IMG/VR virus record: IMGVR_UViG_2849231242_000001
DNA from: a virus
Reading direction: 5' to 3' (one strand)
Length of the DNA: 64,000 nucleotides
The first letter of the stretch is position 1; every line of letters begins with the position of its first letter. A program made the position numbers and the translations under genes. This document shows positions 1-64,000 of this stretch, in pieces. A model generated the notes under the pieces. The model was not told the DNA's origin and ran no database searches. It worked only from the letters and a program-made list of their open reading frames with translations.

Positions 1-3000
1 GCACGCGGTCGATCGACTTGGCAAAGAAGAAATCATGCAGCATGAAGCCATGCTTTTCGTAATCTGGATCGGCGAAAATCTGCGTTTGCGAGAACGGCGG
101 ATTGCCGATCGCCACGTCAAAGTAGTCTTTCGGGAATTTGCGCTTGATGAAGTCGTCATGCAGCATGTTTTGCTCAGGCGACAACAAGCGGGCGATCAGG
201 GCGGTCGGGCCGTCGAACTCCACGCCGGTATAGCGCGAGGTGTTGCGCACGTTCTCGGGCATGAGCATCGAGAACGAGCCGATGCCCATACCGGGCTCGA
301 ACACCTTGCCGCCGGTAAAGCCCAGGCGCTGCATGCCCTCCCACGTCGAACGGATGATGCCTTCGCTGGTGTAGTGGGCATATTGCGAGGACTGGAGCAC
401 CGAACGTTGCCACGCGGCCGGCAGGGCCTCCATGCGGCTGGCCAGGCTGCGCCAGTTTGCTTCTTGAATCAGGCTTGGCCAGATCAGGCGCGTCGGCTCC
501 TGCTGTTTGGAAGAGGCCGGCGGAATTGGGAACAGCTTGTTGCGAATGGTCGAGGCACCAAAGCCGACGTATTTCGCCAGTTGCGCCTGCTCGGCCGGGG
601 TGGCCGGGCGGTTTTCGCCCTCGATCTTGAGGGCCAGTTCGATCAGGTCGACATTGCGCTTGGCCGTGTCGAACCAGGAGCCTTCACGGGTCAGTCCGCC
701 AGGGCTGGGGCGGAAGTCGGCAGGAACTCGCTGGTCACTTCGCTCCACAGCGTCAGGCGATCGGTCGGGAACTGCGTCATTCCCTCGCTCGTGCCCCACG
801 TCTTGTCGCGCATCATCTTGGCCTTGAGCTCGTCCTCCTGACTCTCGAACGCTTCGAGCATTGTCTCGTCCAGCGCGAGCGCGCGGCTTTCCAGCGCCTC
901 GGACGATAGCGTCGCCGCTTGCGGGTCGCTGTCCTTCAGCCACCGGCGAATCGATCGCAGGCGTACTGGCTGTAGGGGTGGAATCATGGTGTTGCTCCTT
1001 CGTTGCCGCTGGCGCGGGAATGGTTTCAGTATCGTTGATTGTTGCCGGCACGGCAAGTGCTGAACGGGAAAGTGCGGTAGCATGCACGGCCTTGGCGGCA
1101 TGATCGGCCAGATCGACGGCCGGCAGGTCCACCGGCATCCAGCGGTTTTGACCCATGGCACCATGTTTGTCGGCTTGGTTGCCGACACGCATCATCAGCG
1201 CAATGCCGGACGGGGTGCTTGGCACCATGCCACGGATTGCTGTATCGCCGATATGCAGGAAAATGCCGCGCTCTTTCTCTGGATGGAACATAACAAGGCG
1301 CACGTCACCGGAACCGGCCACGCCGGACTCGTTGATGCTCACGGCCTTGATCAGCTTGCCCTTGTCGTCCCGGTAAGGTACGAACCCTTGGGCCTGCAGG
1401 GCGCCGGAGACGGCGCGCAGATAGGCTTGCGCATCCTTCAGGAAGGCGTCTTTCAAGCCGCCACGCAGGCCGTAATCGGTTTGCTCATTCTTGCCGCCGG
1501 CGATTGCCGCCCAGCCATCGATATGGCTCACGCCCCAGTCAGCACGCAGGACCTTATCGGTCGCCTGCTTGGCCTTGGGCGCGACCTTGACCGTTTCGCC
1601 GATCGTGGCGTTCTGCACGTTCGTAGGCTGGGTATGCGGCGCGGTACCGGCCTGCTCCATGGCATCGATGTCGCTCGTGGAGCTCATGCCCGTGGTGTCG
1701 AGGCCTGGGTAATGGCGCACGCCCTCGTAGAAGCTGCGCAGGAAGGGGCGCACGGCCTCTCCCAGGTCTTCGACCATCGCCTTCGAGAATGCGGAGAACG
1801 AACGCACACCGGCCTCGACATAGGCGCCGGCGATGGTAATGCCGTCCATCATGAGCTCGGGATCGATGCCGGCATTGATATTGCCCAGTTTCGCCTTCAG
1901 GCGCGCGCGCGCCTTCTCGACCGCGTCGGCGGTAAACAGCTTGTTGCCGGCAAAAGGCGCGGCGGCGGCCGGCGCCTGGGCTTTGGCCTCGAACTGGGCG
2001 ACCAGGGCGGTGCGCACGTTCCCGCCCAGCTGGTCCCATGCGCTGTACTGGCCCTGATCGGCGTCCTTACCGATGCCCAGGCCAAGATTCAACAGGGCGT
2101 GGTGACGTTCAGCCGGCTGCATATCGGCCCAGTGCTTGGCGCCGTGCTCGTCGGCCACCTGCGCGGCTGACTTCTCGGTCACCACCGGCATGCTGGACTT
2201 GTTGACCTTGTCGCCTTTGTTGTTGATATACCACATTGGGGCGTCGAAATCGCCATCCAACGCCTCGCGCACCAGCGCGTGCTCGCGCGGCGTCATGTCG
2301 TCCCACGCTTTCGCGGCCAGATCTGCCCGATCGACGCGGGCCATGAGCATACGGCGCTTGGCGTCGCGCGCATCCGCCCATTCAGCTTGCGCTTCCTGCG
2401 CCGAATGGCGCTTCATATCGTCCGGCGTGGCGCGCGCGGCGCTGTCCTTCTTGGCTGGCGGTGCGTTCTCAGCTGGTTTGTTGGCCGCTGTCTTGGGCTT
2501 GGTCGGCGCTGGGTCTGGGTCAAGGTCCGGGTCAATGTTGCCGGTCGTCAAATCACGGATGGCCTCATTCGCCGCGGCGTCGTCCATATCCATGTAGTAG
2601 TGGTCTTCAACGGCTTGGTTGATTTCGGCTTCGGTCACGCCGGCGGCCACCGCCTGCTCGATCACGGTGCGGTCCAGGCGATCGTATTTGTTGGCGATCG
2701 CCATGACAGGTTGATCATGGGCGTTATTGGCCATGAAGAAGCCGTAGGAAAAGCCTTCCGGGGTGACACTGCGCGCATTTTTGGTAGCCATGCTCTTGCC
2801 GCCATACAGCTTGTGCATCTTGCTGCCCTCGGTCGGCTCGACTGGCGCGACAGGCAGATCGCCGTTAAATCGGCCCCACAGCAAGGTTTTCTTCGTGTAC
2901 GGGTCGCCCAGGTGGTTCGGGTCGAACGACAGGCGCCATGGTGGCAAGCCGCCCAGGCGCTCGATGCGCCCGACGGGGTTTTCAACCGCCCATACGGCCG

Positions 3001-6000
3001 GCTTGAAGTATTCGATGGTATTGAGGGTCTGGTGCACCAGCTTGACGCTGGCCACCGTGCGGCCGTCCGCATCTTTCGCTGCGAAATGGCGGGCGCCGCT
3101 GACGGCGAAGTCAGTACATGGCGTCGCCGCCAGGATGGCGTAAATGTCCATGCCGTCGAAGTCGCCGAACCAGTCGCCGAAAAAGCCGGTCGAGAAATTG
3201 TTCACGTCGCCGACATTGGGGTCGGCCTGAATGTCGAAGCGGTAGACCTGATAGCCGGCCTCTTCCCATGGCTTCGACCATTCGCCGGATAGATCGAACA
3301 GCGACAGCACCACGCGCTGCGCGTTGGCGCTGCGGATGGTCTGGTCCTGCCCTTGCGCCTGAGCGTGGGCCTTCCATTCCGCGATTATGACTTTAGCCTC
3401 GGCGGGCGTCATCCAGCCGTGCTCTTTGTGATACACCTTGGACTTTTCAGCCAGGCGGACCACTTCCCCCTTCTTGGGCGGCTGGAACACGTTGGAGACG
3501 GGATGGTCGCCCGCCATCATTTCCGCCTGGGCGGTATTGAATTCTGTGGCAATCTGGCCCAGCTCGCGCTCGTCGACGCCGACATCGATGTGCTCAGGCG
3601 CCGTCGCCTTGGTGTGCATGCCAGCTTCCGCCGTATTGTCTGGCTGGACGGAGGTGGTAGCGGCCTGCGCTACCGGCGCCGCCGCCGGCGGATGAATGCC
3701 GCGCTTGGCGATTTCTTTCTCAATTTTCGGGCCGCGCGGGCCATCGGCAAAGACGGTGCGCGCCTGCAGCAGCTGCGCATCGCTCATTTCCGTGACCAGC
3801 ATCTTGTTCAACGCCTGCTTGCTCAGCGCCGGCGCGGTGTCAGCCGCTGGGGCGGCGGCCGGCGCCGGTGCAAGTGCGGGCGCGAGCTTGGCAAATGGCT
3901 TCTTGGTCTTGCCGCTGGCCAGCCAGTTCTTGAATTCGGCGACTGTGGTTTCGCTGACATTGCGCCCGCCCGCCCAGTTCGGAGCGTAGTTGGCCTGGTA
4001 GGCAGCGCGCGCCTGCTCGATCGAATCAAAGCCCAGCATGACCTTGTGTTCGTCAAACTTGCCGCTCTCGGGCTGCACCTGGTCGACCATGAACACTTTA
4101 TCGCTGGCGTGGTTCGGGCCGATAAACGTATCGATGTGGTCCTTGTCGGCGCCGACAGTGCCGCGAATGTAGCCATAGTGGTGCTGCATCGTGTTTTCCC
4201 ACGGCTGGCCAGCCTTATCGACGCCGGAACGGGTCGAACTCACGGGATTTTCGATCGAAATGTCCAGGCCATGCAGGCGCACATGCGCCTTTTTATAGTT
4301 GCCGGCTTCTTTCTGGGCATCCGTCGGTGGTGCCACGTCATTGAGCGGCGAGGTAGCGGCGGCATGCGCTGCCACGTCGAGCGGCGCGGCGCTGGCTAGT
4401 ACGCTGCGCGCGCCATTCGACGCCATGGGCGATACAAGCCCCTCGGCCTCCATGCTTTCCAGCATGCGGGCCGCACGGTTGTACCCGACGCGCAGGTGTT
4501 GTTGCAGCTTCGCAATACTGGCATTGCCCGTGGTCCGTACAAATTCACGGGATTGCGCCAGCAAGATATCGCTTTCCTGCTGCTGTTGCTGCACGGGAGC
4601 TGATGACGCTAGAGGGGCGGCGGCCTCGGTGGCTTGTGTGGCAACCGGCATCTGGGCGGTGGCAGGAACCAGCGCCGGCGTGATGGCAGGTTGGGCTTGC
4701 GTCTGCTTGGCCATGGCGGCCACGTAGTGGGATTTTTGCGCGGTGCTGAGCTTGAAAATCTTGGTTGAGCCCGGCTTGTGCAGCACCGTGCCGTTCGCGG
4801 TCTTGAGGCGCATGCCGGCGGCGATGGCGGCATCAACCGCTTGCGTATTGGGCGCACTGGGCGCGGGTACGGCTGGCTTGCGTTCCGGAACTGCCTCGAT
4901 CAGCTCATTTGGCGCGCTGGGCAGGGGGGCGGCGGCCAGGTTGGCAGCATCAATTTCCTGGTGGTCAATCTCGTTGAGCACAGGCACACGGTATCCTTCG
5001 CGCTTGAGCGCGGCGGCAAAGGCGTCTTTCTTCCCTTCCGCAGGGATGGCCTCATCGGCCAGTACGGTATCGCGCAGCGCCGCCCGGTTGGACAGGGACC
5101 GGGCCTGGGTATCGCGCTCCACGCGCGTATTCACGTCTTCCAGTACCTGCTGCTGGCGAACCAGGTCGTCTTGCTGACGCTGGTCTTCATCGGCTTGCAG
5201 CATTGCTTCGATTTCGGCGCGCTCGGCTGCATCGCGCTTCTGCGCGGCGGCTTGTTCCGCTGCCAGGCGGTTGGCTTCGGCCGCCTTGATGGCTGGTTGA
5301 AATTTGGCATCGCGCGCGGCCTGTTCCTCGGCCAGCAGGGCATCAAATTCGGCCTGCTGGTCTGCCGGCAGGGTGGTGCGCGCAACGCGCGCCTGCTTGA
5401 GCGAATCGAATTCGCTGACTTCTTCCGGCGTCAGGCGACGGCCAGGTGTCGCCGGCACGGTAATCTTGCCGCCGTCGGCATCGACATCGCGCTGGGCTGG
5501 CGTGCCGCGCCCGATCGTCAGCAGTTCGGCCATGCGTGCGTCAATGTCGGCGAGGGAAGGCAAATCAGCTGCCGGACGTGGATTGGCGGCCGCCTGTGCG
5601 GCCTTGGCATCCGCTGCGGCTTGCGCAGCAGCATTGGCCGCGCGCGACAAGGGGCCGGTATCCGGCAACGGCACCGGCGCCGGCACTGGGGTGGCCTCTG
5701 GCGCGCGATGCAACATGCCCATGCCGGCGCCCATCGTCGCGCCCGTCACCAAGCCCATACCGGCTGCGTTGGCCACGCCCTTGCCGATATCTTTCTCGCC
5801 CTGCGCCACGTTGGTCCACGCCTGTTCTTGGGCGGACTGCGGCATTTCTTCCAGCACGCCCTCGCTGAACAGTTCCTTGCCGACTTTGGCCGCCTTGCCG
5901 CCTGTCAGCGTGCGCGTGCCCGTGGCGATATCGGTGGCGGCGTCGCCCATTACCTTGCCGGCACCAAAACCGATGGCAGCAGTGCCCAAGCCGGCAGCGA

Positions 6001-6657
6001 CGGCCGCCGGCGCGTACTGGCCATAGCTGCGCCCGGCAGCTTGCGCATCGTCGGCGATTTGGCCAGCGCTTTGCGCGCCCTCGGTGGCGCCACTGACGGC
6101 GAGCAGCTTGGTGCCCGCCTTCTCGATGGCGGCCTTGGCGGCGGTGGCGCCTGCCTCGGTCCCCATGCCGCCGTAGGCTGCGGCCGCCCGTGCACCAATC
6201 CCGCGCGCGACCGCGCTGGTGGCACCCATGCCGGCGATCATGCCTGGCAGCGATTCCACGATACTACCCGCCAGAGCGCGCGGATGCGTGAGCATGGCGC
6301 CGGCTGCACCCATGAAAGTATCTTCCTTCTGTACGGCTGCATCTGACGCCTTCTGGTCGTCGCTCAGGTACTCGCCCAGGTACTCGTTCGTCGCCTTGGG
6401 GTCATAGCCGATTGCCCGCATGCCCTTGCCTACCAGGCCGCCTGTGGCCAAGCTACCCAAGCCGACGACCGCCTGTCCCAGCCCTACGACGCCCTGGGCG
6501 CCCTTGATGGCCATATCGCCCGTCGTGCGCATCACGCCGGCGTGCTGTACTTCTTTTTCTGGTGCCTGGGGTGCGACGAAAGTATCGAAGGCGTCCCAGT
6601 TTGGCTCATCGTCGGCGCGGGTCAGGTAGGCCGGCTGTGTTTTTTTGGTTGTGGTCA
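1..6657 (-). CDS. Giant multidomain (polyvalent-type) phage protein, partial (C-terminus beyond window start); >2200 aa in window. Contains a Gly/Ala-rich N-terminal region, coiled coils, an FtsK-gamma-like winged helix, an inorganic-pyrophosphatase-like domain, a C5-cytosine MTase-like domain and an N6-adenine MTase domain. Apparent frame disruption between ~690 and ~1090.
   Basis: No minus-strand frame in 1188-6657 gives a plausible listed ORF, and the real frame has no stop, so it is absent from the ORF table. Manual translation from ATG at 6657 (MTTTKKTQPAYL...) reads as continuous protein. FtsK-gamma-like segment: ESDILLAQSREFVRTTGNASIAKLQQHLRVGYNRAARMLESMEAEGLVSP. Family-I PPase-like signature: ISIENP...HHYGYIRGT..GADKDHIDTFIG. 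C5-MTase PC motif ATPCTDFAVSGA and ENV-like motif AVWAVENPVG. N6-MTase motif I FEPGMGIGSF and motif IV GNPPFS at coordinates 1-400. Third-codon-position GC is high except 690-1090. Confidence 0.75.
691..987 (-). other. Frame-B segment inside the giant gene region (98 codons, MIPPLQPVRL...APALAD*) with strong coding signal and an AAGGAG Shine-Dalgarno. Either a small embedded gene, or a frameshifted (sequencing error, pseudogene or programmed) part of the giant protein.
   Basis: Third-position GC is coding-like in this frame over 700-950, whereas the giant frame (A) has AT-rich third positions here. cgAAGGAGcaacaccATG start context. Frame B stops at 691 (TGA). The MTase-domain coding frame resumes immediately in frame A with no start codon. 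Confidence 0.4.
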
Positions 6658-6704
6658 TTGAATTGTATTTGTTATGAAATGGGATGGGTCTGGCGGAGCC
6701 GGTC

Positions 6705-8594
6705 CTACATGCGCGCCGCGCGGCGGGCCTTGCGTACCTGCGCCAATTGCAGATTGGACAGCGTGCCGGCCTGGCTTTGCTCGTCAATCCACGTGAGCAC
6801 GGCTTGCGCTTCCGCGCGCGGCATGTTCGGCCTGATGGCCGCCAGCTTGGCGTCGAAGTTCGCGGCTACGTCCTCCTGCCGCGCGGCCATGCCGGCGGCA
6901 AAGCGCGAGCGATCGGCTCCGCCGCCGACGGTCTTGTTGAACAAATCCATGCGCTTGTCACGTTCCGCGATAGACATGCCGCCGACAGTAAAAGAAGGCT
7001 TGCGGGCGTCGGTAGGCGCTGGGCCAGCGGTGCCGGCCGCGTCCTCGAATGGATTGGTGACCGTATCACCGCGCCCTTGCGATGGCGCAGACGCTGGACC
7101 CAGCGCGGCCAGCTCACGTTTCAGGGCCGCAATATTGCTGGGGTCCTTCTCCGTTGCCAGTTCTTGCATCAGGATTTGGCGACGTCCATCCTCGCGCGCC
7201 GGCGCGCCGGCGCGGCTGGTGGCGGTGCGCTCTGCCCATTCGGCATCGCCAGCTGCCGCGCGATTCGGCGAGGGTGCCGCCAGTTTTTGCAGGGCATCAC
7301 TGCGCAACTGGCGCAACTTGACCGGGTCACCCTTGGCCTGGGCTTTCAGATTGGCGTCGGCTGTCAGGGCGTAGGCGCTGGCCGTAGCGGCATCGCCACC
7401 ATTCGAGCGCGAGCGCGCCACGGCGACCTGTTTGGCAAACTGCATCCCTTCGCCATCAAAGGTTTTGTTGCCTGACAGCTCATCCTTGCTGGAATACTGT
7501 TCCTTGAGGAAAGTATCGTCTTCTTTTCCCCAGATTGGCGCGGTCCCGGCGGTGGTCTTGGCATCGATGCCCAAGCCCTGCAGGCGGCGTTGTTCCCGCA
7601 TATTGTCGGCCTGGTCGAGACGATAATTCTCGTTCGTATCCGCATTTTGCTGCTGTATCTTGCGGCCGGCTGTGGCATCGGCGCGGCGGTCTGCCATGTC
7701 CGTGCCTTTTTGGGCCTGCGTAATGAGATCCTCGATCTTCTGGTTTTGTACCAGCGCCTGTGCGGTATTGAGGGTACGGGTACTGCCGTCATCGGCCTTG
7801 ACCGTCACGATTTTGGTCGGCAACTTGGTGCCGGCGTGCTCGAATACCCCATCAACGGACGAAGCTACGCTCCAGCCCTTCATATCGCCGTTCTCGTTAA
7901 ACCTGCGCATCGCGCCATCATTGTCGCCCTGCGCGAGCAGCTGAATGGCCTCGTTCAAGCCTTCCTTTGCGGCACTGCTGCGCATCTTGTACAGCACGGC
8001 CATGCCGGGGCCATCGATTTTCCCGTGCTGCATGTCGATTTCCGCACGCCGGATAAAGTAGTCCATCGAGGAAGCCATGTTGGTCAGCTTGTGCGCCGGC
8101 GCTGGCGTCGTCATACCTGCCGGTTGCGGCACCACGGCGGGCGCACCAGGGACCGGCGCCGCCTGTGGCATGCCTTGGGCCTGTGCGGCGCTCAAGGTCG
8201 ATGCCTGGACAGCTGGAGCGCTTGCAGGCGCGGGCGCGCTGGCAGCGGCATTCGCAGGCGCCGGCATCGCTTCGGCAGGAGTCTCCGCAGCGGGCATATC
8301 GGTCTGTGGCACCGCGCTGGGGGCCTGGATGCCCAGTGCGGGAGCGGGCGCGGGCTTTTTTGCTGGTGGGAAGTAATCGGTGTTCAGCGCTTCTACATCA
8401 GCCTTGTACTGGTCTTCCTTCTTCCAGTCGGCCCGCTGGCGGCCCCGCGTTTCCTCTTGAAATGCGGCCGCCTGTTCGCGCCGCGCATCTTCCTTGGTGC
8501 GGCGCTCTTCATCCGCTCGACGGCTCTTCATATCAGCAACAAAACCGTAGCCCTGCTGCATGCCTCCTACAAACCCACCCAGTACAGACGTCAT
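6705..8594 (-). CDS. Putative internal virion/ejection protein (~630 aa) with a glycine-zipper N-terminus and a Pro/Ala-rich linker
   Basis: ORF 6705..8681, with a probable start at MTSVLGGFVGGMQQGYGF (GAGG SD upstream). Lies between the 305-aa protein and the giant gene at the distal end of the structural operon, where P22-like phages keep gp7/gp20/gp16. Confidence 0.55.
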   Translation of the reverse strand: MTSVLGGFVGGMQQGYGFVADMKSRRADEERRTKEDARREQAAAFQEETRGRQRADWKKEDQYKADVEALNTDYFPPAKKPAPAPALGIQAPSAVPQTDMPAAETPAEAMPAPANAAASAPAPASAPAVQASTLSAAQAQGMPQAAPVPGAPAVVPQPAGMTTPAPAHKLTNMASSMDYFIRRAEIDMQHGKIDGPGMAVLYKMRSSAAKEGLNEAIQLLAQGDNDGAMRRFNENGDMKGWSVASSVDGVFEHAGTKLPTKIVTVKADDGSTRTLNTAQALVQNQKIEDLITQAQKGTDMADRRADATAGRKIQQQNADTNENYRLDQADNMREQRRLQGLGIDAKTTAGTAPIWGKEDDTFLKEQYSSKDELSGNKTFDGEGMQFAKQVAVARSRSNGGDAATASAYALTADANLKAQAKGDPVKLRQLRSDALQKLAAPSPNRAAAGDAEWAERTATSRAGAPAREDGRRQILMQELATEKDPSNIAALKRELAALGPASAPSQGRGDTVTNPFEDAAGTAGPAPTDARKPSFTVGGMSIAERDKRMDLFNKTVGGGADRSRFAAGMAARQEDVAANFDAKLAAIRPNMPRAEAQAVLTWIDEQSQAGTLSNLQLAQVRKARRAARM

Positions 8595-8635
8595 AACTTC
8601 CTCATTTCTCAGTTCATTCAAGCGGTAGCACCGTA

Positions 8636-9553
8636 TTATTTCGACATCATCCCCATGCCCATACCACCCAGCTGCCCCCACGCAGCGGCCTGCGCCGCGC
8701 CAGAGGCAGTGGCCGCGTCAGCCACTTTGGTATAGGTGTTGCTGGCACTGGTGAACTGGGAACCGGCATTGCTATACAAGCCACCTACCGTGCTGGCGCC
8801 GCTGAGGGCCGAATTGTTCGTGGTAGCCGTGGCGTTGACAGCAGCGGAACCCGCCGTGATGCCCAGTCCCGCGCTGGTCGCCTGCGAGCTGGCGAGGTTG
8901 CGGCCCAAGCTGGCGGCGTCCATGCGCTTCGCCTGGCCTACTGTTTTGACGTTCTGGCGCGCCGTGTTTTCAGCGCTGGCTTCACCCAGGGCGCCAGTGA
9001 TCGCCGATTCGCTTTGTGTCACCAGGGCGCGGCCGGAATTCGGATTGACACCCATGCGCGCTTGCGCGCGGGCGGTGGACTCATTCGCCTGGGCAACGTT
9101 CTGCTTGACCGATGCCGACGCGGCGCCGGCAGCGCGCTCTTGCTCTTCCGGTGAATCATATTTCTTGGCATCTTCAACAATGCTCTGTTCCAAGGGACGG
9201 AACGTGCTCTTGTTGTAGGCGTCGTAATCCTTTGCCAAGGCTGCATTTGTATCCATTGCTTCGAGCTGCTTGTTGGTGACTTTTTCAGTCAGCGCATCGG
9301 CCTTGGCAAAGCGAATCTTGTTGTCAGCATCCTGTTGCTTGGCAAACTCCAGCTCGGCATTAGCGACACGCTCCGAGGCATCGGCAGTCCTGTTGGCCGA
9401 CGCGGCGGCTTTGCTTGATGCTGATTTGGCCGCGCTGGCCGATGAAATGGCACCTACGGCACCTACCGCCCCAACCACACCGGCGATCACGCAGTAGAAG
9501 CGCGGGCGGTCCTGAAAAGCGGTGCGCTTGCACCGCACCAGATAGCGTTTCAT
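8636..9553 (-). CDS. Putative virion/ejection protein (305 aa), N-terminal TM helix followed by coiled coil
   Basis: ORF 8636..9553. Hydrophobic segment FYCVIAGVVGAVGAVGAI, then Ala/Gln-rich coiled-coil. Confidence 0.5.
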   Translation of the reverse strand: MKRYLVRCKRTAFQDRPRFYCVIAGVVGAVGAVGAISSASAAKSASSKAAASANRTADASERVANAELEFAKQQDADNKIRFAKADALTEKVTNKQLEAMDTNAALAKDYDAYNKSTFRPLEQSIVEDAKKYDSPEEQERAAGAASASVKQNVAQANESTARAQARMGVNPNSGRALVTQSESAITGALGEASAENTARQNVKTVGQAKRMDAASLGRNLASSQATSAGLGITAGSAAVNATATTNNSALSGASTVGGLYSNAGSQFTSASNTYTKVADAATASGAAQAAAWGQLGGMGMGMMSK

Positions 9554-10012
9554 TTAATCTCCGATGTATTTGGTGTAGACCGTTTCGGTTGCCGCAAAAC
9601 CCAGGAAACGCAGCACCGCGCCGATATCCAGATGCAGCTTCGTACCCGTGATCAGTTTTTTTACTCCACGCTGCCGCATTTGCGACTCGATAAAGCGGAA
9701 CATGCGAATACCCGTGAACCCCAGGCGATACTTCGGCAGGATGAAGTAGACATCTGTGATGGCGTGCAAGGTGCTCTCGTAATGCAGGTGGCCGCTGATA
9801 ATCGCAACGTGGTAGCCCACCATGACGCCATCCTTGCGCGCGGTGACGACGTGCAACAAATCGTTATCACACAGGTGCTGATAGCGCTCACGCGCGATAT
9901 CCAGCGGAACCTTGTCGTGCCCCAGCGCAATTTCTCGCCAGTGCTTGACCAGGATGGGTTCCATTTCCGGCAGCGCATCACGCCATTTTTCAACCTGGAA
10001 GTGAACTGTCAT
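9554..10012 (-). CDS. GNAT-family N-acyl/acetyltransferase (moron gene)
   Basis: 152 aa. GNAT motif A-like KYRLGFTGIRMFRFIE. Local GC is lower than the surrounding phage genes. Overlaps the upstream gene by ATGA (10009-10012). Confidence 0.55.
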   Translation of the reverse strand: MTVHFQVEKWRDALPEMEPILVKHWREIALGHDKVPLDIARERYQHLCDNDLLHVVTARKDGVMVGYHVAIISGHLHYESTLHAITDVYFILPKYRLGFTGIRMFRFIESQMRQRGVKKLITGTKLHLDIGAVLRFLGFAATETVYTKYIGD

Positions 10013-10578
10013 CGTGCCGTCCGGATATCAACAACCAGGTGAATGCGGTCAGTGCTGCCGTGATTGATGACGTCGTGCACTTGTTTGTTGTCGAACCACC
10101 AAATGTCGCCGGATGCCATGTTGACCGTCTCTTCACCTGCGCGGAAACGCGATTCGGGATTCGACTGCAGCACGATATGGAAGCGGCTGTAATATTCGGC
10201 ATGCGCTGGCGTATCGGCATGGGGTGTAATTTTTCCACCCGGCTTTACTTTGTTGATCATGCAGCGACCCAGGCGTTCGCCGCCGACACGCGACATCAGC
10301 CACATAATCAGGGGTCGGGCTTCGCTCAAGATTTTGTAGGCGGGATAGTCGATGCTTTCGTGCTGGTCGATCTGACTCAGATGCGCATCCAGTTCTGCTT
10401 GGGTTTCTCGCACGCTTTTCACAGGAAAACGCAGCATGATGGACTCGACATCACCAAAGGGTCCCTGCGGGTAGTTTCGAAGGTAAGTATCTTCGCGCCA
10501 CAGGTGCGGCTTCATTTTGATCGCCAACAGCAGCGGTGTAACGTCCATGTCGGACGCGATAAGTTGGAAATTATTCAT
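10009..10578 (-). CDS. Aspartyl/asparaginyl beta-hydroxylase-like (LpxO/AspH family) Fe(II)/2OG-dependent oxygenase (moron gene)
   Basis: 189 aa. HxD...H cupin-like segment PHADTPAHAEYYSRFHIVL...VHDVINHGSTDRIHLVVD. Lower GC. Own transcription unit located after the tail-fiber terminator. Confidence 0.5.
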   Translation of the reverse strand: MNNFQLIASDMDVTPLLLAIKMKPHLWREDTYLRNYPQGPFGDVESIMLRFPVKSVRETQAELDAHLSQIDQHESIDYPAYKILSEARPLIMWLMSRVGGERLGRCMINKVKPGGKITPHADTPAHAEYYSRFHIVLQSNPESRFRAGEETVNMASGDIWWFDNKQVHDVINHGSTDRIHLVVDIRTAR

Positions 10579-10664
10579 GCTTTATAGCTCCGGTTTATCA
10601 AGGCGCGCGAACGATATCACCGGGTATCCGAAAACTTAGATTTTTCCGGATGATCCGATCGGGC

Positions 10665-10693
10665 AAAAAAAAACCGCCCTGTAAGAGGCGGTT
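10665..10693 (-). terminator. Rho-independent terminator downstream of the tail fiber gene (minus strand)
   Basis: Minus-strand reading: AACCGCC-tcttacag-GGCGGTT followed by a T9 run (forward A-run 10665-10673; stems 10672-10678 and 10687-10693). Confidence 0.75.
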
Positions 10694-10713
10694 AAAGGTG
10701 ATTATGGAAATTA

Positions 10714-13374
10714 TCAAACCCTTACTAGTTTCCATTTGATGGTTTCTGGCAAGATTTGACCAGTCCCCGTTGTAGGTGTCCAAGTGAACTTGATATAAAT
10801 TCGATTATCAATGGGGTAGGCATTCAAATTCCCAAGGCCATCCCCTGACACGATTTCAGCTTGAGTAAAGCCATTTATGCCTCCGTTATTGGACTTCCCT
10901 GTAGCAATTGTGGCTGTTGCCATATAGGCGATCGATGGCGCGTCGTACCACCCATCTGGATAGCCTACATTTGTATCGATGTAAACGGTGAACGGAATAT
11001 GCTCTCCCCCCATGTATCCCACCCAGCCTACATTTACCCCAGTGACTCCGCGCGAGATCACATTTGGTTCAGAAATTAACTCTCGGGAGAATTGACCAGA
11101 CCCGTTAGCGCGCAGAACAATGGCCCCGTTGCCGACCGAAAGAAACGGTTCGGCGCCGCTGGCGTTCAAGTTCATGTAACTGGTATTGGCCGTGTTCCTG
11201 AGCAGACCGGCCGTGATAACGCCAAGAGTACCGCTCGACGCGACGAGGTTTCCTGAAAATTCCCCGCTTGCCCCCATCAGCTTCCCCGAAAACTGCCCGC
11301 TGCCAGTGATGGTTAGGCTGGAGCCATCCCATTGCATGTAGTTGCCCATAGGATTGCCCACGCGAAATTTATAGACACCGTCCACCTGCCCCATCCAGAG
11401 CCCGGCGCCGACCGTAAACGACGAGACGCCTTGGGTACGCAAGTATCCGCCGGCATTGATCTCAATCTGCCCCAGGCTGGCGGCCAATGCCGATAAAGTG
11501 CTGAACTTGCCGATCAATGCCGTTACGATATTCGCTTGCATCCGCGTGGCAGCGATATCTCCAGCGGTGATCTTGCCCGCATTGAGGCTGGCGATCTTTG
11601 CATCATCGATGGCCGCATTACCAATTTTAGCGTTGGTAATGGTGCCATTTGCGATGAATCCATCGGCGATGTACACGCCGGCAGGGACGTTAACACCATT
11701 GATCACGCTGGCCGTAGTGCGCACGATAAATGGAGTTGATGGCGCGATTCCATTGCCGCTTGGCCCCGCAACAAAGAAGGTGCTTGCGCGCACCCCGAAA
11801 TCGATTGTAGAGGTGAGGCCGTCGCCACTGCCGATAATGCCAAAGCCGCCGGCAATGCCGTCCACATCAATATTGACCGTGTACTTCGCCTGGACTTTGC
11901 CCAGCGCCGTGACGGAAGCATCGGCCAGCACTTTCACTGCGGCATACTTGGCGACCAACCCAGTGCTGGGGTCGCTGACGATAGCCTGTAACTGCTTGAG
12001 TTCCGTGGCGGTGGCGCTGTCAGCTGTAGCGCGCACGGTTTGCTCGCTGACAATGGCGGCCTTGAGGCCAGCTGCAGTTTCCGCTACCAGCGACTCGATA
12101 CGCTGAGAGACGGCAGTGTCGGCCGTCACTTGCGCGGAATAGGCCACCTGGGAAGCGGCCAGGCTGGTCGCGGTTGCCGCGCTGAGGTACTGGGCCAATT
12201 CCGTCAGGGCGGTGTCCGCGTCTGCGCGGACCTTCTCTTCGCGGGTGATACTGGCAACGTTATCGTTTACCGTGGCTGTCAGACTGTCAATGCGCGTGCC
12301 CAGCGACGTATCGGCGGTAGTGCGTAAGTTTCGTTCCTCGAACAATAATCCGCTGGACAGGCTGGCGACGGCACCGACGGTCGCCGGGTCCGCCACGCCC
12401 AGCACCTTTGACGACAACACCTGTCGGGCGGCCACTTCTGCGCTATCGGCCTTGGTGCGCGCCGTCTCTTCCTTTTGAATAGCGGCGGTAATGTTGTCGG
12501 CCGTTTGCGCTGCCAGCGATTCGATACGGCTCGATAACGCTGAATCGCCCGTGGCAATGACGGTAACGACCTGTTTATAAGCAGCAAGGTTGGTATCACT
12601 CGCTGCTACCAAATACTGGATTTCCTGCGCCAGCGCGTTGTCCGCTTCCTGGCGCAAGGTGCTTTCCTGGCCGATCGCCGTGCCCCGGTCCTTGGCTTCG
12701 GCCAAAAAGGCAGCAATGCGCAAATTTGCTTCCGCTGCAATTGCCTTGTCGCGCGCCGTCGTCTCAGCCAGGATGCGTTGTGCGACACTGCCGGCGGTGC
12801 TTGCCGGCGCAGTGATCAACTCAATCTTATTTCCTAGGTCCGCATACAGCTGCGATTGGGTCACTTGGCCGGTCAACAATGACAGCAAGTAAGCGGGGTC
12901 TGCGCCAGTTTCGCCACGCGTGCCCAGCTGGGCGTTGAAGGGGCCGACAACATTGGCCTGCGACACATAACGAATCCAGTAAAAGCGCACCGCCGCACCG
13001 CCGACGTTGTCGACGTAAATGCGGCCATCGGAGCGCCCTACCATCTGGGCAAGACTGAAATCGTTGGACTGTGCGCGCCAGATTTCAGTATGCGACAGCT
13101 TGTCAAAGTTGGTCGCATCCCATGCCAGGATGATCGTTGCCAGCGCGCCGGACATGTTCAAGCCCGTCGGCTTGGGCGGCGTCGCGCCGAGGTCCGTGCC
13201 GCTGCCCTTCTCTCCGGGCAGTGGTAGGCCCAGGGCGCGCAGGTCCTTCAGTTTCGCTACTTGATGATCGCCAGCAGTAAATGCGTTGAGAATTTCACGC
13301 ATCGGGCGCAAGAGTGCGCTCACCTCGGTTGGAATTTTGGAGGAAATTGCTGGGATGCTGGGCAAATTAGCCAA
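10714..13374 (-). CDS. Tail fiber / host-specificity protein (886 aa)
   Basis: Repetitive coiled-coil modules (AAIQKEETARTKADSAEVAARQ / ASITREEKVRADADTALTELAQ / AAIVSEQTVRATADSATATELKQ). C-terminal beta-rich Gly/Asn/Thr region typical of fiber receptor-binding domains. Followed by a terminator. Confidence 0.75.
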   Translation of the reverse strand: MANLPSIPAISSKIPTEVSALLRPMREILNAFTAGDHQVAKLKDLRALGLPLPGEKGSGTDLGATPPKPTGLNMSGALATIILAWDATNFDKLSHTEIWRAQSNDFSLAQMVGRSDGRIYVDNVGGAAVRFYWIRYVSQANVVGPFNAQLGTRGETGADPAYLLSLLTGQVTQSQLYADLGNKIELITAPASTAGSVAQRILAETTARDKAIAAEANLRIAAFLAEAKDRGTAIGQESTLRQEADNALAQEIQYLVAASDTNLAAYKQVVTVIATGDSALSSRIESLAAQTADNITAAIQKEETARTKADSAEVAARQVLSSKVLGVADPATVGAVASLSSGLLFEERNLRTTADTSLGTRIDSLTATVNDNVASITREEKVRADADTALTELAQYLSAATATSLAASQVAYSAQVTADTAVSQRIESLVAETAAGLKAAIVSEQTVRATADSATATELKQLQAIVSDPSTGLVAKYAAVKVLADASVTALGKVQAKYTVNIDVDGIAGGFGIIGSGDGLTSTIDFGVRASTFFVAGPSGNGIAPSTPFIVRTTASVINGVNVPAGVYIADGFIANGTITNAKIGNAAIDDAKIASLNAGKITAGDIAATRMQANIVTALIGKFSTLSALAASLGQIEINAGGYLRTQGVSSFTVGAGLWMGQVDGVYKFRVGNPMGNYMQWDGSSLTITGSGQFSGKLMGASGEFSGNLVASSGTLGVITAGLLRNTANTSYMNLNASGAEPFLSVGNGAIVLRANGSGQFSRELISEPNVISRGVTGVNVGWVGYMGGEHIPFTVYIDTNVGYPDGWYDAPSIAYMATATIATGKSNNGGINGFTQAEIVSGDGLGNLNAYPIDNRIYIKFTWTPTTGTGQILPETIKWKLVRV

Positions 13375-14962
13375 TTTTCAGCTCCTTGGGACGGTCAGCG
13401 ACTGCGAGAAGGCGAATCCGCTGGGTGCCGATCAGTTCGAGCTCGATCTGGCGCGGACGGTAATCGCCTGGCAGGCGGAATACCTGCTCATCGAGCACTT
13501 GCCGGGAATGGATCATCTCCCCATCGGCATACAGGTTGAAGGTGACGGGATATGTGTCGGCATCGACGCGCGCGCAACCTGGGCCAGGGCTTGCCGCGAA
13601 CTGGAATTTCTTCGACCGCCAGGTGTACGTCAGGTTGGCGCCGGCATTGAATTTCTTGATTTCCCCGCCGATCACCAGGTACAAGGCATCGTTGACCGCA
13701 TCGACATGGCCCGCAGTGACGGTTTCATCGAACATGGTCAGACTGGCATCCTCCAGCGAATTGAGGATGAAGCCGCCGCCGGCATACAAAGCGACATACT
13801 TGCCATCATGGAAATACCCCTCGATGGTTTCAGGGACCAGTGCCTGCCATTCCTCGCGGGTGTACAGCGCCTGCGTGACAACACGCGAGCCACCGACACC
13901 GACATTGACCAGGCCATCGGGCGAGGCATACATCACGCCGCCGCCGATCGACACGATCGAGCGCTTGGAGACGCACGCCTGGTCGAGCTCGATGCGCTCC
14001 ATCGACATGCTGTCCGGATGCACGCCTGTCACCAGATAAGGGGAACCCTTGGTGCACACCAGGATGCTCGACCCGAAGACGCCCAGCCCGACGATCGGAT
14101 AATCGGCCGTCAGGCGGTACTTTTCGGGCCATGCATAGGGCAAGTTCGGTTCGCAAAAGTACAGATCGTGGCCCGAAAATCCCGCCATGATGCCGTTGGG
14201 CAAACCCACCAAACCCGTCAGCGTCGCCGGCGGCAGGGCATACGACAGGGTCGATAGCGGCTCGCCCAGCTCCGTGGGCAATAGCTTGTCCTCGAAAGTG
14301 GTGCTGGCATCGGCAATTTCCGTCACGAATTCGTAGACGGCCGATCCGCTGGCCGTTTGCTGGCTGCGATAGATACGCTTGGCAGCGATGTTGTAGTTGC
14401 CCGTCGGCGCTGTCGCCAGCAGGCCGAGTTTGACGGAGCCACCTTCCGTGACCGTTACCTTGGTGGGGGGGGAAGGCGCGCCCTCTTCCCCCCAGGCCGA
14501 GACGTAGGTATAGATGTAGACGCGGGTTTCCGCCGGCGCGGTCGAGGTACTGGCGACACAGGTTGGCGCCTGCAAGGGCGCCGGCACACCAAGGGCATAG
14601 GCATTGACGGGGTAGCTTGTGCCTCCCTGCGTTGCCATTTGCAAATTGGTCACTTTCGGCACGCCGTCGCCAGTATAGTAGGTGCGCTCGGTGGTGTCGC
14701 CCGCCACTATCCCGCGCGCCACGTCCACGTCGGTGGTCCACGTCAGCCAGTACTGGGTTTCTGGCAGGGACATGCCCATGCGGTAGATACTCTTGATCGC
14801 CTGCGCCAGCGGCACGGGTGTGACTACCGTTCTGGCGCTTTTCAACGAGCGCAAGTCGCCATGCCAGAGTGTGCAGTTGCGCGCGACCTGGGCGGCCGCG
14901 TTGGGAAGCATGGCGGCGTTCTGGCGCGGCATCATGCCGCCAAAATTGGAAATGGAAATCAT
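13367..14962 (-). CDS. Phage tail/structural protein (531 aa)
   Basis: Long ORF with coding GC3, located between the lysis cassette and the tail fiber. Overlaps the fiber start by 8 nt. Confidence 0.5.
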   Translation of the reverse strand: MISISNFGGMMPRQNAAMLPNAAAQVARNCTLWHGDLRSLKSARTVVTPVPLAQAIKSIYRMGMSLPETQYWLTWTTDVDVARGIVAGDTTERTYYTGDGVPKVTNLQMATQGGTSYPVNAYALGVPAPLQAPTCVASTSTAPAETRVYIYTYVSAWGEEGAPSPPTKVTVTEGGSVKLGLLATAPTGNYNIAAKRIYRSQQTASGSAVYEFVTEIADASTTFEDKLLPTELGEPLSTLSYALPPATLTGLVGLPNGIMAGFSGHDLYFCEPNLPYAWPEKYRLTADYPIVGLGVFGSSILVCTKGSPYLVTGVHPDSMSMERIELDQACVSKRSIVSIGGGVMYASPDGLVNVGVGGSRVVTQALYTREEWQALVPETIEGYFHDGKYVALYAGGGFILNSLEDASLTMFDETVTAGHVDAVNDALYLVIGGEIKKFNAGANLTYTWRSKKFQFAASPGPGCARVDADTYPVTFNLYADGEMIHSRQVLDEQVFRLPGDYRPRQIELELIGTQRIRLLAVADRPKELKIG

Positions 14963-15022
14963 GTGGTCCTGAAATAAAGAGAGCCCGCATATAGCGGGCT
15001 CTCGGGGTGGTGCTGGCAGTGA

Positions 15023-15511
15023 CTACGGGTTGACCGTGCGCCTCACGGCGTCGTACTTGGCAATGCAGGCGTTGAGATCCCGCACCGCGTCGTCTCCGTC
15101 AGCGGCGATGTCGATAAGCTCGATAGCAGCCTCTGGCATAAGTTCGGAGCGCGTTTCGATATACCCAGTGCCGGGATCTGGGCTGGCGGCGCCTGCACGA
15201 AGCGCACGGGTGGCGATTGACAGGCTGACAGCGCCGCTGCGCACGTCAGCGCGCAGAGTATCGATGGTAGTTTTTGCATCATGAATCTCTTGTAGGTGTA
15301 CCGCGTCAACGGCCTGGTGCTGCGCGGTCAGCTGCGCTGTGTCCTGCTTCGCCTTGGAGGTGGCCAGGTGTAGCTGCTCCCGTGCCAGGCCATCGGCTGC
15401 GTTCAGGCGCTCGGCGCAACTGCGCTGCGCCTCCCACTCCCCGACAAAGAAGGCCAGCGTGACCAGCAGCAGGCCTGCCAGCCATGGGCGCACATCGATC
15501 GCGCTCATCAT
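15023..15511 (-). CDS. Rz: Rz-like i-spanin (inner-membrane spanin subunit)
   Basis: Start ATGATGA overlaps the endolysin stop. N-terminal TM (WLAGLLLVTLAFFVG), then Gln/Ala-rich coiled coil. Contains the embedded +1-frame lipoprotein ORF. Confidence 0.7.
   Translation of the reverse strand: MMSAIDVRPWLAGLLLVTLAFFVGEWEAQRSCAERLNAADGLAREQLHLATSKAKQDTAQLTAQHQAVDAVHLQEIHDAKTTIDTLRADVRSGAVSLSIATRALRAGAASPDPGTGYIETRSELMPEAAIELIDIAADGDDAVRDLNACIAKYDAVRRTVNP
15043..15279 (-). CDS. Rz1: Rz1-like o-spanin (outer-membrane lipoprotein) embedded in Rz
   Basis: MQKLPSILCALTCAAALSAC lipobox (LSAC) followed by a Pro-rich mature peptide. Entirely inside Rz in another frame. Confidence 0.65.
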   Translation of the reverse strand: MQKLPSILCALTCAAALSACQSPPVRFVQAPPAQIPALGISKRAPNLCQRLLSSLSTSPLTETTRCGISTPALPSTTP

Positions 15512-16026
15512 GCAAGCACCCGCTGCGCCACTTCGAACAGACCAAGGCGCGCCGCCAGGCCGTTCGAGCCGCCGTTGATGCGCTGCGAAACTTTCACCTG
15601 GTTGCCCGTGTCCGCCAGCGCATTTAAGCCGCGCATCTGCCAGAACCAGCCGGCCGAACGGCAGGCAAGCACGACTTGCTCCAGCAGCTCGGGCTTGGCC
15701 AGCAGATCCAGACCAAGCGCCTTGCCGCATGCTGTGTAGTTGGCGCGGCCCGTCACTTGCAGCAGGCCGCGCCCCTTGAAGCGCACGCCGTCACCTGGTT
15801 GTGTATTGCCCAGGTCTGCGCGCCCTTCATAGGCCTGGCCGCTGGCCAGCTCCCGCACATAGAGCAGCTGCCCCGATTCATGACCCACTTGGGCCAGAAA
15901 TGAGGCTTGCCGCGCCGGGGTGTTGATGCCGAATTCCAGCATTGCTGCGTTCAGCGGTTGAAGGAAGACGGACGCGCGGGAGCGCGCATACGGCATGATT
16001 TGAACCAATTGTGCGAGCGTCATCAT
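15508..16026 (-). CDS. Endolysin, glycoside hydrolase family 19 (chitinase-like lysozyme)
   Basis: AQVGHESGQLLYVRE...RFKGRGLLQVTGRANY motifs typical of GH19 phage endolysins. Start taken at MMTLAQ (16026); the upstream part of ORF 15508..16167 looks non-coding. Confidence 0.75.
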   Translation of the reverse strand: MMTLAQLVQIMPYARSRASVFLQPLNAAMLEFGINTPARQASFLAQVGHESGQLLYVRELASGQAYEGRADLGNTQPGDGVRFKGRGLLQVTGRANYTACGKALGLDLLAKPELLEQVVLACRSAGWFWQMRGLNALADTGNQVKVSQRINGGSNGLAARLGLFEVAQRVLA

Positions 16027-16156
16027 AAGAAATTCACCAAAGCGAGAATGCCAATGAAGGAAAGCGTGGCCGTGCCGACGGTGCGCGTTTGCAGCCGGGG
16101 GTTGAGCACACAGAAAAGACAGCCGAGCAGCACGGCAAACGACAGCACTTTGATCG

Positions 16157-16504
16157 TCATTTATCACTCCCCAGGTAACGGCGCTTCAATGCGCCGATCA
16201 GGTCGGCCGAATTGATTTCCGTGAACACCTCGCGGCAGGTGGCCAGTGCGAAGAGCCCTACCAGGAACTCCACGCCGGAATGCACGCGGTCGCCGCCGAT
16301 GCTGAAGAAGTCGATCAGCGCCGGCGCGATGTAGATGGCGCAGGCAAAACCGATGAGGAAGGAGACAAATTTCTGTGATGCGCTCAAGCTGTCTCCTAGA
16401 AACTTGAGCGACACGGCGGCGCCGGCGGCGCCTGGAAGGGACGCCAGGGCGATTTTGAGCAGCGTGGCGGTAAGCGCGGCGAAGGTTGAGACTGGTTCTG
16501 CCAT
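16157..16504 (-). CDS. Putative holin (3 predicted TM helices, basic C-terminus)
   Basis: Start at MAEPVSTFAALTATLL. Hydrophobic helices. C-terminal KRRYLGSDK. Immediately upstream of the endolysin. Confidence 0.5.
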   Translation of the reverse strand: MAEPVSTFAALTATLLKIALASLPGAAGAAVSLKFLGDSLSASQKFVSFLIGFACAIYIAPALIDFFSIGGDRVHSGVEFLVGLFALATCREVFTEINSADLIGALKRRYLGSDK

Positions 16505-16690
16505 GAAGGCTCCTAAAATGGAAAACCCGCCGTAGCGGGTTCTTGTGAGGCTGTCCACGGCGTGATGGGCCGTGTTATGTGGCGCGACGGTCGGTGACGA
16601 CCATGCGGCGCGGTATGCACCGCAGACGCGGACCCTTGCCGCGCGCGCTACCCACCTGGCAAGCTCTCAGCCATGTATTTGGCCAGCTGC

Positions 16691-17005
16691 TCATCCTTTG
16701 GCGCGCTCCCATCCGACACGGATTACGCCGACGTTGTTATAAATGACCCATACATACAGGGCAATGAGGCCTGCAAGCGCCCAGTGGGGAATGCCTTGCT
16801 CCAGCACTGCCAGGTACAGAGCAACGAGCATGGCCGCCTTCGGCAGCAGCAGACCCGGCGCCAGGCCAAACTGGCGAATCAACCAGGCCATGAGCGGGTT
16901 TGCCTCCCGCCCGATCTGACGGGAAATGATGTAGTAGGTAGTGGCGACGTCCGCCAGCTGCAGCACGAACAGCGCGGTGAAGAGAAATGCCTGAATGTGG
17001 CTCAT
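16691..17005 (-). CDS. Small integral membrane protein (possible second holin/antiholin)
   Basis: 104 aa, 3-4 hydrophobic helices, adjacent to the lysis cassette. Confidence 0.4.
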   Translation of the reverse strand: MSHIQAFLFTALFVLQLADVATTYYIISRQIGREANPLMAWLIRQFGLAPGLLLPKAAMLVALYLAVLEQGIPHWALAGLIALYVWVIYNNVGVIRVGWERAKG

Positions 17006-17125
17006 GCTGGCACCTCATACGCCATCGATAGCAGGCTGGGACCGGCCGCCAGTGCGGCAAAGCCCAGAGCGCGGCGCGCTAGGGCGTGTTTAACTTTTCT
17101 AGGTAAATTCATGAAGATCCTTTCA

Positions 17126-17719
17126 TTATCGGAAGCGGCGGTGCTGAACGCGTGGGCTGTTTGCTGCCCGGCCGTGCTGCGTTTCAATCGCAGCGGTGCC
17201 GCATGCGCGGTTGAATTCCTGCTGGAAGGTGAGCCCCAGTACGGGATTTGACCAGGATTGCCCTGGCATGCACATCAGGCGGAACTTGGCGCCGGCCGCA
17301 ATCCCGTTCAGGAACCGCTCGACCAGGAAGTCGGGAAGATCACTGGTGGGCTGGCCGGCCGTGATGCGCGTGGGCACCATGCAAACAGTCGCGGTAAAGC
17401 CAGCCGCCTGTGCGGCCAGCTGCGGCTCGCGGAAGCTGAGCGTGTTCCAGTCGCCCGCGACGTCATAGGCGCTCTCAGGCAAGGCACTTGCAGCGGAACG
17501 CCACACTTCCTTGACCAGCATGACCCGCGCACCTGCCGGCAAGACCGGCGCGAACAGTCCGCCGTCCATGGCGGCCAGTGGCACATTGGCGGTCCAGACG
17601 CCGCTACGCTCACACAGTTCGATGGCCGCTTCAAGCAGATTCATGCGAATCGTGCTGTCCGGACAGCCCACGACAAACGGCACCACGTAGGGCGAAAAGA
17701 TTTCGAGGGAAATGGCCAT
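17126..17719 (-). CDS. Hypothetical phage structural protein (197 aa)
   Basis: ORF with coding GC3 in the head-tail joining region. Confidence 0.45.
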   Translation of the reverse strand: MAISLEIFSPYVVPFVVGCPDSTIRMNLLEAAIELCERSGVWTANVPLAAMDGGLFAPVLPAGARVMLVKEVWRSAASALPESAYDVAGDWNTLSFREPQLAAQAAGFTATVCMVPTRITAGQPTSDLPDFLVERFLNGIAAGAKFRLMCMPGQSWSNPVLGLTFQQEFNRACGTAAIETQHGRAANSPRVQHRRFR

Positions 17720-17722
17720 GGG

Positions 17723-18517
17723 TTAGTGCGCCGCCGCTGGAATCTGTGCCTGGGTGGCAAACGGCAAGGCGGCCAGATTCGGGTTGTTGCCGGTCAAAGC
17801 CTGCACCTGGGCATTAAGCGAACTGGTGAACATGCCGGAATAGGCAGACGCATTGGATTGGGAAGATGCAAAGTCGGCATCCTTCATGTAAGCGCGCGCC
17901 AGGACGTAATTCACCAGGTCATCGATGTATTTGTCATCGACGGAAATCACAGCTGGATTGACGCTGTCAACTCCGTACAGCGGCGCCGCCTTGGTTCCCG
18001 TGTTCGGAATCTCGGCTGGATTGGCCAGATACGACACTTCTACCCAAGTTGGCGTGTCATTGACGGCGGGCGTGACATAAAAAATCTTGGGTGCGCGCGG
18101 GTCGAATACGAATTGCTCAACCCGCCCGGCGCCCGTAATGGTGTGCCAGTCAGGATTCTGACTGTCGAGCACTTCACGCGATACAACGCGCACCGCACGA
18201 CCAGGGGTCAGGCCATCCGCCCCCATATTGCGCACCACGTCGTTGAGATAGTTCCCGTACACGGCAGTGGCAGGCGAGCCATCGCCCGGCAAGAGGTTGC
18301 CGGCGCCCAGCAGTTCGATGGATTGCTTGGTGCCAGGCTTGAGCTTGATCGCATCCACACGGGAGCACGATGCCGGCAAATACTTGGCAATGGCACGCTG
18401 ACCATCGTTGAGCCAGGTCACAAGCTCCTTTTCATTCCAGCGAGTGAACTGCGGAGCCATGTCCTGCAGCTGCGTTGACACGCGAAAGAGCGCGTCGACT
18501 ACTTTAGTTGAAGGCAT
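17723..18517 (-). CDS. Hypothetical phage structural protein (264 aa; head completion/adaptor position)
   Basis: ORF directly downstream of the coat-distal small gene, in the same strand and operon. Confidence 0.45.
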   Translation of the reverse strand: MPSTKVVDALFRVSTQLQDMAPQFTRWNEKELVTWLNDGQRAIAKYLPASCSRVDAIKLKPGTKQSIELLGAGNLLPGDGSPATAVYGNYLNDVVRNMGADGLTPGRAVRVVSREVLDSQNPDWHTITGAGRVEQFVFDPRAPKIFYVTPAVNDTPTWVEVSYLANPAEIPNTGTKAAPLYGVDSVNPAVISVDDKYIDDLVNYVLARAYMKDADFASSQSNASAYSGMFTSSLNAQVQALTGNNPNLAALPFATQAQIPAAAH

Positions 18518-18573
18518 TACGCTCTCCGGTGAATGGGTGGCCCGACTATGGGTATCGAGGTGTGGTGCTGGCC

Positions 18574-18939
18574 TTATGCCGCGCCGTGCACGTTGAAGTT
18601 AAAGCGGCGCAAGGAACGCTTCTTCATTTCGCCATTGGGCAGCGATTCGTGGATGTCCTGTACGCAGTTTTCGAGGGCGTGCAGGACTTCGACCGGAATG
18701 CTGGAGCGCACGTCGCGCGGAATCTGATAACCGACGCCATTGACGCTGACGAAAACGGCTTCGCGGCCCATCTCGCCTTCCTGCTCGTAAATGGTGATGC
18801 TCACTTTGTCGCCGCTCAGCGCGTCATCGTGCGCACTGCCTGTCACTGCCGTCGAGACTGCCTCTGCCTGGTCGAAGCCGCCCAGATCATCGAGTGTCGA
18901 TACTTGGGAGGTGCTGCTTTTTTTGGTGTTCGCGTTCAT
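18574..18939 (-). CDS. Hypothetical protein (121 aa) downstream of coat gene
   Basis: Start at MNANTKK (ATG 18937-18939). Preceded by a hairpin terminator/attenuator. Confidence 0.4.
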   Translation of the reverse strand: MNANTKKSSTSQVSTLDDLGGFDQAEAVSTAVTGSAHDDALSGDKVSITIYEQEGEMGREAVFVSVNGVGYQIPRDVRSSIPVEVLHALENCVQDIHESLPNGEMKKRSLRRFNFNVHGAA

Positions 18940-18968
18940 GCGTCTACTCCATAAATTCGGATGAAATG

Positions 18969-18993
18969 AAAAAGGCCCGCAACCATGCGGGCC
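18969..18993 (-). terminator. Hairpin plus T-run just after the major capsid gene (attenuator/terminator, minus strand)
   Basis: GGCCCGC-aaccat-GCGGGCC (18974-18993) followed on the minus strand by TTTTTCATTTCAT. Confidence 0.5.
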
Positions 18994-19016
18994 TTTCAAG
19001 GGGCGTACTGACGCCG

Positions 19017-19994
19017 TTATGCCGTTGCGCTAACTTCCACGCGCACCATCCACGCATCGTTCAGGATCACAGCCGTCTGCATGCTCTTCCACGCGGCGTG
19101 GCCGCGCTGGCCCAGCGGGTCAGAATCGCTAGGCTTCGGGTTGACGACCATCGGCGTCACCGCGTACATGCCTTTCAAGGCCACGATGCCATAGGCATTC
19201 GCTGCCAGGTACAGCACGGGGTACACATCGGCTTTGACGCCGCTGGCCGACAGCATGGCGCCCTTGTCGCCACCGGCGTCCGGGAAGGAATCGAAGATGG
19301 TCGACGTCAGATAGCGCACGTCTTCCACCTTGCCCAATTCATTCTCGAACGGCGTCATCGCGCCATATTTCTCAGCCGGCACGAAACCTGGCATGCCACG
19401 GATATCGCTTTCCAGGTCCGGGTGGGTCAGGCCGATGAAGCCAGGGGCAACAGCTTCCGTACCGAATGCCGGCGTGGACTTGACCACCGTGGTGATCGCG
19501 CGACCGTTCTGACGCTTCAGGGCGCGCGTCGCTTTACGCTGCACGGCAATGCTCAGCGCAGTATTGACCGCGCTACGCATGGCGCCGTTGCCGTACACGA
19601 CGTTGGTGCCCGCTTTCAGTACGCCGAAACGCATTTTCTCGATCATCTGCGCGGCCTGCTCACCCAGCAGGGTGATCGACTCGTTCAGCACCGGGTCTTC
19701 ATGGGTATCGAGGATCACATCGGTGATTTGGATACGGCTACCGTACTGCGTCAGGGTGGCAGTGACGTCGGTGATGGTCAGTTGCTGCGACGCAGGGGTG
19801 ATACCTTCGGCCAGCGCGGTCGGCGTGGCGTCCAGCGCGTTGTAACGACGGAACTTCATGGTCTTGCTCGAATTGCCCGGCAAGGGTTTCGACTGGCCGA
19901 ACTTCTCCAGGATCATGAATGGGATACCGCGCTTGAGCAGTTCTTTGGCCGCAAATGCTGCGGTACGTGGTTGAATATCGCCGAAAACGGACAT
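19017..19994 (-). CDS. Major capsid protein (HK97-fold, ~325 aa)
   Basis: Start at MSVFGDIQPRTAAF with GAGGAAA SD. Lies between the scaffold and downstream head genes. Typical size and composition of an HK97-like coat protein. Confidence 0.75.
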   Translation of the reverse strand: MSVFGDIQPRTAAFAAKELLKRGIPFMILEKFGQSKPLPGNSSKTMKFRRYNALDATPTALAEGITPASQQLTITDVTATLTQYGSRIQITDVILDTHEDPVLNESITLLGEQAAQMIEKMRFGVLKAGTNVVYGNGAMRSAVNTALSIAVQRKATRALKRQNGRAITTVVKSTPAFGTEAVAPGFIGLTHPDLESDIRGMPGFVPAEKYGAMTPFENELGKVEDVRYLTSTIFDSFPDAGGDKGAMLSASGVKADVYPVLYLAANAYGIVALKGMYAVTPMVVNPKPSDSDPLGQRGHAAWKSMQTAVILNDAWMVRVEVSATA

Positions 19995-20259
19995 TGAGAT
20001 TTCCTCTAAAATGGGTGCAAAATCGAATAGAAAAGTTGGGTACACAGTCGATTCAGCGCGGGAGCGGGGGCCAGCCGGCCTGTCCGTTCACACCATGAAA
20101 TTCGGAAACCAGTCGTATGCAGACGTGACCCATCAGCACGGCGCCATGGGCGGCCGCGCGATGAATGGTGTTTGCGCTATGGTTGCGTTCCTGTGAGCCC
20201 CGTCGATGACGCCGACGGGTTGACGACCTGCGAGCCTGCGCAGGTGCAGCTACTGCGGT

Positions 20260-21213
20260 TTAGTGCGCTTCCCAGGCCGTTTCGTAGTCCTTCGCGGCGG
20301 TTGGGGATTCCGGCAATTTCAAGCCGCCCGTACTGCGCACGCCTTCGGCCTGATCCATGGCCGTATCCATATCGGCGTCACCGTCCGACTTCGATGCTTT
20401 GTATTTTTTGAGCATGGCAATGATTTCCTTGGCCGTGCCAGCGCTGGCCACGCGCTCGGTTTCTTCCTTCTCGGCAGGTGCCAAACCGGCCAGCCATGCC
20501 TTGAATTCGTCGGAATTGGCGATGTCCATGAAGTCCGGATGCGCATCGGCGATTTTTTCGAAGTGCGCCCGCTCTTTCTCGCTGGTAATTTCGGCGATGA
20601 TCGCGTCGATGTCCTGGCGCACTGGACCGGCATGCTCGCCGGCGACTGTGGTGGCGCAACGCTTTGCGACTTTGTTGATGACTTTGAGCAAGAGCGCGAC
20701 GAATTCCGGGCCGAAATCGTCCGCCAGCGCCTTGAGGTCCGGATCGTCGCTGTCCACGCCTTCCTCATCCCCCTTGCCAGCGGCATCGCCCTTATCGTCT
20801 TGGTCGCCCTTATCGCCGGCGGCCGGCGTGCCGGCACCCGCTTTTTCACGATCCAGTTCCGCTTGCTGCGCCTTCAGGCGGCCTTCCCAGGAGCGCAAGC
20901 GCTGGTTTTCCTTCTCCACGTCGAGGGCCTGTGCCGCTCCGGCTTCCTGTGCTGCTGGATCGTCGCTTGCAGGACCTGCAGCTTCCTTACCTGCAGCTGC
21001 GGGCGCTGGCTCGCCTTCACCGCCATCGCGGCTCTTGTCCAGGTCAATCGAGACGGTGGGCGCAGTGCCGGTTGGCGTGGCCGTGCCGGGGGCTTCGTCC
21101 GGCGTCAGTCCGAATGCTTCATCTTCGGTCTGCTCCACCCGTTGCGGCTCTTCCGCGTAGGCGGCCGCATAGTCGGCCGCTGCCTTTTTGTTGCTCTCTT
21201 CAGTAATCGCCAT
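20260..21213 (-). CDS. Scaffolding protein (acidic, coiled-coil)
   Basis: Highly acidic, Ala/Glu/Asp-rich 317-aa protein between portal and coat. GGAG SD before MAITEES. Confidence 0.65.
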   Translation of the reverse strand: MAITEESNKKAAADYAAAYAEEPQRVEQTEDEAFGLTPDEAPGTATPTGTAPTVSIDLDKSRDGGEGEPAPAAAGKEAAGPASDDPAAQEAGAAQALDVEKENQRLRSWEGRLKAQQAELDREKAGAGTPAAGDKGDQDDKGDAAGKGDEEGVDSDDPDLKALADDFGPEFVALLLKVINKVAKRCATTVAGEHAGPVRQDIDAIIAEITSEKERAHFEKIADAHPDFMDIANSDEFKAWLAGLAPAEKEETERVASAGTAKEIIAMLKKYKASKSDGDADMDTAMDQAEGVRSTGGLKLPESPTAAKDYETAWEAH

Positions 21214-21308
21214 GTGCATCTCCGTGGTTGGCTTATAAAAAAAGCCACCCGGTCAGGAGTGGCTCTGGCTGTCCTGATTACTCAGGGGTCAAAGAATCGT
21301 GTCGGGAG

Positions 21309-21554
21309 TTACCCGATCGGGGAGTCGTGCTGATTGGTGCTCACCATGGCCTGGCGCAGCTTGCGTACCTGGGACAAGGCGCCTTGGGTCCTCGGCACCA
21401 CGTCCACTGGAGCGCTGGCAAGCGTTTCCAGGTGCAGTGCAGCTATGCTGTCGAGCAACTTGATCATCGCCATGTACAGATCGGTACCGCGATAGGCCCG
21501 CACCGTGACCAGCGCATCAACAGCGGCCGCATTCAGTTGCGTTTGGTCGGCCAT
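21309..21554 (-). CDS. Hypothetical small protein (81 aa) between portal and scaffold
   Basis: Coding GC3. Start overlaps the portal stop by 1 nt (ATGA). Confidence 0.4.
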   Translation of the reverse strand: MADQTQLNAAAVDALVTVRAYRGTDLYMAMIKLLDSIAALHLETLASAPVDVVPRTQGALSQVRKLRQAMVSTNQHDSPIG

Positions 21555-23932
21555 CAGTCGATCGCCTGCGTTTCGATACCCGCCTGCATGCCCTCGCCCG
21601 GCCCAGCCATGGCTGGTACGGCAGCATTCGGCGCTTCTGGCTCCGGCGCGTTGCCGGGCACTGGCGTCGGCAGATCGTTGCCGGGCGGCGGTGCCGCCGG
21701 CAAGGTATCCTGGGGCGCTTGCGGCATCTGTTGTGGCGCAGCAGCATCTTCCCAGCCGGACGACTTGAGGATATTGTCGGCGCCCGGCGCAATCGTCGGA
21801 TTGGTGGCGGCCACCCCGGCCGCTTGCGTGGCGGCATACACGGCGCCCACATTTTTCGCGGCGGCGTCGGCATTTTTCAGGCGTGCATTCGCCAGCACCT
21901 CTTGCACCTGGGCAGTCAGCTTGTCGAGGTTGGCCATTTTCAGTTTCATGTCCAGCTCCTGCTGCTGCTGGGCCAGTTGCTGCTGCTGTTTGGCCAATTC
22001 GTTGCTTTGTTCCGCAATGACTTCTTCTTCCGTTTTGACGACGTCGACCAGGTCGTGTGCTTCGGCACGCTGGCGCAACAGTTTTTCGCGTTTGATGAAC
22101 GGCGCATCGAGCGGATTGGCCGTCTGCGCGGAGAACGCATCGAGCTGCTGGGCGCGGATCTCCTTGGCTACCAGGGAGGCGCTGCCACGCGCCTTGATGT
22201 TGTAATCTCCCTTGATGTCGTTATCCTTATTGAACTGCATGTTCCAGCAATACAGCGCATTGATGAACGGGGTGGTAATGCCCTCGTCATAGCCGTTGAT
22301 CAGGTCCTTCATGACGACCGACGTATTGCCCATCAGCATGGATAGGCCCGAGGCAGTGCCGGCGGCGCCTTGGGTCGGATTTTCACCACCCATGTAGCGC
22401 GGTACGGCCGTGACCTCATCGGCATTGGTTTCGAACATGTTGACGATCGGATATAACTCTTCGAGCTTGCCCGGGATATTGAGCACGCGCACGGCCGGCG
22501 AGGCGGCATCCTTGCCATTGCGATACCACAACTTGAACGGATGCATGCGATCGGCTTTTTCCGTCGGTGACATCAAATCCATATTCACTTCAAACTGCGG
22601 ACCGGCGGTCAGGGCGGCGTTGTCCAAGATCATGCGCACACCCGCATTGATCATGGTTTGATCGTCGCGCATGATGGTGGCCAGGCCTTCGCCAAAGATC
22701 GATGTCTCATCCTTGTCGAAGTAGTACAGGTGGTAAGGCCAGGTCACGCCGTTGATGGGCTGCAGGGCGGCGCGCACCACCTCACCGTTCGGCAGCAGCC
22801 ACACGTTGGCGAAGAACGTTTCATGCATGCGCTCTTGCGGCACTTCAACCCCGCACGCCGCCAGCTGGACGGCATCGACCCATCCCCACCGCTCCAGAAT
22901 CTCGTACTGGCCGTCGGCGTTCTTGGTGGCGCCGCGCTCGCCGACTTGGCGCAGCTCTTCGTCGTAGGCCTTGCGCTGATGCGAGCCGTCTGGGTTCGAC
23001 AGCACGTATTCGCGTATCTTGTCGGCATCAAAACTCTTGCGCTCAGCCAGGGCCAGCGTGGCCGCCTTGCTCAGGACGTGGCGTTCATACACATAGCGGC
23101 AGTTTTCCAGCTCGGTCGCGCTCATGTCCGGGAAGAAGCGCCACAGCGGCACATAATCCACGAATGGCACGACATACGATTCCGTGATCGACTGCCACTT
23201 GCCATCCTTATGGATGAAGCGGGTCCGCACCTTGCGCTCGATCAGCGGCGCCTTCAAAATTCCCGTGCCGTACAGATGACCGGAATGGATTACGGCGCGG
23301 GCCGACTTCTTGTAGCGCGATTCGGTGAGCTGGTCATCGATCGTTTTCGACATGGCCTTGGCCGCAGCATCCACCATGTGCTTGATGGCGGCCTTGATCT
23401 CGTCCACCCCGGGCTTGCGCTGCAACACCTGGGTCAACTCGGCCGTGATCTTCGCCTCGGTTTCCGGCGCAACCGTCGGAACAGGCGTAGGCTCGATCGA
23501 CCAGTTGCGGTCAGCGTTGGCTGGGAACAGCAGATCAAATACACGCGAATCGACCGTCTTGACCTTTACGCGCGTCTTGCGCACGAAGGCCTTTGAACGG
23601 TCCGCGTCCATTTCGGCTTCAATATCGGGGTCATACTGGCCGCGATACTGGCGCAGGTCCTGTAACCACCGCAACTCTGTCTCGCGACGTTCTTGCTCTG
23701 CCTGGGCAAACTCAGCCAGCCACACTGCGCCCAAGCCCGCCAGCGTTTTAAATGCGGGCGCGCCGGGCTCTTCGGACATCAGCGCTTCCTGCGCGGCGCT
23801 TTCGTATTCCCGCCGCTCGGCTTCGCGCTGCGCTGCGGCCTGCGCGTTGAGCATGGCTTGGGCCATGGCGCCGAGCTGGCCTTGCTCAGGTACGGTGCTG
23901 TCTGTCATGGGGATGCTCATAAAAAAAGCCAC
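21554..23932 (-). CDS. Portal protein (792 aa, P22-like size with long C-terminal extension)
   Basis: Large ORF immediately downstream of TerL in the canonical position. Gln-rich C-terminal coiled region like long-barrel portals. Confidence 0.75.
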   Translation of the reverse strand: MAFFMSIPMTDSTVPEQGQLGAMAQAMLNAQAAAQREAERREYESAAQEALMSEEPGAPAFKTLAGLGAVWLAEFAQAEQERRETELRWLQDLRQYRGQYDPDIEAEMDADRSKAFVRKTRVKVKTVDSRVFDLLFPANADRNWSIEPTPVPTVAPETEAKITAELTQVLQRKPGVDEIKAAIKHMVDAAAKAMSKTIDDQLTESRYKKSARAVIHSGHLYGTGILKAPLIERKVRTRFIHKDGKWQSITESYVVPFVDYVPLWRFFPDMSATELENCRYVYERHVLSKAATLALAERKSFDADKIREYVLSNPDGSHQRKAYDEELRQVGERGATKNADGQYEILERWGWVDAVQLAACGVEVPQERMHETFFANVWLLPNGEVVRAALQPINGVTWPYHLYYFDKDETSIFGEGLATIMRDDQTMINAGVRMILDNAALTAGPQFEVNMDLMSPTEKADRMHPFKLWYRNGKDAASPAVRVLNIPGKLEELYPIVNMFETNADEVTAVPRYMGGENPTQGAAGTASGLSMLMGNTSVVMKDLINGYDEGITTPFINALYCWNMQFNKDNDIKGDYNIKARGSASLVAKEIRAQQLDAFSAQTANPLDAPFIKREKLLRQRAEAHDLVDVVKTEEEVIAEQSNELAKQQQQLAQQQQELDMKLKMANLDKLTAQVQEVLANARLKNADAAAKNVGAVYAATQAAGVAATNPTIAPGADNILKSSGWEDAAAPQQMPQAPQDTLPAAPPPGNDLPTPVPGNAPEPEAPNAAVPAMAGPGEGMQAGIETQAID

Positions 23933-23965
23933 CTCAAGGGTGGCTGTCTGTGAATGGGGCGCTGC

Positions 23966-25522
23966 TCAATACCCGGCGCTTGTGGGCGAGCGGTAATGCT
24001 GCTGGCCGCCTCGATGTTCGGATGCCGCGCTGATCGGCGCGATGTGCTCCGCAAAGGTGAGTGCGATTGCGTCGGCCAGATCGGGGGACCGGACCTGGCG
24101 CGCCTTCATTTCATCCTTCGATTCGACCAGCTTGCGACCGTTCGAGCTGGTTTTGTACTTGGGCGCCGACATATCGGCGACCAGTGCCGGGTTCGGCGGC
24201 AATGTGCAGGGTTGGTCTTCCACCCATTCCTTCATGCGATACCACATTTCCGCACGCTTATTCGCATAGGTTTCACTATCCTCGGCCTTCGATGCGCTGT
24301 TCACCCCAATGACAGGAATGTTCAACTCCTTGAGCCGGTCCACGATGCCGCTGCCAATGCCGATCTTGTCGACCAGCATGCCGTCAGGCTGATATTGCTT
24401 CCAGTGCGCCGCCAGGATGCCGGCTACTTCCATCGGCCCCTTTTTCTCGTACACCTCCAGGCGGAACACCACGCGGCCGCGCCTGAACGCGATCGCCGTG
24501 CGGTCCGGGCCGTATTCGGCTGGGTCGCAGCCGATGATCAGCGGACCCATCATCGCGCGGTAGTCGCTGGCGATGGCCGCCATGACGTCGGTGGGGTTGA
24601 TCAGCGGGTCGGTGGTGGCCGACTTGAACGCCAGCGCCGCCGTGGCGGGATACTCCTGATCGAACAGCCAGGCCATCGACTGGCCATAGGTGATGATCTT
24701 GTTAGCACGCCAGGCCATCTGAGCCATATCCAGGCCATAAGTCTCCATGTACTTCGTGTCGGCGGCCGACAGCTCGAAGTCTGCCGGCACGGCCGCGCGG
24801 TATTCGTCCTGCCAGAACCAGGGCACGAAAATGGCGATGTACTCGCCTATACCGGCTTCTGCGTCCTGCCACATCTGGTGGAAGGGGCCGCCGACACCAT
24901 TGGCCGTGGACTCGATAATGATTTCGGTGCCGTCCATGTCCGAAATCGCATTGCCCAGACCCGCCATGTGCATGATGGCGTTGTCCCAGAAGGCAAATTC
25001 CGAGGCGTGTAGCAGCTGGGCCGTGTTGGAGCGGCCCACGTCCTTGGAACCAGCCGTGGCGAGCTTGTAGCCGCCGTCGAGCCGGTTGAAGACCAGTTCC
25101 TTGCTGTTCGTCGCACTGGTGGACGGCGAGAAAACGTTGTGCTGGTGATACCGCTTCACCATCTTGAACAGGTTGTCAGTCGCCTTCTGCTCGTGGGCTA
25201 CGATGAACGCGTTGCGGCCGAAATTGATGCTGCTGATGCAGTAAAAGCGCGCGCCGATGTAAGTCGAAGCGCCCTGCTGACGGCCCTTGAGGATGATCGC
25301 GCGCACTTTGCCGGTGCGCTGGCGTTGTTCCTCGATCTTGGCGTGAATGTAGCGCTGCGCCCGATTGAAGCGCAACGGGACCTTCTTGCCCTCCTTGTCC
25401 TGCACGTACATACAGGTTTCGCAGTGCAATTCGATATCGTTTCGCAGCGCTTCAATCGTCCGATCGAATTCCGCCTGGCGGTTGCTACTCGCCATGCTTG
25501 GCCGCCACACGGCGGATGGCAT
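23966..25522 (-). CDS. terL: Terminase large subunit
   Basis: 518 aa. Walker-A-like ILKGRQQGAST. Nuclease-domain acidic residues in the C-terminal half. Overlaps the TerS end. Confidence 0.8.
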   Translation of the reverse strand: MPSAVWRPSMASSNRQAEFDRTIEALRNDIELHCETCMYVQDKEGKKVPLRFNRAQRYIHAKIEEQRQRTGKVRAIILKGRQQGASTYIGARFYCISSINFGRNAFIVAHEQKATDNLFKMVKRYHQHNVFSPSTSATNSKELVFNRLDGGYKLATAGSKDVGRSNTAQLLHASEFAFWDNAIMHMAGLGNAISDMDGTEIIIESTANGVGGPFHQMWQDAEAGIGEYIAIFVPWFWQDEYRAAVPADFELSAADTKYMETYGLDMAQMAWRANKIITYGQSMAWLFDQEYPATAALAFKSATTDPLINPTDVMAAIASDYRAMMGPLIIGCDPAEYGPDRTAIAFRRGRVVFRLEVYEKKGPMEVAGILAAHWKQYQPDGMLVDKIGIGSGIVDRLKELNIPVIGVNSASKAEDSETYANKRAEMWYRMKEWVEDQPCTLPPNPALVADMSAPKYKTSSNGRKLVESKDEMKARQVRSPDLADAIALTFAEHIAPISAASEHRGGQQHYRSPTSAGY

Positions 25523-26108
25523 CCTCTACGCCACTGCCGAGGTCTTCGTTATCCTTATCATCCATGCCGAACGCCTGGCGTTCCATTGCAACCAAGCTGC
25601 GCAGGGAGTCGGCCAGCGTCTTCATGGTGGAAGAGCGCGTGCTCAGCGAAATGACCTTCTCGAATAGCTCCAGGCGCTTGTTCTGGCCTTTCTCGTCGGG
25701 CTGGCACATGGCTTCCGCCAGCTGGTGCAGCAGGTCCCTGTTGTCCGTCTGGAATTCCAGCTCAGCAAGCAGACTGCTCGACAGCTTTCGGGCGCGCTGA
25801 ATGTCGGTGCGGTGCGCCAGGATAATCTGCGACTGCATCGCGGCATTGGCCTCGACAATATCGCGCTCTTGCGCCGGCGGCAGATCGGGTGCCGGGTCCG
25901 GCATCGCGGCATGCGCGATGATCGATTGCGTCTTGGCGCGTATCTTCTCGGTCAGGTTGCGCGTGATACCCAGCTTCGTGAAGCGCTTGTCCATGGCCGC
26001 GCGCGATACGCCGTACTGCACGGCCATCTGCTGCTTGGTCTTGACGCCGGCGCGCCAGTCCGCCTCGACCAGGTCCCAGTCGATCGCCTTTCTTTCTGCT
26101 GCTGCCAT
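25485..26108 (-). CDS. terS: Terminase small subunit (HTH DNA-binding)
   Basis: 207 aa. N-terminal HTH QQMAVQYGVSRAAMDKRFTKLGI. Directly upstream of TerL. Confidence 0.75.
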   Translation of the reverse strand: MAAAERKAIDWDLVEADWRAGVKTKQQMAVQYGVSRAAMDKRFTKLGITRNLTEKIRAKTQSIIAHAAMPDPAPDLPPAQERDIVEANAAMQSQIILAHRTDIQRARKLSSSLLAELEFQTDNRDLLHQLAEAMCQPDEKGQNKRLELFEKVISLSTRSSTMKTLADSLRSLVAMERQAFGMDDKDNEDLGSGVEDAIRRVAAKHGE

Positions 26109-26111
26109 GGA

Positions 26112-26432
26112 TTACTGCGCCTTCTTGTGTTGTTTCTGCCGTGGCCTCTCCGCAGTCGTGCTTGGCACCTGCAAGGTCCCGATCGAGGCGACTGGCGCAT
26201 GCGATCGCACCCAGCGGGCGGCGTACTCGACGTCCTCGTAGTCATCCGGCGCATCGTCAGCCGGCAACCAGGGCAACAACGGGTGGCGCGCCTCATCGAT
26301 CGTCAGCGGGCGCTCGTCCTGCCGCGCATCGGGCTGGTGGTGGCATTGACGGGTGGTTTTCACGGCAGTCCAAAATAGAAGGCCCCGCACGCATTGCTGC
26401 GCCGGGGCCAGTGCCTGAAGGATCAGACACAA
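26112..26432 (-). CDS. Hypothetical protein upstream of terS
   Basis: ORF of 106 aa with uncertain true start. Acidic C-terminal half. Confidence 0.35.
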   Translation of the reverse strand: MCLILQALAPAQQCVRGLLFWTAVKTTRQCHHQPDARQDERPLTIDEARHPLLPWLPADDAPDDYEDVEYAARWVRSHAPVASIGTLQVPSTTAERPRQKQHKKAQ

Positions 26433-26523
26433 CGGTGAAATGGTTGAATGGCAGATATGCCTGGTAAATAAATGCCCGGTCCTACCTGAGAAAATTTACC
26501 AATCGCCGTAAGTCGTTGATTAT

Positions 26524-26769
26524 TTAGCCTTTGGCTGGAAGATCAATTTCTTCCGTCGCATCGCCAAAGCCGGGAACGTCGCGCTCGACGCCATACACGC
26601 GCTGCTGGAGGAACACGATGGCCAGCAATACTGCAACCGTGCCCAACACGCCCCAAGCCCAGCCCGGCGCGGCCAGGCGGTCCAGTAGCAATCCCAGCAG
26701 GATGATGAAGCCGAGGGGCGACGCCATCGGCAAGGAAGACGGCTTGATGGTAACTTTGCTTTTCGACAT
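26524..26769 (-). CDS. Small membrane protein (2 TM), first gene of the late operon
   Basis: 81 aa with two hydrophobic helices (GFIILLGLLLDRLAAPGWAWGVLGTVAVLLAIVFL). Confidence 0.45.
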   Translation of the reverse strand: MSKSKVTIKPSSLPMASPLGFIILLGLLLDRLAAPGWAWGVLGTVAVLLAIVFLQQRVYGVERDVPGFGDATEEIDLPAKG

Positions 26770-26825
26770 GTACGTTTCCGCGTTGAATTCGGGGGAATGG
26801 GCGGCGCCTGTGTGGACCGACCATT

Positions 26826-26859
26826 AAAAAAGCCCAGGCGACTTGTCATCGACTGGGCT
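26826..26859 (-). terminator. Rho-independent terminator immediately upstream of the late operon (candidate tR-prime-like antitermination target)
   Basis: Minus-strand reading AGCCCAG-15 nt loop-CTGGGCT followed by TTTTTTAATGG. No minus-strand gene lies upstream of it. Confidence 0.55.
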
Positions 26860-27197
26860 TTCCGTGGCGGACTACCGCCATTTGATGATGGCCGATTGCT
26901 GATATCGGCTTGCAGCCTATAGAGCGGGAGTGGCCCGCCCCCGGAAGGGTAGTGTCCGTAACGCTCTGCGTCCCCTGCTCGCATATAGCATGCGACTCCC
27001 TGCCCCAGCTTGCGGGCAGCGATTCACCATCCTTCGACCCCTTGAAAGTGCCTATTTCAGGCCTCTTTACGCAAGAGACAGTTATTCAGACTATCGAATT
27101 GAGGCGAATTTTACGGCCATTTGTGCGGGTTTCGCCAGAACAAAATCGCGCGGATTTTCCCGCACAGGCTCCTTCCGGTATCCAAAGTAAACCGCTA

Positions 27198-27217
27198 TAC
27201 TGTATAAAAACACAGTA
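27198..27217 (+). promoter_or_regulatory. LexA (SOS) box overlapping the umuD promoter
   Basis: TACTGTATAAAAACACAGTA matches the CTGT-N8-ACAG consensus. Ends 13 nt before the umuD ATG. Confidence 0.8.
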
Positions 27218-27230
27218 TAAAGTAACCAAA

Positions 27231-27698
27231 ATGACCATCTTCCCCCCCATTCCGGCTAGTTCTGGCGTACTCCAGCCCGGCACGCCCGCCGCGCAACTCG
27301 CGCCGCTGGCATCACGGCCGCTGTTCTGCCAGAAAATTCCCGCTGGATTCCCGTCGCCGGCGGCCGACTATACGGAAAAGGGCCTGGACCTGAATACCTT
27401 CATGGTCCAGCACAAGGAAGCATCGTTCTTTTTCAAGGTGGTGGGCATGAGTTTGTCCGGGGTGGGCATCCTGGATGGCGACATCGTGCTGGTGGACCGT
27501 TCAGTTACAGCTGCGCACGGCCACTACGTGCTGGCCGTCATCGATGGCGAATATACGCTCAAGCGCCTGTACCGCCAGCACGGGGTCATCGAACTGCATC
27601 CTGAAAATCCCGCATTCAAGCCGATACGCTTGGTGGAAGGCAACGAACTGCAGGTGTGGGGTGTCGTCACTGGCGTGGTGCGCAAGTTGCGGGTCTAG
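27231..27698 (+). CDS. umuD: UmuD-like S24 peptidase (translesion polymerase V accessory subunit)
   Basis: LexA-like C-terminal domain with Ser (VGMSLSGVG) and Lys (TLKRL) catalytic dyad. Ala-Gly cleavage site IPAGF. Confidence 0.8.
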   Translation: MTIFPPIPASSGVLQPGTPAAQLAPLASRPLFCQKIPAGFPSPAADYTEKGLDLNTFMVQHKEASFFFKVVGMSLSGVGILDGDIVLVDRSVTAAHGHYVLAVIDGEYTLKRLYRQHGVIELHPENPAFKPIRLVEGNELQVWGVVTGVVRKLRV

Positions 27699-27700
27699 CC

Positions 27701-29002
27701 ATGGCTGATGCGCGCGCCCAGCTGTTCGCCCTGGTGGACGTCAATAATTGCTACGTGTCATGTGAGCGGGCGATGAATCCGCGGCTGCGTGATGTTCCGG
27801 TGGTGGTGCTGTCGAACAATGACGGATGCGCCGTGGCCAGGTCGAATGAGGTGAAGGCGCTCGGGGTGAGCATGGGGGAACCGTGGCATAAATTACAGGA
27901 CCTGGCGCGCCAGCACGGAATTGTGGCGTTGAGCAGTAATTACGCGCTCTATGCCGATTTTAGCAACCGCATCATGACGATCCTGCGCACCTACAGCCCG
28001 CACGTCGAGGTCTACAGCATCGATGAGGCCTTCCTGAGCCTGAACGGCATGGGCGGGCTGTGGGACACGCCTACGGCCATGGGCCAGGATATCCGCGCCA
28101 AGATACTCCAGTGGACCAGCCTGCCGGTGTGCGTGGGCGTGGGCGCATCGAAGACGCAAGCAAAGCTGGCCAACCACATCGCCAAGAAGTTTGCCCTGTT
28201 CAACAGCGTGTGCGATCTTTCCACGATGTCGGCCGCCCGCATGTTCTGGCTATTCTCCCGCATCGACGTCGGCGAGGTGTGGGGCGTGGGCCGGCGCATC
28301 GGCGACAAGCTGCGCGCCATGGGTATCAATTCGGTGCAGGACCTGAAAGAAGCCAGCCCGCGCGACATGCGTGCTAAGTTCGGGGTCGTGATGGAGCGCA
28401 CATGCAACGAGATTCGGGGCATTTCCTGCCTGGCCCTGGAAGAGGTGGCGCCACCACGCAAGGAAATCGTCAGCTCCAAGTCCTTCGGCGCCATGGTGGC
28501 CAGCATCGACGAACTGGGCCAGGCCGTGACGTCCTATGTCACGCGCGCCAGTGAGAAGCTGCGGTCGCAGGATTCGGTCTGTGGGGCCGTCCACGTCTTT
28601 ATACAGACCAACCCTTTTCGCAAAATGGACTTGCAGTACAGCAATGGCCTGACCGTGCCCTTGATTGTGCCGACGGACGATAGTCGCGTGCTGGCCGGCG
28701 CCGCCCTGCATGGCTTGGAACGGATATTCATCGAAGGCTTCCGCTACAAGAAGGCTGGCGTGATGCTGTTGGACCTGTCGCCCAAGAGCATGCTACAGGG
28801 CGTGCTGTTTGATGAAGCGCGCCCGCGCGAACCCGCTGTCAAGGTGATGGCGGCGCTCGATGCGCTGAACGATCGGTTCGGGCGGGACTCGGTGACGCTC
28901 GCGTCGGCAGGCCTGGCCCCGCGCTGGGCGATGCGCTCCGGCAATAAGACGCCCTGCTATACAACCAGGTGGGACGAGTTGCCAAAAGCCAATGCCAGAT
29001 GA
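27701..29002 (+). CDS. umuC: UmuC-like Y-family DNA polymerase
   Basis: N-terminus MADARAQLFALVDVNNCYVSCERAMNP matches the UmuC/DinB palm motif (FALxDVNxFYASCE). 434 aa. Confidence 0.85.
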   Translation: MADARAQLFALVDVNNCYVSCERAMNPRLRDVPVVVLSNNDGCAVARSNEVKALGVSMGEPWHKLQDLARQHGIVALSSNYALYADFSNRIMTILRTYSPHVEVYSIDEAFLSLNGMGGLWDTPTAMGQDIRAKILQWTSLPVCVGVGASKTQAKLANHIAKKFALFNSVCDLSTMSAARMFWLFSRIDVGEVWGVGRRIGDKLRAMGINSVQDLKEASPRDMRAKFGVVMERTCNEIRGISCLALEEVAPPRKEIVSSKSFGAMVASIDELGQAVTSYVTRASEKLRSQDSVCGAVHVFIQTNPFRKMDLQYSNGLTVPLIVPTDDSRVLAGAALHGLERIFIEGFRYKKAGVMLLDLSPKSMLQGVLFDEARPREPAVKVMAALDALNDRFGRDSVTLASAGLAPRWAMRSGNKTPCYTTRWDELPKANAR

Positions 29003-29033
29003 GTGGCCACCCAAACGGCACCAGAGTTCCCCA

Positions 29034-29276
29034 TCATTTCAACACCGGTACCATGCTGCTCTTCCCTAGCTGGCGGCGATACAAAATCTCGATCCGGTAA
29101 TCGCCATGCATCGCGCCGGCTATCTCGGTCGCGGTGGCCAGCTGTTCTCTGGCGCTTTCGAGCCTGTTCACCTGACGCATGACACTGGTTTGAAGCGAAT
29201 CCACGCCCACAAGTTTGTCAATTCGGGCTGACAGCATAGCCAAAGCGCTACCCATTGTAAAAGTAGCTGGAATCAT
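29034..29276 (-). CDS. Hypothetical protein (80 aa)
   Basis: ORF with coding GC3 at the end of the minus-strand accessory operon. Confidence 0.35.
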   Translation of the reverse strand: MIPATFTMGSALAMLSARIDKLVGVDSLQTSVMRQVNRLESAREQLATATEIAGAMHGDYRIEILYRRQLGKSSMVPVLK

Positions 29277-29545
29277 TTAAGGCCCAGCGCTTTCCTCGCC
29301 TCCTTGATGCCAGCCAGTGCCGGCGGCACCTGTGCACGGATAAGCGAAAACAGCTCCCGCATATCGCGCTCGAAGGGCTGCATGTAGGCCTTGCCCAGCT
29401 TCACGTAGAAGGCCTTGAAGAAATTGTCAGGCCCGTAGCCGGCCAAGGCATCCAGTGCGCGCAGCTGGCCCTCGGTGAGCTCGATGCTGGCCGTGATACT
29501 GACGCTGGTATTGATCTTGATGTCGCTCACAATGTTCCTTCGCAT
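29273..29545 (-). CDS. Hypothetical protein (90 aa)
   Basis: C-terminal coding part of ORF 29273..29911 starting at MRRNIVSDIK. The N-terminal part of that ORF is an out-of-frame artefact. Confidence 0.4.
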   Translation of the reverse strand: MRRNIVSDIKINTSVSITASIELTEGQLRALDALAGYGPDNFFKAFYVKLGKAYMQPFERDMRELFSLIRAQVPPALAGIKEARKALGLK

Positions 29546-29898
29546 GCTGGGACGTTCTCGCCCAAGGTTGACTGGGCCACATCCGGCACGTCGGCGCCGA
29601 AGACGGCCGCCACGTAGGCCCGCATGGCCGCTTCCAGCCCGGTTGCGCCGGCCTGCCATCCGCAGTAGGTCGCTTCCCAGCCGCCCAGGTAGGGGCCGAT
29701 GCGCACGCCAATGCGGTCGATGATGGGCCAGCTGACGGCCGGGTTGGTCGATGGGTCGAACCGCTGCTTGCCGCCGCGCACGCAGATCAGCATATCGGTG
29801 CGCGGCACCAGCTGGATGCGCAGCTGGTCGGCCGGGATGCCCTCGGCACGCCCTACCCAGTAATCGAGCAACGCATCGGTAAGCAGGGATACCCTCAT
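29527..29898 (-). CDS. Hypothetical phage protein (123 aa)
   Basis: ORF MRVSLLTDALLDYWVGRAEG... with coding GC3. Confidence 0.4.
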   Translation of the reverse strand: MRVSLLTDALLDYWVGRAEGIPADQLRIQLVPRTDMLICVRGGKQRFDPSTNPAVSWPIIDRIGVRIGPYLGGWEATYCGWQAGATGLEAAMRAYVAAVFGADVPDVAQSTLGENVPACEGTL

Positions 29899-30530
29899 GC
29901 TTGCACCCCACGTTTCAGCATCTTGTCGATGTCAGCGATGATTTCGGCCTGCGTTCCGCGCGGTCCGAAGTCCACAATCGTGTCGCGCGCCTCCCGCAAC
30001 AAGTTAAGCGCCGGGTCTGTCCACACGGACGGATGAATACTCAGCGCGCTCGATGCCGGGCATGGTGATATGGAGTCTCGCCGCAGTTTGAGGAGAGCCC
30101 GTGCAATGTTCTCGCCTTCGTCCACCATCCGATCCCGCACGCCACGGCCAGCCAGCAGCGCATCAAGGGGGATGCCGGTCATTTTGATGACCAGACGAGA
30201 TGCCACCTGCATTGCCTCACTCCATACCTGGTCAATAGAGGTCTGCAGGACATCGACAGCGTTAATGAGTGCTGGCGGCTCGAATGGCCCCACAGCGCAG
30301 TCCTCACGCAGTGGACTACCCTGTAGTGCGTTCATCACTTTCATCAGGGCAGCATATGCGGCGCCGGCGTCCTCCACCAGCTCGCCCTGGTACATCATGC
30401 CCTTTGCGGTGAGGCGCAGTTCGTTCGGACCCGGATGAAACACGAAGTCGTGGATGATGGGCTGTCCCATCGTAATCGAACCGGCGGCAAGAACGTCCGT
30501 GGGTATGCCGATACGGTACTGGCTGCTCAT
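29895..30530 (-). CDS. Hypothetical protein (211 aa)
   Basis: ORF, translationally coupled (ATGA-type overlaps) with its neighbours. Confidence 0.4.
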   Translation of the reverse strand: MSSQYRIGIPTDVLAAGSITMGQPIIHDFVFHPGPNELRLTAKGMMYQGELVEDAGAAYAALMKVMNALQGSPLREDCAVGPFEPPALINAVDVLQTSIDQVWSEAMQVASRLVIKMTGIPLDALLAGRGVRDRMVDEGENIARALLKLRRDSISPCPASSALSIHPSVWTDPALNLLREARDTIVDFGPRGTQAEIIADIDKMLKRGVQA

Positions 30531-31246
30531 GCGGCGACTTCTGCACGGCGTGCCTTGGCGCGCTTGCGTGCACCGCCATGGCCTTGCCGCTTACTGGGAA
30601 CAGTTCGGAGGTCAAGAACATGGCCTTGCCGATCGATCTTGACAGTTGCCGAGTGATCGCCGCCCACCTTCCCCAGGTCCGTGCCGATAATTACCGCTTT
30701 AGACGGAATTGCCAGGTTTATTGATTCGCTGTCAGGCCGCTGGAGCTCCGCCCACAATCGGGCCTGTCCGTGCGCAAGGGCGATAAATTCGGCAGCGGTA
30801 CTCGTATCGCATTTGCTTGTGGGTGTTACATCCGCTTGCTTGAAGAGATCCTTGATCGCAACGTTGTCGATAGCGACCATTCCCCCAGGAGAGATAGTCA
30901 CCTTGCGGACGGACAGGCCATAAGCCAGTGCGTCGCGCATGTGGTTCGCATCCGTGCGCTCGGCGCGCTCCATCATCGCCTTACCAATGGCTATCAGTTC
31001 CGGGTCAACCGCACAGGTTGCCAAAGGTTTGATCAGGGCGCCTTGAGTCTTTTTTGCTTTCGTTTTCACCAGCAAGTAGGCATGCACCATCAATGCTACG
31101 GCGGGGAGGATAAAGATCGCCAGGTTGAGGTAGCTGAACACGGGCAACTGGTGAGCTGCTTGCATGGAACTTACCGCCGCATGAAGAACGGTCAGGACGA
31201 GTAAGGCGGTGGTAATGCCGAAGTGAGTGAGGCGCATGATTATCAA
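30527..31246 (-). CDS. Membrane protein (2 N-terminal TM helices plus a soluble C-terminal domain)
   Basis: 239 aa. Hydrophobic N-terminal helices. Same operon as the SPFH gene. Confidence 0.45.
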   Translation of the reverse strand: MIIMRLTHFGITTALLVLTVLHAAVSSMQAAHQLPVFSYLNLAIFILPAVALMVHAYLLVKTKAKKTQGALIKPLATCAVDPELIAIGKAMMERAERTDANHMRDALAYGLSVRKVTISPGGMVAIDNVAIKDLFKQADVTPTSKCDTSTAAEFIALAHGQARLWAELQRPDSESINLAIPSKAVIIGTDLGKVGGDHSATVKIDRQGHVLDLRTVPSKRQGHGGARKRAKARRAEVAA

Positions 31247-31255
31247 TCCAGGGGG

Positions 31256-31516
31256 TTAGGCGAAGGGGAATGCTTGGCGCACGGCTGTGGTGCTGCGCTT
31301 GAGGTAACAAGGCAGGCGCAGGCCGCGCCAATCGATGAAGGTCTGCCCGTGGCACGCCAAGCCGGACAGGGCCTTGGCGAAGTAGCTATGGAAGCCCTGA
31401 CGGGTGAAGATCGCCGGCGACGGGCGGGCGTAGATCATCGCGTGCGGCCAGACGAATGGGAAGGATGCGGATTTGGTCATGGAGTTATCTTTCGACGTGC
31501 CGCGCACAATGCGCAC
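31256..31516 (-). CDS. Hypothetical small protein
   Basis: 86-aa ORF (a 74-aa version starts at MTKSASF). Confidence 0.3.
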   Translation of the reverse strand: MRIVRGTSKDNSMTKSASFPFVWPHAMIYARPSPAIFTRQGFHSYFAKALSGLACHGQTFIDWRGLRLPCYLKRSTTAVRQAFPFA

Positions 31517-31526
31517 GGCACTGTTT

Positions 31527-32468
31527 TTACTTGCTCATGTTGAGGAAAGGGATCGGAGCGCCCGAATACATGTTCTGTGGCAAGGCGCCGTCCCAGCGCT
31601 CGGCCTTGACCTTCTCGACTTCAATGCGGCGCAGTTCGAGCACATCCTTGCTTTGGGCCAGAGCGGAGTTCTGGATACGCAGGGCATCGGCTTGGGCGGT
31701 TGCTACCTTCAAGTTCGCATACGCTTCGCCATCCGCCTTGGCCTTGAGCGCGCTCGCTTCGGCTTCGGCAATCGCCACCTTCTGCTTCTGTTCCGATTCC
31801 ACGGTGCGCAACTTGTTTTCGGCGCCCAGACGCAGCTGTTCCTGGGTAACTTTTTCGCTGATCGCCTTCATGTAATCGCCGCCGAACGAGAAATTGCGCA
31901 TATCGATGTTGATCACCTGGGCGCCGTACATTTCCAACTTGACCGACAGCGCGGTTGCGATATCAGCCGATACTTGCGCGCGCTTGGCGATCAGGTCAGG
32001 CGCGTTGTAGCGGGCCGTCACGGCCTTAAACGCTTCCTGCGTGGCAGTTTGAACGTAGGAAGACAGATCGCCGTCATGGCTATACTTCTCGTAGACCTCG
32101 GCCACCTTCGCTACCTTGATGCTGTAGCGCACGGTCATGCTGACCTTGACCGGCTGGGTATCTGACGTATTGCCATCCGCGTTCTCGATGCTGGCCGTCT
32201 CGGCACGCACGCTGAACAGTGCGAGCTTTTCCCATGGCGCCAAAATGACCAGGCCTTCGTTCTGGATACCTTTGATGGCGCCGAACTGGGTGACAACGCC
32301 GCGCGAGCCGGTAGGCACGGTGCGGAATGGCCAATAAGCCAGCAGCATCACCAGGATGAGCAGCGCGCCGATAACGTCGCGCGCGATGGCAAAGGAGTTG
32401 AGAGCTTTATGGGCTGGCGTGTAGTCGCCGGCAGGAACATCCTTGGTATAGCGTTGTGCAAATTTCAT
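31527..32468 (-). CDS. SPFH/band-7 (HflK/prohibitin-like) membrane protein
   Basis: 313 aa. N-terminal TM (IGALLILVMLLAYWPF), SPFH core, C-terminal Ala/Glu/Lys coiled coil (VAIAEAEASALKAKADGEAYANLKVATAQADALRIQ). Confidence 0.7.
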   Translation of the reverse strand: MKFAQRYTKDVPAGDYTPAHKALNSFAIARDVIGALLILVMLLAYWPFRTVPTGSRGVVTQFGAIKGIQNEGLVILAPWEKLALFSVRAETASIENADGNTSDTQPVKVSMTVRYSIKVAKVAEVYEKYSHDGDLSSYVQTATQEAFKAVTARYNAPDLIAKRAQVSADIATALSVKLEMYGAQVINIDMRNFSFGGDYMKAISEKVTQEQLRLGAENKLRTVESEQKQKVAIAEAEASALKAKADGEAYANLKVATAQADALRIQNSALAQSKDVLELRRIEVEKVKAERWDGALPQNMYSGAPIPFLNMSK

Positions 32469-32515
32469 TAATTACTTTCTTTTGATGCCGCGCAGATCGG
32501 GGCGCGGCTTCCCGT

Positions 32516-32836
32516 TTAGCGCATGGCACCTTCGAAAGCTGCCTGAGCTGCTTTGTACTCATCGGAATCCGGTAGCGCGCCCTCGTAGGGCAGATACACC
32601 CGCGCGGTGTAGTCCATCCTGGTGAACAGCACATCGACAGGGTCGTGGCCGTTGCATTCTTTGTTGAATGGTGCAAACAGGTGCGTCCACGGCCCAGGCT
32701 GGCCATCAATTATGTCGAGCTTGAGGTGATCGAGCTTGTTCGCCCAACGTGGCATACGCAGCCGATTGATGCCGCGCGCGGCGGCCTCATCGATGGAGAT
32801 AAGGATGGTCGTGGCGGTCACAGGGATTCCTTCCAT
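32516..32836 (-). CDS. Hypothetical protein (106 aa)
   Basis: ORF with coding GC3. Confidence 0.35.
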   Translation of the reverse strand: MEGIPVTATTILISIDEAAARGINRLRMPRWANKLDHLKLDIIDGQPGPWTHLFAPFNKECNGHDPVDVLFTRMDYTARVYLPYEGALPDSDEYKAAQAAFEGAMR

Positions 32837-33063
32837 GCGAGGAATGGCGCGCGCACCAGGGTATGGAAGCGCTGGCCAGCCGCTTCATTGGTGTCGAGTT
32901 CCACGCGCGACTTCACCTGGCAGGTGGTGGTGATGAAGTCTTTGGCGGCATCGGCGGAAGCGATCACGGCAGGGCTGTTGAAGTCGGCCCACTGCCAGAA
33001 TTGCGGGTCGCGGCAGAACACGCACGCGATGATGCACAGGTCGCGGGGATTGGCGGCCGTCAT
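32818..33063 (-). CDS. Hypothetical protein (81 aa, Cys-rich)
   Basis: Start at MTAANPRDLCIIACVFCRDPQFWQW. Confidence 0.35.
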   Translation of the reverse strand: MTAANPRDLCIIACVFCRDPQFWQWADFNSPAVIASADAAKDFITTTCQVKSRVELDTNEAAGQRFHTLVRAPFLAWKESL

Positions 33064-33635
33064 GCGCTGGCCCCCTTCGCCGTTGCTGTGCTGCTGTCGA
33101 GAACGCGGCGAGGTATAGGGCGTGCGTTCCAGCCCTGCCAAGCACATTCAACGTCCCTATTGCGATACCGTCCCCCTGGATGCCGATCAACGGAACCATG
33201 GCCGCCATAGAGGATGGTTTGCTCAAACAGCCCACGCGGGCCGTGGTCATTTACCGCCAGTTTGATTTGCAGCTCCGCGCGTGGGAAGCGGGACATGCAC
33301 GGCCCAAGTTCCCATTGGTCAATGTTTTGCTTGGCGAAGTAGCGGTCGACCAGGTGAGCGGCGGCGATGACATCGGCTGGCGGCATTGGGTGAAATTGCG
33401 GGCGCAGGTCAGGGTCGCACACCTCGTAACGGCGCTCAAAATCATGCTTGCTCATCAGTTCTGTTTCGCCGCCCGGGTGTTCGAGGAAGAAGTCGCCAGG
33501 AGATGCACTACCGTACTTGAGACGGCCCCGCCCATCGGCGAATTGAACGTAGACCGACCCGCCGCTCTGGTAGTTGACCCAAGTGATGGGCGTCGCCATG
33601 ACCCCCGCCGGCTTTAGGTGGTGGGTTACTTGCAT
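33060..33635 (-). CDS. Hypothetical protein (~191 aa)
   Basis: Start at MQVTHH with AGGAAG SD. Overlaps the upstream gene end by 10 nt. Confidence 0.4.
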   Translation of the reverse strand: MQVTHHLKPAGVMATPITWVNYQSGGSVYVQFADGRGRLKYGSASPGDFFLEHPGGETELMSKHDFERRYEVCDPDLRPQFHPMPPADVIAAAHLVDRYFAKQNIDQWELGPCMSRFPRAELQIKLAVNDHGPRGLFEQTILYGGHGSVDRHPGGRYRNRDVECAWQGWNARPIPRRVLDSSTATAKGASA

Positions 33636-33898
33636 GGCGGCCGCTTCCTGTGGGTGGTGCGCGCTTTGATGACCGGGTTGCATTCCTCATAGGCGAGGTC
33701 AAACGCTTCCTTGGTCATGGTGAAGCTGCCGCCCAAGTTGGGCGAGACAGCAATGTCGCCAACAGTAGGCTTGTCGGCCGAGGCGAGCATGCCCCCGTCG
33801 GCAAGTGCGGAAAAGAAGCGGCGAGGCGCGCCCTCTTCTACGCGGACAATCGCCGAGGCATGAACGCCGTCAGGGTCCGGTTGCGGGTTTGGTTGCAT
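33626..33898 (-). CDS. Hypothetical protein (90 aa), first gene after the attP-like region
   Basis: Starts MQPNPQPDPDGVHASAIVRVEEG. Confidence 0.4.
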   Translation of the reverse strand: MQPNPQPDPDGVHASAIVRVEEGAPRRFFSALADGGMLASADKPTVGDIAVSPNLGGSFTMTKEAFDLAYEECNPVIKARTTHRKRPPCK

Positions 33899-33899
33899 T

Positions 33900-34296
33900 A
33901 TTGTTATCTCCTGTCGAAGGGGGTTGGTGAAGTGGGCAGGTTGCACAGTTCGCGCTTGTGCAACTTTTTGTGTAACCGTGGTTTGTGTAACTTTTAGAGG
34001 GTCTTCCAACAGGTCCGATTTTTCGATGAAGACGGCGCCGCGCGGCCTGCCCTGCAGCTGTTCTGCATGAACCCCTGGCGCAGAGCTAACCCATTGATAT
34101 TGCTTATGATTCGTGCTTTTCGATGCAAGCATTCGTGCGCGGTCGCCGGGCCGTGGAACAATTGCCTTCGCATCAACTTGATGGTTGCGATTTTGGTTGC
34201 GCAACCGCTGTGCAACCAGCGGCGCAACTGCCGAATTTCCCAGGAGCGGCGCGCAACCGGGAAATTGACACTGATGATTTCGTATTGTCGGGTTCT
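33900..34296. repeat. Repeat-dense intergenic region downstream of the integrase gene (candidate attP/arm-type sites and promoter)
   Basis: At least 7 copies of a TGYGCAAC / GCGCAACC motif in both orientations, including the inverted repeat GTTGCACA-N9-TGTGCAAC, the direct repeat TTGTGTAAC x2 and the palindrome TTGCGCAA. Confidence 0.5.
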
Positions 34297-35364
34297 TCAT
34301 GTGGCTACAGGCTCTCCGGGAAGGTCCGCGCCCGATTCGCGCCCACCGAAACGTATCTTCGATTCAATGCGGTCCTGTGCGGCCCCAGCGGTGTCCATGT
34401 TGATTTCCAGATAACGCATGGTGGTGGCCGAATCCTTGTGCCGCATCATTGCCTGGATGGTTTGAATGGGCGTGCCTTCCTCGGACAACAGGGTTGCGCA
34501 CGTCCCGCGCAGCCGGTGCGGTGTGATACCGGTGAGCCCGGTGATCGCATTGGCCTTGCGCATCGCGTGACGCGCATATCCCTCTGGAAGTTGTCCGCGT
34601 CGACGAGATGGCGCTACCAGCCCTTCTACCTTGCGGCGAGCCTGTAAGTACTCCGCCAGCCAGCCAGGCATACGGATCGGCACTGCTTCCTTGCCCTTGG
34701 TGATACCGGGCGTGTAGGTGCCACGCTCCCAATCCACCCACTCCCAGCGCGCGCTGGCCGCTTCCGATTCGCGCAGGCCCAGTCCGTACATGAGCCGCAC
34801 GGCAATGCCGACGGAGGAATTGCGGCCGGTGGCGGTATCCAAGGCGCTGAACCATGCATCGGTCAGCGCCAGGGGCAGAATCTTGCGGGGCGTTTTTTGC
34901 TCAGGCAGCATCGCTATATCCCATGGCAAGGACGGCAACACATTGCGCTTGACGGCCCAGTTCACCAGCAGCCGCAAAATGCGCAGCCAGTGGTTGCCAG
35001 ATGCGGGCTTGCGCGTGGCCAGGTGCTTATTGCGGGCTACCTCGACCCGAAGCGTATTGAGCTGGTCGATCGGCAGCGGGCCCATGCCGTACAGGTGGTT
35101 GCGCTTGAACGTGCTGATTCCCCGCCGATGTGATGCGCTGGCCACAGGGCCGCGTATCTCTTCCCACTCGGCGATCAGCGCATCGAGCGTGGGCATGATG
35201 TGCCCTCCGTTCACACGGATCAGCGCAGCAGCGTAGGCCAGATTGGCGATGGCCTGCGCGCGCCGCTTATCTCGCTCGCGGGTGCTGCGTTGGACGCGGG
35301 GCAATGGCGCGAGACGGAACCGATAGTGGTACAGGCGGCCGCGCAGGAAGACGGTGCAGGTCAT
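34297..35364 (-). CDS. int: Tyrosine recombinase / phage integrase
   Basis: 355 aa. C-terminal catalytic motifs HRLRGTCAT and MRHKDSATTMRYL (R..H..R..Y). Confidence 0.85.
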   Translation of the reverse strand: MTCTVFLRGRLYHYRFRLAPLPRVQRSTRERDKRRAQAIANLAYAAALIRVNGGHIMPTLDALIAEWEEIRGPVASASHRRGISTFKRNHLYGMGPLPIDQLNTLRVEVARNKHLATRKPASGNHWLRILRLLVNWAVKRNVLPSLPWDIAMLPEQKTPRKILPLALTDAWFSALDTATGRNSSVGIAVRLMYGLGLRESEAASARWEWVDWERGTYTPGITKGKEAVPIRMPGWLAEYLQARRKVEGLVAPSRRRGQLPEGYARHAMRKANAITGLTGITPHRLRGTCATLLSEEGTPIQTIQAMMRHKDSATTMRYLEINMDTAGAAQDRIESKIRFGGRESGADLPGEPVAT

Positions 35365-35409
35365 GGTTGGCGATTGGCGTGGATGAGATGGTGGCCGGGC
35401 ATGACGCGG

Positions 35410-35841
35410 TCAGTCCTCGTCAGCGATGGCAAGGGCAACGTGCTTGGCGGTGCTCGCTTGCATATCCTGGTGCGCCCGCTTGAGGCTGGGGTAGAGCTTG
35501 AATGCACGGTGGCCGAAGCGCCGCACCAGGTCGTAATAGGTACGCAAGCCGACGCCCAGCTGGTCCGCCGTGCGTTTCACCACCTGATGTGGCTTGAGGT
35601 AGAAGCATTCGAAGGCCAGCCACTCGCGCTGGTACTTCGCCACGTCGCGCAGCGTGTGCACGGCCATGTTGAAATATTGCATGTCAGGGTCATTGCGGGC
35701 GTTTGGCTCACGACCGGAGCCGCCGCCTGAAGCGACAGCACCCAGCACGCCATGGCTCACGGACTTGATGTAGAAGTGGCGCGTCTCGCACCAGCGCACC
35801 CAATCCCAGCAATGTTGTACAACCGGATCCTTCGATTTCAT
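35410..35841 (-). CDS. Hypothetical protein (143 aa), possible late-gene regulator
   Basis: ORF at the end of the nin-like early operon. No motif recognised. Confidence 0.35.
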   Translation of the reverse strand: MKSKDPVVQHCWDWVRWCETRHFYIKSVSHGVLGAVASGGGSGREPNARNDPDMQYFNMAVHTLRDVAKYQREWLAFECFYLKPHQVVKRTADQLGVGLRTYYDLVRRFGHRAFKLYPSLKRAHQDMQASTAKHVALAIADED

Positions 35842-35910
35842 TCAGCCCGCCTCCATTATCAACGGAGGGCAGTCTAAATGCGGTTCTTGAAAAACTTAGA
35901 TTATCGGCAG

Positions 35911-36270
35911 CTACAGGCTGATTCGCCATGGGAACATGGGGGAATAGCCGAGGAACAGGGGCTTGGCAAAGAAATTGCGCACGCGCGCCGGCACGATCGA
36001 ACTTGGTGCTTGTGGTTCGCGCAGCTTCTGCTCGAGCAACGAGCGGGCAAGGTCGGTGATCCGGTACATGATCCCCTCCTTCACCAGGCAACCTTTCGTC
36101 ACTAGGCTGGTGTACAGCTCGACCATCTTAGCGTGGTTGATCCCCATCGGCAGGGTGCGGTTGGGAAACTCGCCATGGGCTTCGGCGCCCTGGTAAATCG
36201 TCATCGGCCCTCGGCGCAAGAAGGCGATCAGGATGGCCTCGCCGCGCGAATTGGATTCCGGCAGCTTCAT
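35911..36270 (-). CDS. Winged-helix DNA-binding protein (119 aa)
   Basis: LVTKGCLVKEGIMYRITDLARSLL wHTH-like segment. Confidence 0.4.
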   Translation of the reverse strand: MKLPESNSRGEAILIAFLRRGPMTIYQGAEAHGEFPNRTLPMGINHAKMVELYTSLVTKGCLVKEGIMYRITDLARSLLEQKLREPQAPSSIVPARVRNFFAKPLFLGYSPMFPWRISL

Positions 36271-36578
36271 CGTGGTGGACCCATGCGGTGTAGTGCTTGC
36301 TCCAGTTCGTCCATCACTGGGCTTAGGTGGGCGAGCGCCTGGGCCAGCTGCGCCCTGTGCGGCGGATAAGTCATGCGCGATTCAGCGTCAACACGATCAA
36401 AGTGCCGCAGCAACTCATCCAAGTCACGCCGGCGAACAATGCAGGCGTCAGGGTGGGAGTGATGGCGATGGCGGCCATCCACAGGATGTTCCTGGGCCGC
36501 TTCACGTAATCGTTTCAAACTCTCGTCAAATGCCATGTTGTGCTTGTGAGGTGAAATGGTCTGTCGGTCAAGCCGCAA
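36267..36578 (-). CDS. Hypothetical protein (start uncertain: 36578 or 36536)
   Basis: ORF 36267..36578. The alternative start MAFDESLKRL lies 42 nt inside. Confidence 0.35.
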   Translation of the reverse strand: MRLDRQTISPHKHNMAFDESLKRLREAAQEHPVDGRHRHHSHPDACIVRRRDLDELLRHFDRVDAESRMTYPPHRAQLAQALAHLSPVMDELEQALHRMGPPR

Positions 36579-37107
36579 GGGGCGCGGCTTTGAAAAAGTT
36601 GCCTTCGTTGATGCGTTCTATCATGGTGCGCTCTGCCCGCGCTAAATCACCGCGGAGTGCCACCTCAAGCTGGGCGTCAGCCACCACAAGAGCTTGCGGT
36701 ATCGTGGCGATGGCAGGGCCATCAAGCCGGAAAGTGCCAAGACGGAAGCCTCGCGCGGACGCCCGGAATATGGCCTCTTGAGCTTCGATGAACAGCTCTT
36801 GGTACTCGGCCCCAATCCCGTCCTCACACAGCAGCAGCCCAATGTTGATGGCCTCGCACAACGGCGACCATGCCTCATGTGGTGCCTGGTGGCACTTGAT
36901 CTGCACAAAGGCCGTCCAGTAGCGCAGGCATGATTCGATGCGGTGCAAGTCGGTCAGCGGCTGGCGCATCGCGTGGTCAATTTCCTCTTGCACGGCGGCT
37001 GATTTCGACAAAATGCTGACGACGTTACACGCAAGGCCATGGCGGACCCGTTTCTTCGGCGCCGGCGGCGGCGCCGGTGGCGCGATGGCACGCGCACGCA
37101 TAGCCAT
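36568..37107 (-). CDS. Hypothetical protein (~179 aa)
   Basis: Real coding part starts at MAMRARAIAPP and overlaps the upstream stop as TGATG. The N-terminal portion of ORF 36568..37404 is an artefact. Confidence 0.4.
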   Translation of the reverse strand: MAMRARAIAPPAPPPAPKKRVRHGLACNVVSILSKSAAVQEEIDHAMRQPLTDLHRIESCLRYWTAFVQIKCHQAPHEAWSPLCEAINIGLLLCEDGIGAEYQELFIEAQEAIFRASARGFRLGTFRLDGPAIATIPQALVVADAQLEVALRGDLARAERTMIERINEGNFFKAAPLAA

Positions 37108-37457
37108 TAAGCAAACTCCTTGGGGGCCTGGTTGGCGCCGTGGTGCTGGGGCGTAGATGGCTTCATGTTCATTTCCTTGATTTTCTTGAGCAGGGCCGCC
37201 GATTCCTCGCGTCCCTTCGCTTTTACCTGGTCGTGCTGCTGCTGGGCAATTCGAGCTTTGTAAGCCAGCTGCCGCTGGTACTCGGCCCGAACCTGTTGCT
37301 TGAGTTCTGCCAATGCTGCTTCCCCCTCCGCATTTCGGACCCGGTCGTACACTGCTTGACGGGCATGCGCTGGCGCGCCGGCCAGAAGTCGTCGCTGGCA
37401 GCACTCCCGATGGGCGTCAAAGCGCCCGGTCAGGAAGAGGCAGAACTCGCAGTTCAC
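37107..37457 (-). CDS. Hypothetical protein (116 aa), Cys-rich N-terminus
   Basis: ORF with coding GC3. Confidence 0.35.
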   Translation of the reverse strand: MNCEFCLFLTGRFDAHRECCQRRLLAGAPAHARQAVYDRVRNAEGEAALAELKQQVRAEYQRQLAYKARIAQQQHDQVKAKGREESAALLKKIKEMNMKPSTPQHHGANQAPKEFA

Positions 37458-37702
37458 TTCGCTTCCAAGCCCAGCAGGGCAAAGATTTCAGCGATCGACA
37501 GGCCGGAGCGAAAGTGCATGCGGATCATCATGCGCGATGTCACCTGCAGCTTGCCGTGACGAATCTTGCTGATGACAGCCGGCGCCACCTCCAAGGCGCG
37601 GCACAGGGCCGCATCGTTTTTCACGCCCATGCGTTCGCGGACGCAGTCGAGCAGTTGGTTAGCTCCGGTGGTGTCCGGCAGATCCTGTGATGTGGTGCTC
37701 AT
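37454..37702 (-). CDS. HTH DNA-binding protein (XRE/Cro-like fold)
   Basis: 82 aa. LLDCVRERMGVKNDAALCRALEVAPAVISKIRHGK helix-turn-helix. Confidence 0.5.
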   Translation of the reverse strand: MSTTSQDLPDTTGANQLLDCVRERMGVKNDAALCRALEVAPAVISKIRHGKLQVTSRMMIRMHFRSGLSIAEIFALLGLEAK

Positions 37703-38664
37703 GCTGTTCGTTCCTCCTCAGTGGTTGGTTTTGCTTCTCGTTTTACAGGTCCTGCTTTACCCGTCAGCGAGCGCAGCTGGGCGCGCACGTCATCGGGAAG
37801 TGTGCCGGCCGGTGGCAGTGCTTCGGCAGCAATCCCTACCCTGCTCATGCGCGGCGGCGCGGGCGGCACGCCGCCGTTGTCGATCGCCGCGTACAGTCGT
37901 TGCTCGAATGCATACATCGACTCGCCCACCAGCGGGGCCATGTTCAATTCCCGGCCCTTGGCCAGCTTCATTTCGTCCGTTGCACGCCAAGCCTGATCGC
38001 CCCGCTTGCTGCCGGACTTCGGGCCGCCTTCGTTACGGCACCAGTTGCGCCAGGTGCCATCCCAGTTGGTCTTGGCTCCCTTCTGTCCTCCGACACCGCT
38101 CCAGTGGTCGCGGAATTTTTCGCCCACTTCCCGGATGTACTCGACGCTCCAGTCCGGATACTTGGCCTGCGCCCATTCCCCCCATGACTTGGGAAGAACG
38201 AAGGTGGGGGGGAGGCGCGTAGCGCGGACTGCCTTCGCTGCGATGTTCCCCTCTGCGCGCCCACCATCTGCGTTTACATCTTTGTTTACATCTGTATCTA
38301 GTGATTTGCCACGTTTGGCAGTTCCATTTGCCAATTTCGGCAAATGCAGTTGCCCCGGAAGGAATTTGCATTCGTCAAAAAAGGCATACCATTTCGTGCG
38401 GTCGACAGCACGCTCGTTGTAGTTGCCTGTCACCAATACTTCCAGCTTGGTGAGCTTTTCCAGGGAGTACCGAATCTGCTTGTTTGTCAGGTACGGGAAC
38501 AGCTGCGAGAACGCCTCCACGCTGTTGTAGGTCCAGGTCCGGTCGTCACGGAAATTGACGCCGTTCGCCTTATTTTTCGCAATCCAGAATTGGAAGTTGC
38601 CGATCAAAATAGCCTCGATAACCCCGTAGCTTGAAGCATGTTCAATATCGAAACTATGATTCAT
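37699..38664 (-). CDS. Phage replication initiation/organiser protein (O-like)
   Basis: 321 aa. N-terminal winged-helix-like region. Early-operon position downstream of cro and the CII-like gene. Confidence 0.5.
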   Translation of the reverse strand: MNHSFDIEHASSYGVIEAILIGNFQFWIAKNKANGVNFRDDRTWTYNSVEAFSQLFPYLTNKQIRYSLEKLTKLEVLVTGNYNERAVDRTKWYAFFDECKFLPGQLHLPKLANGTAKRGKSLDTDVNKDVNADGGRAEGNIAAKAVRATRLPPTFVLPKSWGEWAQAKYPDWSVEYIREVGEKFRDHWSGVGGQKGAKTNWDGTWRNWCRNEGGPKSGSKRGDQAWRATDEMKLAKGRELNMAPLVGESMYAFEQRLYAAIDNGGVPPAPPRMSRVGIAAEALPPAGTLPDDVRAQLRSLTGKAGPVKREAKPTTEEERTA

Positions 38665-38697
38665 CGTCGCCCATCCTTACGGCAATGGGCGCTATTT

Positions 38698-39246
38698 CTA
38701 CTTGCTATACTCATCTGCAATCAATCCTTTGTGCTTCAAAATCGGCCGGCTTTTTGCCCGCGCTACTTCAAAATGATCCTGGACCAGGTCATAGGTCCAA
38801 TCTGGGAAAGACGCCCAGCCGCCATCGAGGAACGCGTGGCATTGCGCGCAGCCATAGCACCCGGCCTCGTCCTTTGCTTTGATGCCCATCCCCTTCCCGT
38901 CGATCAGCCGGTTGGAATGGCACCAGACCGTTGTGTCGGTGTTGTTCCGGCAGATGCCGGCGAAATTCAGTGTGCAATCCTCGCCCTTGGCTGAACGCCT
39001 GATGGGTGTCATTTTTGGACCGCGCGTGCGCATCCGTCGCATGCGCGGCGCCGTTGCCGTGCCGTCGGTCTTTAACCAGCTCATGGCGCTCGTGCGGGCC
39101 AGCTGGCCGCCCGTCGATGGGAAGGGGGAACGCACGAGGGGGGTTGAACTGGCGACCATCGCGGTACGCTTGAGGGGAGTATTGCGGGAGGGCATCGGCG
39201 AACGGGTCAGGCCGGTCGTGCCGAGCGCCATGGAAGAACGCTTCAT
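38698..39246 (-). CDS. YbcO-like (DUF1364, nin-region) putative nuclease with N-terminal TPL-repeat extension
   Basis: C-terminal 100 aa CTLNFAGICRNNTDTTVWCHSNR...GCYGCAQCHAFLDGG resembles E. coli YbcO (CQVRIPGVCNGN...ACSACHDEID). Start ATG overlaps the upstream stop (GGAGGCGTATGA). Confidence 0.5.
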   Translation of the reverse strand: MKRSSMALGTTGLTRSPMPSRNTPLKRTAMVASSTPLVRSPFPSTGGQLARTSAMSWLKTDGTATAPRMRRMRTRGPKMTPIRRSAKGEDCTLNFAGICRNNTDTTVWCHSNRLIDGKGMGIKAKDEAGCYGCAQCHAFLDGGWASFPDWTYDLVQDHFEVARAKSRPILKHKGLIADEYSK

Positions 39247-39425
39247 ACGCCTCCCGCAGCTGCTGTTGGGCGGCGCGCGCACACCACGCACTTGCCGTAC
39301 TGGTGCAATTGCTTTGCCGGCGCCTCTTTCCCGCAGGCACATTTCTGCTTACTTCTAACGGACGGGCGCATGGCAGCGGTGCGCTCCCGATACCTGTCCG
39401 TGGTACTCACGTATCCCATGCGCAT
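39243..39425 (-). CDS. Small zinc-ribbon protein
   Basis: KCACGKEAPAKQLHQYGKCVVCARRP (CxC...CxxC). Confidence 0.45.
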   Translation of the reverse strand: MRMGYVSTTDRYRERTAAMRPSVRSKQKCACGKEAPAKQLHQYGKCVVCARRPTAAAGGV

Positions 39426-39712
39426 TACACCGCCCTCCACTTGTTTCCGCGCGTGCACCGACCAGCAGAGACGATTTTTCCACTACGGCGCAGCCGCTGC
39501 AGTACGGGATAGAGCGATTCGGATTCAACGCCAAGGGCAGTGGCAATATCGCCGACGGCAATATCGGGATTTTCCTTGACCAGCTCCAGGGCGGAAACCT
39601 CCGTTGAAGAGTCCGCACGGACACCAGTAAAGACGGCGGCGCGCTTCGGCCTGCCTCCACCGCGTGCTGCCATGACATCCTGCTGAGCAATGAAATGTTC
39701 AAACGCGTTCAT
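39425..39712 (-). CDS. Winged-helix DNA-binding protein (96 aa)
   Basis: Start at MNAFEH. PDIAVGDIATALGVESESLYPVLQRLRRSGKI. Confidence 0.45.
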   Translation of the reverse strand: MNAFEHFIAQQDVMAARGGGRPKRAAVFTGVRADSSTEVSALELVKENPDIAVGDIATALGVESESLYPVLQRLRRSGKIVSAGRCTRGNKWRAV

Positions 39713-40041
39713 GCCGCCACTCCCAAGTCCGAAAACCAGGTACGAACTGGCATGCCGATTGGCGGCGCCTGGGTGGCGGGAATAACGGAGCAGCACGACG
39801 GTGGCCGGCCTGCAATAAAAAAGACGATCGACCGTGCGCCTGGCGACAGGTCACTGGCAATGTGGCCAGTTTCCTCCAAAGCCTGCAGGGCCCCGCGAAT
39901 CTCCATCGCCTTGAAAGCATGCGACGCGCGGACGGCATTGCCGATTTGCGCGGCCGTCAGCGGGGTAGCCACTTCCAGTAGTTGATCAAGGACGAGTTTC
40001 TGGCACCGATCAACGGGCTGTGGTAAAGTTCTTTTTGTCAT
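39709..40041 (-). CDS. Winged-helix DNA-binding protein (110 aa)
   Basis: LTAAQIGNAVRASHAFKAMEIRGALQALEETGHI. Confidence 0.45.
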   Translation of the reverse strand: MTKRTLPQPVDRCQKLVLDQLLEVATPLTAAQIGNAVRASHAFKAMEIRGALQALEETGHIASDLSPGARSIVFFIAGRPPSCCSVIPATQAPPIGMPVRTWFSDLGVAA

Positions 40042-40063
40042 GGTAGTTAAGAAATGTAAGAAG

Positions 40064-40091
40064 AAGCCCGGTTGCCGCCGGGCTTTTTTTT
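40064..40091. terminator. Hairpin plus T8 (intrinsic terminator, plus-strand polarity; possibly bidirectional, within the early operon)
   Basis: AGCCCGG-ttgc-CCGGGCT followed by TTTTTTTT (40083-40090). Confidence 0.55.
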
Positions 40092-40140
40092 GTCCAGCGT
40101 TTACGCACGCTGTAGAGCGGGCAGTCTTCCTGCCGATGTT

Positions 40141-40446
40141 TTATTTGTACTGCTCTGGCTGTAGGTAGACGATCGCTTCCGCCGGCACCACCTTCATCCC
40201 CGCACATGCCATCGCCAAACACACCAGCGACAGGGTTCCGCTCGACTTGAGGCGCGATATGGTGGATTCATGAACCCCCATCATTTCGGCGATGGCCACC
40301 GCTGTTGTTTTGTCGATGGCCTGCAAGAAATGGGCGTTATTCTTGCGTGACTGCTCCAGAATTTCCGGCGATACTGAGCACGAGTTGAAGTTGAGCACCC
40401 GGCTGAATGCCAAATCGGCGTCGCTTGTTTCGCTTTGGTCTATCAT
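40141..40446 (-). CDS. HTH transcriptional regulator (CII-like position)
   Basis: 101 aa. IAEMMGVHESTISRLK HTH. Second gene of the rightward early operon. Confidence 0.5.
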   Translation of the reverse strand: MIDQSETSDADLAFSRVLNFNSCSVSPEILEQSRKNNAHFLQAIDKTTAVAIAEMMGVHESTISRLKSSGTLSLVCLAMACAGMKVVPAEAIVYLQPEQYK

Positions 40447-40485
40447 TGCGTCCCTATTTAATGCGTAGTAGTGATATCTGTGAAA

Positions 40486-40743
40486 TTAAGCGAGTTTCAA
40501 ATCGCCGAAAATGGCCGGGTTGAGTTGAGCCAGCGTGACGCGCCCATCGAGTACCTTCACGATGTCTTTGCAGCGCTTCGGCGTGGCAAAACCTTGCTCT
40601 ACCCATCGCTGCACACACTGCGGCGTGCAGCCCAACAATCGCGCCAGCGCAGACTGCCCCTTGTCTAACGCCGACACGCCTTTTTCCTGGGCCGACTGCG
40701 CCTTGGCCAGTCTTGCCGCTGTTGCTATCCCAGATTCAAGCAT
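40486..40743 (-). CDS. cro: Cro-like repressor
   Basis: Start at MLESG. HTH SALARLLGCTPQCVQRWVEQGF. Divergent from the CI-like gene across an operator array. Confidence 0.65.
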   Translation of the reverse strand: MLESGIATAARLAKAQSAQEKGVSALDKGQSALARLLGCTPQCVQRWVEQGFATPKRCKDIVKVLDGRVTLAQLNPAIFGDLKLA

Positions 40744-40798
40744 TGTTTCCCTATGTAAATGAGTTAACCGAAATATTACAGTTATACCCATGAAACTG

Positions 40799-40841
40799 CA
40801 ACGAATTGTTGTAGCGTAAACTGACAACTATCGTTGTAAAC
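40799..40841. promoter_or_regulatory. Operator array between cro and cI (GTTGT/ACAAC half-sites)
   Basis: CAACgaattGTTG (40799-40811), GTTGTagcgtaaactgACAAC (40808-40828), GTTGTAAAC (40833-40841). Confidence 0.55.
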
Positions 40842-40849
40842 TATCCATA

Positions 40850-41263
40850 ATGACTAAGTATGAAAATGACTCGACCGTCGAGTTCTCGAAAAGACTTGCA
40901 GCTGCCTTAGAACGCAAGAACGGAGGTAATCAATCCGATCTCGCGCGCAATGTCAATTGCACACCGCAAGCAGTAAATAAATGGCTCGCAGGCAGTCAGT
41001 TTCCCCGCGACCGTATCCTGCGTGTTGTCGCCGATTACTTAGGGGTAACGCCAGAGTATTTGAAATTTGGCACCCCCAATGAACCACCGCCGCCGCCTCC
41101 ACCCAAGTTTTTTCTTATGTACCTTCAAGCCGATGAGGCTGAGTTCATCACTCATGTCCGCGAACTGAGTGAAACGGGCCGCAAGCAATTGCGCGCCTCT
41201 CTGATAAATGCCGAGAAACTACCCCCGGAAGCCCTGCCACACAAGGCCAATGGCACGCACTAA
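40850..41263 (+). CDS. cI: CI-like repressor (HTH_XRE; no S24 peptidase domain)
   Basis: 137 aa. HTH QSDLARNVNCTPQAVNKWLAG. Poly-Pro linker PPPPPPP. Short C-terminal dimerisation-like domain. Confidence 0.65.
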   Translation: MTKYENDSTVEFSKRLAAALERKNGGNQSDLARNVNCTPQAVNKWLAGSQFPRDRILRVVADYLGVTPEYLKFGTPNEPPPPPPPKFFLMYLQADEAEFITHVRELSETGRKQLRASLINAEKLPPEALPHKANGTH

Positions 41264-41265
41264 CG

Positions 41266-41499
41266 CTAGACCAGGCGCAGCTTTGGCGTTGCGCTCTTCG
41301 CAATAATTTCCCGTACTGGCGCCGCCGGCGCCGCCTCGTCGCCAGCGTTCAGCGTCAATGCCACGTTGACCAGGTACAACCTCGATGACAGTGATGCTTT
41401 GTCAAAAGCACCAAGCAGAGTAGCCCGTGCTTCTGCAACTGTCATACGAGAAATATCGATGGCACCGTGGCTGTGCCCATTCAAAATACTGCGCCGCAT
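41266..41499 (-). CDS. Hypothetical small protein convergent with cI
   Basis: 77-aa ORF. Confidence 0.3.
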   Translation of the reverse strand: MRRSILNGHSHGAIDISRMTVAEARATLLGAFDKASLSSRLYLVNVALTLNAGDEAAPAAPVREIIAKSATPKLRLV

Positions 41500-41724
41500 A
41501 GTCTTGCCTTTTCTACAAAATAGTTAATACAAAGAAACGGGCGCTTACTTTGCACTATCCAATCGTTTCCATCAAGACCTATTCCAAGTCGTTGTAAAAC
41601 CTGATCCGCAGAGCGTGATTATTGGTGAGAATTGCAATATTTTATTGCTAAACGCTTGCGTCATTGTAATTTTTAATTGTAGTATCCTGCTGGCAATAAA
41701 TTGCTCTGGCCACCTCTTTTTGAG

Positions 41725-41827
41725 GGCCAACAGTCAAGGCAGCTCACCACGTAGTGGCGGTCAGGCATTCCGCTTGCCGCTTTACTTGCCAGGGAAGCAT
41801 GGGGACGTTGCCTTGACTGTTGGTGCC
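41725..41827. ncRNA. Long-range inverted repeat (15-17 bp arms) enclosing the perfect palindrome CCACGTAGTGG; candidate structured regulatory RNA or site
   Basis: GGCCAACAGTCAAGGCAGC (41725-41743) versus GTTGCCTTGACTGTTGGTGCC (41807-41827). AT-rich surroundings. No convincing ORF. Confidence 0.3.
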
Positions 41828-41953
41828 ATGGGCCGCGCCCAGCCGCCGGCCAGGCGCTCAACACTTTAGGCAAAGCCAATGACCGTACAGCATTTCCCAT
41901 CCCCCGACGCGGGGAAACCCACCCTACCCAGCGCTCAACCAATGGAACCCGCA

Positions 41954-42067
41954 ATGAAACGCCTCTACACCCAGGTGCTGCTTGTCGTCGGCATCGCCCT
42001 CGTCGGCCTGAATATCATGTATCCGTACCCAGCACCTCTAGGCTGCCGCAGCGATATGCTGGCTTAG
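41954..42067 (+). CDS. Small hydrophobic peptide (37 aa, one TM)
   Basis: MKRLYTQVLLVVGIALVGLNIMYPYPAPLGCRSDMLA. Could start earlier (41879 or 41942). Confidence 0.3.
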   Translation: MKRLYTQVLLVVGIALVGLNIMYPYPAPLGCRSDMLA

Positions 42068-42070
42068 CGC

Positions 42071-42274
42071 ATGCCAGCAACAGCAAGCGTGCGCGGCAAA
42101 GTGCCGCGCACCAGGCCACGCACCCCGCCTGACAACCCCGCCCTTAATGCCCTCCTGGAACTGCGCGAGCTGGTCGCCAGTGAAGGCTACGCCATGACGG
42201 CGCTCACGCTGGCCGGCTACCGCCGCGACTTGCTCGCCACCTTCGACAACTACCTCAAAGACTGCACTTCATGA
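42071..42274 (+). CDS. Hypothetical protein (67 aa)
   Basis: ORF with coding GC3. Confidence 0.35.
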   Translation: MPATASVRGKVPRTRPRTPPDNPALNALLELRELVASEGYAMTALTLAGYRRDLLATFDNYLKDCTS

Positions 42275-42813
42275 CAAATCTCATCGAACTGCTGCGGGCC
42301 GGCCACTTGCCGCCTGCAACCGAAATCATCCGTCACCTGGAGCAGGCAGAAGAGCGCAACCGGCTCCAACAGTCCATCATGGATAAGGCGGCCTCCATCC
42401 TTTTGGAAGGGACCGTGTCGGAAGACGGCATTGACCCGGTACAGGCCGATGCCTGCATCGACCAGATCCGCGGCATATTTAACGACATTGGACAAACGAC
42501 GGTAGAGCACAACCTGGGGCTGGTATATGCCAAGGTGGCAGAAATCGCCGGCATCCCGCCGGAAGATGAATTCAATATTTTGGCCGTGCTCGACACATTG
42601 CAGGCAGGGCCAGGAACGGACGAGGCGCCGGCAAGTCGGGAGGATTCGTCTCGCCTGGATCCGCTTGAGCACGCCGGCGGCTTTATGCGCGGCACGGATG
42701 GTGGCGCGCCTGCGTTTCGGATTTTCGGCCGTGATACCTGGCATGACTCTCTTCGCTCCGCGATAGATAAGGGGCAACAGGCCAACGCAGTTGCCACAGT
42801 GGGCGCACAGTAA
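42271..42813 (+). CDS. Hypothetical protein (180 aa)
   Basis: ORF overlapping the upstream gene by ATGA. Confidence 0.4.
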   Translation: MTNLIELLRAGHLPPATEIIRHLEQAEERNRLQQSIMDKAASILLEGTVSEDGIDPVQADACIDQIRGIFNDIGQTTVEHNLGLVYAKVAEIAGIPPEDEFNILAVLDTLQAGPGTDEAPASREDSSRLDPLEHAGGFMRGTDGGAPAFRIFGRDTWHDSLRSAIDKGQQANAVATVGAQ

Positions 42814-43099
42814 AAAACCTTGGCTCACTCTTCCTTATTCGCAAGCCTGCTTTTGCGTTTAACCCCCTTCCCTGCTTGCGGGAAACCAGGGGAACACTTG
42901 CTCTATGGGGGCAAGTTCTTCCACTCCAGGTGGGCATGCCAACCTCGTCAAGGCCGGCTGGACGAATCATCCGAAGGCGCCCCAATTCCACAACATTGAC
43001 CCAAAATTGTAAGTTTTGCCTAATTTTCTGGAATTTCAGTTGCAATTAGGCACTGCGACGAATAATATGCTGAAACAATAGTTTTTTTGAAAGCGGAAA

Positions 43100-44185
43100 A
43101 TGCCCCCTGAGAATGTTTTGCGCCCCTTCCACGGGGTTCGCCTGAAGCTGGCCAAGGAATTCATTGGCTTCATCGGCCCAGACAAAAAATTCCGCGAGCT
43201 TGCAAAAGAAGCAATCGGCGATCTCATTCCGGTGGGCTCGACCAGTGCTCACAAAACATATCACGCCCTTGAGATTCGACGCATCCGTCAAAAAATCTTA
43301 CCGGGCCTGGTAGCAGAAGCGTTCCGAGAGCTGCCGCCAATTATCAACTTCCGCATGTCAAAGGGCGGGACGGGTAAAACGACAGTCAGCGCTAACGTAG
43401 CCACTTGCTTTGCCCAGTGCGGCTACAAGACTTTGGTGATCGACGGCGATCCCCAAGGGTCCTTGAGCATGCAACTAGGATTTGATATCAATCGTTCGCT
43501 GACCCATATTGGCACCCTGTTAGAGCGCCTATCTAAAGCTCAGCCGACACAAATCCATGACGCGGTCGTTCCTGTATATTCCGGCGGAATGCTTGACCTT
43601 ATCCCAGCTGACATTACGCTTGCAAATGATTCATGGATGATTTCGACCATGGGCCGCGAAGCACTTTTACAGCGACTAATGGAGCAAGAATCGGGATTCT
43701 TTAAACAGTATGAAGTGATCATTATTGACTCCGCCCCGGGCGCCTCCTTGCTGACGACTACCTTTATGGCAGCGAGCAATATTATTACGGCCGTGGTCAT
43801 TCCAGAAGCTCAGTCAGTGCTTGCGCTCGAAGTGCTTGAAGGCAACATTGAGGAAATTAATCAATCGATCCGCCGCACCGGGCCCAAACTGGGCCTTCAT
43901 ATTATTGCAAATCGATACCGCCAAACTTATAAATCACACAATGATGCACTTGAGAAATTGGGCTCAAAATATGCCCCCTATCTCAACGACACCATTATCC
44001 GCGACTTTGCTGGGTTTTTACGTGAAACGGATATGAGCGACTTCTCTAAGTCAGCCCCAGTCCTTGAAAAAGAACCAAACAGCGTAGGCGCCCGTGACAT
44101 TATCGATGTGACAAAAGCGCTGATCAAACTCTACAATGTAAAAATGAGTGCAGCCCCATCGGCGGAATTGGCAGCAGCAGCATGA
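43100..44185 (+). CDS. parA: Type Ia partition ATPase ParA (SopA-like, with N-terminal regulatory extension)
   Basis: LPPIINFRMSKGGTGKTTVSANVA...LVIDGDPQGSLSM closely parallels F SopA FPPVIGVAAHKGGVYKTSVSVHLA...LLVEGNDPQGTASM. Deviant Walker A. Confidence 0.85.
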   Translation: MPPENVLRPFHGVRLKLAKEFIGFIGPDKKFRELAKEAIGDLIPVGSTSAHKTYHALEIRRIRQKILPGLVAEAFRELPPIINFRMSKGGTGKTTVSANVATCFAQCGYKTLVIDGDPQGSLSMQLGFDINRSLTHIGTLLERLSKAQPTQIHDAVVPVYSGGMLDLIPADITLANDSWMISTMGREALLQRLMEQESGFFKQYEVIIIDSAPGASLLTTTFMAASNIITAVVIPEAQSVLALEVLEGNIEEINQSIRRTGPKLGLHIIANRYRQTYKSHNDALEKLGSKYAPYLNDTIIRDFAGFLRETDMSDFSKSAPVLEKEPNSVGARDIIDVTKALIKLYNVKMSAAPSAELAAAA

Positions 44186-45282
44186 CAGGCAACACCCCCC
44201 TGACTCCAGATACGGCGCAAGATGCTGAAAAACCACCTGCAAGCGCGCGCAGGCAGGTCAAGTTTTCCGGCCTGGTCAATGCCGGCGTGATATCCCCCAC
44301 GCCGGACATCAATAGCCCCCCTCATTTTGCTAACACATTATCTGGGGCGGCCGCGCCCCAACAGTTGCAGCCATTAGCGGATAGGCCTGTGGCTGCTTTA
44401 ACCATTGACGCTACCCAGAAGGCAGAATGGGAGCTTGTTGAAAATGAAAGCGTTCGCCTGATCGATGTTGACATGGTTGATGACAGCCCATTTCAACCAG
44501 AGGATGAAGCTCGCGATCGCTATAACAGCGAAGGAATTGATGACCTGGCGCATACGATGGCCAGTGCAGGTCAAAAAGAAAACATTATTGTTCGAGTGGT
44601 CAATGGTCGCTTTGAACTGATCGCGGGCCATCGTCGCATCCGTGCCGCTCGCTCACTTGGCTGGGCGAAAATTAAAGCACTCGTTGTCGGAATGAAAGAC
44701 GACCTTGAAGCCGAAAAATCGGTAATGGTCCACAACGAGGGTACTCAAGGCAACAGTGATTATGCCAAAGCTAAACTTTATCAGCGCGCAAAACAGAGAG
44801 GTTTCGCCAAGACCCAAGCCGATATCGCCCATATGTTTGCGACGAAACAGGCGTCAGTTTCTAAACGGCTTGCGATGCTTGAGTTACCAACTCCAATCCT
44901 AAATTTACTTGAATCGCAATTCGACCTTTTCGGCATGAATGCATCTGCTGCGATTCATGAATTGTTAGCTGAGCTCCCATCGGAGACGGATTTAATTACC
45001 AAGGCGGTTGCTCGCATCAAGCACGAAAACGCGAAAGAGAACTCAATTCGCGGGTGGGTTTTGCAGATGGTTCAGTCACGCACCAAACTACTATCTGGTA
45101 AGCCAGGCAAAACCAAGCCCAAGGTAATTACAGACCCAGCAGGGCGCCAGCTGTACACAGCAAAACTTGAAGGCCGTGTTATTACCTTCCGCGTCAGTGC
45201 GGCAGAGCTGGACCCGAGCGTCACCCTCGATGCCATGGTCGAGTATTTCCAGGCCGCAGCAAAAGGAAAAAGCAAAGAATGA
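44182..45282 (+). CDS. parB: Partition protein ParB (SopB-like)
   Basis: ParB N-terminal motif ELIAGHRRIRAARSLGW. Downstream HTH. ATGA overlap with parA. Confidence 0.8.
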   Translation: MTGNTPLTPDTAQDAEKPPASARRQVKFSGLVNAGVISPTPDINSPPHFANTLSGAAAPQQLQPLADRPVAALTIDATQKAEWELVENESVRLIDVDMVDDSPFQPEDEARDRYNSEGIDDLAHTMASAGQKENIIVRVVNGRFELIAGHRRIRAARSLGWAKIKALVVGMKDDLEAEKSVMVHNEGTQGNSDYAKAKLYQRAKQRGFAKTQADIAHMFATKQASVSKRLAMLELPTPILNLLESQFDLFGMNASAAIHELLAELPSETDLITKAVARIKHENAKENSIRGWVLQMVQSRTKLLSGKPGKTKPKVITDPAGRQLYTAKLEGRVITFRVSAAELDPSVTLDAMVEYFQAAAKGKSKE

Positions 45283-45318
45283 AATACTTAAAATATCCAT
45301 TAAAATCAATGACTTATA

Positions 45319-45339
45319 AATTATTCTACTGGAATAATT
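45319..45339. promoter_or_regulatory. Candidate parS centromere palindrome
   Basis: AATTATTC-tactg-GAATAATT, perfect 8-bp arms, 37 nt after the parB stop. Confidence 0.45.
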
Positions 45340-45392
45340 CTCAGATGATTGAGTTTAAGGAGGCGCGGCTATGAAAACCTAGCCCCCTAATG

Positions 45393-45430
45393 AAAAAACC
45401 CCAGCTTGCAGGCCGGGGTTTTTTGCTTTT
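45393..45430 (+). terminator. Rho-independent terminator after the parAB operon
   Basis: CCCCAGC-ttgca-GGCCGGGG hairpin (45399-45418) followed by TTTTTTGCTTTTT. Confidence 0.6.
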
Positions 45431-45492
45431 TGGACTACGAATTTCGTACTTCAAGGTGACAAGGTGATGCCTGAGAACTTCATCTTATCCCC

Positions 45493-46503
45493 ATGTGGTA
45501 CGACCGTCAAACACTTTGTGGCATCTATGCCCATGTGGAGATACTTGTGCGCGCTCAAACCCTAGATGATGTTATTAAACCATACTTGCACCTCCCAACA
45601 GCCATTCAAACGGCCCTGGTCCGTGTTGAAACGCACCCTACTTTTCGCTCGATCACCAAAAGCACCCTGCTGGTACTGAAGGCGCTTGTGTCCCGCGCAT
45701 CGGCAACCAACGGCACGCGCATCATCCATGCACGCCTCGATCGACTGGCCGAGGAAGCGAACGTCAGCTACAAAACGGTGCAACGTGCACTGCGCCAGTT
45801 TCATGAATTCAAATGGGCCAGCCCTGCGAGTGAAGGTCGATCCGAATGGGGCGTGTTCGAGGCAAAGCGCTATCGCCTCTCCCCCGACTTGTGCGCCCTG
45901 GTGCATCTGCCGACCAAGGAAAAGACCGCCTCCGAACTGGAGCAAGAGACAGAATTGTCCGACGGTGCTATATACGTTGATCTTAGTTTGAAAAAAGATC
46001 TCCGGAAGATTTCGATTGAGAATCGAAACGGCGAACCCCCAAAGCTACCCGCTGCCGTTGAACACGTCCCAGGCGAAACAGGCATCAGCCCAACCGGCAT
46101 TTGCAAGCTGCTGGGCATTGCCCGCAAAGCCGGCTACCAGCTCGAACACGTCATTCTGGTTGCCAAGCCCTACCTGGCCAAGATCGGTACAGCCAGCCCG
46201 GGTCGAGCATTCCGCTACCTGCAGGCGATGCTGACGAATCCGAAGAAGGTTGATTACGCGGGTCGCGCTGCCCAGCTGGAGCGTGGTGACGAACCAGATC
46301 CAGCGAAGGCAATGCTCGCCATCGCCAAGCAGTGCCGCCACAAGAAATTCGTCCACGCTACCAAACCCGGCCTGCTGGTCCGCTTCTTCGATGGGGTGGC
46401 TGAGGTATCATGCGCCGGCCAGGTTGAAACGCTCGCAGGGCGCCAGTTGGAGGTGCTGTACGCGGACGTGGCCAAGGGCAAGTTGACGGAGGTAATCGAA
46501 TAA
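45493..46503 (+). CDS. rep: Plasmid/phage replication initiator (Rep, winged-helix)
   Basis: 336 aa. TKSTLLVLKALVSRA...SYKTVQRALRQF wHTH. Follows parAB, as in plasmid replicons. Confidence 0.55.
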   Translation: MWYDRQTLCGIYAHVEILVRAQTLDDVIKPYLHLPTAIQTALVRVETHPTFRSITKSTLLVLKALVSRASATNGTRIIHARLDRLAEEANVSYKTVQRALRQFHEFKWASPASEGRSEWGVFEAKRYRLSPDLCALVHLPTKEKTASELEQETELSDGAIYVDLSLKKDLRKISIENRNGEPPKLPAAVEHVPGETGISPTGICKLLGIARKAGYQLEHVILVAKPYLAKIGTASPGRAFRYLQAMLTNPKKVDYAGRAAQLERGDEPDPAKAMLAIAKQCRHKKFVHATKPGLLVRFFDGVAEVSCAGQVETLAGRQLEVLYADVAKGKLTEVIE

Positions 46504-46985
46504 TGGACCGCGAACGCCAGCTACATCAGCAAGGCTACTGGCGCTTCACGCCCGCCGGCATGGCCATCCCGGGACTGTTCGATGCGATCGACTGGAGCGC
46601 GCGTGAACAGCGCCGATTCTGGCAGTCGCACCAGGTGCGTTTTGCCCAAGTGCCCTTGCCGCTGCAAGCCGCCTTTCTGTTCGCCTACGAGGCAGAACAC
46701 CGGCACACGCCGATCACGAGCATGGAAGCGGCCTATGCGGCGCTGGTGCGCATTTCGGCATTCGGCTACGATACCGGCCCGGGCCTGGCAATCAAGGCAG
46801 CCATGGAAGCTGCCGGCGCCCAGTTGCAGCGCGAAGCGGCGACGGCAATGGAAGCGCGCCAGCGCGCATCGAGCGAAAGGAAGTGGCAGGCGGAACTGGC
46901 GAGCAAGCAGTTGCCGCGCGGGCCGGCGGCGAACCTGGCGCTGATACGCGCGGCGCTCAAGATGCCGGCAAGGGCACTATCGTGA
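46503..46985 (+). CDS. Hypothetical protein (160 aa)
   Basis: ORF, ATGA-coupled to rep. Confidence 0.4.
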   Translation: MDRERQLHQQGYWRFTPAGMAIPGLFDAIDWSAREQRRFWQSHQVRFAQVPLPLQAAFLFAYEAEHRHTPITSMEAAYAALVRISAFGYDTGPGLAIKAAMEAAGAQLQREAATAMEARQRASSERKWQAELASKQLPRGPAANLALIRAALKMPARALS

Positions 46986-48120
46986 TGGCGGCCGCAGTCT
47001 CGGCGTGCCGGGTGGCGTCTTCCTTGTGCAAGTAGCGCCCGGTCGTGCCGATGTTCGCATGGCGCCCGTTCAGTTGGACCGTCTTGAGCGGCACGCCACG
47101 GTCGAGCTGGTGCGTCAGCGATGAATGGCGCAGCCAGTGCGTCGAAGCCTGACCCAGCCGGTGCGCGACTTCATGCTGGCCGTGTTCGTTCGCCAGCTGC
47201 ACCGCGCGGCGCATGATGACCTTCATGGCGGCGGCCACGGCGTTGTGACTGGCGCGCCGCAGCGAACCGCGCGACGACAGTACCAGGGGGACAGTGTCGC
47301 CAGGCGCCGGCATGGCGGCCAGGCCATAAGCCAGCCGATAGCAACGGTACTCATCGAGCAACGCCGCCGGCACCGGCACCTTGCCGTGGCGGCGCCCTTT
47401 GCCCAGAACGTGCAGCCACCAGGCGCCGGCATCATCGCATCGCACGCTGCGCATGTCGGCGCCGGCCAGCTCGGACAAGCGCACGGCCGTGAGGTAAAAC
47501 GCCTGCACCAGGAAGCGCGCCCGCGCGCGGCGCAATGCCGCTGACGGCGTCGACGCTGGCATGTGCTCGGCGGCCAGCAGCATGAAGGCGATGGCCGCCG
47601 GCGGCAGGAAGCGCTCGATGGCTTCATTCGACACCACACGCATGCTGCCCAGCAGCTTGGCCGGGTTGGTTGGGAGATACTGCGCCGCGCGCGCCCAGCT
47701 GAATAAACCCTTGAGCACGGTCAGCGCCTGGACCTGCGACGCCGGCGACAGCGGACCGCAGAAAGGGCGCCAGCGCGGATCGCTGCGCGGATAGCGCTCG
47801 GCCCTGATCCAGTCGTCCGCCGGCGCCGGGTCGGCAAGAAAGGCGGCATAGGCGAGCAGGTCCTCGTAGGCCGTGGTGCGCAAACTCAGGCCGTGCGCAC
47901 GCAACCACAGCACGAAGCGCTCGGCTTCCTTGCGGGCGTTGCGCACGGTACGCGGGGAAAGGTTGGGGCGGCGCAGCCACAAGGCAACGATGCCATCATC
48001 GTCGGCCGCGCGCGTCAGGGCACCAGGGGGGAGGGCAGGGGGAGCTGGCTCCGATGTGACAAGGCGGGTTCCAGACTGGTCCTGCGACGTTGTCAGTTCG
48101 GTAGCCATAGCCCTCCCCAA
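46957..48120 (-). CDS. Second tyrosine recombinase (XerD-like; resolvase or integrase)
   Basis: 387 aa. N-terminal SAM-like domain. Catalytic HWLRHSSLTHQL and HANIGTTGRYLH. Confidence 0.8.
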   Translation of the reverse strand: MGRAMATELTTSQDQSGTRLVTSEPAPPALPPGALTRAADDDGIVALWLRRPNLSPRTVRNARKEAERFVLWLRAHGLSLRTTAYEDLLAYAAFLADPAPADDWIRAERYPRSDPRWRPFCGPLSPASQVQALTVLKGLFSWARAAQYLPTNPAKLLGSMRVVSNEAIERFLPPAAIAFMLLAAEHMPASTPSAALRRARARFLVQAFYLTAVRLSELAGADMRSVRCDDAGAWWLHVLGKGRRHGKVPVPAALLDEYRCYRLAYGLAAMPAPGDTVPLVLSSRGSLRRASHNAVAAAMKVIMRRAVQLANEHGQHEVAHRLGQASTHWLRHSSLTHQLDRGVPLKTVQLNGRHANIGTTGRYLHKEDATRHAETAAAITIVPLPAS

Positions 48121-48130
48121 GGTAGGTCAG

Positions 48131-49081
48131 TTAGGTTTTAGCATCGCCCTGGGCGAGTACCTTGGCCAACTGGGCGCGCACGTCGGCCAGGGCAGTACGA
48201 TCGCTGAGCAGCATGCCGCGCAGTTCGGCCGCCTCTTCCGTCGCCTTGCGCTCATTGGCGCGCGCGTCTGCCGACAGCTTGCGCGACGACTCCAGTTCAC
48301 GCGAGGCACTTTCCAGCCGGGCCTGACAGCCTTGCACCGACAAGTTGGCGTTGGCCAGCTCGCGCGTGGCGCCGCTCAATTGCCGCTCCAGCTCAACGAT
48401 GCGGGCGAGGGCGGTTTTCTCGCGCGCCTCGATGTCGCCGGCGCGCGTGTCAGCGGCATCGAGGCGCGCGGTCAATACCGCTGCCTGCTGTTCGGCCGCC
48501 ACCCGGCCGGCGTGCTCGCTGGCCGCCTCATTGCGCAGCGCCACCAGTTCGGCCTCGATGCGCGGCACCACTTCCAACTGGTGACGCGCCTTCGTCAACT
48601 CGGCACGCACCGCCTCGGCCGCGCGGCGCTCGTTGTCCAATTGCGTCTGCGTCGTCAGCGACTCGGCTTCGACCTGGAGTATGCGCCCCTGCAAGATGGC
48701 CAGTTCATTACGCGCGGCGTGCAGCGCTTCTGCATTCGCATCGAGCTCCTTCGCCTGGGCCTCGTTCTCCGTGGCCAGGTCGGCGGCTTCCTGCAATTGG
48801 TCCACCAGCTCGGCCTCGATCGTGGCTGTACTAGCGGCCAGTTCTTGCGCGAGGAATTCGAGGATGGCGCGCTGCAATGGCGCCGGCAGGGTGAGGGAGG
48901 CGTTGACCGCATGCTCTTCACCCGTTTTCCAGGTCTGCAACAATTTATTGATGGTGCCCATGCTGCCGATGTTGCCCAGCCGTTCACGCACGGCGCGCGA
49001 GGTGGGATTGGCACCGGCCGCTTTCATGGCGTCGGCGATGGCGGCGACTTGTACATAGGTGATGCTCGATTCCCGGCCCAT
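48131..49081 (-). CDS. kfrA: KfrA-like DNA-binding protein (N-terminal HTH plus long alpha-helical coiled coil)
   Basis: ITYVQVAAIADAMKAAGANPTSRAVRERLGNIGSMGTINKLLQTWK N-domain. Roughly 250 aa of Ala/Glu/Arg/Leu heptads. Confidence 0.7.
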   Translation of the reverse strand: MGRESSITYVQVAAIADAMKAAGANPTSRAVRERLGNIGSMGTINKLLQTWKTGEEHAVNASLTLPAPLQRAILEFLAQELAASTATIEAELVDQLQEAADLATENEAQAKELDANAEALHAARNELAILQGRILQVEAESLTTQTQLDNERRAAEAVRAELTKARHQLEVVPRIEAELVALRNEAASEHAGRVAAEQQAAVLTARLDAADTRAGDIEAREKTALARIVELERQLSGATRELANANLSVQGCQARLESASRELESSRKLSADARANERKATEEAAELRGMLLSDRTALADVRAQLAKVLAQGDAKT

Positions 49082-49100
49082 ACCATTCCTTGAAGGTGAT

Positions 49101-49140
49101 TGTTACGTTATGTTATGTTATTTTTTGTTATGTTACGTTA
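49101..49140. repeat. Four tandem 10-bp iteron-like repeats (TGTTAYGTTA) upstream of kfrA
   Basis: TGTTACGTTA TGTTATGTTA TTTTTTGTTA TGTTACGTTA, one per helical turn. Plausibly the KfrA operator and/or an origin element. Confidence 0.6.
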
Positions 49141-49477
49141 TGGAATGGTGCGGGGCAAGGGCGAAGGGAAGTTTCCATGCGGTCAATTTTACGCAGTTTT
49201 CCGGCCCGATGGTAAACAGGTGATTAGGAGAGTAATCACCCGTTAAGCCAAATTCGGCCGCCAGATGGCCGGCCGATATGCTGTGAGCAGGGGAGGGCAC
49301 AGCGTCCACGTACATCAGGCCTCGCCGCCTGGCACGCGTCGCCCGCCGCCTCAACTAGCCGCGCGTGGCGCCAACGCATCGCCCTGACTATGCGCCAGCA
49401 CTATTAAATTGCACATTTTTTGAACATGTTGTCGATTAGGGCTACAATGGACATCAGTACACAGGAGGACAACCACT

Positions 49478-49696
49478 ATGAATACCGCTACTTTGCGCCG
49501 CCCAACCGGCGACGAACTGGAACGCGAAATTGAAGATATCGAATCGCGTATCCATGACGAGAACATCCGCACCACAATTCAAGAACGCATGGCGCGCGCG
49601 CGTCAGCCAGGCGCCGCCCGCGTATCGCACGGCGAAGCCTTCGCGCAATCGCGTGCCCGCCTGATGGACATGCTGACTGCGCCTGTCGATGGCTGA
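49478..49696 (+). CDS. Putative antitoxin (addiction-module component)
   Basis: 72 aa, acidic/basic helical. Overlaps the toxin gene by 8 nt. Preceded by the inverted repeat GGTGATTA-N6-TAATCACC (49219-49240). Confidence 0.5.
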   Translation: MNTATLRRPTGDELEREIEDIESRIHDENIRTTIQERMARARQPGAARVSHGEAFAQSRARLMDMLTAPVDG

Positions 49697-49997
49697 TTGG
49701 GCCATCGAATGGCTCGATGAGGCTGTCGAAGACAAAAACAAAATTGTCTTCTACATCGCTCGGCGCGACCCCGTTGCCGCGTTCGGCATCGATGAGGAAT
49801 TCGACAAGCAAGTCGGCGCGCTGGCGAGCTTTCCCGGCATGGGAAGAGTCGGCCGCATTCCTGGCAGCCGTGAGCTGTTGATGAATCCTTTGCATTACAT
49901 CGTCGTCTACGAGCTCAATACGGTCGATGAGATCGTGACCATTTTGCATATCTACGACGACAGGCAATCCGGACCACGCTTCATCCGCATTCGTTAA
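49689..49997 (+). CDS. ParE/RelE-family toxin
   Basis: 102 aa. KIVFYIARRDPVAA...LLMNPLHYIVVYELNTVDEIVTILHIYDDRQ is a typical ParE/RelE fold sequence. Confidence 0.65.
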   Translation: MADWAIEWLDEAVEDKNKIVFYIARRDPVAAFGIDEEFDKQVGALASFPGMGRVGRIPGSRELLMNPLHYIVVYELNTVDEIVTILHIYDDRQSGPRFIRIR

Positions 49998-50180
49998 TGC
50001 CAGCGGCGCGCACGCCGCACTATTTATGATCCTCTTCAGATCGCTGCACGCAGCCGCCGTGCAGCGATCTGCTGTGCCCGCACCCATCTAGCAGGCAAGC
50101 CCTTTCGCCAGCCTGACTCCCACCTTCCTACCCAAGACGCCCCCATGGCGGGTTTATCGCGCATTTTTACGCGCAAAGCA

Positions 50181-50220
50181 TTACAACTTTGTATTGCACA
50201 TTACAATAAATTGTTACAAT
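50181..50220 (+). promoter_or_regulatory. Copy 1 of a duplicated ~40-bp promoter/operator element
   Basis: TTACAACTTTGTATTGCACATTACAATAAATTGTTACAAT. 38/40 identical to the element at 52761-52800. Contains three TTACAA(T) hexamers. Confidence 0.5.
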
Positions 50221-50255
50221 CGGCTCCCTATTATTGCGCGCAAGCCGGAGCCACC

Positions 50256-52154
50256 ATGTCCCTCGAAGAAGACGTCAGTAAACTGACACAAGCCACCACG
50301 GAGCTAATCAAAGCCGTCAACGTTCAAAAATCCTACCTCGACGCGGCGGCAAAAGCGGCCATCGCCGGCGTCACCGTCCAGGGCGCGATCGTGCCGACAC
50401 CCGGGAAATCGCCCGTCGGGAATGCAAATGGTTTATTTGACCCAGCCTGGCTTGATCCGAGCTTGCCGCTTGCCTCACCTCTTTCGGTGGGAGCAGTCAA
50501 CAAGTATGGATACACCTTCATGCAAGGTGGCCAAGGCCAGCGTCTGTTCAAGCTCGCAACGATGCTGGGGAATGGCCTCAGTACATATGCATCCTTACGT
50601 ATCGACGCCATGATCGGTAATTGGCTGGGCTCGGAACTTACAGCCATGACTATTGTTCTGGGTAGCCGTAACGATGCTACTGGTTTGTCGGTAGACTGGA
50701 ACACTACTCGTTTTGTGGCGAGCAACGTCCGTTTTGTTGCTTACAAGGAAGCCAATGGTGAAATTTCAGTGTATCTCTTCTTTTTAGCGGGATCTTATGC
50801 ACAGGCATCATTACAAATGATGGGCATGCAGACCGTGACTTACGCTGCACCAGCAGCTGTCAGTTCTGTTACAGGTACGCTAATCTGGGATAGCTCGGTT
50901 GGGCCAGAAGTTAGCAGCGCCTACCGTTCGCCGCGCTCCCGTGGCACGGGCCCTGCTTCAGTTCCAGGGGTACTGAATGGCACCAGTTTTGATAGTCTTG
51001 TCGAAGTGCGTGCGCAGGACGGTATCACTTCTTCTGTGTCGTACCTTGCAGGTGCGCCAAAAGCGGACTCAATGGCAGCGAAACAAGAGGCAGAAGCCCT
51101 GCGTATTGGGGTGTCGGGAAATACGGGAATATCTTATGCTGGTTTCTTCCAAGGCTTGGTATCCGTGGCTGAAAATAACAGCCCATTCGCATTGGGGTAC
51201 AAACTGTCGTTTAAGGCACGAGATGTAGGTTCTGGCAACTTCACCCCGACACTGTTCTCCATTACCGGCAATGGCCAAGTCTACATGCCTGTTATCAAAG
51301 TCGGGACAAATGACACCTCGGCAATCAATGTCATAGCCGTAGCCGGTGTTGAAGGAACCGATATATTAACGATTGTCGACGCTACCGGCTATCGCAAGTG
51401 TAATGGCGAATGGGGCAATCTCACAAATGCCGCTCAGATTGTGAAGGCGAACTCAGTTACCGGCCGCAGTAGCAATAACCGGGGCACTGTCAACACGATG
51501 GGTAACGATTATGCCGAGTACATTTTCAAAAGCCCATCATGCGGGAACGTCGCGCCAGGTCAAATTGTCGGCATCAGCGCGGACAATAAAATCACCGATC
51601 AATGGGCTGGCACCGTATTGTTTTCGATTAAATCAACTGCCCCATCATTTGTCGGCGGCGATTCTTGGGCCGACAATGTAGGACGCCGTCCAGATCCCCT
51701 AGCTGGCGCAGCACCCATCCAGCCCATGCGCCGTGAAACAACAACCGCGCAGCAGCCTGTTCCAGGCACCAATCCCCCGGAATACGAGGATGTGGTCACC
51801 GAGGCTGGCGACAGCGATGACGAATGGGCCGCCAAGCAGGCGGTCTACGCAGATACTCTAGCGGCCTACACTGCGGCTGTGCAGCAGGATGCTGACGCCA
51901 TGGCGGCCTTCGATGCTTTGCTGGAAGCGGAGCGCGAGAAGGTAGATCGCATCGCCATCGCGGGCCGGGTACCGGTCAATGTGCTGGACGCCCAGCCTGG
52001 CGATTACATCGTGCCGGTGCAAGACGGCGCAGGCATCAAGGGCATTCCTGTGCACGAGGATAATCTCACCATGAAACAGTACCTGAGTGCAGTCGGGCGC
52101 GTGATCTCGATCGAGCCGGACGGCCGGGCCTACGTGATGGTCAAGGTCGTGTAG
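50256..52154 (+). CDS. Large fiber-like/adhesin-like protein (633 aa) of unknown function
   Basis: Start at MSLEEDVSKLTQATTELIKAVN. Beta-rich Ser/Gly/Thr/Asn composition. Acidic C-terminal region. Confidence 0.5.
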   Translation: MSLEEDVSKLTQATTELIKAVNVQKSYLDAAAKAAIAGVTVQGAIVPTPGKSPVGNANGLFDPAWLDPSLPLASPLSVGAVNKYGYTFMQGGQGQRLFKLATMLGNGLSTYASLRIDAMIGNWLGSELTAMTIVLGSRNDATGLSVDWNTTRFVASNVRFVAYKEANGEISVYLFFLAGSYAQASLQMMGMQTVTYAAPAAVSSVTGTLIWDSSVGPEVSSAYRSPRSRGTGPASVPGVLNGTSFDSLVEVRAQDGITSSVSYLAGAPKADSMAAKQEAEALRIGVSGNTGISYAGFFQGLVSVAENNSPFALGYKLSFKARDVGSGNFTPTLFSITGNGQVYMPVIKVGTNDTSAINVIAVAGVEGTDILTIVDATGYRKCNGEWGNLTNAAQIVKANSVTGRSSNNRGTVNTMGNDYAEYIFKSPSCGNVAPGQIVGISADNKITDQWAGTVLFSIKSTAPSFVGGDSWADNVGRRPDPLAGAAPIQPMRRETTTAQQPVPGTNPPEYEDVVTEAGDSDDEWAAKQAVYADTLAAYTAAVQQDADAMAAFDALLEAEREKVDRIAIAGRVPVNVLDAQPGDYIVPVQDGAGIKGIPVHEDNLTMKQYLSAVGRVISIEPDGRAYVMVKVV

Positions 52155-52234
52155 GACAGCAGTATTCTCCCCTGGCTATTCCCTGCCGGCGGCACGTATA
52201 AGTAAACGCCGCAGAGGATAGCCAGTCATTCAGA

Positions 52235-52594
52235 TTAAGCCGCGCCGCCTAGTTCCAGTATTTTCAGGCTTTCGTCTTCACCGGAATGCGCCAAGCTGGC
52301 GCCAGTAATCAAGACGAACATCTGCAAGGTGCTAAAGTGAGCCGGTGATGGAACAGTTAATGGCGAAGGAATCCGGCCCAGATCATGATACGCATTCACT
52401 AGCGCTTGAATGGACGGCCTGGCAGCGGCTGTTCCGCTAAGGGCAATGACAGAAGCAATTCCACCGACATAATTGTCAAATTCATTTTCAAAACGCTCGA
52501 CGTAAGATTCTGCCGAAGTTCGCTTCAAATGTTCGGAAAGCGTAGTGCATTCCTCGTGCACGCAATGGTGCCTGGTGCCATTTTCGATATTCAT
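52235..52594 (-). CDS. Hypothetical protein (119 aa)
   Basis: ORF convergent with the 633-aa gene. Confidence 0.35.
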   Translation of the reverse strand: MNIENGTRHHCVHEECTTLSEHLKRTSAESYVERFENEFDNYVGGIASVIALSGTAAARPSIQALVNAYHDLGRIPSPLTVPSPAHFSTLQMFVLITGASLAHSGEDESLKILELGGAA

Positions 52595-52760
52595 CGCAGT
52601 CTTTCAAAAAATAGAAAAAACAGGGACGCAGATCGTATTGGAATGAACACGCTCTACGTGTGAGGTGGTGCCTATCATACCGCCTAATCGAAGGCTGACG
52701 CCCATATTGGCCATGCGGGTCACTCGCCTGCAAACGCATCCCTGCGCGCATGCATGCGGG

Positions 52761-52800
52761 CTACAATTTTGTATTGCACATTACAATTTATTGTTACAAT
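52761..52800 (+). promoter_or_regulatory. Copy 2 of the duplicated ~40-bp promoter/operator element
   Basis: CTACAATTTTGTATTGCACATTACAATTTATTGTTACAAT, 12 nt upstream of the ATG at 52812. Confidence 0.5.
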
Positions 52801-52811
52801 TCTGGTTCACA

Positions 52812-53045
52812 ATGGATTGCACAATACAAATCATGATCCCCATCTACATCGGCCTGCTGCATGCGGGCCTGGAAGTTATGCGTTCGCAGCAGGCTGCGGC
52901 TATGCTGCAAGCCAAGTATCGCCGCCAGGCGCAAGAACTTGCAGAGATGATGGCGCGCGCCAGCGGCGATGTGATCGACGTCGACGCGCGCTTCATCGAT
53001 GAGCCGTTGGCATTGCCGCTGGACGACCAGCTGGGCCAGCCATGA
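52812..53045 (+). CDS. Hypothetical small protein (77 aa)
   Basis: MDCTIQIMIPIYIGLLHAGLEV.... First gene after repeat copy 2. ATGA overlap with the SprT-like gene. Confidence 0.4.
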   Translation: MDCTIQIMIPIYIGLLHAGLEVMRSQQAAAMLQAKYRRQAQELAEMMARASGDVIDVDARFIDEPLALPLDDQLGQP

Positions 53046-53773
53046 AGCAAACGGCCGTCGTCTATGGCGAATTACAGCTGGTGTACGACACGTTCAATGC
53101 AGCGTTGTTCGATTCAAGCCTGGCGGACTGCCTGCTGACGTTGCAGCGCAAAGACCGTACCATGGGCTATTTTTCGCCGGGGCGCTTCGGCAACCACCAG
53201 GGCGACAAGCTGCATGAAATTGCGCTGAACCCCGATTGCTTCGCCGTCGTGCCGCTGATCGAGATCATGGCCACCATTGCCCACGAAATGGCGCACCTGT
53301 GGCAGCACCAGCACGGCACGCCAGGACGCGGGCGCTACCACGACAAGGAGTGGGGCGACAAGATGGAGGCGATAGGCCTCATGCCGTCCTCGACGGGCCT
53401 GCCAGGGGGCAAGAAGACCGGCGACAAGGTGGCCGACTACCCGATCGCCGGCGGGCGCTTCCTGGCCGTGTGCGACCAGCTGCTCACCAATGATTTCAAA
53501 ATATCCTGGTACGACAGGTTCAGTACCGTGCGCCCGTACACCGCCGGCGCCGCCGCGCCCGGCCTCGGCCTGAACCTGCCGCCGGCGGCCGTGGCCGTGG
53601 CCGCTGAGAGCGGCGTGCAGATGGCGCCGCCGGCGCTGACCGCCTCGGGCGCCGTGGCCAACAAGAGCAACCGTTCGAAATACCGCTGCCAGTGCAACCA
53701 ACAGGTATGGGGCAAGCCAGGCCTGAAACTGCGCTGCGAGACGTGCGAGCACCTGTTCGAGGAACAGGCTTAG
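53042..53773 (+). CDS. SprT-like zinc metalloprotease with C-terminal zinc ribbon
   Basis: HEMAHLWQHQHG (HExxH). C-terminal YRCQCNQQVWGKPGLKLRCETCEH zinc-ribbon. Confidence 0.65.
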   Translation: MKQTAVVYGELQLVYDTFNAALFDSSLADCLLTLQRKDRTMGYFSPGRFGNHQGDKLHEIALNPDCFAVVPLIEIMATIAHEMAHLWQHQHGTPGRGRYHDKEWGDKMEAIGLMPSSTGLPGGKKTGDKVADYPIAGGRFLAVCDQLLTNDFKISWYDRFSTVRPYTAGAAAPGLGLNLPPAAVAVAAESGVQMAPPALTASGAVANKSNRSKYRCQCNQQVWGKPGLKLRCETCEHLFEEQA

Positions 53774-53877
53774 CAGGGGCAGGAGGGACCGTCAGGGGCG
53801 CGCCAAATAATCTAAGTTTGGCGCCAAGCGCTCCTATACTCGGCCGCGCACCACCTCCCTCCACTCTGAAAGCCATT

Positions 53878-54420
53878 ATGCAACGCACGTATCGCTCGAT
53901 GTCCTTGATGTTGGCGGCCGCCCTGGCCCTGACCGCCTGCGGCCACGACGCGCCGCCGGCGCAAACCACCCACCCCAACGCCGCGACAGCGCCGGCAGCG
54001 GCCCCCGTCATCGTCAATGCCGCGCCGGCCCAGTCGGGCATGACCGACTTGCTGACGGGCGGCGCCCTGGGCTACCTTCTGGGCAAGTCGAGCAGCGGTG
54101 GTGGCCATGCCGCGCCCGCGCCGTCCAGCGCCACCGTGCACAAGACCATCGTGCACCAAACCGTGGTGCAGGCGGCCCCGGTGGCGCGCCCGGCGGCGCC
54201 TGTTGCCGTGCTGCCGTCCGCCACGCCCAAGCCGGCCAGCACCACGGCCGTGACGTTGGCCAAGCCAGCCCCCAGCTACGCCCCGCGCAGCGCCTATGCC
54301 AGCACGACGGGCAGCAGCGCATACCGCGCCGCCGCCGCGCCGGCGCGCGCAGTAACGACCACGGCGCCTTCCTACGCCCGTAGCTACTCGCCGCCGGCCA
54401 CCTACAGCGGGCGCCGCTGA
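53878..54420 (+). CDS. Pro/Ala-rich lipoprotein
   Basis: Signal peptide plus lipobox MSLMLAAALALTAC. Low-complexity A/P/T-rich mature region. Confidence 0.55.
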   Translation: MQRTYRSMSLMLAAALALTACGHDAPPAQTTHPNAATAPAAAPVIVNAAPAQSGMTDLLTGGALGYLLGKSSSGGGHAAPAPSSATVHKTIVHQTVVQAAPVARPAAPVAVLPSATPKPASTTAVTLAKPAPSYAPRSAYASTTGSSAYRAAAAPARAVTTTAPSYARSYSPPATYSGRR

Positions 54421-54515
54421 TCGCGCGCACCATGCTGGGCCCGCCTGCCATCCATGTATTGCACCTCCAGGCGCCACGCAGTCGCCTGCCCCAACCTACC
54501 CACCAGGAGAACACC

Positions 54516-54701
54516 ATGATCGATGTCAAAAAGCTGATGAAAGAAGCCACCAAGGAAGTGGGCGAAGAACGCCGTACCAAGGCCAAGAATGCGCTGGTGG
54601 CGGCACTGCGCCGGCGCGAAAGCGCGCTGCAGGTCGTGCGTAACTGCGAGGCGGAAATTACGGATCTGCAAGCGAGCATCGAAGATGGCTCGTTTAACTG
54701 A
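54516..54701 (+). CDS. Hypothetical small helical protein (61 aa)
   Basis: AGGAGA SD. MIDVKKLMKEATKEVGEERR... Confidence 0.4.
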   Translation: MIDVKKLMKEATKEVGEERRTKAKNALVAALRRRESALQVVRNCEAEITDLQASIEDGSFN

Positions 54702-55368
54702 TCGCATCCCCCTGGTGCAGTCCGAGCCCGTTCCGGTCCAGTTGTGCGGGTTCTTCTCGAACACGTACCTCCTGGGCCGGCAGGGCTGGAAGCTGGCCCT
54801 GGACGAAAACTACATGGACCCCTATGCCTCGCGAGCGATGCTGCACCACGAACGCCTGGAGCTGACGTTGTTCGGCCAGCTGCGGGGCGGCACGCTCTTG
54901 CGCAGAACGCGCATGGACCGGGGCTATGGTGGCGGGCCAAACAGCGCGCATTTCGGCAACTACTCCAACTTTGAACGCCAGGAACGGGCCTGGTATGCCG
55001 CAGTGGATGAAGACAGCCCCCATATTGAGTTACAGCGCGCCGGTGGGCGTAGCACCCATGTGCTCCAGATGCCATCGTTGAAGGAAATGAGCTGGCGCGA
55101 TACGCAACCTGAATTATGCGAGGCGGCGACCAGCAGCGAGCTGTACCGTTTACCTCTCTTTGCCGAGCTCCACGCGGCGCGCCCGGACACGCAGGAATTG
55201 ATCGTGGAGCCGGCCGACGTGCAATGCCTGCTCGATCAGATCCTGGCGGCGCAGGGGCCGATGCGGCGCGAGATTCGCGCCCGCGACAAACGCCGCGATG
55301 CCGATAGCAGCGCAGCTGCTGCACCACGCCAGGTGCATGCCCAGATCGTCTCGCTACACGCGGCCTAA
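54685..55368 (+). CDS. Hypothetical protein (227 aa)
   Basis: Start at MARLTDRIPLVQSEP, inside ORF 54589..55368. Confidence 0.4.
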   Translation: MARLTDRIPLVQSEPVPVQLCGFFSNTYLLGRQGWKLALDENYMDPYASRAMLHHERLELTLFGQLRGGTLLRRTRMDRGYGGGPNSAHFGNYSNFERQERAWYAAVDEDSPHIELQRAGGRSTHVLQMPSLKEMSWRDTQPELCEAATSSELYRLPLFAELHAARPDTQELIVEPADVQCLLDQILAAQGPMRREIRARDKRRDADSSAAAAPRQVHAQIVSLHAA

Positions 55369-55599
55369 TCCACCTCCCTTCCTCACCCACCCTGCGTCGC
55401 CACGGCGCAGGGTTATTCCCAGAAATTGCCCTGCCATCGTGCGTTTTAGCATGCCGTTTTAAAACGTCTACATGCCCGCTTAAAAACGCTTTTTAAATGA
55501 ATTGTGCCAATTTGTTTAAATTTTCGTTGTCTTCGTGGATAGTTTGCCCCTATCATTACAACAGTTTGTTGTAACTCGCACTTTAACCACGGAGAAAGC

Positions 55600-55914
55600 A
55601 TGAACACAGTTGATATATCCACCCTGACGATTCCTGAATTAAAAGGCCTGCAATCGGACGTTGCCAAGCTCATCGAGAAACGCAATACCGATGCAATCAG
55701 CAACGCCCGCGCGCAAATCGCCGAGATTGCCAAGAATGCAGGCATCAACCTGAAAGACCTGGTGGCCAAGGGCGACAAGGGCGACGTAAAAAAAGCCCCG
55801 ATCAAATTCCGCGACCCGACTGACGCGAATAACACCTGGAGTGGACGCGGGCGCCTGCCGAACTGGGCGCTGAAAATGAAAGAGGCCGGCACGCTCGACA
55901 GCGCGCGCGTTTAA
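55600..55914 (+). CDS. H-NS/MvaT-family nucleoid-associated protein (xenogeneic silencer-like)
   Basis: C-terminal DNA-binding motif TWSGRGRLPNWAL. N-terminal coiled-coil. AT-rich promoter with TTTAAAA repeats upstream. Confidence 0.7.
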   Translation: MNTVDISTLTIPELKGLQSDVAKLIEKRNTDAISNARAQIAEIAKNAGINLKDLVAKGDKGDVKKAPIKFRDPTDANNTWSGRGRLPNWALKMKEAGTLDSARV

Positions 55915-55929
55915 TTCACACAGGACACC

Positions 55930-56490
55930 ATGACAATGATCCACCAGAAACAAATCACCCGTTATTCCATGCGTACCACCGATGGGCAGCATGCAACGAT
56001 CGCGCTCGATATCGGCGCCGATTCCGTGACCTTCATGGCCGATAGCTCCTTCGGCCCGTTTTGCCACCGCTGGAATGGGACGGGCGGCAACCCGATCCCC
56101 TTCTTGCGGGGCCTGCGCTTTGATGACGTCATGCAGCAGCTGCGTGGCGACGCCAGCCGCATCTTCGACCGCGAAGCGCAAGAAAAGGTGCTGCAAGCGC
56201 GTACTATCACCCTGCGCCGCCAGCGCAAGTTCGATGCCGAGCAGGCGCGCTGGTGCTTCGAAGAAGTCGGCCATGTGTGCGACGCGCGCAACCTCGACCA
56301 GTTCTGGGCCAACCTGTTTCATAGCGACCTGTCGCTGCACCTGTTCAATAATTGCATTGCGGGCTTTTCCGCTGAAACGCGCGCGCACCCCCATTGCGTC
56401 GATTTCTGGGACTTGATGTGGGTCCCGTTGATGGCCCAGCTGGCGCGCGACACGGCGCTGGCGACCGCACGCGGCGAGGTGGCGGCATGA
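55930..56490 (+). CDS. Hypothetical protein (186 aa), gene 1 of a five-gene coupled operon
   Basis: ORF. The downstream gene start overlaps it by ATGA. Confidence 0.45.
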   Translation: MTMIHQKQITRYSMRTTDGQHATIALDIGADSVTFMADSSFGPFCHRWNGTGGNPIPFLRGLRFDDVMQQLRGDASRIFDREAQEKVLQARTITLRRQRKFDAEQARWCFEEVGHVCDARNLDQFWANLFHSDLSLHLFNNCIAGFSAETRAHPHCVDFWDLMWVPLMAQLARDTALATARGEVAA

Positions 56491-56792
56491 CGAAGATCAC
56501 CAAAGAAGCGCAATTCATCGCTGATATGATCCGCTGCCGTGGCATGGAGTGGGTGCGCCTGGGCATGCAGGTGGAAGTGGCGGGCAGCATGGGCACCATC
56601 GTTGGCATGAATTCTAGCGCCAACCTGGACGTCGTATTTGCCAATCGCCTCAAGTACGGCAAGGGGCCGAGCAACTGCCATCCCTGGTGGGAAACGCGCT
56701 ATTTCGATCGGGACGGGACGGTGATCAAGGACTACCGCCGTCAGCCAACGGCGATATCCCTGGACCTGACGCCTGCGGCGGTGGTTGCATGA
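56487..56792 (+). CDS. Hypothetical protein (101 aa), gene 2 of the operon
   Basis: MTKITKEAQFIADMIRCRGMEWV.... ATGA overlaps at both ends. Confidence 0.45.
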   Translation: MTKITKEAQFIADMIRCRGMEWVRLGMQVEVAGSMGTIVGMNSSANLDVVFANRLKYGKGPSNCHPWWETRYFDRDGTVIKDYRRQPTAISLDLTPAAVVA

Positions 56793-57478
56793 GTTACCGC
56801 CTCACCGAAGCGCAGTTCTTCAAGGATATTGCTAAACATGACATGATCGTGATTCGTGACGAAGGGAACAACCGCCATATCCGCTTCAAGCAACCTGGCA
56901 CCAACAACGCCCATTTCGACCTGATCACCTGGCCGGGCCACCTCTGCTATACCGGAGACATGGGCACCTATGTGTTTCAACGCGTGCCTGATATGTTTGC
57001 GTTCTTTCGCACCTCCAGCGTCGAAGGTGGCGATGCGGATACGCTGCATATCAACGTGGAATACTGGACGGAGAAACTGATTGCTGTCGATGGCAACCGT
57101 GACGGTGGCAAGGTCAAGGCATTCGTCGAGGACAAGTTCAAACGCGTCATCAATGAATACCGCGTGCAGTGGATGCGCGATGCCAAGGCAACGGGCGCGC
57201 TCGACAAGGACAGCCGGCGCCAGTTGTGGGAAGCGGTAGACGACGAGGTGCTGTACCGGCTGGGGGACGGCGCAGATCGCGCAGAACTCGCCGCCTATGA
57301 CTTCTGTTATAACCCGCACCCGAAAAAGGAATATAGCTGGCAGTTCGAGGAACTGTTCGAGCACGACTTCACCGAATTTACGACCAGCATCCGCTGGTGT
57401 TGCTATGCACTGGCCTGGGGCATCAAGAAATACGACGCCTCCAAAGTCACCGCCCTTCCCGAAGGAGCCGCAGCATGA
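56789..57478 (+). CDS. Hypothetical protein (229 aa), gene 3 of the operon
   Basis: MSYRLTEAQFFKDIAKHDMIVIRDEG.... ATGA overlap with the methyltransferase gene. Confidence 0.45.
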   Translation: MSYRLTEAQFFKDIAKHDMIVIRDEGNNRHIRFKQPGTNNAHFDLITWPGHLCYTGDMGTYVFQRVPDMFAFFRTSSVEGGDADTLHINVEYWTEKLIAVDGNRDGGKVKAFVEDKFKRVINEYRVQWMRDAKATGALDKDSRRQLWEAVDDEVLYRLGDGADRAELAAYDFCYNPHPKKEYSWQFEELFEHDFTEFTTSIRWCCYALAWGIKKYDASKVTALPEGAAA

Positions 57479-59496
57479 AGCGCGACAACTTCACCATGTC
57501 GCTCGACTTGGGCCATGAACTGATCGTGGACAACTTTGCCGGCGGCGGCGGCGCCAGCACGGCGCTGGCCATCGCGCTGGGCCGCGAACCCGACATCGCC
57601 ATCAATCATGATGGCGAGGCGCTGTGCATGCACGCAGCCAACCACCCGACAACGGCGCACTACACCGAAGACGTCTTCATGGTCCACCCGGGCTTCGTGA
57701 CGAAACAACGGCCCATTGGCGCTGCGTGGTTTTCACCCACCTGCACCCACTTTTCCAAGGCGAAGGGCGGTAACCTGCTAGACCAAAAAGTGCGCGGCCT
57801 GGCTTGGGTGACGGTCAAGTGGGGCGCCATGCAAATGCCGCGCCTCATGTTCCTGGAGAACGTGGAGGAATTCTTGGGATGGGGGCCGCTCGATGCCGCT
57901 GGGCGGCCGATCAAAGCCCTCAAGGGGCGCACGTTTGAAGCCTTTGTGCAGGTGCTCACCACCGGCATCGAGCGTGGCCACCCTGATCTCGAAGAGATCT
58001 ACGCCACGCTGGGCGCTGACTTCCCCGTCGAGCGGCTGCATACAGGCTTGGGCTACAAAGTGGAATGGCGCGTGCTCAAAGCGTGTGACTTTGGCGCCCC
58101 TACCATTCGCAAACGCCTGTTCATGGTCATGCGCCGTGACGGCTTGCCGATTGTGTGGCCCGAGCCGACGCATGGCCCACGCGGTTCTGCAGCCGTGAAG
58201 GCTGGCCGACTACTGCCATACCTGAGCGCAGCCAGCTGCATTGACTGGTCGATCCCATGTCCGTCCATTTTTGGCCGAAAAAGGGAATTGAAGCCACCCA
58301 CCAAGAGCCGCATCGGAAAAGGCTTCGAGCGCTATACGAAGGACGCGGCCAATCCCTACATTGTTGAATGCGCCCATGGAGAAACATCACCTTCCGGCGC
58401 CAAACGTTGGGGCTCAGGCGTACGAGATATTACCGAACCGCTGCAAACAGTGCTGGCAGGCGGGAATGGCGCAGCGCTGGTATCGCCTGTCCTTGTGCCG
58501 CTGACGCACCAAGGGAGCGACCGTATCAGCGGGCCACTTGAGCCCATGCCTACGGTCACATGCGCCAACCGCGGCGAATTGGCACTTGCGGCCGTATCGA
58601 TGGTGCAAATGGGGTATGGCGAAGCGCCGGGCCAGGCCCCGCGCGCACTGGATATCGAAAATCCGCTCGGCACGATCGTTGCAGGTGGCGGCAAGCATGC
58701 TGTCGTGGCCGCTTCGCTCGTACAATATTATTCGAACGGCAGCCAGAACCGCAGCCTGGAAGACCCTATGCCGGCCATCGTGACAAAGGACCGCATCGGC
58801 ATCACATGCGCCTACCTGGCCAAGCATTACAAAGGTGTGGTTGGCGCCAGTGTCGAGCAGCCGATGCCGACCGTGACCACGTCGGATCATACGTCGCTGG
58901 TAACCGCGCATCTGGTGGGCATCGACAACCAGAGGAACGGCGACCGCGATACCTGGTCTGTCGATAATCCCTTGGGTACCATCGTGACTGAAAATCGCCA
59001 TGCTCTGGTCACGAGCAATTTAATTCGGCTGCATGGAACCAGCACGGCCGCTGATGTTGCCGATCCGCTGGGCACCGTCACGGCCGGCGGCCAACACCAT
59101 GCCGAGGTGCGCACGACATTGGCCGCGCCCATCGAACGCAGCGCCTATGAGGCAAGGCGGCAGGAGATCCGTGATTTCCTTTGGGAATTCTGCCCGAGCT
59201 TGAAAGGGGAGGAATTTCCAGAGTTGGTCATAATCCATGGCGTCATGATGGAAGTGGTCGATATTGGCTTGCGCATGCTCAAGCCGCGCGAGCTGGCCAA
59301 CGCCCAAGGCTTCCCAGCGGATTACATCCTCGATCCTCTCTATACCCAAGTCAACAAACGTGGCAAGACCGTGACGAAGGCGCTTTCCGGCAGTGCGCAG
59401 GTGCGCATGATCGGTAATAGCGTGTCGCCACCACCTGCAATTGCTGTTATTCGGGCTAATTGCAAACATGAAGCAATGATGGCGAGGGCAGCATGA
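57475..59496 (+). CDS. C5-cytosine DNA methyltransferase, orphan and probably multispecific (673 aa, with five tandem TRD-like repeats)
   Basis: Motif I DNFAGGGGAS, PC motif SPTCTHFSKAKGG, ENV motif LENVEEF, motif IX-like QGFPADY, motif X IGNSVSPP. Between them are five PMPTVT/PLGTIV-headed repeats of ~30-45 aa each. Confidence 0.85.
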   Translation: MKRDNFTMSLDLGHELIVDNFAGGGGASTALAIALGREPDIAINHDGEALCMHAANHPTTAHYTEDVFMVHPGFVTKQRPIGAAWFSPTCTHFSKAKGGNLLDQKVRGLAWVTVKWGAMQMPRLMFLENVEEFLGWGPLDAAGRPIKALKGRTFEAFVQVLTTGIERGHPDLEEIYATLGADFPVERLHTGLGYKVEWRVLKACDFGAPTIRKRLFMVMRRDGLPIVWPEPTHGPRGSAAVKAGRLLPYLSAASCIDWSIPCPSIFGRKRELKPPTKSRIGKGFERYTKDAANPYIVECAHGETSPSGAKRWGSGVRDITEPLQTVLAGGNGAALVSPVLVPLTHQGSDRISGPLEPMPTVTCANRGELALAAVSMVQMGYGEAPGQAPRALDIENPLGTIVAGGGKHAVVAASLVQYYSNGSQNRSLEDPMPAIVTKDRIGITCAYLAKHYKGVVGASVEQPMPTVTTSDHTSLVTAHLVGIDNQRNGDRDTWSVDNPLGTIVTENRHALVTSNLIRLHGTSTAADVADPLGTVTAGGQHHAEVRTTLAAPIERSAYEARRQEIRDFLWEFCPSLKGEEFPELVIIHGVMMEVVDIGLRMLKPRELANAQGFPADYILDPLYTQVNKRGKTVTKALSGSAQVRMIGNSVSPPPAIAVIRANCKHEAMMARAA

Positions 59497-59582
59497 ACGT
59501 CACCATCGCTCGTGCGGCCATGGTCGTTATCTGTATTTTCGTGGCGGCCACACTGGCGGGCGCGGCCTACACATTGGCCTGA
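59493..59582 (+). CDS. Possible 29-aa hydrophobic micropeptide ATGA-coupled to the methyltransferase stop
   Basis: MNVTIARAAMVVICIFVAATLAGAAYTLA. A single TM helix. Very short, so speculative. Confidence 0.25.
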   Translation: MNVTIARAAMVVICIFVAATLAGAAYTLA

Positions 59583-59687
59583 ATAGCGAATACGACAATG
59601 CGAATTGAATGCAGGCCTGTCGTGCGCGATGCTGGGCGACGCGATACCACCGCTTCCCAGCAGAATTTATCTTATGGAGTAACATTT

Positions 59688-60593
59688 ATGATCGACATCG
59701 ATAACATTGAAGTACTGGCGCGCTCAGCAACGCCGGGGCCGTGGTTCTTCTCTCCCATGACCGAGACGGTCGACCCGGAGATCAGTGCGGCCAATGGCAC
59801 CCGCGTTGCCACCTTGGCTGCTGCCGACATTACCAAAGCTAACTGCGCGTACATCGCTGCGGCTAACCCTGCGGCCGTGCTGGCGTTAATCAAGGAGCTG
59901 AAGAGCAACACTCGTATGTTTATGGCGGCCTGCGAAGAGCTGGGGGCAGTAAACGAGAAACTGGGCCTGGACCCGAATGACGGTGGCGCCGAGCCGATAC
60001 TGAATGCCATCGAGGAACTACAAGCTGCCGCCCGCGCAAGCGCCACTTTGCTGCCGCAAGAACCGGAAAGCATGGATACCGAACAGTCACGCGAATATCT
60101 GGTGCAGTTCATGGAGAAGCATTTCTCGGATACAACTTACCATCGCTATATTCGCGCCGAAGGTGGCAGCAACGGCCTTGCTGGCGACTTTGCCTGGCAG
60201 TTGGCGCGGGCCTTGCGTATGCGTTCATGCCAAGAGCAGGACGTGCCCGCTTCCGTTGAGCATCTGTCGATAGTGCTGGAACAGGCTGCGAATCTCGCAA
60301 TCAAATTTACAGCGGCCCCGCGCGATTACCTCGGGCCGGTGCCTCACGCGATGAAGATGCAAGCCGAACTGGGTGAAAAGATTGCCGCAGCCATCCGCGC
60401 CCTGCACATAACGGCCGCTCCTATCGCCCCAGCAGTGCAGGGCTATGCCAAAGAAATGACGGATGAGCGCATTTATGACATCGCCGCATCTTGCGAAATA
60501 GGAATAGGCCACGACGACCACGAAACTAGCCTGCGCGTTGAGTTTGCCCGTGCCATCGTCGCCACTATCGCTGCCAGTAAGGCAGCTTCATGA
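59688..60593 (+). CDS. Hypothetical protein (301 aa)
   Basis: GGAG SD. MIDIDNIEVLARSATPGPWFF... Confidence 0.45.
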   Translation: MIDIDNIEVLARSATPGPWFFSPMTETVDPEISAANGTRVATLAAADITKANCAYIAAANPAAVLALIKELKSNTRMFMAACEELGAVNEKLGLDPNDGGAEPILNAIEELQAAARASATLLPQEPESMDTEQSREYLVQFMEKHFSDTTYHRYIRAEGGSNGLAGDFAWQLARALRMRSCQEQDVPASVEHLSIVLEQAANLAIKFTAAPRDYLGPVPHAMKMQAELGEKIAAAIRALHITAAPIAPAVQGYAKEMTDERIYDIAASCEIGIGHDDHETSLRVEFARAIVATIAASKAAS

Positions 60594-60856
60594 ACGCCCA
60601 GCAGCGCCGCAAATATCGGCGCTCTAAACCAAGGCCAACAAGCTGCTTCTTGCAAGGCTATAGCGGCGGCACCAGCTATCCAGACCTGATGTGCCAGGAT
60701 GGCTACATGCGCGACATGGATGATGATGGCTACGATCCATCGACTTGGGCTCCACCATGCAAGAACTGCAATACAGTCGAGTATGCTGAATGGCTCAAGG
60801 AACTGGATGATGACGAAGTCGATTTCTCAGCGTCCGTGGATGAAAGTAAGAAATAG
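60590..60856 (+). CDS. Hypothetical acidic protein with CxxC pair (88 aa)
   Basis: ATGA overlap. PPCKNCNTVEY. Acidic C-terminus. Confidence 0.4.
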   Translation: MNAQQRRKYRRSKPRPTSCFLQGYSGGTSYPDLMCQDGYMRDMDDDGYDPSTWAPPCKNCNTVEYAEWLKELDDDEVDFSASVDESKK

Positions 60857-60868
60857 CCTTATATAAAA

Positions 60869-60896
60869 ATCCCCGGGTTTGCCCGGGGATTTTTTC
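60869..60896. terminator. Bidirectional rho-independent terminator between convergent genes
   Basis: AAAAATCCCCGGG-tttg-CCCGGGGATTTTTT, with a 9-bp GC-rich stem flanked by an A-run and a T-run. Confidence 0.8.
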
Positions 60897-60905
60897 ATTC
60901 AGGGC

Positions 60906-63900
60906 TTAATCCCTGACACTGGCCAGCTCGGCGCGCACTGTTTGTTTCAGCGCGGCTGGCGCGGTCTTCTGCGTGCGGGCCAGCGCATCCTGGCGCATCG
61001 CGCGCACCCGGCGGATGATGCCCGGCAAACTGACACGAATCGGTGCCTCTGGATTTTTCTCGTTCCAGTCGTCACGCATGGCGCGCGCCTCCTGCACCAT
61101 TCCCGGCTTGCCGTTGGCCAGGCCCTGCGCCCAGTGCTCGGCGATTTCGCTGGATCGCATCCGGTTCTGGCTGATCATATCCAGGGCCTGGCCCTTCTGC
61201 CCTTGAATGTCGGCCGTGCTGTTGGGCTGGAAGCCGATCATCTTCATCACCGCTTCCGTCGGCGATGTCTCGTTGACCGTATAGCCACGGGTATCGCGGT
61301 AGGCGCCCGTGACGAGCATATCGCCGCCCTTGGCCAGATTGCGCACGGCCGCCGGCGACATTTCCAGTGCGCCACCCAGCAGATCACCGCCGAGAGCCTT
61401 GCCGGTACCCGTAAAGACGCGCTTGACGAAGTCGCCGGCAGGGCCGGCCAGTTCGCCCAGGTCGCGGGTGTACGAATCCTTCTTCGTCAGCAGGCCAGTG
61501 CCGGGAATCAGGTTGCCCATGCCGAAGCGGCCGGCGACGTCGATGGGCATGCCCGGCATGGCCGACAAACCCTTCAGGGCAAAATCGGCGCCGCCCTGGC
61601 CCAGCACGTCGGTCAGGAACTCTTGCTTCTTGCGCTTGGTCGAGAAGTTATAGCCGAGCCGCTGCAAGATGCCATCGAGCGCATCCTCCAGGTCCTGCTC
61701 GAACGGCAGGCCATCGGCGCCGCCCATCAGGAACAGCACGGCGACCATGTACAGTGCCGCGCGGCGGCCCGCTGCACGTTCTTTCGAGCCAGGTTCACCC
61801 GCGAAGGCCATGCGCGACAGCAGCTCCAGGTAGGCGATGGAATACTGCTTGAACGTCATCAGCAGCCCGCCAATGGTGCTACGCGCCCATTTTGGCTTGT
61901 TGCCGGCGTTGTACATGCCCTGCGTTTGCGTGACCGCCTGCTGCGCAAAGCGCTCCGGATTGGGCATCCCCTCTTCCACGGCCGTGCGATAGGCCGCGAT
62001 GAAGGTAATGCGGCGGTTGGCCAGCTCGGCCATGGCAAACAGCTTACCCCAGCCCAGCGACACCTTGGACAAAGCGTTGTTGATGTGCGCACGCGTATTT
62101 CCGGCGCGCGTGCCGTCACCGGAGCGCAAGCCGCCTTTGCCCTGCGCCTGCGCTTGCAGGTAATGGACCTCCTGCGGCGCCACGATCCCCTCTTCCGCCG
62201 CCCACTTCATTGCGGCGTCGAGGCGGGCGTCGCCCGTCGTATCCTTGGCCGCGTCACGAATGGCGGCAGTGAGGCGCTTGCCAGCCTTGCCAAGGCCACC
62301 CCACTGCGACAGGTACGGCATCGTCATGGCGAAGGGCTGGGTCAAGTTGACCATGGCCGATGCGACGGAGCCGCCCAGGAATTGAGCGAACATCAGGCCG
62401 CCCAGCTTGCTGCCGCCGCCTTCCGGATTGCGGATGTGCTCGCGTAGCTGCATGGCCGCATCGGTCAATTCGCCTTGCTGCTTCGGAATTTCCGTGACCG
62501 CCTCATCGATCTTGCCCAGGTGGGCATTGCCGGCCGTCAGGCGGGCGTTGCTGTAGATGAAGCCGGCCAGTACGCGGCCCGCGTCTTCGGAGAAGCCAGC
62601 GATGCCCTTGCGCTGAATCAGGCGCTTCATGGAACTGCGGTTGTTCTTCGCCAGTTTCAGGTAGGTCTGGTACACCTCGTTGTGCTTCGGGTCATCCTGG
62701 TCATCGAGCCCGACCATGGAGCCGAACAGCTCGATCGTCTCTGGTGATACGCCGGCGAACAGCTTGTAAGCGTCTTCCGAGATCGTGCCTTGCGAGACGT
62801 CGGCATTTGGGTGCTCGGCGGCCATGTCGCGCGCCATTTTCGACGCCTCGTACTGCGTCTCGAACATGCCGAAATACAGCTGCTCGCCATCCTTCTGGAC
62901 GTAGACCGTATGCTTGCCGAAACGCGACAGGGGCGCATAGCCCCGGTCCATCAGGTCTTCTCCCTTGTCGGCCAGGTCCATGATCTGCTTGGCCGTGTCC
63001 AGGTGGATATCGAGCTTTTCGGGATGCAGCTTGCCCAAGGCGATGAAATGATCGCGCAGCAGTTCGCCGGCGCTGGCCAGATCCGGCGCCGCAACAGCTC
63101 GCTCAAGCATGCCGCTGGCATCTTTGCCGCCCAGCTTCACCATTTCGGAAATGGTGAGATTGGTCAGGCTCTTGTCCAGCGCGTCACGGAACTCGCGGTA
63201 CAGGCCGATCTGCTCATCGTTCAGGCGGAACATGCTGCGCAGCTCGGCATCACTCCATACAAGACCGGCCTTGAGCTGGGTATCGGCAAACTTGCTGTTG
63301 ATGATGCGCTCGTAGAAGTCGAGCGGGTTGCGCATCCAGGCCTGATTCTGGCCGTCATCGATGACGCCCTTGCTCAGCAGGACCTGGGCCTTTTGTTCCG
63401 TCGTCATCTGCTCGAACTTCGCTTCCAGCACGGCAATCCGAACCGGCTTGTCGTGTTCGTCGCGTGCCCAGGCCAAGGTGCCCTCGAAAATTGGCGCGCC
63501 AATGGCCTTGGTGTCGGCCGCTGTCAGCGCTTTCTTGCGGTTCCTGCCGATCACGTCCGCCATGTCCTCCAACTTGGGCAGCAGACGTGGCGCCAGGTCG
63601 GCCGACACGACCGCGTAGCGCGACACGTCGCCGATGAAGCTTTGCACGGCCTCATAGACCCGGGCGAACGCGGGTTCGCGCTTGGCCAGGTTGTCCATGG
63701 TGCCGATGGTCTTGTGCCACCAGCTGATCTTGCCCGACTGGTTGAATAGGTCGCCTACGCGGTAGTTCGCGGGCAGGCGGACCGCATTGATGCTGTTGGT
63801 CGCATTTTTCAAGGCCTCGCCGATGCCGGCGCGGCTGAAAGCGATATTAGCGTTGCCGCGATCTTGGTTGCCCTTGTTGACCTTCGAAGCGCCGCGCGTG

Positions 63901-64000
63901 GCGGAGCGTTGTGCAGCGGCGCCGCCGCCCGCCCACGGATCCGCCGGCGGCAGATCGTGCTCGATCTTCTGGAAAATCTGCTGGATCAGCGTGCGGGCCT
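60906..64000 (-). CDS. Second giant ORF, partial (N-terminus beyond the window end; >1030 aa in window), PLxRFG-domain polyvalent-type protein
   Basis: The frame is open to position 64000. The listed start at 63812 is only a TTG. PLxRFG motif in YAPLSRFGKHTVYV. Long helical/Gly-rich segments. Confidence 0.7.
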   Translation of the reverse strand, partial: ARTLIQQIFQKIEHDLPPADPWAGGGAAAQRSATRGASKVNKGNQDRGNANIAFSRAGIGEALKNATNSINAVRLPANYRVGDLFNQSGKISWWHKTIGTMDNLAKREPAFARVYEAVQSFIGDVSRYAVVSADLAPRLLPKLEDMADVIGRNRKKALTAADTKAIGAPIFEGTLAWARDEHDKPVRIAVLEAKFEQMTTEQKAQVLLSKGVIDDGQNQAWMRNPLDFYERIINSKFADTQLKAGLVWSDAELRSMFRLNDEQIGLYREFRDALDKSLTNLTISEMVKLGGKDASGMLERAVAAPDLASAGELLRDHFIALGKLHPEKLDIHLDTAKQIMDLADKGEDLMDRGYAPLSRFGKHTVYVQKDGEQLYFGMFETQYEASKMARDMAAEHPNADVSQGTISEDAYKLFAGVSPETIELFGSMVGLDDQDDPKHNEVYQTYLKLAKNNRSSMKRLIQRKGIAGFSEDAGRVLAGFIYSNARLTAGNAHLGKIDEAVTEIPKQQGELTDAAMQLREHIRNPEGGGSKLGGLMFAQFLGGSVASAMVNLTQPFAMTMPYLSQWGGLGKAGKRLTAAIRDAAKDTTGDARLDAAMKWAAEEGIVAPQEVHYLQAQAQGKGGLRSGDGTRAGNTRAHINNALSKVSLGWGKLFAMAELANRRITFIAAYRTAVEEGMPNPERFAQQAVTQTQGMYNAGNKPKWARSTIGGLLMTFKQYSIAYLELLSRMAFAGEPGSKERAAGRRAALYMVAVLFLMGGADGLPFEQDLEDALDGILQRLGYNFSTKRKKQEFLTDVLGQGGADFALKGLSAMPGMPIDVAGRFGMGNLIPGTGLLTKKDSYTRDLGELAGPAGDFVKRVFTGTGKALGGDLLGGALEMSPAAVRNLAKGGDMLVTGAYRDTRGYTVNETSPTEAVMKMIGFQPNSTADIQGQKGQALDMISQNRMRSSEIAEHWAQGLANGKPGMVQEARAMRDDWNEKNPEAPIRVSLPGIIRRVRAMRQDALARTQKTAPAALKQTVRAELASVRD

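What the first reader, a model, noticed from the sequence alone, without database searches (positions are those of the whole stretch)
55930..59582. Five-gene translationally coupled operon ending in a multispecific-looking C5-methyltransferase (five tandem TRD-like repeats) plus a 29-aa micropeptide
Three unknown proteins (186, 101 and 229 aa) are chained by ATGA overlaps to a 673-aa C5-MTase. The methyltransferase's variable region holds five tandem repeats, each headed by PMPTVT/PLGTIV-like motifs. This resembles the stacked target-recognition domains of multispecific Bacillus phage methyltransferases, which counter several host restriction systems at once. A 29-codon hydrophobic ORF is ATGA-coupled to the methyltransferase stop. 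The tight coupling suggests the unknown proteins act with the methylase, for example as regulators, cofactors or a novel modification or anti-defence module.
Basis: partly seen in the sequence, partly recalled or inferred. Interest (0 to 1): 0.7.

Follow-up and report, generated by a model that had tools for sequence, protein, structure and literature searches.

The report
Phage cytosine methylase with repeat array
This is an ordinary solitary phage DNA cytosine methyltransferase from a very large family whose DNA-recognition region is an array of seven or eight short repeats; its overlapping neighbour genes are interchangeable passengers, not partners.

Summary
The ORFs (186, 101, 229, 673 and 29 aa) and all four ATGA overlaps are real. 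The 673-aa protein is an intact C5-cytosine DNA methyltransferase. Between motifs VIII and IX it carries seven clear ~33-aa units headed by P-x-x-T-[IV]-x, plus a degenerate eighth, not five.

This is typical of a very large family, mostly from phages and prophages. It has at least 2358 clusters at 50% identity and 2-12 units per protein. Close relatives differ by whole-unit gains and losses that keep unit order. The layout parallels the stacked recognition domains of the multispecific Bacillus phage enzymes, but no sequence similarity was detected. AlphaFold2 could not fold the array. Three C-terminal unit types are shared by every family member examined, so multispecificity is plausible (about 0.4) and unproven.

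The idea of a functional five-gene module is not supported. In 160 homologous loci, p186, p101 and p29 never accompany the methylase, and p229 does so in 4. Relatives 72-87% identical keep the same ATGA junctions with entirely different neighbours. The co-directional cluster extends beyond the five genes.

The 29-codon ORF is conserved in two related contigs, with TTG starts and mostly third-position changes. It is probably a real small membrane peptide, with no shown link to methylation.

The parts
55600..55914 (+). H-NS-like small DNA-binding protein (104 aa).
   Evidence: PF00816 H-NS C-terminal domain, E 9e-9. Conserved in L083 and L252. A promoter-like site lies at 55527-55556, but the number of such sites is no more than shuffles give.
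55930..56490 (+). p186, a phage protein of unknown function. Not a conserved partner of the methylase.
   Evidence: phrog_13202, E 1e-20. The 184-aa homologue in L083/L252 carries PF26211 Phage_phiTE_072. It is absent from all 160 methylase-homologue loci. No match in phage records or viral contigs.
56487..56792 (+). p101, a phage protein of unknown function. ATGA overlap with p186.
   Evidence: phrog_6245, E 1e-14. Homologues occur in Escherichia, Enterobacter, Bacillus and Brevibacillus phages; in several of the Bacillus records the match lies beside a dUTPase gene. Absent from all 160 methylase loci.
56789..57478 (+). p229, a widespread phage early-region protein of unknown function. Loosely and non-obligately co-located with this methylase family.
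   Evidence: phrog_4657, E 3.5e-52. 870 homologues, all 'hypothetical' with no Pfam domain, one fused to a KTSC domain. The methylase family lies within 5 kb in 15 of 75 p229 loci. p229 is present in 4 of 160 methylase loci. Its neighbours are highly variable.
57475..59496 (+). Solitary C5-cytosine DNA methyltransferase, 673 aa. Motif I DNFAGGGGAS (aa 19-28), motif IV SPTCTHFS (Cys90), motif VI ENV (aa 128-130), motif VIII TIRKR (aa 210-214), motif IX RMLKPRELANAQGFP (aa 600-614), motif X GNSVSPP (aa 647-653).
   Evidence: PF00145 and phrog_116. The motifs are invariant in 71 homologues. The AF2 core is confident at aa 12-296 and 553-673. The model of relative P0121 matches DNMT1, M.HhaI and M.HaeIII.
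58426..59142 (+). Array of seven ~33-aa TRD-like units inside the methylase (aa 318-556), each headed by P-[LM]-x-[TA]-[IV]-x.
   Evidence: Motif count of 7 against 0.005 in shuffles. HMM envelopes. The whole array has pLDDT below 50. Unit number is 2-10 in 160 homologous loci and up to 12 in library representatives. Close relatives differ by whole-unit gains and losses.
59188..59271 (+). Degenerate eighth unit (FCPSLKGEEFPELVIIHG..., from aa 572) that runs into motif IX.
   Evidence: It aligns column for column with the EPLHT(I/V)TTK(E/D)RFG unit of the 3-unit relatives. Position.
59493..59582 (+). p29, a 29-codon hydrophobic ORF (MNVTIARAAMVVICIFVAATLAGAAYTLA) that starts at the ATG embedded in the methylase's ...GCATGA end. 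GAGG lies 5 nt upstream.
   Evidence: The ORF is kept in L252 (29 codons) and L083 (40 codons), both with TTG starts. My count on the sequences gives 8 of 12 window-versus-L252 differences at codon position 3 (binomial p 0.019). Absent from the other 160 loci.
59598..60856 (+). Downstream continuation of the cluster: a 331-aa protein with weak Ead/Ea22-like similarity, and an ATGA-coupled 88-aa protein.
   Evidence: PF13935, E 5e-4, below the Pfam cut-off. ORFs. Different genes occupy this position in L083 and L252.

Best explanation
The 673-aa gene is a solitary (no restriction partner) C5-cytosine DNA methyltransferase. It is carried as a mobile cassette in the early, co-directional gene cluster of a temperate phage or prophage of an Oxalobacteraceae-like host.

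Shown:
- It has every catalytic motif of the C5-MTase superfamily.
- Its variable region, between motifs VIII and IX, is an ancient array of seven ~33-aa units plus a degenerate eighth. Each unit is headed by a Pro-x-x-Thr-[Ile/Val] signature.
- This array defines a very large family, mostly from phages and prophages, in which unit number varies from 2 to 12.
- Close relatives differ by whole-unit gains and losses that keep unit order.
- The last three unit types are shared by every family member examined.

Inferred:
- The enzyme methylates phage DNA during lytic growth so that progeny escape host restriction.
- The conserved C-terminal units form the scaffold of the small DNA-binding domain. 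The variable N-terminal units act as add-on recognition modules that widen the set of methylated sequences, as in the multispecific Bacillus phage enzymes. I give the multi-target part about 0.4.

The three upstream proteins and the downstream genes are unrelated neighbours. The ATGA overlaps at both ends of the methylase gene are conserved recombination and translation junctions. Different genes plug into them in different phages.

p29 is probably a genuine small membrane peptide of this phage lineage. No link to methylation has been shown.
For: Catalytic identity:
- Family matches, invariant motifs.
- Confident AF2 core and Foldseek matches of the relative P0121 to DNMT1, M.HhaI and M.HaeIII.
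- Motif X keeps Asn648.

Solitary status: no nuclease or defence-system match in the four flanking genes scanned, and no nuclease domain in any neighbour scanned with Pfam.

Repeat array:
- Statistics; position between motifs VIII and IX.
- Family-wide unit counts.
- 135 of the 149 newly returned representatives carrying units also carry motif X, so the units occur in C5-MTases.
- Unit gains and losses among close relatives give the patterns x4567, 34567, 234567, 124567, 1234567 and 123x4567.

Parallel with known multispecific enzymes: units are headed by SPTITT, SHTLSA, ATTLTS, SPTLTT and PAFTVNT at 30-47 aa spacing in SPR, rho11s and H2. The biology of those enzymes is described in PMC12707154 and PMC8936443.

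Cassette behaviour:
- Different neighbours flank homologues 72-87% identical.
- The junctions GCATGA(A/G)GCG at the start and GAGGGCNGCATGA at the end are conserved while partner ORFs differ.
- 94 of 156 homologues end in ATGA or GTGA, with downstream ORFs of 4-897 aa.

Phage setting:
- PHROG hits for all genes and 344 phage records carrying the family.
- An integrase lies at 34297-35364.
- Nearest named homologues are from Massilia, Collimonas, Duganella and Janthinobacterium.
Against: - No methylation data exist for any family member that I could find.
- AlphaFold2 gives no usable structure for the array, either in the query or in a 3-unit relative.
- The units show no significant similarity to any solved structure or to SPR-type recognition domains. 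The best hhalign hit is E 0.008 at 4.9% probability.
- Even the shortest members keep three units of the same types across Vibrio, Bacillus and Burkholderiales phages. This fits a structural scaffold as well as recognition modules.
- p229 does sit within 5 kb of this family in 20% of its own loci, so a loose functional link cannot be excluded.
- Timing of expression and the anti-restriction role are inferred from other phage methylases, not tested.
Confidence: 0.65

Rival explanations
1. The enzyme has one target, or a short relaxed one. The repeats are a purely structural array of hairpin-like repeats. They build an enlarged small domain or a DNA-wrapping surface, and unit number tunes affinity or processivity rather than adding targets.
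For: Three unit types are conserved in all members across phyla. Unit order is always collinear, with no shuffling seen. Units are 31-40 aa long, and three of them together approach the size of a canonical single recognition domain (my knowledge of M.HhaI, residues about 194-275). No unit resembles a characterised recognition domain.
Against: Interior units are gained and lost singly among close relatives without loss of the reading frame or catalytic motifs. The same layout in SPR, rho11s and H2 is experimentally multispecific (PMC8936443). The low AF2 confidence does not suggest a rigid solenoid.
Confidence: 0.3
2. The first reader's module: p186, p101 and p229 work with the methylase as regulators, cofactors or a further modification or anti-defence step. 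Translational coupling enforces their stoichiometry.
For: There are four ATGA overlaps. The whole cluster is conserved in L083 and L252. p229 lies next to this methylase family in some other phages.
Against: p186 and p101 occur in 0 of 160 homologous loci and p229 in 4 of 160. Methylases 72-87% identical keep the same junctions with unrelated genes: a Dam-like methylase, a DGR reverse transcriptase, and small ORFs. p229's own neighbours are highly variable, and 80% of its loci lack the methylase. In L083 and L252 the methylase is 96-97% identical but p229 only 75-77%. No domain suggests an enzymatic step.
Confidence: 0.05
3. The enzyme installs something other than a methyl group, as the phage C5-carboxymethyltransferase CmoX does, or it feeds a hypermodification pathway encoded by the unknown neighbours.
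For: CmoX (PDB 8yf3) is among the few sequence-level PDB hits, E 0.0015, and among the fold matches. Phage C5-MTase homologues are known to do this (PMC12783734).
Against: CmoX replaces the motif X Asn (Asn304 of M.HhaI) with Arg (PMC12783734). Here Asn648 is invariant in 71 homologues. No CmoA-like, ligase, TET or glycosyltransferase domain occurs in the flanking genes. The neighbours are not conserved.
Confidence: 0.03

Closest known systems
Multispecific C5-MTases of temperate Bacillus phages (M.SPRI, M.Phi3TI, M.Rho11sI, M.H2I; also M.BssHII and M.phiBssHII)
   Same: Solitary phage-borne C5-MTases. Their variable region between motifs VIII and IX holds several consecutive short units, each with a Pro/Ser-x-Thr-[Ile/Leu/Val]-Thr head. 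Spacing is 30-47 aa in SPR, rho11s and H2 and 31-40 aa here. A conserved last unit sits next to motif IX. Relatives differ in unit content.
   Different: No detectable sequence similarity in the variable region. There are 7-8 units here and up to 12 in the family, against 3-5 recognition domains in the characterised enzymes (my knowledge). The family spans Proteobacteria, Actinobacteria and Firmicutes phages. No specificity data exist.
Monospecific bacterial C5-MTases (M.HhaI, M.HaeIII; PF00145)
   Same: The same ten-motif catalytic architecture and fold. A Thr-Leu-type signature precedes motif IX (my recollection of the M.HhaI sequence...GIAITLSAYGGG...).
   Different: Those enzymes have a single recognition domain of about 80-100 aa with one such signature. 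Here the signature is repeated 7-8 times. The NCBIfam dcm model scores 51.4, below its cut-off of 100.65, so this is a divergent branch.
Solitary anti-restriction methylases of mobile elements with relaxed specificity (for example M.EcoGII, phage P1 Dmt)
   Same: No partner nuclease, carried by a temperate phage, and a presumed role in protecting exported DNA (PMC12707154).
   Different: Those are adenine methylases of other classes. Relaxed specificity there does not come from repeated recognition units.

Membership tests
C5-cytosine DNA methyltransferase superfamily (PF00145) | Motif I F-x-G-x-G (AdoMet binding) | tested here: met
   DNFAGGGGAS at aa 19-28. D19 to S28 are invariant in 71 homologues.
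C5-cytosine DNA methyltransferase superfamily (PF00145) | Motif IV Pro-Cys with the catalytic cysteine | tested here: met
   SPTCTHFS at aa 87-94. Here it reads Pro-Thr-Cys, and C90 is invariant.
C5-cytosine DNA methyltransferase superfamily (PF00145) | Motifs VI (ENV), VIII (R-x-R), IX and X (GN[SA]V) | tested here: met
   E128, N129, V130, R212, R214, R600, M601, L602 and G647, N648, S649, V650 are all invariant.
C5-cytosine DNA methyltransferase superfamily (PF00145) | Score above the curated family threshold | tested here: met
   Pfam gives 60.8 bits against a cut-off of 22. The narrower NCBIfam dcm model TIGR00675 gives 51.4 against 100.65, which is not met.
C5-cytosine DNA methyltransferase superfamily (PF00145) | Two-lobed MTase fold | tested here: met
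   The query core has pLDDT mostly 80-97. The model of the 3-unit relative P0121 matches DNMT1, M.HhaI, M.HaeIII and 3g7u at E about 1e-11 to 1e-13. The query model itself was not searched.
Multispecific phage C5-MTases (SPR type) | Several contiguous short recognition units in the variable region between motifs VIII and IX | tested here: met
   Seven units plus one degenerate unit span aa 318-600, between motif VIII (aa 210-216) and motif IX (aa 596-614). This shows architecture only.
Multispecific phage C5-MTases (SPR type) | Each unit carries a Thr-[Leu/Ile/Val] signature | tested here: met
   Six of seven units have T-[IV], one has A-I, and the degenerate unit has S-L. The same heads are seen in SPR, rho11s and H2.
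Multispecific phage C5-MTases (SPR type) | Sequence homology of the recognition units to the SPR, Phi3T, Rho11s or H2 domains | tested here: not met
   BLASTP aligns only the catalytic core. The unit HMM finds nothing in SPR, rho11s or H2. The best hhalign hit is E 0.008 at 4.9% probability.
Multispecific phage C5-MTases (SPR type) | Methylation of two or more unrelated target sequences by one polypeptide, with one unit per target | not testable with these tools
   This needs methylome data and unit deletions. No published data were found for the family.
Multispecific phage C5-MTases (SPR type) | Units can be removed or added without loss of the enzyme | tested here: inconclusive
   Natural relatives differ by single whole units while all motifs stay intact. 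Their activity is unknown.
Type II restriction-modification system | A cognate restriction endonuclease encoded next to the methylase | tested here: not met
   No nuclease or defence-system match in the four flanking genes scanned against PADLOC. No nuclease domain in any neighbour scanned with Pfam or NCBIfam. All neighbours scanned except p29 match phage families.
CmoX-type C5-carboxymethyltransferase | Arg in place of the motif X Asn, plus an adjacent CmoA Cx-SAM synthase | tested here: not met
   Asn648 is invariant. No methyltransferase-fold or CmoA hit in p186, p101 or p229. The criterion is taken from PMC12783734.
Conserved functional operon (methylase plus accessory proteins) | Synteny of the accessory genes with methylase homologues across lineages | tested here: not met
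   p186, p101 and p29 occur in 0 of 160 loci and p229 in 4 of 160. Neighbours differ at 72-87% methylase identity. The cluster is conserved only in the near relatives L083 and L252.

The most novel reading that the evidence does not exclude
The whole family would consist of hyper-multispecific cytosine methylases. The family has at least 2358 clusters at 50% identity and occurs in phages and prophages of Proteobacteria, Actinobacteria and Firmicutes. A conserved three-unit scaffold would carry up to nine interchangeable ~33-aa mini recognition modules, each adding one target. Phages would then edit their anti-restriction spectrum by gaining and losing single units. This would generalise a mechanism known only from a handful of Bacillus phage enzymes. 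It would also give a natural library of minimal DNA-recognition modules.
Probability: 0.35. Interest if true: 0.65.

Novelty: new variant of a known kind. Interest (0 to 1): 0.4.

Why it matters
If the units are independent recognition modules, this abundant family would show how temperate phages counter many restriction systems with one gene. It would also offer compact, natural, swappable modules for engineering cytosine methylase specificity. 5mC motifs remain the least characterised part of bacterial and phage methylomes (PMC11954522).

The negative result also matters. ATGA overlaps at both ends of this gene are conserved junctions reused with unrelated genes, so tight translational coupling in phage early regions is not evidence of shared function.

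Tried and rejected
1. Structure of the repeat array. AlphaFold2 on the query with 71 homologues, and on a minimal 3-unit relative with 91 homologues, both gave pLDDT below 50 over the units. The test of solenoid against independent domains is therefore inconclusive.
2. Similarity of the units to solved structures. phmmer with the array found nothing. The unit profile hit only influenza matrix protein by chance, E 0.07.
3. Homology to Bacillus multispecific recognition domains by BLASTP, HMM and hhalign. Nothing was significant.
4. Single-linkage clustering of units merged everything into one cluster. I replaced it by assigning each unit to the query's seven unit types.
5. Literature on characterised members of this family: five full-text searches found none. 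The primary Trautner-laboratory paper I tried (PMC450048) and the Murphy 2013 review are not held.
6. CmoX-like carboxymethylation was rejected on the motif X Asn.
7. A DGR next to the homologue in L085 might have been diversifying the methylase. It is not: its variable repeat lies in a different, upstream gene.
8. PADLOC and NCBIfam scans of the unknown proteins gave no hits.
9. p186 has no relatives in phage records or viral contigs by tblastn.

Full report
**What is in the sequence**

The five ORFs exist as described, all on the + strand:
- p186: 55930-56490
- p101: 56487-56792
- p229: 56789-57478
- methyltransferase, 673 aa: 57475-59496
- p29: 59493-59582

All four junctions read ATGA, so each stop codon overlaps the next start.

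The five genes are not a discrete unit:
- An H-NS-like gene (55600-55914, PF00816) ends 15 nt before p186.
- A 331-aa gene starts 15 nt after p29 and is itself ATGA-coupled to an 88-aa gene.
- Co-directional ORFs run from about 52665 to 60856.
- The consensus scan found no convincing terminator inside this stretch. Its few promoter-like sites are no more numerous than in shuffled sequence.

Every gene scanned except p29 matches a PHROG family of phage proteins. A tyrosine integrase lies at 34297-35364. The nearest named homologues come from Massilia, Collimonas, Duganella, Janthinobacterium and Herbaspirillum. The setting is therefore the early or accessory region of a temperate phage or prophage of an Oxalobacteraceae-like host.

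**The methyltransferase**

The protein passes the Pfam threshold for PF00145 (60.8 bits against 22). It matches phrog_116 'DNA methyltransferase' at E 3.4e-88.

All catalytic motifs are present and invariant in an alignment of 71 homologues:
- motif I: DNFAGGGGAS
- motif IV: SPTCTHFS, with Cys90
- motif VI: ENV
- motif VIII: TIRKR
- motif IX: RMLKPRELANAQGFP
- motif X: GNSVSPP

AlphaFold2 models the catalytic core confidently at aa 12-296 and 553-673. The model of a short relative matches DNMT1, M.HhaI, M.HaeIII and the prophage CP-933R enzyme 3g7u.

No nuclease or defence-system domain was found in the flanking genes scanned, so the enzyme is solitary. It is not a CmoX-type carboxymethyltransferase. 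CmoX replaces the motif X asparagine with arginine and needs an adjacent CmoA (PMC12783734). Here Asn648 is invariant and no such neighbour exists.

**The repeats**

P[LM][PGQ][TA][IV][TVL] gives 7 hits, against a mean of 0.005 and a maximum of 1 in 20000 shuffles. A unit HMM delimits seven units of about 31-32 aa between aa 318 and 556. Alignment with short relatives reveals a degenerate eighth unit (FCPSLKGEEFPELVIIHG...). It corresponds to their EPLHT(I/V)TTK(E/D)RFG unit and runs straight into motif IX.

The units are 7-40% identical to one another. There is no repeat at the DNA level, so the array is old rather than a recent expansion. It fills the variable region between motifs VIII and IX, which is where C5-MTases carry their target-recognition domain.

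**The array is a family trait**

It appears in 344 phage records from Gordonia, Mycobacterium, Pseudomonas, Arthrobacter, Vibrio and other hosts.
- In 160 homologous loci from viral contigs and genomes, unit number ranges from 2 to 10, most often 6 or 7.
- A profile built from the window's seven units finds 2358 clusters at 50% identity in a library of 1.84 billion representatives, with up to 12 matched stretches per protein.
- 135 of the 149 newly returned representatives also carry motif X, so the units occur essentially only in C5-MTases.

I assigned each unit of 120 close homologues to the query's seven unit types. The resulting architectures include x4567, 34567, 234567, 124567, 1234567, 12x4567 and 123x4567. 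Whole units come and go, including interior ones, while order and catalytic motifs are kept.

The shortest members have three units. These are a 473-aa Vibrio phage K404 protein, a 462-aa ORF in a Bacillus record labelled phi105, and the 494-aa close relative P0070. The K404 and phi105 proteins carry the query's U6, U7 and U8 unit types, and P0070 carries an unassigned unit followed by U6 and U7. These types are thus conserved across phyla.

**Comparison with known multispecific enzymes**

I retrieved the real M.SPRI, M.Rho11sI and M.H2I sequences. Their variable regions show the same layout. Units headed by SPTITT, SHTLSA, ATTLTS, SPTLTT and PAFTVNT sit 30-47 aa apart, and the last unit (EPAFTVNT...) is conserved in all three and abuts motif IX. 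Those enzymes array several recognition domains in one polypeptide and protect the phage against several restriction systems (PMC12707154, PMC8936443).

The resemblance is architectural only:
- BLASTP aligns only the catalytic core.
- The unit HMM finds nothing in the Bacillus enzymes.
- hhalign places the unit profile on the final EPAFTVNT unit at E 0.008, but with 4.9% probability.
- No solved structure matches the units.

AlphaFold2 gives pLDDT of 20-40 over the array in the query. In the minimal 3-unit relative, the stretch from the end of the first unit through the second unit and into the third is below 50.

I read the conserved C-terminal units as the scaffold of the small domain and the variable N-terminal units as candidate add-on recognition modules. 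I give multispecificity about 0.4 and a purely structural repeat about 0.3.

**The upstream genes are not partners**

- Among the 80 best viral loci and 80 best genome loci encoding homologues of the methylase, p186, p101 and p29 are never present. p229 is present in 4.
- Contigs encoding methylases 72-87% identical carry quite different genes at the same positions. These include a Dam-like methylase and a PAPS-reductase-like gene (L084), and a DGR reverse transcriptase and an integrase (L085). They also include small unrelated ORFs with YbcO and HTH_36 genes (L248, L249), and a PAPS-reductase-like gene with a terminase (L251).
- From the p229 side, this methylase family lies within 5 kb in 15 of 75 loci, in varying positions. 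p229's immediate neighbours fall into dozens of unrelated clusters. The commonest upstream neighbour forms one 13-member cluster of ~239-aa proteins; separately, one p229 homologue is fused to a KTSC domain.
- The whole cluster from SprT-like to methylase is kept only in two near relatives, L083 and L252. There the methylase is 96-97% identical, but p229 only 75-77% and p101 84-91%.

**The ATGA junctions travel with the methylase gene**

The start context (...GCATGA(A/G)GCG...) and the end context (...GAGGGCNGCATGA, encoding ...ARAA stop) are conserved. Unrelated upstream genes end on the first. Unrelated downstream ORFs of 29, 60, 83, 98 and 145 aa begin on the second. Of 156 homologues, 94 end in ATGA or GTGA, with downstream ORFs of 4 to 897 aa. 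Tight coupling here reflects how this phage group packs and recombines early genes. It is not evidence of shared function.

**The micropeptide**

p29 starts at that conserved junction ATG, with GAGG 5 nt upstream. It encodes one hydrophobic helix. It is absent from the 160 wider loci.

It is kept in both near relatives. L252 has a 29-codon ORF with the same stop, and L083 has a 40-codon ORF. Both have TTG in place of ATG. By my count on the sequences, 8 of 12 nucleotide differences between the window and L252 fall at the third codon position (binomial p 0.019), and the three amino-acid changes are conservative. This suggests a real small membrane peptide, at roughly 0.55. The sample is tiny and the two relatives are not independent. 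Nothing links it to the methylase beyond the generic junction.

**Verdict**

The methylase interpretation is reasonable but unproven.

The gene is a typical member of a huge, experimentally uncharacterised family of solitary C5-MTases, mostly from phages and prophages. The family's variable-length array of TRD-like units is its one interesting feature, and it is directly testable by methylome mapping of natural unit variants.

Noticed in passing
window 55600-55914 (+): A phage-encoded H-NS-like protein (104 aa, H-NS C-terminal DNA-binding domain) sits immediately upstream of the cluster. It is conserved in L083 and L252. It could be a xenogeneic-silencing mimic or antagonist.
   Followed up: partly
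window 57475 and 59493; L084, L085, L248, L249: Both ends of the methylase gene are conserved ATGA junctions, and the 3' end has a built-in GAGGG Shine-Dalgarno-like sequence. Completely different genes start or stop on them in different phages. This suggests module exchange exactly at coupled gene boundaries.
   Followed up: yes
L083 and L252 compared with window 53042-59496: In the two near-relative contigs the methylase is 96-97% identical to the window's. p229 is only 75-77%, p101 84-91% and the H-NS-like protein 88-90%. This points either to much stronger constraint on the methylase or to a recent exchange of the cassette.
   Followed up: partly
proteins P0255, P0263, P0289, P0336 and others: Many library representatives of 245-450 aa start with Met and consist only of 5-9 units plus motifs IX-X, with no N-terminal catalytic half. 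They could be gene fragments. They could also be the C-terminal subunits of split C5-MTases.
   Followed up: no
L084 6810-7775; L251 3340-4509; Escherichia phages Eeyore and Flotzy: A PAPS-reductase-like gene recurs next to homologues of this methylase in several unrelated phages. It is not present in the window.
   Followed up: no
L085 1-2210: A diversity-generating retroelement (bAvd and reverse transcriptase) lies directly upstream of a 78%-identical methylase. The template repeat is at 761-867. The variable repeat, at 95-201 and 90% identical, lies in a different gene at the contig end, so the retroelement does not target the methylase.
   Followed up: yes
window 60906-63812 (-): A 968-aa ORF converges on the cluster and has no Pfam or PADLOC match. 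At the corresponding place in L083, the called gene is 4980 aa and runs off the locus. This suggests a giant phage protein, which here may be truncated, frameshifted or mis-started.
   Followed up: no
window 53042-53773 (+): A SprT-like metalloprotease-domain protein (243 aa) has a Cys-rich C-terminal tail. It is conserved at the head of the same cluster in L083 and L252.
   Followed up: no
window 34297-35364 (-) and 40000-46000: A tyrosine integrase, followed by a stretch of lower G+C (0.50-0.54 against about 0.60). This may mark the boundary of the integrated element. No tRNA gene was found anywhere in the window.
   Followed up: partly
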